Shown in pieces: positions 1 through 64,000 of a stretch of DNA of 64,000 bases. The position numbers were made by a program, and so were the translations under genes. Below the pieces are notes generated by a model. It was not told the DNA's origin. It worked only from the letters and a program-made list of their open reading frames with translations, and did not search any database. Location: assembly GCA_965649825.1 (NCBI GenBank), contig OZ287704.1, positions 360,101-424,100 of the forward strand, written 5' to 3'. The DNA comes from Penicillus capitatus (lineage: Eukaryota > Plantae > Chlorophyta). Numbering within the stretch: position 1 is the stretch's first letter; the number at the start of each line of letters is the position of its first letter.

Positions 1-2424
1 TCCGACGGAACCCTTGTGTCCTCCGCCGTCGATGGGTGGCGTCTGTCAATGTCATCACTTTCTGTATTGATCGAAGTGGTTCAGGACACTGAAACTGTGG
101 AAAGAGAGTAACTGCGTGCGCACTCTGGAAGGACATGAGGGATCGGTGGTTTCGTTGATGGTTTTGCCAGAGGATCATATTCTCTCAGGCTCCATTGACA
201 AGACTATGCGCCTGTGGCATGATGGTTCTTGTATCTCTGTGTTCTCTGGTCACTCCGATACTGTCCGGTAATGTTGTCTAATGCTCTTTAATTTTCTCAC
301 TCTGGTCACACAGTTGCCTGACGTTGGCAAAGGATCTAGGCATCATCTCTGCCTCCCATGATAAGACACTGAGGCTGTGGTCTATGGAGGGAGACTGTAT
401 GACCGTCTACGAGGGCCATGCCGAAATTGTTTACTCGTGTGCTTTTTCGGAAGATCGACGAATTTGTTCAGGCATTGTGCAGTGCATGGAAGCTGACTTC
501 TCCTGACAGGAGAACTGTAGGCAGCGAAGATGGTACAGCGCGAATCTGGAGTGTCGATGGCAAATGTTTGAAGAGTATTTACCATCCAGGATGTGTCTGG
601 GCAGTGACTTTCTTGCCGAATGGCGATTTGGTCACTGCTTGTTCAGATGGCATCGTTCGGGTATTCTCAGAAGATGAGAATCGACTGGTCATCATACTCT
701 TCTAGACTTTTTGCTGAATCTTTGCTGATCCAGGCGCCTCCAGAAGAGAGGCAGAGTTTTGAAGCTGCTGTCAGTATAAGGCGAGAAGAGATCTTGGCCG
801 CCAGAAAGGGAACACTGCCGCCTGGCGTCAAAGTTGAGGATCCATCCGTACTGTATATGCCCGGGGCCAAGGATGGGGATACCAAGATCATTGCCGAAGG
901 ACATGGCGCCAGTGCTTATGTATGGAGTGCAGATGATCAGGAATGGAAGAAAATGGGAGATGTTCTAGGAACACAGCCGGGTGAACTTGCTTCTGCCTCA
1001 AGGGTACAGCATCCAAAGATGCAGATCATACTCTATGTGTGAATGCAGTTTCATAATGGACAAGAATGGGATTACGTTTTCGATGTCGATTTTGAAGACG
1101 GGGCTCCGATGAAGAAACTCTGTATGAACAAAAATGAAAACCCTATTGAAGTCGCCGAGCGGTTTCTCCTTGCTGAAGATCTGCCCATCAACTACAGAGA
1201 TCAGGTGTGCTGACAACAGCATGGAGTCCGCTGCAGAGTCGTGATCTAGGTGGTGCAATTCTTGATGAACAATACACAAATGGGTGATGCCCTGAAACAA
1301 AATGCTGATCCATTGACAGGGGGCAGTGCCTATCAGCCTGCCTCATCAACAACGTCTTTTTCAAATGGGATGGGAGCCTTCGGTTAGATTCCTCTGCAAA
1401 AAGCAAAATTGAGGATCCTTGGTTTGTAGGGGAAGCATCCATTACTGCGATGTTAAAGTACTGCCCCATGAAAAACTACGTCCTCTTCAACATTCTGAAA
1501 TCAGTTGAACCGATTGGAAACAAGCTCAGAGAATTCAATGAGCAGCTGAGGGCAAACGAGGCGTCGCAGTCCATTGCTTTGTTAGATGCAGAGATCAATG
1601 GTTCATTGCTCTCACTGTGAAGCCCTCGCTGTAAGGGGCATCTGTCGTAGAGGGACTGAATCGTCTGTTAGGAGAAGTTGAGAAGATCGCTGCGGGTCAA
1701 AAGGCATCCTTGACGCAGCCAGATTACGATCTGCTGTCAAAAATGGCTCAATTTCCTCAGGATAAAATCTTTCCAGTTCTAGACCTGTGTCGATTTCTGA
1801 TCCTCGATGCCACGTTCCAAGACACACTCATCTCTCTCATCGGCACTGATTTCAATGGTGTGTACGGTCTCTCTCCTACATGTTCTGATTTCTGTATGGC
1901 TTTAGGTGTTCTGGCAGAACCAATGACTGCGTTGGGTCCACATCAGTTATCACTGTATCTACTGACGAATGCCTACGCGCAGCCTAAATGCAGGGCAGCA
2001 TTGCTGGATGCCTTTAAGAAAGCAATCGATCTTTACAGAGGCGCCATTACAGCCACCTCAAAGAACGCACGTGTTGGTTATGCCAGCCTTGTATTGAATG
2101 CAGCGGTGCAGATGTTCATGACTGGCAAAGTGGGTGCCGAGAGTGGCAAAAAAGAGGTGTGACAAGACTCTTCCCTTGTGTTGGCACGCAGACTGAGAAT
2201 GCCTTTTCAGATTCTCGACGTCGCTGTGTCTGTTCTTGATGAAGGACCTGCCGAAGATGCGGAGATGCATTTCAGGGCACTTGTGGCAGTTGGCACATTG
2301 CTTTACGATGACACAGGCTTAAAGAGATATGCAAGAACAACAAAACTGCTGTCTCTCTTGGCCCGTCTCAAATCACGTTCTGGTAAACCGGAAAAGTTGT
2401 CGGATGCCTTAAAAGACATGGACA

Positions 2425-2438
<14 letters not shown>
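1..2438 (+). CDS. PLAA: Phospholipase A2-activating protein / DOA1-UFD3 (WD40-PFU-PUL), 5' part outside window, multi-exon
   Basis: WD40 repeats (ISASHDKTLRLW, GSEDGTARIW, VTACSDGIVRVF). PFU domain read at about 1060-1205 (WDYVFDVDFEDGAPMKKLCMNKNENPIEVAERFL). PUL domain (FPQDKIFPVLDLCRFLIL ... FRALVAVGTLL). Stop TAG 2436-2438. Confidence 0.9.
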
Positions 2439-4612
<2,174 letters not shown>

Positions 4613-5904
4613 CTCAGACCGACAGAGCTTACTGTGGAACCCATCGAGTCGATGAGAACTACGGACACAGATAGTGATGATTGCCATGTCTGGTAGTGCA
4701 TGGTGTTACCGGATCACGCGCGACGAGTCGACGCGTCGGATCGCAACGATGGCGTTCGACGGACGAAAGCTGCGATTTGAAGAGAGGTGCGATGTCGCAT
4801 CGCAGTCGACAAGCGCGAAGACGCATCCTTATTCAACCTTCCGATGATGAATGATCGGTCAGTGTCGCAGCGAGTTTTTCGGAGAGAACAGAGATCCATG
4901 CCTGTCGACGCAATCGCGATCGGCGCGATCGAGAGATCTAAGAATCGTACTTGATCGAGTTTGCCGAATCCGCGATCAGTCGCCGATCCAACGACGATCG
5001 CTCCGTCTTCAAACGGCTGGACGATAACGGACTGCATTTCTCTCGGAAAGTACTGAAAGAACTCTTGACTGCCTAAAAACGGCCATACAAATGCAAAGAG
5101 TAAAACAGCGTAGGTACAGAACCTGGATAGAATTTGAGATTCGGTATGTAAAAAGCCCGTTGATTGTTAATGCTCTCTTGAACAATGGATCCTGGAACAA
5201 TGACTTTCAATGGCGGCGCACTGGCCGAACGTATTCCTTCGAAGCACACGGCGACTCCTCTGAATTCGTCACGACTTCGATTTATTGAGTAAAAGGGGCA
5301 ACAAACTTTGAAAAAAGAATGACGGCATCGCACTGACTCGATGCGATCAGAGATTCCCCTGCCCTACATCTCGTTCACTGTCTTCATACCGGAAAAGCGG
5401 AAAGACGATTTCACCATTCGAATTCCCGTCGAGCTTCGATTGGCAATTTGGGGTCCGTTTCTCTGCTCCATTCGCCGATCAGTTCGACAGTCGTCCGTTC
5501 TCTATTTTAACAACGTCTCTATGAACGGAAGAGCGGTCAGATGGGGCCTGTCACCTTTGTTTGACAGCGATCCAATCGAGTCCAGTCAATGCGAGAACGG
5601 AAGAGGTTGCGAGACAGAGCACGTCTGTGCGTGAAGCTCCGATACCGATATCTAATCCGATCGCCCCCTGTACAGAGAGAGATCCAGCGATCCACGGCCC
5701 TCTCCATCAGGAAGGAATCGCACGCCAGAGATCAATCGATTCGCAAGGACGAAGGCAAAACCACAAGCGCCAAGAATTAACGGTGCACGTCGAAGCCAAT
5801 TCTCCAAAGTCACGGACAGAACGACATTGTCTCTGTGCGTTGCCCGATTGCCTAAGGAACGTGACCTCAATGGGCAGAGTGTCCGTCGCCAATAGGGTCG
5901 ACCA

Positions 5905-7198
5905 ATGGATGATGCCATTGTGTTCATTCGGAAGTCGACGATGACGTCGAAGTCGTTACAGGATCCTGTGGAACGTTTGAAAAAACTTGGCGAGTCGTTG
6001 CGTAATCGAGGGGGCATCAATTACAACACGGCTAAGCTTGAACAGCGACATGAGACCATTCGAGTCGAATTCTTTCGCGGAAAGGATTTCGAACGTTACT
6101 TTGCAGCCCATCCAGAAATCTTGGACGGCTACGCAGACAAGAGTCGAATGCGATATCTCCTCGTTCATGATGAATCACCTCGTGCAATGCCCATAGGTGG
6201 CAGTAAAAGCGTCGCAGATAAGACAGCGGACCTTGGAAATCGATTCCTGAAGAATGGACTCGTGTCTAAGGCGCAACGAAAGTACAAGAAACCGAAACCG
6301 GGGAAGAAGAGACTGGTCAAGTGGCCAAGGACACTACTCCATCTGAATTCCAAAGTCGCATCTTGAAGACCAAGGACAAACAATAACGTCCGTTGTGCAG
6401 GAGGGATGGGAGACCGAAGCGTTTTATGCATGGGAGTTTGAAAGGCCCACTTCGGCATGGATGTATCTTATGTCCTCTCTATTGGTTTGTGGAATCATTG
6501 CCGGTTGTCTGCTGCCAATCGCTCCCTATATCATCAAGGTAATGCCGATGCTCGTGAAAGGATCCATCCATCTGAGTAAGTATCTCTTCCTCCCAGTTGT
6601 GTGTGTTCTATATATCGTTGTCTCTCTTGATCTTCATCGTCGGGTCCCTGCTCGGTAAAGTGAATGTCGTAAAAAATCTGCATGATCGAGTGATGCTCTG
6701 TTAGTTCGGATCGCTGTGTGGCTGACTGTATGGATGCTGACTGGTCGCGAACTGTGGATTTTGCCAAATGTTCTGTCAGATGAAGTCGTCCATCACTTCT
6801 CTCTTGCCTTCTCTAGACTGTCGCCGTGTAGATATCTTTGAAAGAAGCGTTCACTCCGTGGATTTCTTTCACACGAGCAGAGGGCGTAAAATCTCATCCT
6901 TTGCTAAGGGTATATTTCCCTTATTCTCTGGTTCTACCTGTGAGAGAGCTGTTTAAAAGGTGATGGCAGGGGTTGGACTGGCAGCATTGGGCTGGTTCCT
7001 CTTGCAGAATAATCCTGGGGGACAAACCGTCAAAGAACGTGCCAAAGAGGCACACGATTCGCTCCTTGATTTCCTCGTAAGCCTCTCGGACGAGGTCCGT
7101 CCCATTCATTCGTACTCTGCGTGTGTTTGTAGTCCATCAAACATCCGAGTCAACAACTGACAGAGGCAGAGAATAATACGTTCAAAACAGAGCTTTAG
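5905..7198 (+). CDS. SEC62: Translocation protein Sec62, multi-exon; last exon uncertain
   Basis: RVEFFRGKDF, KKRLVKWPRTL, FYAWEFERP followed by two TM segments (MSSLLVCGIIAGCLLPIAP; LCVFYISLSLLIFIVGSLL) and VWMLTGRELWILPNV, all typical of plant/algal Sec62. Confidence 0.85.
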
Positions 7199-8846
7199 AG
7201 TTGATTGGCTCCCTTTTCTGCTGTCTGAGAATTCGGAAGGTCACTTTTGCTGCTGGATTCGAATTGAATCGCACAGCGGAGCGCATCCAAGAAGAATGAA
7301 CACGAAATGGGAGGCGACCCTTCACTCCTCGTGTAAGCCAAAAACGGCAGTTTCTTCATTGTACGGCAACTGAATCCCTCGGTCAGTCGTGCACAATGCT
7401 GTAGTTCTGGATGATCGGTCGTCGGCATGAACTCCAACGGCTGACACGGTGAGGTTGCCATCTCGCACGATCCGTCGTCTGTTGCATCACGGCCTTCGAT
7501 ACATCCAACTCTCTGCAACTCTCGAAAAGCATGGAGCAGGATGCGGTAGCGAACAGAAAAAGGAGGTGGGCCAACAAACCACTGGCCACAGAAGTTGACG
7601 GAAATGCACAGCGGGATGGATGGATACCTTGATATCAGCACGATCGAGAAACGCATCGTCGATCGCTTCGGTGATATTCGACGTCGCCATGAGGACCACA
7701 TTCGGACAGTGCTGCAGACGATCCAGCTGTGTCAGGAGAGCATTGACAGCACGCAAAGCATCAGATGGTTCAGATCCACACACAGCGCTCTAAACATCAC
7801 AGAGATTGCCAAAATGATGCAGACGACCTCATGCCTCCCACTTTGCGTGCAGAGGTAAGACTCTCAACCTCATCGATCAGAATAAAAAACAAGACGCCGT
7901 CGCGTTGCAATGCCTCTGTGATCTTATCGAAGAGTTTCGTCACGAGTTTGCCGCTCTCGCTAAACCATTTGCTGAACAGACTGTGCGCATTCACCTCCAT
8001 TAACTGAATGCCTCCCATATACCTAGATCTCGAGTCTTTAAAAAAGACATGACCACGATGTCACACTTTGTGCATAGTCGAAGGGAGATCTTCTGGGCCA
8101 ATGCTTTGCAGAGACTTGTTTTTCCTGTCCCCGGAGGTCCATGCAGCAGGACAAGGCGATTCCAATTGATCACATCACGATTTACGCCTCTGTGTGAGAA
8201 CAGCAAGGCGGTCTCGACATAATGCAGCAGCGTTGGTTTGAGATTGTCGTCGAAGTGCAGGTTATCCCAGATTCCATGGAATGCGATTGACGGAAGACGC
8301 CTCGTACGGCAGAACGCACCAACCTCGTCGTCTTCTTCGCGCGACTCCGATGGGTCTTCCTCGTATAACTGCTCGACACATAGAGCGGCATGCGTACATG
8401 CTGAGATGCTTGCCTTGTAGGGAAAGATCTCTGGATGAATCTCCCACCAAAAACGCCGCAGACGACCATCGCTTGTGCCTCCTGTGGAAAAATGAACGAC
8501 AACAGCTGAGATGGCGTGAGCTAACGAACTTGGGCAGGTGACGTAGATGGAATGGACGACATCGCCCAGCTCAACGTCGAAATCTTCGGATATGAGTTCG
8601 TGATCCTCGCAACTCACCGATCGGTCCGAGAAGAAACTGCACATAGAGGTGTCGACAAGCAGCGAGAATGCATCAGGCGATTGCTTATTGAGAAGTTCAT
8701 GTAACTGCGACGACTCGAACGCCGACAAAGAATGCAAACGAACTTCCACTAGAGACACGAAAATAATGTCGGCTCTGACGTAAAAATGTTCGTGCGACGG
8801 ATCGACTGGTGATGGGGACGAGTTGGTTTCCTGATCGCGACGTCAT
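7195..8846 (-). CDS. PCH2: Pachytene checkpoint protein 2 / TRIP13 AAA+ ATPase, multi-exon; start approximate
   Basis: [100 protein letters not shown]. Confidence 0.95.
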
Positions 8847-10212
8847 CGCCGATATAAGAATCGTGAACAGCTGCTATCCGAGAGGAAAGAGGATGATAAA
8901 CGGTATGTCTTTTGAGTCGACGAAGGACAGAAAGGGATCGTGTGAATAGTGGAATGGAACGGTTTTATAGTAGCGTTACACGTCAAATCACATCGAGATG
9001 TCGCGATCAGGGATCGACATCGCTATCGGCAAATCGACAAATCGGATCGGTTAGATCCTTTCTTGATGTGACAATTTTCCACGCAGTCCTAGCGTGCGAC
9101 ATCAGATTCTTTCAACCAACTAGACGAAAGGATGCATAGGCTGGATCATTTTAATCGCAGAAACGCGGACGACGAGACTGTATCTAGTGACGAAGGGTGT
9201 TACACCAGGAAGTGGAAGCCGTCGATTAACTGTCGTGCGCAATATTTCAAAGGAAAACGATACAGATATCGATTCCTTTCCTAGTGACACACTAAGATAA
9301 AAACAGATACTCAACTCCACGTGTTCGCGCACAGATCATCGTCGATAAACTCTGTCGCTAGCACGATCGGCCCCAGAACAATCGACACGACAAGTACGAT
9401 TGTAAAGTTGTCGAAAACCGAACAAACGATTTGTAATTCAACTTTAGCGATTCGGGAATACCACAAAGGCGGTTTCTGATCAATCGATTTCAAAAACACT
9501 AAAGATCGATTCACCGACTGAGAATTAACGATCACATGTCTATCGAACATTGACAATCGTCCAGCATGAAACGTTGAAAAATCGGTCATAAAAATCAAAC
9601 TCGATCGAATCGCTGAATGTCATCGAAGCGATCTATGCGTCCAGTGGTAAAATAGGTTTGTTCACGGTATCATGCATCACAAAGTAGCTAAAAACTCTTT
9701 GCACTCGGCTTTTACAAGACTATTTCAAAGCTACAAAATTGTGTGGTGAATCTTGTATCCTCTGGTATTTTTTCTTACGTGTCGATAATCTCGGCCATAA
9801 AAAATCGTTCAGGATTCAGTACACGCGTGTGCGAAATGTTACCCATCGGTACCAATCTTCTAGACCGCTGTCTAAACTACCAATGTAGTGTGGATATCTG
9901 ATGTGCCGCCAATAATGTTCCATGTTGTGTGTGCCTGTCGTTGAACCATTCATGTCCAGCATGCCCCAAGATATGCCTGGTTTCTATGATTTCAGCTGCA
10001 GAACACCTCGATCGATTTCGATCGAATATAGCGATGCGTGCGATATCAGTCGACGAGACGTGCCGTTTCAGACAACTTTATTGTTCAACTTATTGAAATC
10101 AAAACGCAGTTTAGAAAGCAAAATCGAACCGATCACTTCATTAATCATCGCGTCGTACCAGTGTCCGTTGTGAGAAGCACGTTCTTACCGTTCCTCGGAT
10201 CCAGCGGCCACA

Positions 10213-12970
10213 ATGCGGACGCTTTTTCGCAACAACTCGTTCGGAAGCCGCCTGTTAGCAGGCTCAGCCTCTTTCTATCTGAGTGTCATCGGCTTTCTCG
10301 TCGTTCTCTTGGTCTTCTCGGTACAGTACTCTTTCAGGTAGACAACGTCGTTCTCCGACAAAGCAGCCAGCCACCCGCGTTATCCTGTCTAGGTTAAATA
10401 ACCAAATTGAACGACTGCACTGGCAGCTTGCTCTTTCGCAGCTGCTTCGTTCTGTCTCGCCGCCCGACAGACCACAGACTCTAGACGCGCAGACCCAGGC
10501 GGAGAATGTCGTTCTCATTAAAGATGCGGAGATTCATTTGCAGAACCTCCAAGACCATCTGTCAAAACTGTTCGCCACATACAGCCCACAGAACTCTCCT
10601 GATGCGGCATGTCCTCAATCCGAACAAGTCCAAGAAAACGAAGAGGCGACCACTTTCCCAGTTTTACGTGGTTTAGTCGCAATGAGTCTGTTGGTCGTGG
10701 CTGCAGCAAGTGTCTATTTTTGGCACAACATGGATCAACTGTCCGAAAAAGCGCCCATGCCTATCGCGGAGTTTTTTGGTCTTACCGAGAATCCACGACG
10801 GTTTTCAGAGGTGTTAGCGTACAAGGCCGATCGTTGGTTTTCCACGAATAAGCATGCCAAAGTCCTTGCACTCCTATTCTTTACTTTATTACTTGTGGGA
10901 GTTGGTAGCCTTGCCCTTTTCGCTGTCAGTAACGCATCAATGTACGAGGCTCTCTGGAGTTCTCTTGCCGGGGTCGGTGTTGACTGGACATTCTCGCAAG
11001 ACTTTCATCTGCCAACAGGCTTCAGTTCTGTCATCGGCCGCATCGTTTCGATGATCATCAGTCTTGGTGGACTCTTAGTCACTGCTCTATTGCTGAGCAT
11101 TGTATCGGGTAAGCAGAAGTGCCTTGGCAGTTTAACCTCATGTAGCTGAACGTAGAGATCATCAGTGAAAAGGTCGACGAAAGGAAAAAAGGCACATCAG
11201 ACGTTCTCGAATCGAATCATACGCTCATCCTTGGATGGAGCGATGAGATGATGCCCATACTGAGGCAGATCTGTTTGGCCAATGAGAGTCTTGGCGGTTC
11301 TCCCATCGTGATTCTTGCCGAACGAGAAAAAGAAGAAATGGACGAAGAAATCGCACGAAATGAGATAGAGTTTAAGGGATCGCCCGTGATCTGCCGATCA
11401 GGAAACCCATTGTTAAAGCATGATCTTGACAAGGTCAATGCCGAACTCTATCAACCTCTCCTGCAATGGTCTGTGCAGGTCTCTGTACATTCAGCGCGGT
11501 CGATCATTGTACTTGCTAATCAACAATCTCCAGATCAGAGCGATGCTCGTGTCTTGAGAATCGTTCTGAGTCTTGTTGCTTTTCACGAGACTGGGGGGTT
11601 GAAGGTGGTCTGTGCAGCCTCCATCTGATATGCGTCTGTTCATCTAATAGCTGTCTGTTTGCAGGGATACGTTGTCGCGGAGTTGTGCGACATGGACAAC
11701 GAACCATTGGTGAAACTGGTTGGAGGTGATCTGGTACAGACAGTGGTCTCTCACGACATCATTGGACGTGTCATGATCCAGTGTGCTTTACAACCCGGTC
11801 TTGCTGGCGTCTACGATGAACTCATGGGTTTCGAAGGCTGTGAGTTTTACTTTCAACAATGGCCAGAACTAACTGGCAAGACCTTCTATCAAGCTCTTCT
11901 CAGTTTTCCCGATGCTGTCCCTATTGGCATCAAAGAAGCAACCACTGGGGACATCAAGATGAATACAGGAGACGATTATGTGATTCAAGAGGGAGATCAA
12001 CTCCTTGTCTTAGCAGAAGATGATGATACATATAAACCAGAGACACCGATGATGATCGAACCTGGTGTCTGTCCGAACGAGGAGGAAACGAAGGAGATAG
12101 AGAAGATCCTGTTTTTGGGATGGCGACGTGACATGGATGACATGATCATGGTGCTCGACACTTTTGTGGCTAAGGGCAGTGAGTTATGGCTCTATAATGA
12201 AGTGCCTGTCCGCCAAAGAGAGCAGTTACTCATCCAAGGCGGACTGGATCCAGAAAACGGTCTCAAGAACCTCGTCCTCCGATACAGAGACGAGAATCTC
12301 GAGGGCGATCTCATCACCAGAAAGAAACTGGAAGCATTGGATCCAGCATCGTTCTCTTCGATTCTGGTCCTGGCCGACGAATCTGCCTGCGGAGATGACA
12401 TTGCCGATGCCGACTCGCGAAACCTTGCAACGCTGCTTCTGCTGCGCGATATCATGTATAAAGTGACGCGGACAGAGTGTGTCCCTACCGTCGGTGCCAA
12501 CATCCAACAGCTCAGGGCACTGTCTATGGACCATTCCAGGACCATCATTGTCAGTGAGATCCTCGATGCCAGAACGCGCAACCTCATCATGCAGCTTAAT
12601 ATCTCTGAGTTTGTTATGAGCAATGAGATTGTTAGCATGGCACTGTCGATGGTAGCAGAGAGCGCCGATGTGAATCGCGTCTTGCAGGAGCTTTTCAGCG
12701 AAAATGGCGCAGAACTCTATGTTCGCCCTGCACAGAAGTATATTCGACCCAGTACACCTCATTCGCTCTTTGTCCTCTGTCGTGCGATGTGTGATGTCAG
12801 ATGAGGAGATGACTTTCTATGAGTTGCTCGGACGCAGTCGACTGCGTCAGGAGATCGTCATCGGTTACAAACCGCGATCCAATCGTCAGACGATCATCAA
12901 TCCGCCCGATAAGGGCAAGAGAAATCTCTCCGTGCGCACCGTGGATAGTGTCATCGTTCTGGCAAACTAA
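10213..12970 (+). CDS. CASTOR/POLLUX (DMI1)-family cation channel, multi-exon
   Basis: TM/pore region followed by RIVSMIISLGGLL, ISEKVDERKKG.SDVLESNHTLILGWSD, LANESLGG, EREKEEMD, VICRSGNPL, VVSHDIIGRVMIQCALQPGLA, FEGCEFY, DADSRNLATLLLLRDI, IVSEILDART, SNEIVSMALSMVAE. The first exon (ATG 10213) is inferred through a GT-AG intron at 10338-10392. Confidence 0.92.
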
Positions 12971-13472
12971 AAGGTGTTTATCGTATGCACCAATTATACT
13001 CCTTCCGCAAGCTCAAGCCGATTCTTTCAGTATAACTAGCGAAAATGCGAAGTGGTTTAGAGCATCCGTCGTTCCTTTGTACGAAGAAGGTCGAGTGTAA
13101 TCAATTGGGCAACGTTCGCTCGTTTGGCGCATCGTTTGTTGTGGAGATGTTCTTGAAGACGTGCACCGTATAAAGTTCTGGAACTCTTCACCTCATTGTG
13201 GCGAGCAACTGAATGACGGCAGCATTTCCGGGCAATTTCCGCGCTTAGAGCTGGATCATTGAGCTGGATCATTTAACCGACGGATAAGCGAAGTTATATT
13301 GAAGATCGGTCACCATATAACAGTTAGACGCAAGCTGTCACCGTCGCTTCTGATTCGACGAACGCGTTCGAGACCATCGACGAACGTTGGATATCTATTG
13401 TTGTCGCCTCGTCTCTCGTTTTTGTGTATTTTCTTCGAAATAAGCGAGCGAGCCTTGAGTTAAGAAAGAATT

Positions 13473-16002
13473 ATGGAACTCGAGCCGTTAATTGCGAGTC
13501 CACTCGGAAAGCCACGGAGTCCTTCGGCTTTTAATCGTGGCTCCTCTTCGATAGCGTCGCCAACTGCCCGGTCGCCAAAAAAACCGACATCAGTCAACCT
13601 CGAAGGCGGTGACTGGCTTTTAACAACGTTACTGATCACTTTGGACGCCGTTCTGGTAACTTCGCATCAGAGCGCATGTCTTCCGACAATGCATGTCGTG
13701 TCTTAGTTGGAGTTGTATAAGAGTGAAAACACGCGCTGGGCGACATTTCTCACATGGTTCGTTCATTACGAGTGCGGCAATGGATGGGTTTGCGAACTGC
13801 TCAATACTCTATACATTATGGCTGTCGCTGTTGCCAATGTGACTCTTCTGATTCCTGTCATCAATGTGAATGTCCGGACACCATCAAGAAGAACGTGGAG
13901 GGGATGGTTGGTGTTTGCGTGGGCCGGTCTGCTTTTAGTCGATGCCATGACCGTCCTGCAGGTTCAGGATTCCATTCGGAAATGCATGAATAACGAAGAA
14001 GAGGATGTCGACAGCTGGACAGCACATTTCTGGTTGATAGGGATGGCTCTCGTCCTGGCGGTGGCATTGAATATGCGTTTCATTTACCTCTATGGCTGCT
14101 TTACATGCATGACCTGTAACGAAGACCGTCTGCTCCGCAAGAGAGAAGGGCTCCGTCAGATCTACATCAATAGCAATCGACGTCGTCGTGAGCACAGCGA
14201 AGCACGGCAACAGATGCATGCAAATGCGCAATCTCTGTTGAACGGTGCGTATTCACGCGTCCCAATACGCACTGTCTGACTGCTCTGCTGCAGTGGTTCG
14301 GGCTCCTCAGCTGCACAGGTTCAATACGGGCGAGTTTCTGGAACAGGTGGCCACCGGTTTCCGGCAGTTCGTTGGCAGAAAAGTCCGTTTCGTGCGGACC
14401 ACCAATTTGAACATTGCTCGTGGGGAATCGGTCGATAGCAATGCCGATTTCCAGGAACACCTGAATCGTCTACTGGATGTCGATTACCTGACGTCGTGGA
14501 AAGGTTACATCGTGGGGAAAGTGAAGCAGATGTATACAGAAGTGGCAGAAGTGGAAAACTGTTTCGAGTATTCTTCCTGGATCAAAGCCGCCGCCATTTT
14601 TGCTGTTCTGATGCTAATCTACAACTGCATCAAGACGACAGAGATTCTGTTTAATCTGGCTTCATCCTGGGACGACTATCATAACTTGGCTGTTCGTTTT
14701 CAGGACAGCCTGTCAAGCACGAGGGACACACTGGGCGACTTGGATGAAAACCTAAAAGCGATACCCGATACGACGACGTCCTATAACGGAACGGTCGCTG
14801 CTGTGGCCAACGAGACGTTGCCATCTGTCGTGCAAAATATATCGCAATTGCAAGGAATCCTGGGCGAACTTGACAAGGCCACAGGGAGTGCGTATGATGT
14901 GGCTGGAGTGATGTTGGACGTGGCCCTGCTAACAACTGCCACACTTGTCAACATTACAGATCTTGAAGATAACGCCGTTGTGGGCGCCTTCTACTACATC
15001 GACAGTATTATTCCGATCCTCAGATACACCTGCATCATTGGCTATCCGATTGGCACATTGATCGGTCTGCATTCACTCTACCAAGTCCTGGTCCAACATA
15101 AGAGAATGAGTCTGGCACTGGAACAGGCTTTGTCGGCCAGAACGCCACATCTCATGGGAAAACTGGACGTTGATGAAGAGGATGCACGGGAGACGCTGTT
15201 GGGAATCGATAAGAAATACGAAATCGGCGGAGCTGTGTATTTTTTCGGCATCTTGATGAGCACAGCCGTTGTGCAGCAACACATTTTCGGCTTCTCTGTC
15301 ACCATCTTCGTCGCTATGATCATCAACGTGAAGAATTTTGATGTGTTGCTCAACATTGGAGGCTACCTCGTCTTTGTGTATCTGACAGTGATGATCACAA
15401 ATCTCTTTCTGACACATATCATCGGTGATCGCCTTTTGACGAAAAGAGGATTCCAGATACAACATCCATGGCTTTTCTTTCTCTATCTCTTCACCTTTTC
15501 AATGGTCCATGCAGTTTTGGGATTTCTTTATGCATTGTGGCGAGCCCTGTTGCTGCTGGTGACCACTTTCTGGGTACTCAATCGATTGGACGTCTCGCTG
15601 TTTTTGACTGGGAAGCAATTTGACAATGGTCATTACTCTTTCATGTCCATGCTTCTACTGACAAGAGTCATTCGACTGACCAACATTGCTCAAGGACACA
15701 TCCAAGCACCGAACGGCCAGAATCCAGATGCCTTATCGGAATCCAGCCTGTCAGGAGATTTCTCCTCTCGTCTCGGCAGTATAGATCCGAGTGAAGAAGT
15801 GTCTGCTGATGGAAATGCGAATGGAGATGGCGAGATGAACATCGCCTCCCCGCCTGCGCCTGTTTCCTTTAATCCAGAAGCCACGACTGCACCCAATGGG
15901 GAGATCGAAGCGGGCAACGATACAGACCTTCCGCCTCCTTCTGTTGACCGTGAAGATATCTCGATTTCGGTGCGCGGAGAGAACCCTGGACCATCTGTCT
16001 AA
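13473..16002 (+). CDS. STRA6 / RBP-receptor-like multipass membrane protein (3 exons inferred)
   Basis: Many TM helices. The C-terminal block GFLYALWRALL...LNRLDVSLF...FDNGHYSFMSML matches the recalled vertebrate STRA6 block GAMVATWRVLL...LGQMDLSLL...LDPGYYTYRNFL. AVVQQHIFG matches STRA6 LLVQQIIFF. Confidence 0.7.
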
Positions 16003-16674
16003 GAACTGTTACGCATTCGTTCGATCCATCATTGCTTTGTAGAGAACAAAGCTGTTTCGGCAGCATTGCCTCTTCCAATTGTGCCATCCACCATTTGACC
16101 GCCATGCAATGAACGAGCGGGCATAGATAAATCGGGAGCCTGTCCTGAGGGACGGCACCATAACTCGACAATGTATGCTTCTCCTTGACCGATTACTGGG
16201 TGATGTTGTAAGAATCCTATCAATGATGTGTCCCCACACAATGATCACGTCATTTCGCAAGACACGCGATGGGACAGCTATTTGCGTATCACGATCGCGT
16301 TAGCGGAGACGGATTCGTTCGTCATCTCATCGACGACAGAATTCACTCACATCACGCTTCTGTGAATGCTGCTTCTAACCGTCGCGTCTTTGCTCTCGAC
16401 GGTGACTCCGTTCGGCGTCTTTAGACGTCAGAAACAGAGCAAGCATTAGAATGACGTCGATGTCGACGTGTCCCATGAGATGTTACCCATCTTGCATAAC
16501 AGTACTTGGAAGAGTGATTGGACGACGTGAAGATTGTCGTCGTCCGTGCTTGTGGTGTTCGTGGTTTTGTGGATGGCGTATGACGCCTGTCCGTCTGTTT
16601 GTTTGTCGTCAGTGGCTGAGACATTTGTGCATTAATCGCGTCACCCATTGATTTCTGGGCTCCATTTTCCTTCT

Positions 16675-18424
16675 ATGCTCACCGCGTCGCTACCTCACCT
16701 TCTTTCTCGGTTGAACGATGTCGAGTTCGACCGGAAGACCACCGGGATCCTGGCAGGGTCCGTCTCCGTGGTCTGTCTCGCCGCCTACAGTTATCGCTGC
16801 TATCGACGCGCTGTGAAAAAACGATCTCGTCTTCTGCCGCCATCGACGTTACCTCAAGACGCCTACGATGCCGTCATCGTCGGCGCTGGACCTGCCGGTT
16901 CGACGGCGGCGTGGTTTATGAGTCGTGGCGGTGGCCGAGTCGCTCTGCTCGATAAAGAAAAGTTCCCCCGTGACAAGTACTGTGGGGATGCGGTCTGTAC
17001 GCCGGCGATCCATATCCTCGAAGAGATGGGGGTCATGTCGGTATTGAAGGAGAAAAATGAAGTGCATTTCGCTAATGCGGGAGGATTTGTGAGTCCCCAT
17101 GGCTATTGCTATATCGGCGCCACAGAGAAACGCCTCGGCGAGGCAGCTGCCTGTGCCGTCAAGCGCATTCATTTGGATACACGTCTGGCTAAACATGCAG
17201 AGAAAGCAGGAGCCGTTCTGCGTGAATCCTTTGAAGTGGTGAACGCCGAGTTCGACAAATCGACATGTCTATGGAGCGTCACATCATCGCAGGTCTCGCC
17301 ATCTGAAGGATCTGTCAGATGAAGGGATGGGGATCGGAATGGTGCAGGGAGAGATCGTGAAAGGACGTGTGTTAGTTTGTGCAGATGGTGCCACATCAAA
17401 ACTGGCAACGAAGCTCGGCTACTGTACCGAACCGCCCGAAGGTATCTGCAGTCGAGCCTATGTCAAGGGTGGCACCCACAATGCCAAGTTCGATGGTGCG
17501 AGATCTCTCCTCTCTTCCATCGCAGCGTCTTCTCATATCGGCAATTGTATGTGTAGGCGTGTGCTTCTACCCAAAAGAGACGCTTCCGGGTTACTTTGCC
17601 ATTTTCCGACATCCTAACGAAGAGCTCAATCTGTGCTGCTATCTAATCCCGAGTGGCAAGAAGGGATGGTGTGGCAACGTCAGGGTATGAGTTGAGGGGT
17701 GTGATGCATGCTGTGTGATGTGACATGTCTGTAGGAGTCCGATTTGGCACGGCTACATAACGATGCGATCGAGAACGATCCGTTTGTCAGTCGAGCATTG
17801 GGTCCGACACCTGACATCGAGAGAATGAAGGCGTCCTCTTTGAGAATTGGAGGACAGGGGATCAAACAGAGTTATGATGATCATCTGTTGATCATCGGAG
17901 ACGCCGCGGGTCACATCGATCCTTTAACAGGAGAGGGAATTCACACAGCCATGATGGGGGGCAAAGCGGCAGCCGAGACGCTTTTGGAAATGAAGAAGTC
18001 TGGCGACTATTCGGCCGAGGCGACGCGATTGTACTACCACAAATGGATGAAAGCCTACGGCCACGACTTCGGCATGGTAAACATTCAGATCACGTCACAA
18101 AATGCATGAGGCGTTGTGTGTCCAGTCCCGCAAAGCTGCCAATCTGGTATTCCGTTATCCCATCGTTTTAGACGCTCTTGCCAAAGAGACCGAACGAAAA
18201 GGTCGCCATCCATTGCCACGTGTGATGTGACGTGTGAGATCTCGGTCGATGCTGTAGGCGATGAATTCTTGGCGAGGTATGCCGAGGTGATGACTTGCAT
18301 GCGTCCCAAGTCCTATTTCCTACGGCCAGATGTGATGCTGCCGATGGGGTTCGCTGTTCTCCGAGAAGTCATCAATCAAAAGATCTTTGGGAGTCCATCG
18401 CAGTACGTACGTTCGGCAAAGTGA
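16675..18424 (+). CDS. Geranylgeranyl reductase-family FAD-dependent oxidoreductase with N-terminal membrane anchor, multi-exon
   Basis: YDAVIVGAGPAGSTAA (Rossmann fold), LLDKEKFPRDKYCGDAV, VCADGATS, LLIIGDAAGHIDPLTGEGIHTAMMGGKAAAE. Confidence 0.88.
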
Positions 18425-18530
18425 ATGCAACATCTTTTGTCATTGAGCTCAAACGCAATCAATTGAGCAACTGCATCGTTTACCTTCTTGTTGAAATCGC
18501 AACGCATCCCTGTCCCTTTGGCGAGACGAG

Positions 18531-19209
18531 ATGACGACGCATTGCGCGATCCGTGACGCCCGGTGTGTCGTAAGAGGGTCAGCAAGTCGCCAAGAAGGTC
18601 TTGTGACGACATCGACCATCGGGCGTTATTCGGGGTTTCGTCGCATCGACGGCGTTGCTCCTTCACGTCGCTCAACGGCACACATCGAAAAAGTGTGACA
18701 TGACAGGACATGATACTCTCTCACACATCTCTCCGCACAGGGACGTCTGCCTTTAGAGATCCAATGCGTTCGCGTTGCCAATGTCGAAATCCCCAATCAG
18801 AAACGCATCGAGTGTTCGCTGACGTATATCTACGGCATTGGTTTTCCCACAGCACGGAAGATTCTCAAGGACACGGTGTGCTGAGAAGATCCATACCCCA
18901 AGATGTCTTGCCGATCCTTATATGCAGGGAGTAGAGAACAAGAGGACATATGAGCTGTCTGATGAGGAGCTGGTGACTGTGCGTGAAGAGGTGGATAAAT
19001 ACACCGTCGAGGGTGATCTTCGGCGCAAAGTCCGGGCCGATATTCAATTGCTCAAAGACATTGGGTGTTACCGAGGGCGACGCCACTCCATGGTCAGATC
19101 GTCCTTCGATTCCTAGCCTTTCTCTATGGCGGCGGAGTTTTAGGGTCTGCCTTGTCGGGGACAGAAAACGAAGACGAACGCACGAACGCATAAGGGTCGG
19201 CGAGATTAA
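18531..19209 (+). CDS. rps13: Organellar (plastid-type) 30S ribosomal protein S13 with transit peptide; 3' end uncertain
   Basis: [55 protein letters not shown] assembled across introns. Confidence 0.9.
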
Positions 19210-19474
19210 TTAAGGTGTGGATGAACGCTGTGTAAAGACGACGGACGGTGTGTTTGTTCGTTCGCTGCCTCGGCTCGGCGCTGTGTTCTCGAATCAGACG
19301 GCTGAGGTGCACTTAAGCGTAACAGTGATGGGCGTCGCACCCGAAACCATAAAGGTTATCCGACCACTCATCATTTCTCAAGAACCGCGCGCCGAGGCGC
19401 AGAAAGGATCGAGCATTTCCGGCGAGATGCGAGGATAAAGATCGATGACGTCACATCATGTCATGTCGGACAGG

Positions 19475-20823
19475 TTACGTCACATAGATCTCCTTTACAC
19501 GTTTGATATAGTCCGCCTTTTCGAAGCATCCCTCACAGGAGACCCCATGTTCCCTCAGGATCTCTTTCAGCTGCGAGGCAGTCAGTGCTTCGATATCCTT
19601 CACAGAGCTGATGTGAATCTGCTTATTGCATTTGCGTCCAGCGGTGAAGGTATTGAGAAATGTCCGAATGCGATCGGGCTGCATCTTCTTTGTAAAGGGC
19701 TCCGTCGTCTCGCTCTTGCCATTGCACACAGCGATCAGCGACGGATAGGATGTGACATTAAACTTGGGAGCCAGTGAAACGACATTCTTCCCCTGGACCT
19801 CCCCAAATAGGATGCGCCCTTCGTACATGAAGGCAAGACTCTTGTACAGGGCCGACGTCACTGTCTTCTCTGTAAAGAGCAGCATACAGACGCGCCACGA
19901 TGCCTTTCCTTTCCCGCCACTGCCACATCGGGTCAAGAATTCGTCCAGCTGACGGGGCTTGGAGATCGGTACGACGTGATCGGGAATGAGTGATAGGGCC
20001 CATCTCTGGAGATTCTTCGATGTTCGATCGCCGTCGAACTCGACGCCGCGTTTGTTGCCTCCTGTCCAGAAGGCTTTGATTGTTGGGTAGCCATCGATGT
20101 CGTGTGTACGACACAGACGCTCGTGCTTGTCGCAATTGACAGCCAACACTTTGACGACGCCTTGCAGCGTCTTTCCGAGAGCACTCCATTTGGGAGAAAG
20201 CGATCTGCAATGCCCACACCATGGGGCATAGAATTCGATCAGCCGTACCCAACCGAACGTATCTTCATCGAAATTCTCATCCGTTAGCTCGTGCACGTAG
20301 GGATCGTCTTTGTAGAAATCTTCTGCCTGTCTCCGTTGTCGCTGACCAAATCCACCACCACCACCTCCTCCTCCGCCGCCAAACTGAAATCGGAATCCAC
20401 CGGCACCGTTTCCCGTTTCTTCGCCAAAGACCCATTCGAAAATGCGATCGGCTCCCTGAAAGTGAAATCGCTGTCCGCCACCTCCACCGTTGCCGCCTTG
20501 AAATGCCGATTCTCCGAATCGATCATACTGGGCACGTTTTTCGGCATCCGACAGCACTTCGTATGCTTCACCAATTTCCATGAATTTCTTACTAGCTTCC
20601 TCCTGATTGGCCGGGTTTCTATCCGGGTGCCATTTCCTACACAGCACCTCTTTGCCCATACTCGAAACGGCGTTCCATACATTGCTTGTTTCTTGTAGGC
20701 GCGCTTAATCGTGGCGTCGTCGGCATCGGTGTCTATACCCAGAATATCATAATACCGTCTCTCTCGCACCGCTTCGCCCAGTCGAATGGTCCACAGAACG
20801 CAAAGAACAACGAAGAATCGCAT
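19475..20823 (-). CDS. ER DnaJ-thioredoxin co-chaperone (ERdj3A/TMS1-like): signal peptide, J domain, Trx WCGHC, Trx-like domain, C-terminal SAP/ARMET-like module
   Basis: [18 protein letters not shown] signal peptide, YYDILG...[40 protein letters not shown]. Confidence 0.88.
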
Positions 20824-21108
20824 TTCACTCGTGCAGGAATCGCTTGATGGTGCGACGACGACGACGTCGACGATGTTACTGGACACGTGTCACCATTCGC
20901 CGTATGTGAACGCCGTCTACGATGATCCCTCCCCAGGCTCATTGTCACTGACGCGTGTTCTTTATTGCCACCGTTGCTTTCTAGAAACAAATAAGCGATT
21001 CTGGCGAAAACGGCTTTAGGTTGGGTCAGTCATTTCTTGACTGCATTTTGCCGAAAGCTTCTGCGCCATCGACTCCTTTATCTGCAACGCCCTGGTGATG
21101 AAACAAAG

Positions 21109-22408
21109 ATGAACGACACGCATCGTCGACCTCTCGAAGAACGAAAAGATGACCGACGATGTGACACTCCGCCAACAGTACCGACGTCTATGACTGAGAA
21201 CAACTCCGAAAATAAAGAGAATGCACATGGCACGGCGAGAAGTAGACATAACGGTTGATCGTCATCTCGTCCTGTACGAGGAGAAGACTTAACTCGGTGT
21301 CCAGGTGTTTCGCTGCGACCGGTCGGTACAAAATCAGAATCCGCAACACTCCCGTGGAAAATCCAACATCCGCTAACGGGCACAAAAATGTCGTACAAAC
21401 TGGAAGATTTCGAGTTGGGAGCACTTCTGGGTTGTGGGAAGTATGGAAGGGTGTACCGTGCCAAAGATCTCGTTCGGAACAAAACGGTCGCACTTAAAGT
21501 GAACCAGCCAGTCATGTCACATCAGAGCAGATCTGCTAAAAAGGAGATCTGCTGTGTGTAGCTGATTGATATGGATCAGATAGAACAAGATTCTTTTCAG
21601 CAGCAGATCGTGAGGGAGATAGAAATTCAGGGCAACCTGCAACACGACAACATCATTCAGCTTTTTGGATTTTTTATTCGACGGGTAACGCGCCATCTCC
21701 CACGGCTTCTGCTTTTGGCGGGTGTTGATGTGACTTAGAGGACAGTGTATATCGTCCTGGAATTCGCACCGCAAGGTTCTCTCTACGACCAACTCCAAGA
21801 AAACGGATGCTTTAGTGAACGCGTCGTCGCAGAGTATCTCATCCAGTCGCATCAAATAGATCTCGAGGTTGTCGGTGTTTTTTAGGTATTTGCGAGTGTT
21901 GACCAAAGCTGTATGGCATTTGCATGGGCATGGAGTGATGCATCGGGATATCAAACCAGAGAATGTGCTGGTCGGAGAACACGGAGAGGTGAAGCTGGCT
22001 GACTTTGGATGGTCATTGCTTTACCCTAAAGGACGCTGCAAGACATTGTGTGGCACAATCGAGTATCTGGCTCCCGAAATGGTAATGGGGGAGGGATATG
22101 ATGAGAGCATCGATGTCTGGAGTCTTGGCGTTCTCTCCTACGAACTGCTTTTTGGCCACACGCCTTTTACGCACACCAATCACATTCGCATCTCCAAGCT
22201 CATCAAGAAAACGCGTTATTCCTTCCCGTCTGCCCCCGTCGTGTCACAAACGGCCAAAGATTTCATAAGTGCAGTAAGTGATCGACGCGGTTCGAGTGTT
22301 GATGTGACAGGCGCTGATCTGCAGATTCTGGTTCGTGATTCTGGAAAGAGGATTGGTTTGAGGGGGATGCTGAGTCATCCATTTCTGAAGGTGGACAAGA
22401 TGGACTGA
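21109..22408 (+). CDS. Aurora-family Ser/Thr kinase, multi-exon; start approximate
   Basis: LEDFELGALLGCGKYGRVYRA, QIVREIEIQGNLQHDNIIQLFGFF, VYIVLEFAPQGSLY, HRDIKPENVL, KLADFGWS, TLCGTIEYLAPEMV. Confidence 0.92.
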
Positions 22409-22474
22409 TGGTCTTTTCGATTTGAATGTACGTACGTCATCCGGGTCTCTGCGCGAAGGAGACGTCCAAACGGA

Positions 22475-23522
22475 ATGCTCTTCATTGCGCCCGTTGTGTC
22501 TCTGAATCACCATCTTTTTCTTAGCCGGTGTCCCAGCCGCCGCGACGCGCGTCGATTAACAGCCACGAGAAACGGAGACGAGCAGACGGCGCGGCAGAAG
22601 TACCTCGACGAAGCGGCTCGCGATTTTTCCCAAGGTACGGCAGCCCTTGTATCCATCGATGCGACGCACCTGGTGCAGGCATCGAGGCAGGACTGACGCC
22701 AGATGAAATTGTTCGTCTGCAGATGGGCGTAGAGAGCGAAGACGAACTGACTGACGCCCAACGTCGCTACAAAACCAAAATCATCAGCAAACTCGAAAGA
22801 GTGAGTGAGTGGTGGACCACACATTCACAATCTCACACCATTAATCCAGCGTTTTCTTCCAGCGAGCAGCGGAGCTAGAGAGACAGAAGGGTGCTCCGTG
22901 CGTTGAATTCGAAATGGCAAAGGCGGCATATGGACGTGGTAGCTATCCAACATGTTGTGATCTCCTGGAGAAGGCCGCTTTGGAACACAATGAGAATTCG
23001 ATTCTTGGCGGGGAGATCCGTTTGTGGCTCGCTCTGACTTATCAGGTTATCTTTTGTCGTTCAGGCAATGCTCACTTCTATCCATCGCTGTTCCAGGCAC
23101 TTGGCAAGACGAAAGAGTGCGTCGAGCTGTTCCGTCGACTCGAAGACCATCCAAACAAGAAGACGCGACGACAGGCGAAAGACTTGCTCTACATTATCGA
23201 AGCACCCAAGCTTCGTATTGGTGAAGACGAGCGCGTCGAGCTACCCGTTTTGAAAGACCTCGAACGCGCACCGTCGTTTCAACCGTCGTGCTGTTCTTGT
23301 CGCTCAATATTTCTGTGCTGCCGCAGACCACGGATGTCTATCTCCAGAACGCGTTCGAGACAAACGTCACGTCGCGTTGCCGAGCGAGAGAAGACATTCG
23401 AAGAGAGTTTCTGGGAGGATTTCCAGCCACCCATTGTCCTACGTAATCGCTATGTCCAGGCGGCCTTTGTGGCGATTGCGCTGTGCCTTGCTGTCTATTC
23501 GGGTATCTACCGATCACGATGA
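22475..23522 (+). CDS. Conserved TPR-like protein with C-terminal TM helix, probably plastid-targeted (resembles a cyanobacterial/plant family)
   Basis: Transit-peptide-like N-terminus, AKAAYGRGSY, GGEIRLWLALTYQ, HPNKKTRRQAKDLLYIIEAPKL and a C-terminal hydrophobic helix. Confidence 0.7.
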
Positions 23523-23620
23523 TGTGACAGTTCTCGTTCGTCGTTTCTTCGTTACTTCCTGGGTCCTCCAAGCCGCGTTACCGTTCTCCAAGTCGCCAGC
23601 ATTCGTTTGACGGACGCAAC

Positions 23621-25423
23621 ATGGACTACTCGGATACCTATCTCGACTCGCATTCCGACAGAAGCTCGCTCTATGAGATAGACGACGACACTTACAACGG
23701 CATTGCCGTGGAGTCGATGGACGAAGACAACTATTTCGACGATGACGACGTCGTTGCGCCACGTCGTGAAGCGCCATGGGATATCATCTCACCCGACAAC
23801 ATTCAACAGCACCAGGTATATCCTCCATAATACCCCCCTCTGCCCGACGCTGAAACGCACTGATTTGGCAGACGGAAATGCTCGGGGAGGTGGAGGAAGT
23901 CTTGGCCTGTGGTGCGGGAAAGGCACGCGTCTTGCTGATAGAGTACTGCTGGGACAAGACTCGACTGATGAGTAAAACCGCGTCGTGTATCCGAACAGAC
24001 GCCAATCGTTGGAGCACTGTCTGTAGATGACTACGTGGAGAAAGGTCGTGAATTCGTCTTCCGTCGTTCTGGGTGTTCTGTTGGGGAGAGCTCTGTGATG
24101 CCGCAAGAGAGTGAGAGAGCAATTGGAAGAAATGATGTGACAGATGTGCATATGTGTGCGTAGAGGTGCTAACCTGCGAATGCTGTTTTTGTCCCACGCG
24201 CAGAGAAGATGGAACTGTGATGTCATGTGGTCATTGGTTTTGCAATGAGTGTTGGATGGGACATTTCGAGGTGCAGATCCGCGAAGGCAACTCATGTCGA
24301 CTAAAATGCATCGGCTATAAATGCGGTTGCATCTGCGATGAAAAAACTGTGCGAATACTGCCTGCCTACTAGGGTCGTCATGTCTGATCTCACTCTTCTG
24401 ATGTAGGTTCTGAAATTGTTAGAGAAGCGAACAGATTTGCTAGAGCGCTATCAGCGAGCGCTGCTAGAATCGTATGTGAATGATAATGGCCATGTGAAAT
24501 GGTGCCCCAGTATCCCCAATTGTGGCAATGCCATACGTAACAATCGTGATGAGTGCTGCGAGCCTTTGTGCACATGCGGTCTCCATTTTTGCTTTAACTG
24601 TCTTTCTGAGGCGCACTCTCCCTGTACCTGCGAGATGTGGTTGGCATGGGAACGCAAGAGAGTGGACGACAGCGAAACAATGAACTGGATTACTGCCAAC
24701 ACGAAACAGTGTCCAAAATGCCACAAGCTGGTTGAGAAAAACGGCGGATGCAATCTCATGACATGCCGTTGCGGACAGCATTTCTGTTGGCTGTGTGGCG
24801 AAGCGACCGGGTTCGAACACACATACAACAGTATTTCCAACCATCAGTGTGGTCGTTGGAAGGATGAACTGGTAAAGAATATCGACGAAGCTGCCTTTTA
24901 TCACAAACGCTATATGCATTACTTCACACGATGGACTGGTCATCGTGACTCTCTCAGACGAGAGTCTGCCGTCAAAGAAGAGACCATTACTCTGCTCAAG
25001 AACTGGTCAGATACCTTGCAAAGACCTGTCGTGGAGTACAACTCACTGATTGGAACAGTGACGGTACTGACGACGGCACGAAGAGTCTTGTCCAACAGCT
25101 ATGTCTTTGCGTTTTTTCTTTGCGGAAAGAACTGGTATGCAGACGAAGTGCATCCAGAACAGACGTCCTTCAATCAACCGCTGTTTGAAGACATGCAGCA
25201 GCAGATCGAAGCAGAAGTTGAACGGCTATCAAAGCTGCTGTCCAAGACAGAGCTGGAGCCGGATCAAGTGCGAGAACATTTGGTGGAAGTGCTGAACTGT
25301 GCACGCATGGTATTACGTCGCTTGCAGAATTTCTATAATGGGATCAATTCTGGACTGCTCGGACAGTTGGAGCAGTCCGTGATCTCCATTTCAGATTTTA
25401 TGCCTCACAATCTCATCATTTAG
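23621..25423 (+). CDS. ARI: ARIADNE-class RBR E3 ubiquitin ligase, multi-exon
   Basis: Acidic N-terminus, RING1 (CECC...CGHWFCNECW...C...C), IBR (VKWCPSIPNCG...CTCGLHFCFNC...HSPCTC), RING2 (KQCPKCHKLVEKNGGCNLMTCRCGQHFCWLC), Ariadne domain (RYMHYFTRW, RRVLSNSYVFAF). Confidence 0.95.
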
Positions 25424-25552
25424 AAAAAGATGCCTGTAACAACACATCCCTATGAGAGCAGGTCCCCTGCTGCATAGTCTCGGGCTTTTTTGTGTTCTCC
25501 TGTATGTAATGGACGCAGAAGTAGTGTCTTTAACTTGTGAAAATTGCCTCCT

Positions 25553-27652
25553 TCACACCCCATGATGAATCCTCGCCAAAAAAGACAGAACACGTGTATT
25601 TACGGCCTCCGGAGTCTCGTCGTGTCCACAGTGTCCGGCCTCTATCGTCTGGACGTCGATATGAGGACACAGTGCTTTTAGACGTTGCGCTCGATCTGCT
25701 GATTTGCTCAGGGGATCCAACGTTCCTTGAAGGAGGAGAACAGGGCGGGTGTATTTTTCAGACAGGAGATAGTTCAGAGGCTCTGGCTTCTTGAGAAAGA
25801 AGACGCTCTTGATGATCGCAATGGCATTGGGATCGTGTGATGCTCTGAGAATTTCGTCGAGAAAGGCCTGATCTGCGTGGCTTTGTTGCACAGGGTAGAC
25901 GGATTTTAGAATCCTCCCAGCCGATCTTTTCAAGTAAAACAGCAGAAGTTGACTTAGGATATCCACCAGGAAGGCAGGCAGACGCCAAGGCAGGACATCT
26001 GCCTGTCGGGAATCGTCGTTGGGGGTGTAGTCCTCGATTAAGGGACCAGCGGGGTTGATCAGAACGAGACCGGGTACAGCTTCGGGGTGATTGGCGGCAG
26101 TCTGTGCGGCCATAAACGCCCCGATGGAGTTTCCAGCCAGGACAGTAGATTCTCTTACGACGTCCGAAATGAAAGCCCCGAGAAATTCTGTCCACAGAGA
26201 TTGCGAGTATTTCATATAGAGTTTTTGTGTCCGGCCGAAACCGGGTAAGGTTGGGCAATAGACTGTGTAGCCGCTAGCTGTCAAGGCATCGACATTGCGC
26301 CTCCAATGCATGCAGGAAGCTCCAAAACCATGCACCAGCACGATGTGACCCTTGGGGGAAGAATCCTTAGGCTTAGAAACAGCAAACTCTGCCAGAAATC
26401 CTTGCCATCTCCAGAACCGTTTGACAGAGGATCCTGGAGTACTCTTGCAACCATTGCGCAGAACCTCCCGAGCCAGATAGCCATGAAAATCGAAAGATTT
26501 ACTGGAGAAGAGAGCCGCTTTCGACAAAGCATTCTGCCGCCCTCTCAGTCTTTCTTGCACTTCGCACACCACTCGACGAGGAGAAAGTATTCCCAAAGAG
26601 AGTGGAAGAGCAAAGAGCGAAGAGAACGAAATCCCAGGAAAGCTGCTATCCTCTGTAGTTAACATCATTTGTTGCAGCGTATTGTTTTCTGAACATTTGA
26701 CTGCGTAAGATGAGGCATCCAGGTATCGCTGAAGCCAACGAAGAGGCGATACTTGATCTGAACACAGATGGCTACTCCACTGTTGCCTTAGATCGATCGG
26801 ACAACTGTCGAGAGGATCGCTAAGAAAGACGCCATTCTGAAAATCCTTCTGTCTCGTTTGCATTAGTATCTGTTTCAAGTCATCGATGTCTGGAATCCGA
26901 CCATCCTTGTCGTGTCGTTTGTCCAAGTCAGCGGAAGGTAGTCTAGATGGAGGAGAGAGAGGCTTTTGGAGAGACTCTGTCCTCTGGATGTCTTTGAACA
27001 CTGGATCATAGTTTTGAGAGGAATACATTTGGCACGTCCATTCTTCGATGGCAACTCCTGGAACAGTTGCTTTGAAGTGGTCGATCGACTCCTGCCAGAT
27101 GATATCGACCTCAGTTTCTATCAGAATCGTTCGCGTTCCAATCTCCGTTACGAATTGGGCCAACGTCTCTGGAAAACTCCCGATACGGACAATCAGATAG
27201 CTATCCATCGCCATCAATGACTTCCTGAGAGAACAAAGGGCGCTGTGCAGCAACTCTACGCCGCCAGGGATGCGAAGGTACGAAAAGTAAAGCTCAGGAT
27301 CGAGGATGCATAGCGGAACAGCCGATCGGCCGCTTTGCAAGACGCGATGCAATCCGGGATGATCATCGACTCTAAGATCATGTTTGAACAGCAACACGAT
27401 CGGATGCGACACTTCAGTCGATGCATTGCGACACAGAGATCCTGAAGCAGGTCCTTCCACGTCAAAAACGGCTCGCGGTCCATGGAACACCTGCCGAGTA
27501 AGCCATCCACGGGTTCGCCGTCGTCGACTTATGCTCAGACATGCTGTGGTATGTTTTGAGACAAAGCTCCCTCTGTCGTTAACTTTGCACTCGATGGGCG
27601 GGCGTGAAAGATAATACGGCGATTGCTTCGTCCACGAGGCTGAGAGGAGCAT
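25553..27652 (-). CDS. Photolyase N-terminal domain fused to an alpha/beta hydrolase (plant/algal fusion family), single exon
   Basis: IVLLFKHDLRVDDHPGL (photolyase N-terminus). The C-terminal hydrolase has LVHGFGA, PTLPGFG, GNSIG nucleophile elbow and AGHCGHDETPE. Confidence 0.88.
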   Translation of the reverse strand: MLLSASWTKQSPYYLSRPPIECKVNDRGSFVSKHTTACLSISRRRRTRGWLTRQVFHGPRAVFDVEGPASGSLCRNASTEVSHPIVLLFKHDLRVDDHPGLHRVLQSGRSAVPLCILDPELYFSYLRIPGGVELLHSALCSLRKSLMAMDSYLIVRIGSFPETLAQFVTEIGTRTILIETEVDIIWQESIDHFKATVPGVAIEEWTCQMYSSQNYDPVFKDIQRTESLQKPLSPPSRLPSADLDKRHDKDGRIPDIDDLKQILMQTRQKDFQNGVFLSDPLDSCPIDLRQQWSSHLCSDQVSPLRWLQRYLDASSYAVKCSENNTLQQMMLTTEDSSFPGISFSSLFALPLSLGILSPRRVVCEVQERLRGRQNALSKAALFSSKSFDFHGYLAREVLRNGCKSTPGSSVKRFWRWQGFLAEFAVSKPKDSSPKGHIVLVHGFGASCMHWRRNVDALTASGYTVYCPTLPGFGRTQKLYMKYSQSLWTEFLGAFISDVVRESTVLAGNSIGAFMAAQTAANHPEAVPGLVLINPAGPLIEDYTPNDDSRQADVLPWRLPAFLVDILSQLLLFYLKRSAGRILKSVYPVQQSHADQAFLDEILRASHDPNAIAIIKSVFFLKKPEPLNYLLSEKYTRPVLLLQGTLDPLSKSADRAQRLKALCPHIDVQTIEAGHCGHDETPEAVNTRVLSFLARIHHGV

Positions 27653-28316
27653 CTGAAGGCATCCGTTCTCCGATGATGTGACAATCGGCTACATCACAGA
27701 CTCGCATGTCGCTGTGGACTTCAGACGTTTGGAAATCCGTAAATTGAAGAACACGATTTTCATCGACGACTCATCTTTGTTGAGTAAAGATATCGATAAG
27801 AATCGTGTGTAATTGATAAATGGCAACGAATTTGTTCTTCAACGCCAAAACACCTACATTGATTTTTCTTGAAATATCTATTCTATCGGCGGCTGTTAAA
27901 CAATATCGGATTGAATCGATCTCAATTAACTAAAATAACTTAAAAGATTGCTCTTTATCAAAAGCTAAGTTCGCGGCATTTCTTACCTTGGGTATATTCT
28001 GACAGTAAACCTTTCTTCTTTCAGAAGAGATGTAAAGAAGATATCGACGAAAACATTGAAAAAGAAATATATACTCTAGATCGAATTCAATCGGCTCTTT
28101 AGGGGATGTTTGCCGCTATTATGCATTGCATGATGGTAAATTTCATGATCATTCTTGGGCTACTTTTGCGGTTGCGAAGCATGGGCTATGTCTCTGGATT
28201 AGGTACATGCGCAGAAGGATCTCTTTAGAGGTCAGAAGTACTGTGCTAGAATAATCACGGGCGCTTCCAAGACTACTCCGAATCCTGCTATCTTACATCG
28301 GCCAAACACTTGGGAT

Positions 28317-28431
28317 CCGTCGGTTCGATTGCCGTCGATCGATCCCCGTCGGTTCGATTGCCGTCGATCGATCCCCGTCGGTTCGATTGCCGTCGATCGA
28401 TCCCCGTCGGTTCGATTGCCGTCGATCGATC
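28317..28431. repeat. Perfect tandem minisatellite, 29-bp unit x4 (CCGTCGGTTCGATTGCCGTCGATCGATCC)
   Basis: CGGTTCGATT recurs at 28321, 28350, 28379 and 28408. The units are identical and have no spacers. Confidence 0.95.
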
Positions 28432-28879
28432 TAACGTTTTTTGGGTGAGGCCCGATTAGGTGTACATCTGAATACCCGCCCCTCTGATGGCCATCTCCAG
28501 TAGCTGTGTACGCTAATATATTAATATATCCTTAACGGTCGTTCAAATCTGCGATCCGCTCATGCGCGTGTGTCTCAAAAAGTTCAGGTACAGAATTGAT
28601 GCATGACATTCTCTATTTTTACCATTCATATTTCATGTCGATTCGAGAGACAATCTTCGATGTAAAATACGAATACTTCCTCGTCTAAGTTTGTAAAGAC
28701 GTTCTTCTCTTCTGACAGAGTCCCGAAACACTCAAGTGTACACAACAAAGCACATATGCTTTCAGTTAGAAGCCATGATTATGATGTGTAAGTTATCAGA
28801 TTCAATAATCAATGTATTCAAAAGGGGCTAGGGTATCTTTTATCAATTTACTGCCTCTTTTATACAGAACGGATTGCTC

Positions 28880-30598
28880 TCAATCGAAACGATCCTCTGG
28901 CAGGAGTAATAATGGCTCATCCTCATCGGCGGATGTATCAGTTGTAGAAGTGGAGTTATTCGAATCCTCCTCCGAGATATAACCCCTGCCTGAAACTGGC
29001 ATATTGATGCAATTCTCCAGATCTTCATCGTCTGAATGAAAGGTCAGTGTGACGATGCGCAGAAAGACGGAAGCTGGCGTCACGAATCCGTACTTTTCGA
29101 CTCGAATGTTCAGCAATAGCAGCAATCCCGTAAGAGCCAAACAGAAGAACGAAATAAAAGGAGCTCTGGGAAAGTAAAACTCTCCGAGACGAAAGAGGGC
29201 AAAGAGCGAAGCATGGAAGAGAGGGGACAGGCCTTGAGCCAAGGCACGGACCCCTAACACGGCTTGATGGACTATAAACGAACTAGAGGAAGTACTGTGG
29301 TGATCAATGACACGATAGATCATCACAGTGATCAAGGCATCCATTGACCCAAACACCTCTAGAAAATAGGCCAGCATCTTGGACTTCACAAAGATCATGC
29401 CAAACAGCTTCACTGCCACCATGACAAATCCAAATCCAAAAGCATCTTTGTATGTGCGATTGCTGAAAAGACTCCAGAAAGGAAAGATGATGCTGTAGAC
29501 GAGCGTGACGACCAAGAAACGAATCATGAGGAAGGTTGACTGCTCCACCGTGCCAAATCCTGCGACTTCTTGAAGATACTGTAGCTCCAGCTCAGAATCT
29601 CTCTGCTGGATGAGTTCAAAGACCGCATAGACCAGGATCACGTTAGTCAAGTTAGGGTTCTTCGGCAGACGCTGAAAGGAGGCGTACATGTCTTCAAAAG
29701 GGCGAATCCAATGGAGATATGTCGTCCGACGGAGATTGTTGTGTGCATCGCCGGCTGCTAAGAAGCTATTCAGACTTGTAGATGGCGCAACAGATTCCGG
29801 CAGAAAAAGAAGACAGAGCAGTAGCGCTGTGCCAATCAATGCCAATAAGATAATGACTGCGTGCTGGACATCCTCTATTGCCTTGCTGGCCACCAGCATC
29901 GATCCCAAGAAAGAAGAGAAAGCGGCCAGAGTGAGATATGTCCAATACACCATGTCTGCTGACGACTCGTCGATGAGGTCGGCGAAGTACGATTGGCAGA
30001 GAGAAGGCAATGCGAAAGACAGTTCCCAAGCTTTGCCCACATAGTACCTGCACATCCAGACACACTCCTTATATTCAATCGGCAGGCGTCTTTAGCCGAA
30101 TGCTCACCAGTAGAATGGCAGGTTTGTTTGAAGGTGGAGAAGGAGGAGGACTGGTGGGATCAATGCATTGAACAGTGCAAGGAGGAGAAACGGTTTGCGT
30201 CCATAGATTGTGCTATATCTCTGAATGCAGGACCCGAAGACAATCGACAGGAAGAGCCGTGATATAAAGAGCTTCCCAGCATCGAAGAAGACAGCCTGAT
30301 TATGTGCTTTTTGGCAGATGTTGTCTCTTTGCTTTATTTCTTCTGCCTGATCAACGCATAAGTGCTTTTGGTTAGTCTGTTCCGAGACAAAGTATTCAGT
30401 GGACATGGTCGGAATAAATCCCCCTATGAGACCCCACCCTGGTCACAGGTACTTTGCGTATGACCGATTGCACGACGTTTGGCAGAGCGTACCAAAGTGC
30501 GTCAATGAGAGAAAGAGCATTAGCAGATAGGCACGTTTCTGGAGCATTTCGCGGACAAATCTGCAGAGAAGCCGTACTTCACTGCGTGTTAACGACAT
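28880..30598 (-). CDS. Major facilitator superfamily transporter (SLC46/HIAT-like), multi-exon; start approximate
   Basis: Motif A region YSTIYGRKPFLLL, FADLIDES, about 12 TM helices, acidic C-terminal tail ending in a dileucine-like EPLLLL. Confidence 0.8.
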
Positions 30599-30826
30599 CG
30601 CGGTTGATGTGTCTTTGTCGAGGAGTCAAGCAACGAGCGTCACTGTCTGCAATGAATTAAGGAATTTCTTAGCAATCGACACTAGGATTGTGTGTCCGTA
30701 TCAGACAAACCGAAAGTTTCGACAATTACAGTTGATCCGTTGCACTGAATGAACGGATGGTCAGTCAACGAAAGTTATTCATTTCAACAGAAACGCACGC
30801 TGTTTTTTCGTTTAGCTTATCTGAAA

Positions 30827-30861
30827 AATGAATGAATGAACAAACAAACAAACAAACAAAC
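30827..30861. repeat. Compound microsatellite: (AATG)n followed by (CAAA)5
   Basis: aatgaatgaatgaa caaacaaacaaacaaacaaac read directly. Confidence 0.85.
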
Positions 30862-30909
30862 CAATGAGCGTGAATTCTAGTTATTTGTCACGAAATGGGA
30901 CGATTGTTT

Positions 30910-31757
30910 TTATTCTGAGGCGTAGCGCAGGCGAACACAACTGACAATGATGGAATCTCCCTCATTCATTGGTTGATTATACGATTGAACCACAACTTGC
31001 ATCCCATGCTTCGATGCCGGATCCTGTAAAAGCTGTACAACGCTATTGATATTTATGGGGAGAACGTAGTAGATGTTGTTGGACTTGGAGGAAGGATAAA
31101 TGATTTGACCATTAACGTGAGAAGGGGAACCATTTCGGCACTGCATGGCAGCAAAGAAATCGCTATGCTCTCCTTCATTATAGTAAGCAGAATATGTTCG
31201 CATGCCGCGAGGTACCCGCACACAGATGCGGCGTTGATGTTGTGGCTGACTTCGCATGACAATGAAATAAATGTAGAGATCCCAGGAGAACATGCTTCGC
31301 AAACCAGATGCTTCAATCTCGTGCACTATATGCATCATGAGCTCTCGCTTTGTCTTCTCCTTGGAAAACACAGACGGAAGATGCTGAATATGATGCAGTC
31401 TCTCTATGCTCGGGAGCTGATAGAAATCGAGTTCTTTTTCAAGAATCTCTGGCCGAACAGACGGTAGGCAGGATGCATAATCGCCATCCCTAGAAAAGCG
31501 CGAAAATCTGAGTCGCGGAAACAAAGTAGTATGCCGCACCTGTAAATTTCAAGAATCCAAGAAAACATCTTAGGGTTTCGATCGATGTAGAGCGGCTCTC
31601 CTTTCTCGATAAGGTTTGGAAATTCTTTCGCCACTTTGGAAAGAAGGGAGTTTGGATAGCGGTCGAGAGACGGTTGCGAAATCTTGAAGGACTGTCCTCC
31701 GACGTCCAACAGCACAACAGGTTGGCGCCGCGGTAAAGAAGCGCGACTGTGTTCCAT
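30910..31757 (-). CDS. BTB/POZ (KCTD-type) domain protein, 2 exons
   Basis: VLLDVGGQSFKISQPSLDRYPNSLL...LYIDRNPKMFSWILEIYR | ...ILEKELDFYQLP. Confidence 0.85.
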
Positions 31758-32574
31758 CTTGCCTGAATTGCCTGATGCCACCAGCGATTGTTTTAAGAAT
31801 TGTTGTACCGTTTCGGTTGTATAGATTTTTGTAGGCCGGTACCAAAACTTGAAGAACACCCCTAGTCTTTTCGCCTGCCGCTACGCGGCATACTACTGTG
31901 AACATTTTTGGGTAAAAGGTCAACGTAAATTCGGTCGAAGCTCGATGATTGTTTCGGCCTAGATCTGTCAAAGCTGTCGGTTGTTCATAGTGTTTTCTCG
32001 AGAACTCAGTTCGTGAGTTCTTCGACGCATTCGACGGGCATGATGCCAAACCGATAGCGATGTTATGGACAGTACTGTAGTGAAAGGCTCGTATTTGGCA
32101 GAACCTGTAGAATACCTCTTTGCTGAATGTTCGTCGGATGTGGCATGTGTTTCGAACGTAGAAATCCCGCCACGCAGTCTAACCGCCGACGCAATGTTGC
32201 ATCACGCACACCTGTCGACTGAAGAACCATATCGGCCACGATCCCTCGTCGCAGCATCTCGACAAATGGACCGACACGAAAAGGCACTCAAGCCTATCCA
32301 AAAACGCCCTTATAGTCAACGTTCCGTCAGCCTTATCAGTCAATTGTGTCGCCCTGTCATGTTTCCATCAAGTTGTCTCTGTCGCGAAGTGTATGTACTG
32401 TTCTTTTATCGGCGAAGTCGACCGCCGTCATAGTAATTCATAGAGGCGGCCTCTTGAGCAGCATGCTCGTTAACTGTGTCTAGTACATCCTAGGCGATCA
32501 TCTTCGCATCAAGAAATGAAGGACGCCGTGGATTCCATCCGTTACATCATTGCTTTGCAGCGCCACGTTTGGAC

Positions 32575-35000
32575 ATGCAACCCGGTACTGTGTGTGCTGT
32601 GACGGCATTTTTGCTCGGCATCTGCCTGGCCGACTGCATTGTGAACGAAGGAACAGATGAGCCCCTGGAGAAACTCGATACGACTCTGGATGGAGGAGAC
32701 TGTGTTCTGCCTACTAAAGTAATCGCGTCGCTTGGTAGCATCCCCTATGACTGTCGTTTCTAGACACCAGATACGAGTGTCTTTGCGGGAGGACTCTGCA
32801 TCAATGGCGTCTTCGACCGAAGTGCACTAGTCTCTCACTAGTTTCTCACTTTGGATGCTGACTGTCTACAGCGGAAGGAGTTAATTTCCGAAGACGACGG
32901 GCTCACGAGACCATGGATGTCGCGACACTGCCAAAGGACTTCTTCTGGGGAGATATCCACGGCGTTAACTATCTGACTGTCTCGCGCAATCAGCACGTCC
33001 CGCAGTAATCGCGTCTCGGATGACGTTCAACAGCGTCATGGGTACTGCAGATACTGTGGCAGTTGCTGGGCGTTTGGCACCACTTCTGCTATTTCCGACA
33101 GGATGAAGATCGAACGTCGCAACGCCTTCCCCGAGATCAACCTGGCGCCACAGGTTTTGATCAACTGCCGTGGTGGCGGAACCTGCCAAGTGCTTGCCCA
33201 TCATCTGCTGTATGGTTTTTTATCCCGATCATGTGAAGGGTGGCACAGCGGTAGGCGTTTATTACTACATGGCACAGCACGGTCTGCCCGACGAGAGCTG
33301 TCAGAGTTACCAAGCAAAGAGCAGCAAATGCGGATCACATGGAGTGTGTGAAAAGTGTGAAATGATGGGAGACCGTAGCACATGCTCTGGAGTGCATCAG
33401 TACCGTCGTTATTTCATCGAAGAGTTTGGCTCTGCAAGCGGCGGTTCGGACTATGATGGTCACAACCAGCAAGTGTCTCGTAGTCAGAAGATCATGGCAG
33501 AGATCTATTCTCGCGGCCCTGTGGCATGCGAAATTTTTGCCACGAAGAAGTTTGACAAGTACACAGGCGGAATCTTCACCGAAGTGCGAACTGTCACATC
33601 GCAATACCCACTCGAGTCACGTTGTGCCTAGTTTGGCGTTTGGGCAACAGGCAATCACATCGTGAGTCTTGTCGGATGGGGAGAGGAAAATGGCATCGAG
33701 TAAGGAGACTCCATGCCAAAGAAAGATCGATCTAAAAAGATGTAAGACTTGCAGGTATTGGATTGGACGGAACAGTTGGGGAACCTACTGGGGGGAGAAC
33801 GGGTATTTCCGTATCGCTAGACCGAGTCTGTTCTACGGTTTGGGTGTCGAAAATAGTTGTACCTTTGCAACGCCTGTCATCTCAGATAAACTCCAGCCCA
33901 GCGACCCTCTGCCAACGTCACTTTCTCTCCTCAAGACAGCTTGAGAACTTTGATTTTTAGAGATGTGCCGTGGGGAGAGTATCTCTTAAAATATCATGCT
34001 GAGAAGCAGAAAGAATCTTCATTTACATTACAACAAGAGAAGGTAGTGAGGGTTGTGGAAATTCCGATGAAGTACGACATCCGTAACATCGATGGCGTCA
34101 GTTATGCATCGATTGATCGAAATCAGCGTAGCCCAATGTACTGTGAATCTTCGTGGGCCCATGCAGCGACCTCTGCTCTAAATGATCGTTTTGCACTGCT
34201 CAGAGGAACAACTTATCCAGAAATCGTTCTCTCTGTTCAAGTGAAGATCGTTTCACATATCGATGTTTGCATGAGTGCTAAAGCGTCTAGGTTTTGCTAA
34301 ACTGTGTGAAAGGCAATGGAGAGTGTGAGGGAAAAGATCCAAGTGATGCCTATGACTATATTAAGAGGCACACCATTCCAGACGAATCCTGCTCTCCCTA
34401 CGAAGGAAAGCCTCTCGCATGTGATGCTATTCACATTTGCAAAAGCTGTTGGTTAACGGGATGCTACTCCATGAAAGCAGGAGAATACACACCATACACA
34501 ATTTCATCCCACGGAAGGGTGACATACTGTGTTCTTTTCTGCCGAGGTTTACGTGGTCCGACATACAGGTCTCCGGGGATGAGGCTGTGATGCAGGAGAT
34601 TGCGCAGAATGGCCCTGTTGCTTGCCGCATTTGCGCGTCCAGTGCATTCCGTTCCTACCAAAATGGCATCTTCAGTGGTCCAGATGCATGCGAGGGTAGC
34701 AGTTCAAACCAGTTCGTCGTCCTCTCTGGATGGGACGAACAAAACGGCAAGAAGTTCTGGATCGGGCGAAACAGTTGGGGAACCTACTGGGGGATTCATG
34801 GCTGGTTTCACCTAGCCATGGGCGACGGAGACCTTGGTGTCACAGATGAATGCTATTGGGCGACACCCGAGAAGCCCATGTACAGATATCTCTTTTCAGG
34901 AGGGCATCAAAAGACTAAAGCCGTGGCGGGTCTCAGAGATGTCTTCCTCTATGCGTCTCAATATCAAACAAACCATATGCGTTCGGCATCCAGCACGTGA
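32575..35000 (+). CDS. Secreted two-domain cathepsin Z/X-like (C1A) protein A: active domain followed by inactive domain, multi-exon
   Basis: Signal peptide. Domain 1: NQHVPQYCGSCW, GNHIVSLVGWG, RNSWG. Domain 2: NQRSPMYCESSW (Cys to Ser), SNQFVVLSGWD (His to Gln), RNSWG. The two domains are joined through an inferred intron ending at 33960. Confidence 0.82.
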
Positions 35001-35098
35001 GAGCGACCACTGTTGGTTGTTGTTCATGTCAATTTTTGAAGAACTGTTAGAAAAGCATTAGGTGTTCGATCAGATTTGTTTTGTCTCACAGATTATGC

Positions 35099-35800
35099 TC
35101 AATCGGCATCCCATACCAAAACTTCTTTGTGAAGAAACTGCCACATAGATACCCTTTGATCAAATGTGTTGTCGAATACGTTCGAGAATTCGATGAAAAA
35201 ACTTCTGCACCGTTTCCGAACTGCCATACGCCTCGTGCAGTGCCTAAACACAGGAAGCGTCCATTCATGCCTGTTGCATGGAGTGTCTTGCCGTTTCTTT
35301 CTGATCGGATGTGTCAATGGCCTGCAGAACAGACCGAAGACTCTCGTCCTTCAACATCTCCCTTATCTCACTATCCGCCACTGCAGATAGAGAGACCTTC
35401 ACAAAGATACTCATGCGATGGACACATCCCACCTACCCAATGCTTCGTAGTGTTGCGGTTTCAGAAGCCACTCTTCGTCCATCGTTTCCTGTTCCCATCT
35501 CGGTACTTCATCTTCGCGTTTCTTTTTGCATGGAGCAAGGCAGACGCAGATTCGCTCGATGGCATGACTCTCTTTGTGCCGCGCCACACAACGCACGAAA
35601 CCTTCGAAGGTTACGTTTGGATGGTAGGCATCGAGGGCTCCACTCGGCAACGTTCCAACGCGAACAGTCGATCTCTCGATCTTCAGCACGGCCTCAGCCT
35701 CACTGCGCTCCACCAGAATCTTATCACCCGGTCTCGGGTGAGCGAGCGATGCCGGGTCGGTTGTGTCGAGGATGATATCAAAGTTAAAACGAGGACGCAT
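35099..35800 (-). CDS. Hypothetical protein: N-terminal beta-rich (HIRAN-like?) domain plus ZNHIT3/HIT1-like C-terminal helical domain, 3 exons
   Basis: Spliced product ...EEWLLKPQHYEAL|VADSEIREMLKDESLRSVLQAIDTSDQKET|ALHEAYGSSETVQKFFIEFSNV resembles the ZNHIT3 C-terminus. The second intron is GC-AG (35244-35291). Confidence 0.55.
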
Positions 35801-35812
35801 GATTATAACACC

Positions 35813-37915
35813 ATGTCAGCATTCTGGACACTCTTGCTGTGGCTCTCTTGCGTCGCTGCTTCGACTGAACATGGTCTCCCGTCGACGACGCTACCTGCTA
35901 CATGGTTCTGGGGAGATGTCGATGGCATCAACTTTCTGACGCGAGTGCAGAACGAACGTGCACCGAGGTGTGTGAATCTCTTTCTGCCTTATGTTTGGCG
36001 AAGAACGTCGTCGATTGGACAGATACTGCCGAGCGAGTTGGGCACTCTCGACGGTCGCGGCTCTCTCCGACCGTTTAAAAATTTCGAATGGTGCTCAGCA
36101 TCCTGCTCCATCTTTATCCCCTCAAGTCCTCCTCAACTGCGTGTCTGCCACTTCAAACTGCTCTGTGCGTTTTACGTGACTGAGTCGTTCGCATGGAGTA
36201 TATCCGTTTGTTTGCAAGGGTGGGAATCCAATGGATGCACTAGAGTACATTTCGCAGGTGGGTATCCCTGATGACACGTGCGAGAACTATGAAGGCAAGG
36301 AAGGCGTCTGCGATGCCATTGGCATATGTCGCGACTGCGGTCCAGGCAACGTGTCAGCAGGAGAAGTCAATCACCTCCATTTCGGATGCACTCGAAACGT
36401 GCATTACAGGATTTCTTGGATGGGCATTGCATTGCCATCGACAATTTTCCGCTGTATCGACTGGAGGCATATGGTGATCTCAGAAGAAATGATGAAACGA
36501 AGAGGGTGCATTCGATGACGGAACGGATGAAAGAAGAGATCTACACTAACGGATCCATTACGTGTCGCATTCAACCCTCGACAGAATTTGTGAACTACAA
36601 AGAGGGTATCCTCTCCCCCTCCTCCCCCGCATCAGCATTGTCAACAAGTGAGGCTCATTTCATTAACGTCGTGGGATGGGATGCGACAAGTGACAAAAAG
36701 TGATCTTCGCTTTACATAATATAACTGGACAGCGGTGTCATGTTTTGAGGTTTTGGATTGGGCGGAATTGTTGGGGAGAATCGTGGGGAAATGGCGGTTT
36801 TGTTCAGATCGAGATGGGCATCAATGCGTTCGGAATCGAATCGCATTGTTTTTGGGGCACTATTGCTCCATCGAGATCATCCAATCAGCGTCCGAATGGC
36901 GATGTCAATGAAAAAGAGGACGATCACGGCCCTTATCAAATCAGCAGAAGCCGTCGTTCACATGGTCCCTGTCGCTGTGCGATGGATATCGAGGGACTGT
37001 CTCTACCTTACCGTCTACCTCGGTCACATGTGGAGAATGCTGATATGCCACAGTCGTACGATATTCGCAGTATCGACGGCCGGAATTATGCTGTCATGGA
37101 CAAGAATCAACATCTCCCTGTGTACTGTGGATCGTGTTGGGCCTTCGCTGCCGTCTCCGCATTAGCCGATCGATATGCCTTGCTTTACAAACAAGATGCT
37201 CCACTGTTTGACTTAGCCACTCAGGCATCGCACTGATGGAATGTACGCTAACGTCTGATCTGCACATTTGTGATTCAGGTGGTCATCAATTGCGCCGAAG
37301 GGACGAAAGGTTGTCGAGGTGGGCTGCCTCACTTTGCCTATGCTTACATTCAAGAACATGGATTGCCGCATGAGAGCTGTGCCCCTTATCAAGCGATCGA
37401 TCAGCCGTGCACTTCGATCAACATCTGCAAAAGCTGTCGAGAAAACGGCACTTGCACAGCTTCGTCGGAAGAGACCTTTCGACATTTTAGCGTCGAGGAC
37501 TACGGCGTCTTTATCGGAGAAGAGAACATGAAACAGTTGATCTGGAGCGGAGGACCCGTTGTTTGCCTCGTCTCTTATACTTCGGAGCTTCATATGTATT
37601 CCGGAGGCATTTTTAACGACACCACTGGCAGACGGTCCTTCGATCATGTCGTTGAGGTAACAGGCTGGGGTACAGAGAGTGGAGTGGACTACTGGATTTT
37701 CCGTAACAGGTGAATTCGACATCTCGCACTGTTTCGATTGATAGTTGTGTGGTGATAGTTGGGGGACCTACTGGGGTGAACAAGGATGGGGACGGATTGC
37801 CATGGGTCCAGGGGATCTTGGGTTGAGCAGTCTACTGTGCAGTTGGGCAACGCCGAAGCCATTCACCACAGCACTGCCTTACCAGACATTCTCACGCCGA
37901 CAGCAAATCGTTTAG
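35813..37915 (+). CDS. Secreted two-domain cathepsin Z/X-like (C1A) protein B: inactive domain followed by active domain, multi-exon
   Basis: Signal peptide MSAFWTLLLWLSCVAA. Domain 1: NERAPRYCRASW (Gln to Glu, Cys to Ser), AHFINVVGW, RNCWG. Domain 2: NQHLPVYCGSCW, DHVVEVTGWG, RN|SWG. Stop TAG 37913-37915. Confidence 0.85.
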
Positions 37916-38924
37916 CTTATTTGACAAGACTTGACGAACATTGCATTCTTGTGGTATTTTTTGGTTGTATGAAGATCACAGCAATCGAAATTGACATCTA
38001 GACGACGGTCATGTGTCCGCAATTGGAAGCGAGAACATGCCGTAAAAGCAATGTCGTCAAATAGCCTGCAAGTAATTAACGATGATGGTTATTACTCTAT
38101 GTCAAGTGTGACATTCGTCGGCGATATGGAAGCGCAGATGATGTATATAGTAACTGAATAATGATAAGAATGTCTGTTGTGAGGTGGTGCTTTTGGCGCA
38201 AAAGAACACGCTTGCAAAAGGCCCGGCATTATTGAAAACACATTCGTGTGGGATTCCATCGAGATTGAACACTTCAGCTAATATGTTTGCAAGTCACACT
38301 CGCGTAATCATGACTTTGAAGCAGTTCAAAGGCTGAATGCAAAAGCGCGATCTTGTGCGAAAGTATACCCACCGCCTCGAAGCATAATGTGAGATCCAAG
38401 TCGTTGATTTATGATGCATACGAATATCTCGCTCGAAGGCCTCGTGCAAAAAAGCTCATGCAATTGGACAGGCCAAACTTTGCTGATCGATTGGATATCG
38501 ATATCCGATCGACAAATCGACGACGCCAAAGAAGTCGTCGCAACGATCTTGGCGGTTTTTTACACTTTCGGATTGTTTCTGGCCAGGACAGCACTCAAAG
38601 AGCTGGGATCAGATCTAATCGGATGTTTCGGGAGCCATAGGCATTAATCGCCATGTTTCTGCTTATTTGAGCCTCGATCATGCCTTATCGTATGCCAGCA
38701 GCCATCGAGGTCCTATCTTTGACATCTGTCGGACACGCAGGTTACGGCCGCTGGCGCGCTGAGTAGGCGACTTCCTTAGGCAAAGAGTGTCAAGCACGAG
38801 GAGATTTGTCGTTCATCGAATTGCGGGGATCTCTCAACACATGTGACTTCAACCGAGAAATCGCTTAGCAGTACTATTCAGGTGATGTCAATGTCTTTGG
38901 GACCTTACATCATGCAGTTGCTCG

Positions 38925-40060
38925 TTATTGCCGGTGACCGCTATCTGCGTCCGGCATGACATTCCAGATGTCATTATCTTTGATCGCCTTGTTTTGGACT
39001 TCCGTGTTAACAAAGTTAATGTTGTCGCGGAGAATCCATGCCACAACCGGTGTGGCATCCTCAACGGAGACTCCCACCGCCGCGTACGTCTGATGCAATT
39101 GGTGTCCAAACTTCTGCGCCTGAACCGCCGATATGTATGGCATGCGAAACGGAACTGTGCTGGTGTTCTCCTAGTTCTTTGTCTTATGCATGACGAAGTC
39201 GATCGGATGGCGGAAGCCCTGGTGGACGATGAACGGGTTCCACCTTCTGAGAGTACGGACTGTCACTTGCCCATCTTCCGATTCGGAGACACTCGTGTGA
39301 GGTATCCCCTTCAACGTACTGGTATCCTGCTGTCTGTTCAGGAACCTCTGATTTGCTGTCCAGTTCGATATCTTGCGTACGACCTGCTCTTGGATCCATG
39401 AGTTCAGCTTGTCCACCGAGTATCCCCTCTTCGCGAATCTTACGCAGAGCTCCTTGAGACGGCGGTTCAGCCATGTCATCTCGCTGTTGAGTTTGAGCTC
39501 CCTCGACACTGATTGCTGGACCACCGCACGGAACGTTGTAGGAGGATGATTCGAAGACTCCATTATATACTGATGAGCGGACTCCTTAATGTGGCTGCGT
39601 GTTAGCAGCGCCTTCCCGTCTGGACTTGCATACACTTCCATATCCAGAAACGTCGTCCCAGACCTGTTTTGAGGATCAGTTGATGTCAGTCTGAGCGAGG
39701 GCATGTTCTCTGAATAGATCGAAGCGAGCCAGTGATCCACCGCCTCCTGTGAGGCAAAATGAGGATTATCCGCCGGAGCTACCAGTAAGATGTCATCTAT
39801 ATATCGGCCAAACAAGTATGTATTGGCGTAGATCTGTCCAAGGCATGGCAGCTCACATCGGTACCACACAGCAAGTATGGCAGCGATGGGACTCAACGAG
39901 TAGCCCATCGCGAGGCCCTTCTCCTGTTTTTTAGTAGGAGAAGCCGCTACGTGTTGCCGTCTTGATGACTACCCCTCCGAGCGCATATCTGAAAAGTAAG
40001 GTAAGCACAATGTGCCAGTCGGTCTCGATAATCCAGCCAGAGAACTGTAGGATTTCTCTT
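38925..40060 (-). mobile_element. Decayed, 5'-truncated Penelope-like retroelement (PLE) reverse transcriptase relic
   Basis: Y-KKQEKGLAMGYSLSPIAA, FGRYIDDILL (RT catalytic motif), FLDMEV, HQYIMESSNHP...RFAKRGYS (PLE thumb), followed in frame by MPYIS...PVVAW. A 1-nt frameshift lies at about 39933 and an in-frame TAG at 39171-39173. Confidence 0.85.
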
Positions 40061-41388
40061 TTCGTAGGCTCGTCGGAACCATCAGATATGGAGATCGGGA
40101 GATGATGGAACGACAATCGTTAGAGGAAATTCTATCTTCTCATGATATGCAACGAACGATCGATCATTTTGCGGAGAACCGATTCAAATTACAATCGATT
40201 CGGCCAGATCGATCAATCGATCGTTCCGAAAACCACGTCGATCGTTGCGATCGATCAATTCGACGTCGATTTCCGATGATCGACGATCGATGATCTAATT
40301 CTCTTTATCAAATCCTTAATAAGTAACAGACACGTCCTCTGGCAAAAGGATCTTGGAATGATTGCTTTCATTACCTTGCCGATTGCCTTCGGCATACGAC
40401 AAATGAAGCTATAGATGCGAGCGTCCATTTCGCCTGATCGTTAAAGAAGTATAGAGGACGGTTTTGCGTTCTCGATAGTGTGACCGACGATATGATAGAA
40501 CGCGACGTTTCTTTTAACTGCTGGCAGTGATGGATGATCAATCGTTCCGGTTAACCTCAAAAAAGTTTCTTTATAAAGCCTGATGTCCGTCTAAATGTCT
40601 TCTGTGCAAACGAACCAATGCAAAACGCACGCACTTGCAGGTGGACCTTAAAGAAACCTGATAAACAGCGATTTTGCTTTGGCAGAAAAAACGGCTGTTT
40701 GTTAAGATGACGGACTCTGTGCTCTCCTTAAGGTACATAAAGCAAGTTACTTTCGTTTCTTGGAGGATCTCCTCAGGTCTTCGTCTGAAAAAGTACTCGC
40801 CTCATTTCGAGAAGCGATTAGAAAGCGACACCTCTTCTAAACTGAATAAACACTCACTTGAAAGCTTCTTACTTCCTCTAGGTACTCCGATGCTATAGAA
40901 TTTCATGAACAATCTCATATTTGTACATTAGATGCACATAAGAAACGGCTGGCGAAGCTGTTGTGGCTGTCGGGAGACCTGTAAAGTGAACAGAGGCATA
41001 TCTCAGCATCCACGTGCAAGAATGATACGGATTCGTCGTGTCGTCAACGAAGAACATGTGCCTATTCAAGCGCAAGAGAAACGCAACGAACACATTGAGG
41101 CATCAGCAGAGCGCTTTCGCATCGAAAGACTCCAACCTGTTGCTTTTGATCGTAATTTGGAGATGCAGACAATCGATGCATGGTACTTTAGATCAGTGCA
41201 CACACAGAACCGGTTAAACACTAGTAAAACATAAGACTGTCACCACCATCAGCTTTGTTACACAAACCAGACAGATCCAACAGGTAAAATGCAAAATCAT
41301 TGCAACAAGCCATTGTATCATCGACACTTAAACCAGTAGAGCACCTCTCGTGAGCCAAAGACTCTGACAATGCATTATCCGAGGACAT

Positions 41389-42186
41389 TTAGTCGAAAGC
41401 CCATTGATTCTCACGACGAACTTCCTCCTCCTCTTCTGGTGTAAAATCATTCTGGACCACAAACACCGCTCTACTATACCAGCCAGACCTCATACGTCCC
41501 ACGTACCTTGATATTGAATGTCCTGCGGATTTCTTCTGGTGACTTGCCTGCGTCCATTATCCATATGTGAGTAGGAAATGAGAAGTGGAGAATCATTTAC
41601 CCTTGATCAGATAGGCGACGGTTTGACAGCAGAGATCCAGTAGCGGTGCGATGTTTAAGTAATTTGCTGCCTGTCGTACAGTTCTCACACTTCTACCCCC
41701 ATAACATCGGATGCTTACTAGAATGAGATCATACAGAGTACTCTGATCGACACGCATGTATTCGTTGTCGAAGCTCTTGATTTCCTCATCGCTTTTTCGA
41801 GGTTTATCGTCATCGTCCTTCGCTTCAGCTTCGACATGAAATGTGCAGTATTCGAGAACCTTGGACAGAACATTGCCTGCATCGGAAATGCGCCTTTGCA
41901 TCCTGTTCCCTAGCTACAGAGCGGTTGTTTACCCTTAACGTTGCACAGAGGCACACTCTGGTTCTCAACGTCCTCGATGTCTACACAACGATTCACGTTA
42001 GACATCCATCCTTACGCTTCGGAAGCGGCTGACCGTTCAGCATCTTCGCTATCATTTCGCTCTGAACGGCGACCTCTCGCGGAACCTCGAAAGTGGTCTG
42101 GTCGGAAGAGACCAACGTAATCGTCTGTAGAAAAACGTCGGGCGTGATGCACCGGATGAAGGGCGACTTACTGTTTTGTCTTCCAT
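41389..42186 (-). CDS. SKP1: SKP1 (SCF adaptor), multi-exon
   Basis: [28 protein letters not shown]|[33 protein letters not shown]|[20 protein letters not shown]. Confidence 0.95.
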
Positions 42187-42340
42187 GTTTGTCCAGATGG
42201 ATGACAAAGATGAATGCAACAACAACACGAGAACACGGAAGAATCGATGGCGTTGAAAGCGCGCAGCGATTTATAATGCCGCATCACAACGCATAATGCG
42301 TTTCATAAACGTCGGATTTACAGAGAAGCTGGAAGGGAGA

Positions 42341-43732
42341 ATGAAGGATACGGAGCCATGGGTCGAGAAGTATCGTCCTCAGACACTCGACGATCTCGTC
42401 ACTCGTTCGGAAGTCGTCGAAACATGTTCTCTATCCCATCCATACCTATTCATCTCACACCATCTGTCGGTTCTTCAGTAAAGCGTCTGACGCAGCAAAG
42501 CTTCTTTCCACATCTGTTGCTGTTCGGTCCACCGGGAACGGGCAAGACTTCAGCGATACTGGCAGTGGCCCGATTGCTTTATGGATCGCACCAAAGTCAC
42601 CCTTTCATCTCATCGGAGAGGACCACTCACTGCATGAGATGTTGTGCAGAGAAGATGGTGTTGGAACTGAATGCTTCTGATGATCGAGGGATCCAAGTTG
42701 TGCGAGAGACCATCAAAGAATGCGCCAGCAGTAATGCTCTTGTTCCACTGGGGTAAAGTCAATGCTGCGTGCACATCATCCTCACTCTTCACAAAGAGCT
42801 TCTTAGGGGAAAGATGCCATTCAAGTTAATTGTACTCGATGAGTGTGACAACATGACGAAAGATGCTCAGATGTCGCTAAGACGAGGTAAGGGACGAAGT
42901 GTGAGGCAAAAGAATGAGAATGGCGACAGTGATGGAGATGTCGATGAAACATGTCAGGTTCTGTCTGATGTGCAATCATCCTAACCAGTTGCTTCCAGCC
43001 ATCCGTTCTCGATGCACGCAGCTGCGTTTTCCTCCCCTCGATCCCGATCTCATCAAATCACGTCTCCGTCAGATTCTGCTAAACGAGCGGTTCAGATGAC
43101 ACTTCCCTGCAGCTCGAGAGATATCTATCTTTCCGTGGCATAGGATGATCATGACGTCCGAAGCATTGACTGCTCTAATCCGTATTGCATCAGGAGACCT
43201 GCGCTATTCTTTGAACACGCTGCAGGCAAGAGTCTCTCGAAGACCGTCTGACTGATGCGCTGAATGGTTGCAGATTCTGAATACGACAGGAGAGGAGATT
43301 GGCGAGAAGGAAGTGTACGAAGCACTGGGCCATCCGTCCCCAGAAGACATTCGCCATATCCAATACCATCTTCTCAATATGACTCTTGAAAAAGCTTACT
43401 CCACCATCTCAAATCTTTGCAAACAACAGGTCGACGACACCAGGAAAGCATTGGCATTCTGTGTCGCGCTCCAGGGGTACGCTTTGATCGATGTCCAGCG
43501 TGAGGTGGCAGAGAATCTATGGAAGGAAGGGGCCATTCCACAAGAGATCCTAGTCAGGATGTTGGTGTACATGTGAAAGATGAACTATGTTTTTGACTAG
43601 GTGGATCTGATTGCGAAGATGGGAGATTATGAGGCGAGACTTAGCGGTGCAGCCAACGAGCATCTGCAGCTTCTGGGCTGGATAGGAAGCTTCCTCGAAG
43701 CGAGAGAGTCTCTGATGAAACAAGCAAAATAG
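42341..43732 (+). CDS. RFC5: Replication factor C small subunit (human RFC5 / yeast RFC3 type), multi-exon
   Basis: [63 protein letters not shown]-terminal EHLQLLG. Confidence 0.88.
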
Positions 43733-44722
43733 CACATGCATTCTGTTTCATACACATGAGACAAACGAATACCAGCTGCATTTAAGCATCATAGTGTGTC
43801 ACTGCCATACCGCAAAGCATCGGCGTGAACGCTGTGCTTTGTACATGTCCCATGGAGAAGACGTTTTCGCCATTGCCCTCATCAGACAGACGAAGAGAGT
43901 ATCCAATTCGTAGATACCAAGTCCAAGGAAACGCGAAGCCAATCGACAAGCATCTTCACATCGAGGGCCTATATCGCCATGATCAGGAATTCAGGCTGAG
44001 GATCATTGCAACAACAGCATCAAAAACAGGGGACGAAATCGGGCGACGTCTTGCAGACGAGGCTTCATCAGGAAAGACTCCGACAGTTCCAGTATCTCGA
44101 AATTGTCAGGGAGCATTTCATTGATGAGATGAGGGGGAGTGTCTTACCGTAACGACATGATCTTCTGAAAGCAGTATGATGTCGAGGCCTGAATTGTATG
44201 GATTGATGAGAGTCAGAGAGTCTTTGTCGACGACACGAACATTGAGCGAATGACTTTGATATGGAGTTTAAGATGACGCAGCATGGCACCAAATTCTCCA
44301 TCAGACAGGGCAACTGCAAGCCCCATCATCGCCAACATGAACGATGCAATCGAAATGAGGGCACAAAGGACGACTGCCTTAGAAAGTGATAGAGAGGTCA
44401 AACGGTGCTCTCCGGAATCCGAGTTCGTTTAACTGAAGAAGTTAATAAGCCAGCACCAGATCCCAATAGTCTTCGGACGTGTCCTCATGCGACGTCCCTT
44501 TGAGAAAGGATCGGCTGCTGTCGTCATATCTCCGCTGTCACCTTTAGCGGAATCCAGGTTTTCAGAACAATCCCTCTTGTCTTTCAGTATCTTACTACTT
44601 GATTTGAGACTTGAGTTAGTCGGTCAACTCATCGATCGATTTCGATCGGGTCGATGGGTTATGATCACGGTTATGATCACACTCGAGAAGTGATTAAAAT
44701 GTGTCGATACTTAGTGACATTG

Positions 44723-46056
44723 TCAGTAACCATAGGCATCTAGCAATTGTAGATTTTTTCTCCATCCTTTAGCGACGGTAACGTTCAGTTCTAAGTACAC
44801 CGGGCGCTGCAAAAACCGCTCGATCTCTTTTCTGGCAGCCAAACCAAGGGCTTTGATTGCAGTGCCCCTGTTCCCCAACAAAATGGCACGCTGATTTGGC
44901 CTGTCTGTGATGATATCGACCAGCATATAGTCTTTTTTCCCTGGTCGCTCTTTAAAGTCTGCCACGTTAACTTGAACGCTAAACGCGAAATAGTTCGAAA
45001 ACTGACTGAGTATTCAAGAGTGTAACCTGTAAGGAATTTCTTCCTCATACCGAAGAAAGATATGCTCTCGGACGATTTCGGAGACAAAGAAGCGCTCAGA
45101 CTGCTGACTGATGCTGTCTTTGGGGTAGAAAGGAGGTCCGTGAGGCAACTGCCCTATGAGCCACTGCTTCATTTCCTCTACCCCGTCGCCATTCTTGGCA
45201 TTCGTTACAAAGATCTGTCACATCAAAACGATGAACACAAAACCACGCACTCCTACAGATCTTCCTGACCTTTTGGCATCGACAGTTTCGCACATACCAT
45301 TCGGAAATGTCTTGGAGTTCAGTAGCGTCGATAAGGTCCATTTTGTTAAGCACGACACCAACAGATGGCCCATCCCAGTTCGCTGGCAACTGAATCATTT
45401 CCAGATCGTCTTTTGGCGCATCCGTCAAATCCACCAATATCAAGATCACATCCGATTCCGAAACGGATCGTCGAATGAAACCCATCATCCGTTCGTGGAG
45501 GACATGCCGCGTCCGAGTCAGAACACCTGGATTGTCCAACAGCACCATCTGGCGGACAATGGCATGCAACCGATGATGTGACGTCTGGCGGCGAGACCTG
45601 ATGATTGTCACCGGAGTCGATACCGAAAACACGATGACGCGTTGTCTGTGCCTTACATGTCACGATGGACAGCTTCTGGCCCAGCAGTGCATTGAGCAAC
45701 GTGCTCTTGCCAACATTCGGTAGACCAATGAGGGCAACGAATCCCGATTTGTGGTTCTCGTCATGGATGAAATCATCGGCTGGTTTTTCAGCATCTTTCC
45801 ACAGCCTCGCTTCAGCTTCCTCCTGTTCTTTGGCTTCATTTTCTGCCATAAACGTCGCGATTGCGGCTTCAAGTTCGAGATCGAGCTCGTTTCTTCGATT
45901 CCGTCGACTCCAGGCGACCACACGACCCACGCGTCGATTCCGACAGCGTTTCCAGTCCATCGATTGCCTTATCGGGGCAGACGTACATGGCAGACAGCGG
46001 CGATACATAATCGAAGGCAGACAGTTGTACGATCGGGACCGCGATCGTACACACAT
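44723..46056 (-). CDS. era: Organellar (probably plastid) Era GTPase, multi-exon; start at 46056 or 46008
   Basis: [21 protein letters not shown] (G1), KAQTTRHR (G2), LDNPG (G3), LNKMD (G4), KH domain [17 protein letters not shown]...[10 protein letters not shown]. Confidence 0.92.
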
Positions 46057-46571
46057 GCTCCATCGCACTCTGTACCGATGGCTTGGACAACAGCGATCTC
46101 TGTTTCAGAACGCACGTCCAAGAGTGACCCGATCTTCTCCGCAACGTCGATGGGACGTCAGGGCATATTCGTTGCATGAGGAATCGCAAAGAACAACGGT
46201 ACCGGTGTACTTTAAAAATCACGACGTCCTCGTCGACGCTCAGCCTGGAGAAAACATCCTGAACGTCTGTTTCTCTTCACTTATGCCCTCATATGTGTTC
46301 AGATTATCGATCGATAGATCGCACACCGTTGTGGCATCGAAATTCCAACTGGTTGCTTGATAGGTTCTTGTGGGACATGCGAGGTTCAATCTCTGCGTCT
46401 CTATTCTCTCCTGAAATGCTTCCGCAGGTGGAAGTCACGCGATCGATCGAATCGAAATCGGAGTGTTACATCGCACGTTCATGCGTCGCTATCATTCCGA
46501 ACGACACGATGTCGATGGTGATCGATGATCTCCAAGATGCGATTTGGGGCGTCGACGGATTGGATTTGTAA
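46055..46571 (+). CDS. Small 2Fe-2S ferredoxin-like protein with transit peptide, 3 exons
   Basis: AQPGENILN|[22 protein letters not shown]|VEV...RSCVA gives the C-x4-C-x2-C...C cluster motif. Confidence 0.82.
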
Positions 46572-47070
46572 TTCTCAGTTCTCGATCAGCAGTGGCTTAA
46601 AAATTGATGTGGAAATCTGGACAAGGATGTAGCTGTAATTCTTCGATCGTCCGGAAACGAAATAATGTCTTTTGATGTTCTTGTACAAACGCGCCGTCTG
46701 TACACCGACTTGAAGGACCTTGCCATGTTGGATTGAACAAAAAAGCGAAACTCCTGCAATTGAGCTAGAGCCCGAAATGCATTAGATCCGATTCCGAATG
46801 TCACTGGAAGCCACAGAAAATCGCGATAACGAGAACCGATAAACGGATGGTTGTTTTGACGTACTGAGGAGATAGGAGATAAAAAGCAAGCTCTTCGTTA
46901 TTCCACCTGATACCAATGAAGTCATACACAGAACAAACATCCCCAAGACGGCCCGTTCGTCCCTTATGAACAATTTTCATATAGATCCACTTATTGCACG
47001 AAGAAGAGTGTCCAGATATGCGGCATTTTTGAGTGGTCCATATCTACGGGAGAGTATAAACTGAATGAAG

Positions 47071-50000
47071 TTACGTCGGGACGTCGGGCAGGCTGTTTGC
47101 ATCGTCTTCGATCGACCATTCGTCTGATGACGATGTCCAGCCCTCACCCTCTTCGAGATCGCCTGAATCGCTGCTTTCGCTCTCTTCCGTCTCCGATATG
47201 GGTTGGATCTCTGACATCTCCGTGGCCGTTCCACTGACTCCCCGTTCAATTCCCACACTAGAGACTCGGGACCGTGTAAGTGTGGAGAAAGAGTTGGCGT
47301 TTTCGATGGCTTCCATGACGAAGGCAAAATCATCTCTGTTCCGACTGGGGGAGCTGCCGGGTTCCGTCTCGAAAGCGTACATGATGGGAGGCGGCATTTG
47401 AGGTAACGGCGTCTGATCTGCTTTCTTCCGAGTCTTTCCTTTCTTCTTCCGATTTCGCTCTGGTTCTTTTTCTTTCCTCACTAAACGCCATACAGCAAAG
47501 ATGGTGGATGCCACGGCGAAGGCGGCGACAATCGAGAGCGTGTAAGCCAGCCAATGAGGCGTCTCGGTTTGCGAACTGGGCAATTGCGTCTCATGCGATC
47601 GTGCTTCATCGTTGTCGTAACTCTGCCTCCTGCAATCTCCTTCTGTTAGTTGTTCCCGACATTCTTGTACATTATATGGCAGCAATCCAATGCGCTGCAG
47701 CGTCTCCGCGTTTGTCTTTTTCAGTTGCTGCACCCAGTCCGTCGAACACACCCCGTCCGAACCGTTGAAACTTGTATGGAGATGTGGATGTGTCCATAAA
47801 CACGTTTCCTGTTGCGAACATGCCTCTTTGGACTGCATGTTTTCACAGACGGGTAAATTGAGATAGGCTCGACAACTGTCCGTTTTGGCAGAAAGCCCAG
47901 TTATGTTCTTATCCTAACATACACAATGACACAAAGTATTGGATGGCGTTTGGAGTAGGCATGAGATGACTTACTTCTACAAGGTAATTCATAAAATTGG
48001 ATGATGGTCTGCATTTCAGGCGGCCTTCGATGTCGAATAAGTCACACCGTTCATCCAATCTGCACTCCACTGTTGCCAAAGACGGACAGTAAGCAGTCAA
48101 GATGTAGATGTCTCTGGTGTGAACGACCATCGTCTGAAACACATGTTCCGGCAGATCCTCGAAAAGGTGCTTGATCGATGTTGGATTTTCCTCTGGAACA
48201 CAGATCTTATCGAAGTCCGCGTTGTTGCCATAGTATTGTCCTGTCGTATTGTTCCAGTTTTTGATGCCCGATAGTTGACACTGTGAACGGTCCGTGTTTC
48301 GACAGTTGCCACTCTCGTCCATGCCCAGTTCCATGCAGCCAACTAAGGACAGAAGGTAATCCACAATATTTACGTCTCCGAATGGATTCTCTTCTGTTGC
48401 ACTGGTCAAATGATTGGCCAGTGCAAACTTATTCCAGTCAGCAATAACATTCAGAGCAGCTTCCATAATTGACAGAATGGCTGTGGCTTCTGGTATTGCA
48501 TGAGCTGCCTTGCTCCAAAATACTTTTGCATCGATCATGTTTATGGTGGCTTCCAATAGGCCAACGATTTTGTCCGACACCGTCAACAAGTTATCAAATT
48601 TCACGAAATATGATTTCGCAAGGTTCTCTGTGGCTTGACTTCTTGCTTCGTCGAGTTTAGCAGCTGTAATCTGTGGACCGTTCTGCCAGATGTACAGACC
48701 ATCGAGATTGAGCAGTTGTTCTGGTAGATTCCGAATCTTGTACCAGTCCGTGGCATGTGTCGCTGTCAGAGCACCGACCAAATCTGCCACAACATTTCCG
48801 AGGGCGGACAGGGTAGGAACGGTCGTGTCTGATACGTTGGGAGAGCGCGTACGATAGAGACCCTGCACAAGCTCGACAATATGTGTCCCGGCTTCACTTC
48901 TGGAAGACACCAATTCCTGAATAGCCCTCCATTTCTGATTACGATCGCCACACAGACGCACCCATGTCTGGTTGTATTTTTCTGCAAAGCGGAGGTTTGG
49001 ACTTTGTGGATAATGTGGAGCTTGTGGATAGATGCGTTCGAGTGCTTCTTCAAAAGCGGCGACAACAGCAGAGACCAGCTTATCCAGGGTGTCGATCACG
49101 ACATATGAAGCTTCCTCGTCACCAGTCTCCTCGTGTCCTTCGCTCCTCTTAACCGCGTCTAATCGTTCTTCCACTCCATCTAGGCGCTTGGATTCCCTTG
49201 ATATCGTTCTCGGATTCCATGTTTCGCGTGATTTACGGAAAACTGTCGAAAGCGTTTTGACGACGTTCGCCTTTGTCTGTGACACGTTTTTGTTTGAAAC
49301 ATAGGCAGCATCCAGGAGCTCAGCGCTTTCTTGAAGCATCCACCATAAGGTATTGGAAGCATTCCACGTCTCCTGGCTGACGCTCTTATGCATCTGACTA
49401 TCGAGTCGAAATCTCATGATTTCCAGTTCCTCTGCGGCAGTGGCAAAGTGCTCTTCTGTCGCAGCGATGGGCCGAGGCTCGCTTTCCAACACGGATGTTA
49501 ACGCATCAAGTATTTCCTGCACGAACACACAGCTGAACTCGACCCTCATGGCCTTGGTGCATCACGCACGCACCCTGACGTCTTTCAAACCGACAGTGAT
49601 AGAGGCATTTGCCGATGTCAGATGGTCTGTCGGTGTTCCTAACTCAAGCGGCTTTCGGATCCGCTCCTGCAGAGTCTCTATCGAAGAATCTCCATCGTTC
49701 TTCGTCGATTCATCTGAATGAGGCGTCAGATTGGCGGCGACATCGAAGATCAGTTGGCCTTCTATGGGTTTTGACTGTTCGTCTTCCGACGCCTCTGAAT
49801 TCGAATTCTCTTCACTTAACTGAGGAGGGGCTGCGTTCTCTAAGGACAGCGAACGTCTTTAACGACAAATGACGTCGAGTGCACAATGGCACCTTCATCG
49901 AGCGCTTGTTTTGCATCCTCCTTCTCCCCGCCAGTACTCGATGATCCTTGTCCTTGAATCCGTGTCTCCTCCTCGTCCACAATGGAGAAGTTGGTCGATG

Positions 50001-51156
50001 TCTCGTCCTCTAAAAGATCGTCTGGAGAAATCGTCGTGATGTTGGTAGAAGCACCTTCAACATCGCCTGTCCCAGTGATGCTGGACTTCTCCGTGGCTAA
50101 TCCCCCACTCTCTGCATCTTCATCAACCTGCAATGCGTTTCCACGCGAGCCAACGGCTTGAAAAAGACGACGGTATCCATTATGTCCCACTCCTCCTATA
50201 AATATTGAATCCCTGGTGATGTCCACTAGCCTTAGGCCATGCAAGGCCGATGCACTCTGCACTCAAAGGCTTCGTTTAGAACAGCATAGACACAGATCTG
50301 GCCTCACCTCGATGAGCTGCCCGACGACTTCTGTCTGACTAGCAGGTGTACTAATAATCAAATCGAGGACGAGCGGTCCCCTGATGCCACATCCCTGATG
50401 GTCTGCTGATAGCTTCACTTGACTGCAAGTCCCTTTTACATTGCATCTTCCACCCAGCTGCTTTTGGCAGCGCATGTACTCCAGAACGAAGGGTTGTACG
50501 CTGTCATATGCACATTGATGCAGAACAGGGTTCAGTACCTACCAACAGTGTGTGGGTATCCAAGACAATAGCTTCTCTGATGCTTACAGAAAACTGGCAG
50601 CGATTCTGCATGCTACCGGTGTGAGCAGCGTCATGCTCGATCCATTCGCAAGACTCTCTCGATATGCATGCAGCTATACAGAGCACGGTAGGGAGGTGGA
50701 TGGAAGCTGTCGTTCATACCTTCATGTGTCATCGACAAGCATTCTGCTCCATTCAGAACAGTCTGCTGCACTTGGTTACTTTCTTCAGGGAGTGAGTTGC
50801 TCAGAACGTCTCGAGCGTACAAAGGGTTCAGTTGGCAGGAGGAATCTAGGCAGTTGATGTGTAGGTGGATGTATGCTACGAGCTATCTAACCTTGAAACC
50901 ATCGGCAAATTCCCACATCGTATGCACCTGAAAGGCCTCGGCCATGGTGCTGCCTACGTGGAAGCTCATAACGCGGCAGCTTTGAAAACGAAAATCTCTG
51001 TTGGTTACTCGGCTACAGTGGTCTCCGAAGTTGGTATGTGGCGCGCTCCCTAAGGGCCGTCAACAGCTGCTATTCGGACGAAACGGAGAAAGGTGTTACC
51101 TCTACCGCGAAGCAGCACACAAGAACACAGCAGTTTAAGAAACAAGCAAGGCGCAT
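47071..51156 (-). CDS. Large orphan type I membrane protein (signal peptide, Cys modules, long helical ectodomain, TM, acidic Ser-rich tail), multi-exon; exon joins inferred
   Basis: MRLACFLNCCVLVCCFAVEV signal peptide, long open exons (546 aa and 255 aa ORFs), TM WLAYTLSIVAAFAVASTIFAVW followed by basic RLVRKEKE, short introns between the ORFs. Confidence 0.6.
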
Positions 51157-51627
51157 TCGTCTTCTCTCCATTCTCACAGACGTGCACGCGAAAGCATCAG
51201 GCACACGATGCAAAATAAGGGTCGCAGTTGTGGCGACCAAGTCACAACTCAGTCGGTAACCGCAATTGGCCAGCCGTGTCGAGAAAATTGCCAAGAATCA
51301 GGTGCTAGATGCGTCCAGGTTCGGTCTTCTCCACGCGTCTTCGGTTAAGGCGAACTGAGGATGATGATGACAACATGCGCGGGTAGCGTCGAACTGATGC
51401 GTGATATTGTTGTTACATGTTATGGTTAACAAATACTTGAAATTGGATAGGAGGATGGTCATTAGCCGGCTCAACGGCGCTCGTTCACCAGGAAGGTTGA
51501 ATGGTTGGCTCGGAGTCTTTAGCCAATTTGCAACGATTACAGCGTATTGTTGTTTGCCCGCAACACCACTTCGAGCTTTTCAACTTCTTCAACTACACAA
51601 ATTATTTCTCGTTGTTTGGTCAAAACA

Positions 51628-52055
51628 TGGCGCTGCGCCGCATACAGTTTCTTGTAGCCACCTTCCTGTGTCTGATGATATTGAGAACTGAGGCTCAGCG
51701 TCCACAACTGCTCTTGTGCGATTTCGATTGTGTGGAAGTGGAGACTGCGGACATTGCGTGTGATACGGCACTCTGTCAACCGGAGGGCTCTTTGGACAGA
51801 GAGGCTCTTTGCTCGGCCAAGTGCATCGAGGCGGTTATTAACCTCGTTGCAGAAGGAAGCAGTTGTGGATCCGAAAAGACAGCCAATGCGTTTGATAACG
51901 CCATCGATGCTCTTCGAGACATCGTTTCAAGTAAATGCATCGCCCAATCGACTCAAACAAATCTCACGAACGTCATCTGTGGCATACAGCTGTCTGTTTG
52001 GAGTACAACGACGCCCTCGGATCCCAAATGTCAGAAGATCTCTACGATGACATGA
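51628..52055 (+). CDS. Small secreted cysteine-rich protein (8-Cys core), paralog of 53260-53728
   Basis: Signal peptide MALRRIQFLVATFLCLMILRTEA; core C-x3-C-x9-C-x4-C-x11-C-x3-C-x13-C-x23-C. Confidence 0.7.
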
Positions 52056-52447
52056 TGTACAGGATGCTGTCGGATGGACTGTGAAGTGGATGGATGATGT
52101 TTCCTAACACATAGGTCTTTAGTCGCATCGAGATCCCCGTTCTATTGTTCTCTTGTGTCATTGGTTGTGCACCATCGACTGTTTTCTTCGACCCATCCAT
52201 TTATTTGCAGATTCAGTGACATATTCAACAATAATTCAACAACCTCGATTCAATAACAGCTCGTTATTCGATAACGTCTTTGCCACAGTTTCTGGCTTGC
52301 ATGTGATTGATTGAATGTATGCAGATGGTGATGTCGCTGTCAGGCGGAACGACGAATTCACTGGATTTCTCTTTGTCCTGGTTTTAATAAGGCTGTTGCA
52401 CAGGAGCTGCCGTAAACAATACCACTGCCTGAGGACTCCACAATCTG

Positions 52448-53187
52448 TTAGATTCTTAGCACTGTTCTTGTATGCGCGCGAATGATTATCGGCACACCCA
52501 ACCTCTTGCAGACGCACAGCACACGGCCGATCTCATCTCGGTCTATTCTCTCTCCTCTTCTCCACCGCCATCGCCAAGGAAGAATCGTGAAGAGCACTCG
52601 GTCGGTTAACTTGAAGGACGAGATGTTCTGAAGACCTTCATCCGGATGAGATGATACCATTCAATTGGCATTCTGAGGAGACGGACGGCGGGATGCCTGC
52701 CCTAGTGTGTTTATCTTCGCCTGCCGAGCGCAATGGACACAGCAATAGAAAGTCCTGCCACGGTGTGGCCTCCATTCTTCCTGCCAGTACATCTTGAGAC
52801 ATCATCGCATTTTCCAGGACAGCACGGGACGGCCTGTCACACAAAGCGACGTGTCCTGCATTGTCTCGGATTTCCGACTTCTTCGTAAAATCCGCGACGC
52901 GTCTCGTTCGACTCCCAGCAGTCTGTGCCCTAACGGTTACATAATCCATAACGAACATACCTTACGATGAGGGCGTTTCATGATGAATCTCCGACTGTCT
53001 GGAAGAATCGACAGGTCCACTTCATGATGAAGTGCATGCTTCCTTTCAAGAGTTCTGTCGCTTCGTTTCACATCGGCCACTCGCATCCAAACCGGCAGCT
53101 TATAAAAACGACAATCCACCAGTCTTTCCACTATTTCAGCTTGTTTGACGATCTTTGCGTTGGTTTCCCCGTACGAGTTTCATTCAT
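52448..53187 (-). CDS. Hypothetical protein, multi-exon (structure inferred)
   Basis: Consecutive minus-strand ORFs (52937-53131, 52638-52958, 52448-52660) with protein-like composition, separated by short GT-AG intron candidates. No recognised family. Confidence 0.4.
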
Positions 53188-53259
53188 TAGGCTCTTGCGT
53201 TTGCTGTTACCACGTTTGAAAGCGGCCTAAATCGCGTAACTCGTATCTGCACGAGACAA

Positions 53260-53728
53260 ATGTCGTTCGTTGTGAAAGTGTTTGCCGTTGCTGCCCTCAT
53301 TGCTCTTTCTTCATGCGCCTCGGCTCACCAACTGGAGCCTTATGATTTGTGCGAAGTCGGATGCGTGAAACGCATCTACCGAGATTACTGTGGAGATGTC
53401 CCCTGCGTGTTTGGGGCTTCAAGCGACGCAGAAAAGAACGCTTTGTGTTCCGTAACATGCATGGACCAACTCATGGGAGACGCCATGTATGAATGTTTGT
53501 TCGAGAAAGATCATGGACGCGACGATTTCGACGTCGTTGTCAATACATTCCTCCAACAGATTCTAAGTAAGACAGACATCCATCAATGGTGCCGACCATC
53601 TCATGTGTGTCTTCATCGCAGGCTTCTGTGAAGATGTTCCTCAAACGGAGGCGCCGCCATGTCAAGCGGCGCCCTGTCTGACAAGTTATGGTGTGGAAGA
53701 CGTTGATGATTTAGAGGAAGACAATTGA
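53260..53728 (+). CDS. Small secreted cysteine-rich protein (8-Cys core), 2 exons
   Basis: Signal peptide MSFVVKVFAVAALIALSSCASA; core C-x3-C-x8-C-x4-C-x13-C-x3-C-x11-C-x25-C, with the last Cys after an intron starting at about 53566; acidic tail. Confidence 0.7.
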
Positions 53729-54007
53729 GCATATCTGCAGCAGATATCTCCCTGTTTGACAATTTGAATTCCATTGTTCTTCGCACAATGTGCCACGTGA
53801 CACGTTTCCCGTTTCTTCTTTTGAAAAGAACCTTGATTAGACCGGGCAATCTCAGGAATGTTCAATCGGTTGGAATCTATGAACGAAGAAGACGTGGTAG
53901 AGACGAGTGTAAATATTCCGATGTGACTCGGCAAAAAGAGTGTGATCGATTGAGTCGGTCAGAACGTCATCGCGGATACACAAAAGCAAAGACGTGCGAA
54001 TTCGGAT

Positions 54008-54028
54008 GATCGATCGATCGATCGATCG
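54008..54028. repeat. (GATC)5 palindromic microsatellite
   Basis: gatcgatcgatcgatcgatcg read directly. Confidence 0.9.
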
Positions 54029-55514
54029 GCCATGCTATTGCGATGCGTCGTTCGTGTGGGAAATTCTAGGTGAAAAGAGTGAGAAAGAGTAATGAGGATA
54101 ATAAGAACCACATCGTGGCAAATGCTTTGCAATCATGGACGTGTGCAGTCGGTTCGTTGTGCCATGCATTTGAAGATAACAAAGAACCGACTCTATGTCT
54201 CCCATCAGTAAATGGACCGCTCGATCACTCTGAAGTCAAAGATTATCACTTAACAAAGATGTCATCGGTGTCTCCGATACAGAGCACTGCACATCTCCTG
54301 CTTTTGAGAGAGGACCAGGAAGTCCTTTCGTTCTCTTCTCTCTGCACCTCTGCTGTCTTTCCAAAAGGAAAGGCAATCGCAACAAGGCTAATGGATGACC
54401 GGACAGGTATGGCTAAGTGTGACGTCAATTGGTTATCGACAGGGCACCTCTCACGTCTTCTAACGTCACGGCCTCTGTTTATTGTGTCCACGCGGCAGCG
54501 AGAACAGTTCACCCGACGGGCTGACGTCGCAGTGGCGCAGCTCACCTGTCACATCAGTGTCGCATCGCTGAGTTGTCCTCTACTACGTTGCAGCCTCGGC
54601 GATCCTCCGTTTCGTTGCCTTTCACGAATTGGTCCTTTCTACATCCTTAAAGCGTGAGCTCTTTATTTGCCTTTGTCTGTTTGTTGAGAACAACAACACA
54701 GCTTTACTGAATCGAGTGTACCCCGAGGCGGTGACAAGATGCTTTCATCGTTCTGGACTGCTGGTTGCGCCATCGTCGCAGGCGCTGCTGTTATCTACAA
54801 ACGCGAAGTACGTCCGCCACGCTTCGTCTATTCGAATCGTCACATCATTCATTATTGGTTACTGCCCAGGACTTGCAGTCGTTATTGAAGTCGTTCGGGT
54901 CACGGCCCGTGACGCACGAAGGCGCTGCGTCCGATGGCTTTCGTCCCCTGTGGGAGGCTGATGGTCTGCATCCTTTTGAGTTCTTTGCTCTACACGAAAA
55001 ATCGTCAGCTGCCACGCAACATCCATGACCATGACTCCGTTAGGGGCATCTGAGCGATAATTCGATACTGAGTAGAAAATGGCATTATCCTAATCAGAAG
55101 TGCACAGATTGCTATGGAACTGTGTTTGATATGTATGATGCGGCTTCACTTTAATGAAGACGAATAATGCGTACAACGACGCTATCTGTTGATTTCTCTG
55201 ACATTGTACCGGATGTGTTGGTTTGTGCATAATGGCTACACGGATGCGTGAAGTCTGGGGGTGCTTCCTGCATGGCAAAACATGACATTTCTTTGATTGA
55301 ATGCTGTGAATCCATGGGAACATTCTGGGAGACAACGTGGATCCTACGTTCAATCTGTGCACGCGCAGAATGTAATATTGACCAGTTATGTGACGGATGC
55401 ATGCATTGTCTGTCAACGGACGTTCCTATCTTAAAATCATCCATCAATCTCTCCATTCCTCAGTCATGCGTCAACCATCGGCCAATACTTGATGGAAGAT
55501 TAACGGTATTGGAC

Positions 55515-56919
55515 TCAAAGGGCGACATCGCTTTCCAGCTTCAGATAAGCATTCTCTCCATGAGGACGAAATTTCATACCGACGGTGACATAGAAGGCAA
55601 AGGTCGCCAGCTCGGATGCCAGTTTGCTTGCCCACTTGTAGTTGTAAGGCAATGTGTTGTCCAGGAGAAATACGATGATTCGGGTGAAGTAGATATAGAC
55701 GACGACCAGAACATAGAACTGACGGAAAAGCGTGAGCTTCTCCACATTGGACGCCGCTTTGCCGTCGGATTCTGCTCCTTCCCGAAGATGCTTGATCGAC
55801 CAGACGATGGGAAAGAGAATAGCACAGCAACAGATGATATCGACCAAGTGCAGCAAATCCGACAAAGTCACAAACGATGTTCGCGCCGGCGATGCTTCAT
55901 CCAAGATAATGATGGCAATATTGGCAAAGATCTAACACAAAAGAGTGAGATTGTCTATCGTGTGAAGTGTGACATTACCTGAAGAGGAATGACAATCACT
56001 AGGATCTTCTTTTCGTTCTCGCCGATAAATGGACGTAGATACGACCATCCCGTCCCGATCAAGACAATGACGACAAAGAACATCACACCTCTGAGAAATG
56101 TGAAGACGTAGTATGCCACATTCCATCCTTCTGGACTGCCCGTCACTCGATCATCGTGATACATTCCGGCAAGAGTAAAGTAGACGACGGAACGTAGCAC
56201 CACCAAGCCAAACATCAGATAATGAATACCGTGGACATGACGACGCTCGGTATAGCACACTTTAGCCCACGTCACTGCCAAAGCCGAAAACGCCAAGAAC
56301 ATGAACTACGGGCAGTCAAACATCGGTGCATGAAAGAGAACACAGTGGCACGGACCAAGTAGATAGTGGGCAGTGGACGTTCTCCGATCGACAAGAAGTC
56401 CTTCTCGTTGTTCGCTCCTCTGTTATACATCGAGATGCGCACATTGCATTCAATGCCGACCGTTTTGTTGCAGTTTGCAAAGAAGAGCACATAATCGCCC
56501 GGTTTCAGCTGCTCATGTTCGGCGAATTTGAGATGCACCGTCATGTCTTCTTTCTGATCGTTAACTTCGATCCATTTGCTGAGATCGATGATCTTGGTCA
56601 TCTGGTTATTGGTTGCATCTTGAAGAGAACATCCGCCGCCTTCATTTTCTTTCATCTCGACGTGCATTGGTGGTGTTGCCGACACCGGTGCCAAGAAAAA
56701 AGCGAACTGTGACAATCGAATTTCCATTTTCTCTTTGGGTCCATAGGCCGCGAGGTTGGACACCGACAGTTTAATTTCGCCGGTCTTGTCGAAGCCGAAA
56801 GGCAACTCGACCGGGTAGTGGTCACGCTCGTCGAGACCGATATGCCGATGCGTCACGCGGCATTGGACCGCGCACAGACACAGACACGCGTAGATAAAGA
56901 AAGTGACACCAGCTTTCAT
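55515..56919 (-). CDS. GPR107/GPR108 (lung seven-transmembrane receptor; plant CAND6/7-like), multi-exon
   Basis: Signal peptide, PFGFDKTGEI, YVLFFANC, FLSIGERPLPTIY, GSPEGWNVAYYVFTFLRG, IVLIGTGWSYLRPF, DIICCCAILFPIVWSIKHLRE, KLTLFRQFYVLVVVYIYFTRIIV. Confidence 0.93.
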
Positions 56920-56965
56920 GTTCTCTGTCAATGAATGCCAAACGTGAAAAGCCGAGAAATGGAAA

Positions 56966-58501
56966 ATGGCGCAGATGACGTCCATTCTGCCATCGATCCA
57001 AATGGATGACGCAGAGCGACAACGCAGACGCAGAACACGCAGCTCGAGCTCCTCATGCTCGCTCAATTCTCATGGCGATGCCGAAGTGCAGCAGAGGTCA
57101 GAGATCGGCGAGGAAGAGAGATCGACAGACGCGCAGTTTCATGACATCTTCGGGTCAGAATCAGACGATGAGCCAGCTGCGTCACGTGTCGAAGCGGCCA
57201 AGACGACAGACGTCGCCGAAGGCGTCGCTCCAGAACGCGTCCGTATTCTGCCAAGTCAGTTAGAAGCGCCAGTTGAAGGATTTCCCGAAGATGAAGCGGT
57301 GCCTGCCGAATTTGAATTGGGAGGTCCAATGGAACTGAAATTCCCCGTCGAGCGGGTGCGGCACTCGACAGACGCTGTGGCCTTCTTTGCACCGGGAGAG
57401 TTCCTCGACGTCGATCTGCAGTACTTTGAATCGGCTGTATCGGAGGACTTCGTCGAGAACGGCATCATTTCTAAGAGAGTCATTCGGTGGCGGAAGAATG
57501 ATAACGGCGATATCGAATCGAACACGCGCCTGGTGGAATGGGATGATGGAACATTCAGTTTCTATGTTGAAGGGAAGTGGTATGATCTGGGAAAGGAAAG
57601 CTTTGCACAAGGAACTGAGCTTCTCTGTATCGATCAGCAAAATTGTTTACAGGTGATAGAGTCACATCATGCATAGTGTGATGTGACAGACGTCGAATGC
57701 AGGCATTGCATGCTGTGAGTGGTGGCTTTTATACTGTTGCCGTTCCGTCGGATGAGAGTGATGACGAATCGGAGGCGCAGATCGTCGTGGCAGATGCTGT
57801 ACATACGCATCGTGGACCAAAAACCAAAAGAGTGACGGTTCTGGGAAATCCGCTCAAGGAACAGGAGGCAAAGTTGAGGAAGATCCAAGAGGAACGACGT
57901 GACAGGTCATTGGCATGGCTTGCTTTTGCTGTTTGTGACAAGATTTGTAAAGGGAACTGATGGAGAGGCGACAGAAGAGTCTCCAGGAAAAGTACACGTT
58001 GCCACGTATGGATCATTTGGGTGAAGATGAGGAGGAGACCGGATCTACAAAGCGCAAACAATCGCGGCCCCATCGTCGTCAGCCGGTGCTCAGAATGGGT
58101 TCTTGTCAACGTCTGCGTCTGGCTCATGGTTTTGTGGTCAGGGACGATCGAAGAAGATTCGCGTTTCGGATTACGAGGATGAAATCCTGGAGGAAGATGA
58201 GGAGGAAGAGATCCGAAGCGCAGATCTCGGCGAAGAAGAAGAAATGTTGTCGACCGAAAACGAAGAGGTATCTGAGGAGGAGGAAGAGAAAGCCGAGCCA
58301 GAAGAGGAGGAGACGAAAAGCAGTGAAGAGGATGTTCCTGACGCGACAGAACCCACACAAGAATCGTCCGACAGACAGGTCGACCACAACTTCACACATA
58401 TTCCACATACCACATCGCCACAGGAGAGGAAGGATGGAGCAAGAGGACCGCGTGTGATTCTGCTGACCGACGATGAGGACGAGGATATCAGCGATGGGTG
58501 A
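56966..58501 (+). CDS. LEO1: PAF1-complex subunit LEO1 (VIP4)-like, multi-exon; 3' end uncertain
   Basis: FHDIFGSESDDE, VIRWRKNDNGDIESNTRLVEWDDGTFSFYV (Leo1 core), acidic C-terminus ending in RVILLTDDEDED. Confidence 0.82.
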
Positions 58502-58865
58502 GAAGAAAGAGGGCAATGCTTCGGGGAAAGGGTGGACACGATGGGTCCTTGTACAGAGAGCACATGTTAAAGCATAAACCCGCCGCAACGGTCTCCATCG
58601 AATCGGCCGTTTCTCGAGCGAACAGTGTGATTCGGTTGAAGGCATGGAAGTGTTGTTGTTGTTGCTGTTGGACCTTAAACGATTCGACTCCGTTCGACAA
58701 TGAGCACGTATTGATAGCTTTAGTTTGGAACGAGTACCATCGTTTGTCCAGTCATGTTATTGATGTGACCGCAAAGGGTACGATATTTGAACACCAGCCA
58801 TGTGCAAAACCAACAAACACGCACGCACACATGTACACGCTTGTTCATCCGTCCGACGGTTTGGC

Positions 58866-59728
58866 TCAGCAACATCCATCTGCTTTTGGTTGTGGCCTTC
58901 CTGGATCGATCACCACATCTGGGACATAACTAAAGAGAACCCAAAAGAGTGAGACCCAATAATCGTCATCACCATCAGATCTCACATTTCTTCTTCGGGT
59001 TCATTTCTCAAGGCATTTCGAGCAATACGCTGAAAAGCGGCTTCGACATTGATATCTTCTTTAGCAGAGACAGCAAAGTGTGGCAGGTTTCCTTTGGTGC
59101 CACACCAACGGCGTGCCTTGTAATCCGAGACAGCTCTATTCTGTTCAGTGTCCTGATCGATCTTGTTGCCGATCACCACAAAAGGGAAGTTCTCTTTGTC
59201 TCTAGGATTTGCCTGATCGTGCGTTTCAGTCAACAACATCACACAACGATTGTCTGCTCAGGATCATACTTGTGATAGAAACTGCTCACGCCAATTGTCC
59301 AAATTCTCAAACGACTTGTTCGAATTGACATCGTAGACCAACACACAGCAATCCGCTCCACGATAGAACGCGACGCCGAGACTCTGAAACCGCTCCTGTC
59401 CTGCCGTGTCCCACAACTACAGCACCACCTATCGCTCAGTCCATAGCATAGTATCGAGTCCACCTGGAGCGCCACGAGTTTGTCATCTATCTGAACCTCT
59501 TTCGACAGGAAATCCGCTCCAATCGTCGCTTTGTATTGCGACGAGAATTTTTTGTGAACGTAGCGCTCCATCAGAGACGTCTTCCCAACACTGAACACCA
59601 CACGCATGTGAGGAACACAGATGCCGAGCGAGATGCCGCGCGGTGCCGCTCGCGTCGTCGTCCTTACCCACTGTCGCCAAGAATAATCACTTTCAACAGT
59701 TTTCGTCTCTTGGTCGCCGAATCAGCCA
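58866..59728 (-). CDS. RAB7: Rab7-family small GTPase, multi-exon
   Basis: [13 protein letters not shown]|[56 protein letters not shown], last exon ending PKADGCC. Confidence 0.95.
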
Positions 59729-59901
59729 TCTCGGTTCAAAAAACACTAAGGATGCTAAGACAAGTGGCCAGGCCGGAAACAAACGCTTTTCAGTGGCTCT
59801 TTAATGTCATATAATGTGCATACATGAGACCGGACGTCACGTGGCCATTTTGTGAATGTCACTCGGGTGGAGGCGCGAATCCACCCACCATGATCGAGTG
59901 T

Positions 59902-61438
59902 CTATTGCTGTGAGCACTGCATTCTTCGGTGAGGAGGCCCTTGCTCCATAGAATCATCCGAATCGTAAGCCATTCCATTTTGTCTTCCAAATCGTTCGCG
60001 TTCTCTCAACTCCTCTTCCAAATCGTGGACATCTCTCAGGGCGGGAACATCGTCGTCTGCTTTCGCGTCGGGCAGCGCGACTGGCCGATGTCCCAAGGCA
60101 GAACGAATGGTGGCTTGTTGTTGAGGAGAAATGCTCTCGGGGTACTCCACTTCAAAAGAGATGTAGAGATTGCCTTTGAGGGATGGCTGTCCGTGGACGG
60201 GCATTCCTTCGCCCACGACGCATTTGACTTGACCTGGTCGGATGATCTCGCCTGGCTGCGACTGAATCTGCAGCTGACGATCATCCAGATGCTTTACGGC
60301 GAAATCCACACCACACAGCGATTCACACAGACTGATGCGTTTACGCAACAGCAAATCTGAATTCCGCCTCGTAAATCTGGCATGCTTTTCGGAACGGACC
60401 GTCACAATAACATCCCCTAAACCCGGCACTCCACTCTTGGCTCATCACAAGAGGTGTTTCGCACCTGGTTGCATCAGTGGGTTGCTGCAGGATGCCTCAC
60501 CGGCGTACGTAATTTTGTGGTTCTCGTACATTCCCTGTTCATTGGCTGTCTTTGTTTCTGTTTAAACGCGGATGAAAGGCACCTGTTCAATGTAGACATC
60601 CAATGTCTTGTTCTCTTCCACTTCTCCAGCACCGCAGCACGTCTTGCAGTAGTGTATGGGATTAGAGTCGAGACCAGAACCACCACATGTATCGCAGGTA
60701 TTCTGAATCTCTTGGATGACGTTGGCGTAGCGCATGACCATCACTTTGATACCGCGGCCATGACATTCCTGACACGAATGCCGCACAGCTCCCTTGAATC
60801 CCGTCCCTTGACATTGAACACAGCTCCGTTTTCGCACAAATGGCACACGTCTATACAAACAAACCCTCAAGACGCTCACACTCTTGGCACTCTTAGTCAC
60901 CGCGAGGCACCGTTATAGATATCTTCCAGAGAGACGTGAATGGAATGCACCATGTTCTTGCTTTTTTGTTTTGTCCCTGGTGCCCTGCCGCGGGATGACC
61001 GCATGTGTCGATTTCCACACAGTCCCATCAGTTCATCAAACAAGTCATCCACTGTTCCGGATCCCTCGCTTGGCATTTCCATTCCCTCCAGCACACCTTC
61101 ATCTCCCACCTGATCATATCGACGGCGTTTCTGCTCGTCCTTTAGAACTTCATAGGCCTCACGAATCTCCCTAAACTTTTCCGGGTCGCCTCCTGAAATG
61201 GAAGAGTGCAGAGAGAACGGCAGTCGGACGGCGAACCTTTGTCAGGGTGCACTCGCATGGCGAGTTGGTTGAACGCCTTACGTATCTGAGCGGGTGTGGC
61301 TTCACGAGAAATCCCTAATGTGTCGTAGTGCTTGAATGTTGGCGGGTTGTGTCTCGGCCTCCGATGCGAAAAAGCACCGAACTCGCCGAAGTCATCGAAC
61401 GCCGAGGAAAACGGAAATCCTCCAAAGCCAGTGAACAT
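59902..61438 (-). CDS. Cytosolic type I DnaJ (DNAJA / plant J2-J3-like), farnesylated, multi-exon
   Basis: J domain with HPDKG, four CxxCxGxG motifs, GEGMP, C-terminal CaaX-type CSQQ. Confidence 0.93.
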
Positions 61439-61703
61439 TATTTCGCTTAGCTTAGCAGAATGGAGTCGACAATCCGTCAGAGTACGGCAGGGGGAAACTT
61501 CGAGAAGTAAAGAAGAAGAATCCAGTCAGCACGTCCCATCAACAAGGAGAAGGCGTCTCCATCCAACACTCGTTTCAGTTTCTCACTCAACCGTTTAACG
61601 TCAGAAGACTTACTAAAAGACCAAACTGAAAAACGCGACGGAGTAAGAAGAGGCTTTTTTCTCGATCTTTGTTTCTGAACACACTCGCTCCTGCGGGATT
61701 GAC

Positions 61704-63469
61704 ATGAATCTTGCTGCCATGTTTGGCTACCGCGCCGTCATTTTCCTATGCCTTTTTCTCGCCGACCATGGAGGAACGATTTCACTCATCAGAGCAGCGA
61801 TTGAAGAAAGGCACTCGATAGAGGGATACGTCAGCGATGCGGCTCACGAGTCGCAGATTTCACATTCGCCTTTGGTTACGTTCGTCAACGTATACGGCCG
61901 TCATGTCTGTGAGGGGACACTTGTGACGCCGTTTAACGTCCTGACAGCTGCTTCTTGCGTCGATGCCAGTGTAACCGGCTTCGACCCATCTCATCTATCT
62001 GTCATTATTGCTACCGGGGAAGGCAGCGCCCTGACTGCGGTTGGTGAAGGTATCCTCTGTACCGAATATGACTGAGGAGTGAGGTTCATTTCTCAGAGGC
62101 CAGAATCGGCATCTCTCGAGTCGACATCCATGAGGCATACAGAAACGGAAAGGGATACAAGGCACAGTACGATGTTGCCTTTGTCGAGCTGAAGGAACCC
62201 GTGACGGAAACCGTCACATCATCACTCATCCCCGAATCGCCAGCCGGGTGCAGCGAAATGGACTTCGCTGGTGTGGCTGTGCACCGAGGACGGACGGTGG
62301 CAAAAGGGATTGGTGCATTTTTCGGCACGCACGGTCTCTCACGCGAAATCATTCAGAAATGCACAGCACGCCGAGAGACGTTCGTCTAAATATTCAGCCG
62401 TGTCACATCGTTGGATGATGGAAGATGATGTACCTAGGAGTAACGATGGGGATTGGGAGGAGATAAGCATCTGTGCTTTTGCCAGCGGTGAACAGCGCTT
62501 CAGAGATCTTGGCCGCGGCATTTTCTGTTCGCAGGGAATCGGAAAGCCTCCTCTTCTTGTTGGTCTTGTCACCAAGATGGCAGATAAATCGAATGGCAAT
62601 CGATTCCCAATCTCCATCAACATCCCATCTGCTTTCCTAACCGTTGGTGCGAACGCGGAGTCGAAGCTAAGTCCACGTTTTATGACTGGCGTTGATGCTG
62701 AACAAGGCACTTTCCCGTATGCTGTTTCGGTTTGGCCAACTGGCGTGCTTCATTTCTGCAATGGTGCACTCATCAGTTCCAAACACGTGCTGACTGTCGC
62801 ATCATGCGTCGAAAGAGCTTACCGCTCCCCATCCAAAGTCATTTGTAAGATCGGCGATATCCACAACCATGATGAAGACAGAGGTCCTGATGCCGAGTCC
62901 CTAACGGCATCCAAGATCACGATGTCTCCTCGACAAGGTCGCAAGAAAGGCAAACTCGCCATCATTGCCCTGGAGACAGAATCCAAAAAAGATCCGCTTC
63001 TGCTGCCCGAAGCAGGTCAGCTAAAAAAATCTACGCATGATGCAATCGTATATTCGTTCGTGCAGGTGCCGATCACTGCAAGGATGGACTCAACGCATCC
63101 GTTTATGGCTGGGGACCGACGACTCCTGGCAGAGAGTATTCAGAGACCCTCCAGCGAGGAACGGTCATTTGCTCCAATCACGATACCTGCATTGACAAGT
63201 ATCCTTTCAAAACCGTAAAGCTTGGAGATGACGAGATCTGTTCCTACAATTCAAAAGCTGGAGCATCCATCTGTAACCGAGATGACGGTACGGGAATGGT
63301 GCTCCTGGGCGACAACGCCACTGATTGGAGCGACGATACACTCATCGGAATGGCTGGAAGCAGTACCAAGAAAACGGACTGTGCCAAATTCCCTTCCAAA
63401 TACATTAACATCGTGCCGCACTTAGAATGGATCCAAAGCGTCTTGGCGACGAAGAAGGGGACGGAATGA
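61704..63469 (+). CDS. Secreted protein with two catalytically inactive trypsin-like (S1) domains, multi-exon
   Basis: Signal peptide. Domain 1: CEGTLVTPFNVLTAASC, YDVAFVEL, RDLGRGIFC. Domain 2: CNGALISSKHVLTVASC, CNRDDGTGMV, KYINIVPHLEWIQS. Confidence 0.78.
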
Positions 63470-63586
63470 ACGACTAGAGGGAACAATGATGTTGTCCATT
63501 TATTGCGTTACATGCTTTGGGATGTCGAGCGTTCACGATTCCGCTGTCGCCGCTGAGGTTAGCGTCCACGTTGCGTGCGTTCGTTG

Positions 63587-64000
63587 ATGGACAACGTTGC
63601 CGAATCCCGCGCACCGCCTGTCGTTTCGTGCGCTGCGTCGTCGCCGACTGTCGTTTTTCTTTTGAGGAGGAAACTCCGACAGCGAAGGAAGAAGATACGG
63701 AAGAGACGCATGTTGCCGCTTCGGATGAAAAAGAACGCAGTCCTTCGCCTCAACGTTCGAACAACGACAGTCCTCGTGGCAAAGAGCCGCTTGAAAAGTA
63801 CGGCGCCATAGGGTCGCGATGATCGCATTCCGATGGCGATTTGATGCAGGAGTCCTGCGGTGGAATTGGATCCAGAGTCTGATGATCCCATGAAAATGCC
63901 GCCTCACGGAACAGAAGTGTGAGAAGTGTGATAGGGCGCGTCGAAAGGGGATGGTGTGTGTTAGGTGTATGTCGGAGGCATCACAAAGAGCGCAACCGAT
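63587..64000 (+). CDS. Possible 5' part of an acidic hypothetical protein that runs out of the window
   Basis: ATG GAC AAC at 63587 and protein-like acidic segments (EEETPTAKEEDTEETH..., ELDPESDDPMKMPP) separated by intron-like gaps. No family recognised. Confidence 0.25.

What the first reader, a model, noticed from the sequence alone, without database searches (positions are those of the whole stretch)
32575..37915. Mirror-image pair of two-domain cathepsin Z genes: active+dead and dead+active
All four domains have the cathepsin X/Z mini-loop region (Q-H-x-P-x-Y-C). Gene A domain 1 is intact (CGSCW, His, Asn), while domain 2 has lost both Cys (CESSW, Ser codon 34151-34153) and His (NQFV). 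Gene B has the reverse arrangement: domain 1 is CRASW (Ser codon 36036-36038, oxyanion Gln to Glu) and domain 2 is intact (CGSCW at 37126-37140). Reciprocal inactivation in neighbouring secreted paralogs suggests enzyme/pseudoenzyme modules, where the dead domain acts as a substrate clamp, inhibitor decoy or heterodimer partner. This may be an undescribed secreted proteolytic or wound-response system (inference).
Basis: partly seen in the sequence, partly recalled or inferred. Interest (0 to 1): 0.7.

Follow-up and report, generated by a model that had tools for sequence, protein, structure and literature searches.

The report
Paired half-dead tandem cathepsin X genes
Two neighbouring genes of an uncultured green alga each encode a double cathepsin X protease with one copy catalytically disabled (the second copy in one gene, the first in the other); selection keeps the disabled copies, making this a real but modest new variant of known protease and pseudo-protease evolution.

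Summary
Gene A (32575-35000, 10 exons, 662 aa) and gene B (35813-37915, 7 exons, 593 aa) lie on the + strand. Each encodes a signal peptide and two cathepsin X domains. A is active+dead: domain 2 has Cys to Ser and His to Gln. B is dead+active: domain 1 has Gln to Glu and Cys to Ser, with His and Asn kept.

Both models transfer in frame, with splice sites kept, to two copies in a related assembly at about 81% nucleotide identity. There the dead domains have dN/dS of about 0.12 and the active ones 0.06-0.10, so they are not decaying. Each dead domain has also lost the cysteine of its own propeptide.

Double cathepsin X proteins are not new as sequences. They occur across eukaryotes, mostly with both domains intact, and single-domain inactivation has happened many times. 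What is particular here is the adjacent reciprocal pair. It is conserved in at least three related algae, but some loci carry only A or only B.

Nothing supports a wound-response role, and a clamp, decoy or A/B heterodimer role is untested. The most interesting open point is B's first domain. Its remodelled site is better conserved than the working protease domain.

The parts
32575..35000 (+). Gene A, tandem procathepsin X, 662 aa. Exons: 32575-32718, 32764-32821, 32872-33004, 33051-33189, 33239-33583, 33632-33699, 33755-33916, 33961-34240, 34291-34518, 34569-35000.
   Evidence: Hand-built model. Introns are 44-55 nt and GT-AG. It projects in frame, without stops and with splice sites kept, onto L003 and L004. 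Exons are 87% identical and introns 74%.
32575..32924 (+). Gene A signal peptide and N-terminal propeptide, with the propeptide Cys at 32797-32799.
   Evidence: The spacing from this Cys to the AHE motif is the same as in the closest homolog, P0002, and the segment matches the consensus propeptide of the family.
32925..33881 (+). A domain 1, catalytically intact: Gln 32991-32993, His23 32994-32996, Cys 33064-33066, His 33656-33658, Asn 33771-33773.
   Evidence: Matches 1DEU at 1e-67. dN/dS 0.096.
33917..33960 (+). The 44-nt intron in the A linker, which holds the TGA at 33942-33944. Donor is GTCACT.
   Evidence: Donor and acceptor are kept in L003 and L004, where the intron is 50 nt. L011 has a 42-nt intron at the same position and phase. 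In all three the unspliced reading hits a stop.
34058..34874 (+). A domain 2, dead: Ser at the Cys position (34151-34153), Gln at the His position (34710-34712), Arg at His23 (34127-34129), and the second Gly of the conserved Gly-Gly pair replaced by Lys.
   Evidence: CESSW is kept in L003, L004 and L011. All structural Cys are kept in the window copy. dN/dS 0.116.
35813..37915 (+). Gene B, tandem procathepsin X, 593 aa. Exons: 35813-35967, 36023-36164, 36219-36350, 36410-36699, 36750-37224, 37279-37709, 37759-37915.
   Evidence: Projects in frame onto L003 and L004. Exon 36750-37224 runs from the end of domain 1 through the linker into domain 2 without a stop.
35888..36867 (+). B domain 1, remodelled or dead: Glu 35954-35956, Arg 35957-35959, Ser 36036-36038, His kept 36656-36658, Asn kept 36766-36768, new Cys 36769-36771. 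No propeptide precedes it.
   Evidence: The same substitutions are found in L003, L005 and L010. dN/dS 0.122. It is 67% identical to the L005 paralog, against 60% for domain 2.
36868..37041 (+). B linker, carrying an internal propeptide for domain 2 with Cys at 36970-36972.
   Evidence: Aligns with the conserved linker propeptide of the family. dN/dS 0.24, against 0.70 for the Cys-less A linker.
37042..37861 (+). B domain 2, catalytically intact: Gln 37108-37110, His23 37111-37113, Cys 37135-37137, His 37645-37647, Asn 37705-37707.
   Evidence: dN/dS 0.057.
37225..37278 (+). GC-AG intron of gene B.
   Evidence: No GT donor gives an open frame. The GC donor is kept in L003 (GCATCA) and L004 (GCATTA).

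Best explanation
These are two paralogous genes for tandem (double) procathepsin X in an uncultured green-lineage alga. The double architecture is old and widespread in eukaryotes: a signal peptide, then two units, each a short Cys-bearing propeptide followed by a cathepsin X domain.

In this algal lineage a two-domain gene was probably duplicated, and the copies lost catalysis in opposite halves. A keeps a working first domain and B a working second domain. Each disabled domain also lost the propeptide cysteine that would latch its active site.

Shown: the gene structures, the residue pattern, its conservation in relatives, and purifying selection on the dead domains.

Inferred: each precursor enters the secretory or lysosomal route. 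The live domain is held latent by a propeptide-Cys to active-site-Cys disulfide, as in human procathepsin X, and after activation it works as a carboxy-monopeptidase, because its His23 mini-loop is intact. The dead domain stays folded and packed against the live one as a non-catalytic partner, in effect a fixed pseudo-dimer, that supplies binding surface or stability rather than chemistry.

A and B are best seen as complementary survivors of a duplication. They need not be a coupled two-gene machine.
For: - Gene models and residues.
- Cathepsin X identity: Pfam PF00112 twice per protein; 1DEU at 1e-67; the AlphaFold model of B matches 1EF7 with TM 0.94 and 1DEU with TM 0.89.
- Architecture is old and common: about 116 of the 120 best hits have two domains, from choanoflagellates, oomycetes, Blastocystis, green algae, rotifers, ciliates and dinoflagellates; 79 have both domains intact.
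- One two-domain ancestor for A and B: the two first domains share three intron positions and a 13-residue insert, and the two second domains share another intron. The A-type and B-type second domains are sisters in a neighbour-joining tree with 59% bootstrap.
- Conservation: A and B project in frame onto L003 and L004 with the same dead signatures.
- Selection: dN/dS is 0.116 for A domain 2 and 0.122 for B domain 1, against 0.096 and 0.057 for the live domains. Neutrality is rejected at about 1e-17.
- Fold: all structural cysteines are kept in the window's dead domains, and losses at family-invariant positions cluster at the active site.
- Propeptides: the propeptide Cys is present before both live domains and absent before both dead ones. 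The A linker evolves near neutrally (0.70) and the B linker is constrained (0.24).
- Packing: the model of B has pLDDT 88.7 and pTM 0.89, which implies a defined packing of the two domains.
- Dimerisation: PMC10380794 states that human cathepsin X dimerises.
Against: - No transcript or protein data exist for this organism. Splicing of the A linker intron rests on a weak donor (GTCACT) plus cross-species conservation.
- The pTM comes from an alignment dominated by homologs with two live domains. I could not inspect the interface.
- Tree support for A and B being sisters is weak. B's first domain sits on a long branch that cannot be placed.
- Gene A is closer to the fully active P0002 (59% and 52% identity per domain) than to B (34% and 44%).
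- One of the two near-identical copies in the relative (L004) has lost an invariant disulfide Cys in A domain 2. This hints at some relaxation.
- Cleavage in the linker during activation could separate the domains, which would weaken the pseudo-dimer idea.
Confidence: 0.6

Rival explanations
1. B's first domain is not dead. It is re-tooled: a conserved Glu, Ser, His, Asn and new Cys site with a new catalytic (serine-type) or ligand- or metal-binding function. This function, rather than the protease domain, would be why gene B is kept.
For: The same set of changes is present in all four B-type sequences from window, L003, L005 and L010: Gln to Glu, Gly to Arg/Lys, Cys to Ser, Ser to Cys next to the Asn, and GWG to GWD, with His and Asn kept. 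Between B and the L005 paralog, domain 1 is 67% identical and the live domain 2 is 60%. The best-kept 25-residue stretch (88%) is the helix carrying the former nucleophile.
Against: A Ser for Cys swap in papain-fold enzymes usually abolishes peptidase activity (general knowledge). Nothing here tests activity. The high conservation could reflect an interface rather than chemistry.
Confidence: 0.2
2. The dead domains are passive baggage. They are kept only because the fused live domain needs them to fold, be exported or be sorted, and they have no binding or regulatory role of their own.
For: dN in the dead domains is about twice that of the live ones. The L004 copy has lost an invariant Cys in A domain 2. 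The A linker is near neutral. Dead-domain variants arise often in the family.
Against: dN/dS of 0.12 is strong constraint for mere baggage. The remodelled active-site residues are themselves conserved: CESSW in three A-type genes and C[RK]xSW in four B-type genes. B domain 1 is more conserved than B domain 2.
Confidence: 0.15
3. A and B form an obligate two-gene system. Their products pair up, the dead half of one serving the live half of the other, for example in a wound response.
For: The order A, small gene, B is kept in the window, in L003 and L004, and in the more distant L010.
Against: L005 has a B-type gene with no A. L011 has an A-type gene and the small gene but no B within 2.7 kb. 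Dead-domain genes of three other lineages have no C1 neighbour. There are no data on expression or interaction and nothing about wounding.
Confidence: 0.08
4. The four domains are four separate genes, or the dead ones are pseudogenes.
For: There is a TGA at 33942-33944, and the donor of the A linker intron is weak.
Against: B's two domains share one exon. A domain 2 has no conserved start codon: the only nearby Met in the window is Ile in the relatives. The intron position and phase are kept in three lineages. There are no stops or frameshifts in any copy, and dN/dS is 0.12.
Confidence: 0.03

Closest known systems
Human (pro)cathepsin X/Z (PDB 1DEU, 1EF7)
   Same: Same fold. Same three-residue mini-loop with His23 in the live domains. 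Same very short propeptide carrying a Cys. About 40% identity, TM 0.89-0.94.
   Different: The human enzyme has one domain. Here two domains are fused, one of them without a nucleophile and without its propeptide Cys.
Two-domain cathepsin X proteins already in databases, for example Salpingoeca rosetta 'cathepsin Z' (P0019), Monosiga MONBRDRAFT_34651 (P0011), Aphanomyces 'cathepsin X' (P0026, P0027), Blastocystis (P0004), Closterium and Trebouxia
   Same: Same architecture: leader, propeptide, domain, linker propeptide, domain. They align over 90-95% of B at 33-45% identity.
   Different: Most (79 of the 120 listed) keep both active sites. I found no paper that describes this family.
Other double cathepsin X proteins with one domain inactivated (P0075, P0057, P0079 with a dead first domain; P0094, P0096, P0100, P0106, P0109, P0366, P0371 with a dead second domain)
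   Same: Same kind of loss, with Cys replaced by Ser, Gly or Ala in one half.
   Different: These are independent events in unrelated lineages. The three checked have no reciprocal neighbour.
Papain-family pseudo-proteases with Ser in place of Cys (Plasmodium SERA5, sponge silicateins, TINAG). Named from memory, not tested here.
   Same: Cys to Ser at the nucleophile, with the fold retained and the protein kept by selection.
   Different: They belong to different subfamilies (cathepsin L- or B-like). They are not fused to a live twin and not arranged as a reciprocal gene pair.

Membership tests
Cathepsin X/Z (MEROPS C1A, carboxy-monopeptidase type) | Papain fold (Peptidase_C1), with cathepsin X as the closest solved relative | tested here: met
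   PF00112 twice in each protein. 1DEU at 1e-67, well ahead of cathepsin B at 1e-27. Model TM 0.94 to 1EF7.
Cathepsin X/Z (MEROPS C1A, carboxy-monopeptidase type) | Complete Gln, Cys, His, Asn catalytic set | tested here: met
   Met for A domain 1 and B domain 2. Not met for A domain 2 (Ser, Gln) or B domain 1 (Glu, Ser).
Cathepsin X/Z (MEROPS C1A, carboxy-monopeptidase type) | Three-residue mini-loop between the oxyanion Gln and the Cys, carrying His23 | tested here: met
   The loop length is present in all four domains. His23 is present in the two live domains (QHVPQYC, QHLPVYC) and is Arg in the two dead ones.
Cathepsin X/Z (MEROPS C1A, carboxy-monopeptidase type) | Short propeptide whose Cys bonds covalently to the active-site Cys | tested here: inconclusive
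   A propeptide Cys stands at the conserved spacing before both live domains and is absent before both dead ones. The disulfide itself cannot be tested with these tools.
Cathepsin X/Z (MEROPS C1A, carboxy-monopeptidase type) | Carboxy-monopeptidase activity | not testable with these tools
   Needs an enzyme assay.
Pseudoenzyme (pseudo-protease) domain | Loss of a residue essential for catalysis | tested here: met
   Cys to Ser in both dead domains. In addition His to Gln in A domain 2 and Gln to Glu in B domain 1.
Pseudoenzyme (pseudo-protease) domain | Retained under purifying selection with the fold intact | tested here: met
   dN/dS 0.116 and 0.122, neutrality rejected at about 1e-17. All structural Cys kept in the window copies. 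pLDDT is mostly above 90 across B domain 1.
Pseudoenzyme (pseudo-protease) domain | Demonstrated lack of activity and a non-catalytic function | not testable with these tools
   Needs activity-based probes and binding assays.
Complementary degeneration after gene duplication (subfunctionalisation) | The two genes are each other's paralogs from one two-domain ancestor | tested here: inconclusive
   In favour: shared intron positions within each domain class, and adjacency. The A-type and B-type second domains are sisters at only 59% bootstrap. B domain 1 cannot be placed.

The most novel reading that the evidence does not exclude
The first domain of the B-type genes is a re-tooled papain fold, not a dead one. 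A fixed constellation (Glu48, Ser57, His226, Asn246, Cys247) is conserved more tightly than the neighbouring true protease domain. It would carry a new chemistry (a serine-type or metal-assisted reaction) or a specific ligand-binding role. The A and B genes would then have been kept side by side because their products work on the same substrates.
Probability: 0.15. Interest if true: 0.7.

Novelty: new variant of a known kind. Interest (0 to 1): 0.45.

Why it matters
- It is a clean natural example of complementary loss at the level of domains, not whole genes. Two fused enzyme copies are duplicated as a unit, and each duplicate keeps a different half alive.
- Each dead half also lost its own safety latch, the propeptide Cys. 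This shows that the zymogen control and the chemistry decay together.
- The dead halves are clearly kept by selection, so the locus offers a matched enzyme and pseudoenzyme pair for asking what a disabled papain fold is good for.
- The work also shows that double cathepsin X proteins are widespread in eukaryotes, repeatedly half-inactivated, and apparently undescribed in the literature I could search.
- It has no evident medical or applied weight.

Tried and rejected
1. A 30-nt intron (33621-33650) in A domain 1. I replaced it with the 48-nt intron 33584-33631, which restores the spacing seen in human cathepsin X and fits the intron size range.
2. A single first intron for gene A. No GT-AG pair gave the right phase. 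Two introns of 45 and 50 nt with a 58-nt middle exon give a propeptide that matches P0002 residue for residue in spacing.
3. The 16-kb stretch 28431-44698, missing from the syntenic locus L001, as a mobile island. Rejected: it has no flanking repeats and it carries Skp1 and a replication factor C subunit. It is a rearrangement.
4. Convergent His23 to Arg in both dead domains as a sign of retained C-terminus binding. Weakened: the relatives have His at that position in A domain 2, and L010 has His in B domain 1.
5. An upstream extension of gene B through the open frame 35081-35812. Rejected: substitutions there fall on the third codon positions of the opposite strand, and the relatives have stops in the + frame.
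6. Literature searches for a described two-domain cathepsin X or a link to Caulerpa wound plugs found nothing relevant.
7. A search of 1.84 billion representative proteins with B domain 1 found no full-length B-type relative above 42% identity.
Only gene B was modelled.


Full report
**What the window is**

The window is eukaryotic, with about 49% G+C and introns of 44-59 nt. It comes from a 593-kb contig of ENA assembly ERZ25074695.

The organism belongs to the green lineage:
- A photolyase/hydrolase fusion at 25553-27652 has its best named relatives in chlorophytes and land plants, led by Ostreobium at 37%.
- A CASTOR/POLLUX channel is present.
- In a close relative the cathepsin pair sits next to a photosystem I PsaH gene.

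No named genome is close.

**Gene models**

I built both genes by hand from the three-frame translation and checked every junction.
- Gene A has 10 exons (32575-35000, 662 aa). Its introns are 45, 50, 46, 49, 48, 55, 44, 50 and 50 nt.
- Gene B has 7 exons (35813-37915, 593 aa). Its introns are 55, 54, 59, 50, 54 and 49 nt. One of them is GC-AG.
- Both genes are on the + strand.
- A tblastn scan finds no further cathepsin domain in the window.

**The observation**

Pfam finds two Peptidase_C1 stretches in each protein.

| Domain | Motif around the nucleophile | His | Asn | State |
|---|---|---|---|---|
| A domain 1 | NQHVPQYCGSCW | kept | kept | intact |
| A domain 2 | NQRSPMYCESSW | Gln | kept | dead |
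| B domain 1 | NERAPRYCRASW | kept | kept | Ser variant |
| B domain 2 | NQHLPVYCGSCW | kept | kept | intact |

The two Ser codons differ (TCG in A, AGT in B), as expected for independent events.

**Is each gene one reading frame?**

For B, yes. Exon 36750-37224 runs from the end of domain 1 through the linker into domain 2 without a stop.

For A, the TGA at 33942-33944 lies in a 44-nt intron with a weak donor (GTCACT). Four lines of evidence support splicing:
- The intron length falls within the tight size range of the other introns.
- Donor and acceptor are kept in the relative, where the intron is 50 nt. The two lengths differ by separate indels of 4 and 2 nt.
- A more distant relative (L011) has a 42-nt intron at the same position and phase.
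- In all three the unspliced reading meets a stop. The second domain has no conserved start codon, because the window's nearby Met is Ile in the relatives.

The linker after the intron also matches the G-x-Y-x-x-Y motif of the family's linker. Without RNA this remains an inference, but a strong one.

**The family**

A search with gene B returned 303 proteins, of which the best 120 were listed.
- About 116 of the 120 carry two cathepsin X domains.
- They come from choanoflagellates, oomycetes, Blastocystis, green algae, a bolidophyte, rotifers, a ciliate and a dinoflagellate. Several are already named cathepsin X or Z.
- In 79 of them both domains have a full catalytic set.
- A minority have real substitutions in the first or the second domain. 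Some apparent losses are only truncated sequences.
- A search of representative proteins with B domain 1 brought up many more half-dead and fully dead relatives.

So the double architecture is old, and inactivation of one half is recurrent. I found no paper describing this. One survey of the papain family lists 'C1 domain duplication' and 'loss of active site' only as table rows, and notes that cathepsin X dimerises (PMC10380794).

**Propeptides**

In the family each domain is preceded by a short propeptide with a conserved Cys, as in human procathepsin X.
- A has this before domain 1, with the same spacing as its closest homolog, P0002.
- A's linker has lost the Cys.
- B has no propeptide before domain 1. 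The leader runs almost straight into the domain.
- B keeps the linker propeptide with its Cys before domain 2.

Each dead domain has therefore also lost its own latch.

**Relatives and selection**

A related assembly (ERZ26696514) carries the syntenic flanks at 85-86% identity but lacks window 28431-44698 at that site. The block 30550-38058 is found elsewhere in that assembly, twice (L003 and L004, 98.7% alike), at 81% identity to the window. The block holds a BTB gene, A, a small antisense gene and B.

Both models project onto both copies in frame, with no stops. All splice sites are kept, including the GC donor, and the dead signatures are the same. Exons are 87% identical and introns 74-79%.

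Nei-Gojobori estimates against L003:

| Region | dN/dS |
|---|---|
| A domain 1 (live) | 0.096 |
| A domain 2 (dead) | 0.116 |
| B domain 1 (dead) | 0.122 |
| B domain 2 (live) | 0.057 |
| A linker | 0.70 |
| B linker | 0.24 |

dS is 0.4-0.7. Neutrality is rejected at about 1e-17 for both dead domains and is not rejected for the A linker.

Of 47 columns that are at least 90% conserved in active family members, A domain 2 keeps 40 and B domain 1 keeps 36. These include every structural Cys, and the losses sit around the active site.

One caveat: the L004 copy has lost an invariant Cys in A domain 2.

**Deeper relatives**

- L005 is another contig of the same assembly. It carries a B-type paralog with the same domain 1 signature and a live domain 2, directly after a BTB gene, with no A.
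- L010 is from an SRA run. It has the end of an A-type gene, the small antisense gene and a B-type gene. The B-type gene has NEHTPRFCKSSW in domain 1 and a live domain 2.
- L011 is from a JGI metagenome. It has an A-type gene with a dead domain 2 (CESSW, His lost) and the small gene, but no B within 2.7 kb.

The reciprocal pair is therefore old and kept in at least three taxa, but it is not obligatory.

Between B and the L005 paralog, domain 1 is 67% identical, domain 2 is 60% and the linker is 23%. The best-kept stretch (88%) is the helix that carried the nucleophile. All four B-type sequences share Gln to Glu, Gly to Arg/Lys, Cys to Ser, Ser to Cys beside the Asn, and GWG to GWD.

Dead-domain genes of three unrelated lineages have no second C1 gene nearby.

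**History**

The first domains of A and B share three intron positions and a 13-residue insert. The second domains share another intron.

In neighbour-joining trees:
- A-type domain 2 forms a clade with 100% support, as do B-type domain 1 and B-type domain 2.
- A domain 1 joins P0002 at 72%.
- A-type and B-type second domains are sisters at 59%.
- B domain 1 is a long branch that cannot be placed.

This fits duplication of a two-domain gene followed by opposite losses, but the support is moderate.

**Structure**

AlphaFold2 on gene B with 84 sequences gave pLDDT 88.7 and pTM 0.89. Only the leader and residues 286-309 are disordered. The model matches 1EF7 and 1DEU. A pTM this high for two domains implies a defined packing. 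I could not examine the interface.

**Verdict**

The specific roles and the wound-response idea are not supported. This is a new variant of known things: cathepsin X, domain duplication, and pseudo-proteases. It is of moderate interest, and the conserved remodelled site of B domain 1 is the point most worth an experiment.

Noticed in passing
window 35411-35800 (- strand): A conserved small gene (129 aa; 144 aa in the relative) lies between A and B. Its start codon is only 12 nt from B's ATG, head to head. It is 90% identical in nucleotides to L003, with 28 of 38 substitutions at third codon positions. Homologs follow the A-type gene in L010 and L011. It has no Pfam match.
   Followed up: partly
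window 28431-44698 versus L001: This 16-kb stretch is absent from the otherwise collinear locus of the related assembly. Only its 7.5-kb core (30550-38058) is found there, on other contigs next to PsaH. The stretch also holds Skp1 (41593-41901, -) and a replication factor C subunit (42358-43576, +), so it is a rearrangement and not a mobile element.
   Followed up: partly
window 28317-28431: Four or five copies of a 29-nt tandem repeat sit exactly at the left edge of the synteny break. A similar repeat is present in L001 at 8804-8958.
   Followed up: no
window 37225-37278: This is a GC-AG intron in gene B. The GC donor is conserved in both copies of the relative.
   Followed up: yes
L004 versus L003 (A domain 2): The two 98.7%-identical copies of the block in the relative differ at an invariant disulfide Cys of the dead domain (EECEGRD in L003, EERESKD in L004). 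They may be alleles or a recent duplication, one of them starting to decay.
   Followed up: no
window 30910-31859 (- strand): A BTB/POZ (BTB_2, 1.9e-12) gene travels with the cathepsin block. It also stands directly upstream of the lone B-type gene in L005.
   Followed up: partly
window 62271-63218 (+ strand): This is a trypsin-like ORF (PF00089, 2e-8). The usual TAAHC motif around the catalytic His reads TVASC, so it may be another protease homolog without its catalytic His.
   Followed up: no
window 39171-39908 (- strand): This 245-aa ORF has a YIDDILLV motif reminiscent of reverse transcriptases, but no significant Pfam hit. It may be a retroelement remnant inside the rearranged stretch.
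   Followed up: no
window 25553-27652 (- strand): This 699-aa single-exon gene fuses a photolyase N-terminal domain to an alpha/beta hydrolase. The architecture is shared with green algae and land plants. It served to place the organism.
   Followed up: partly
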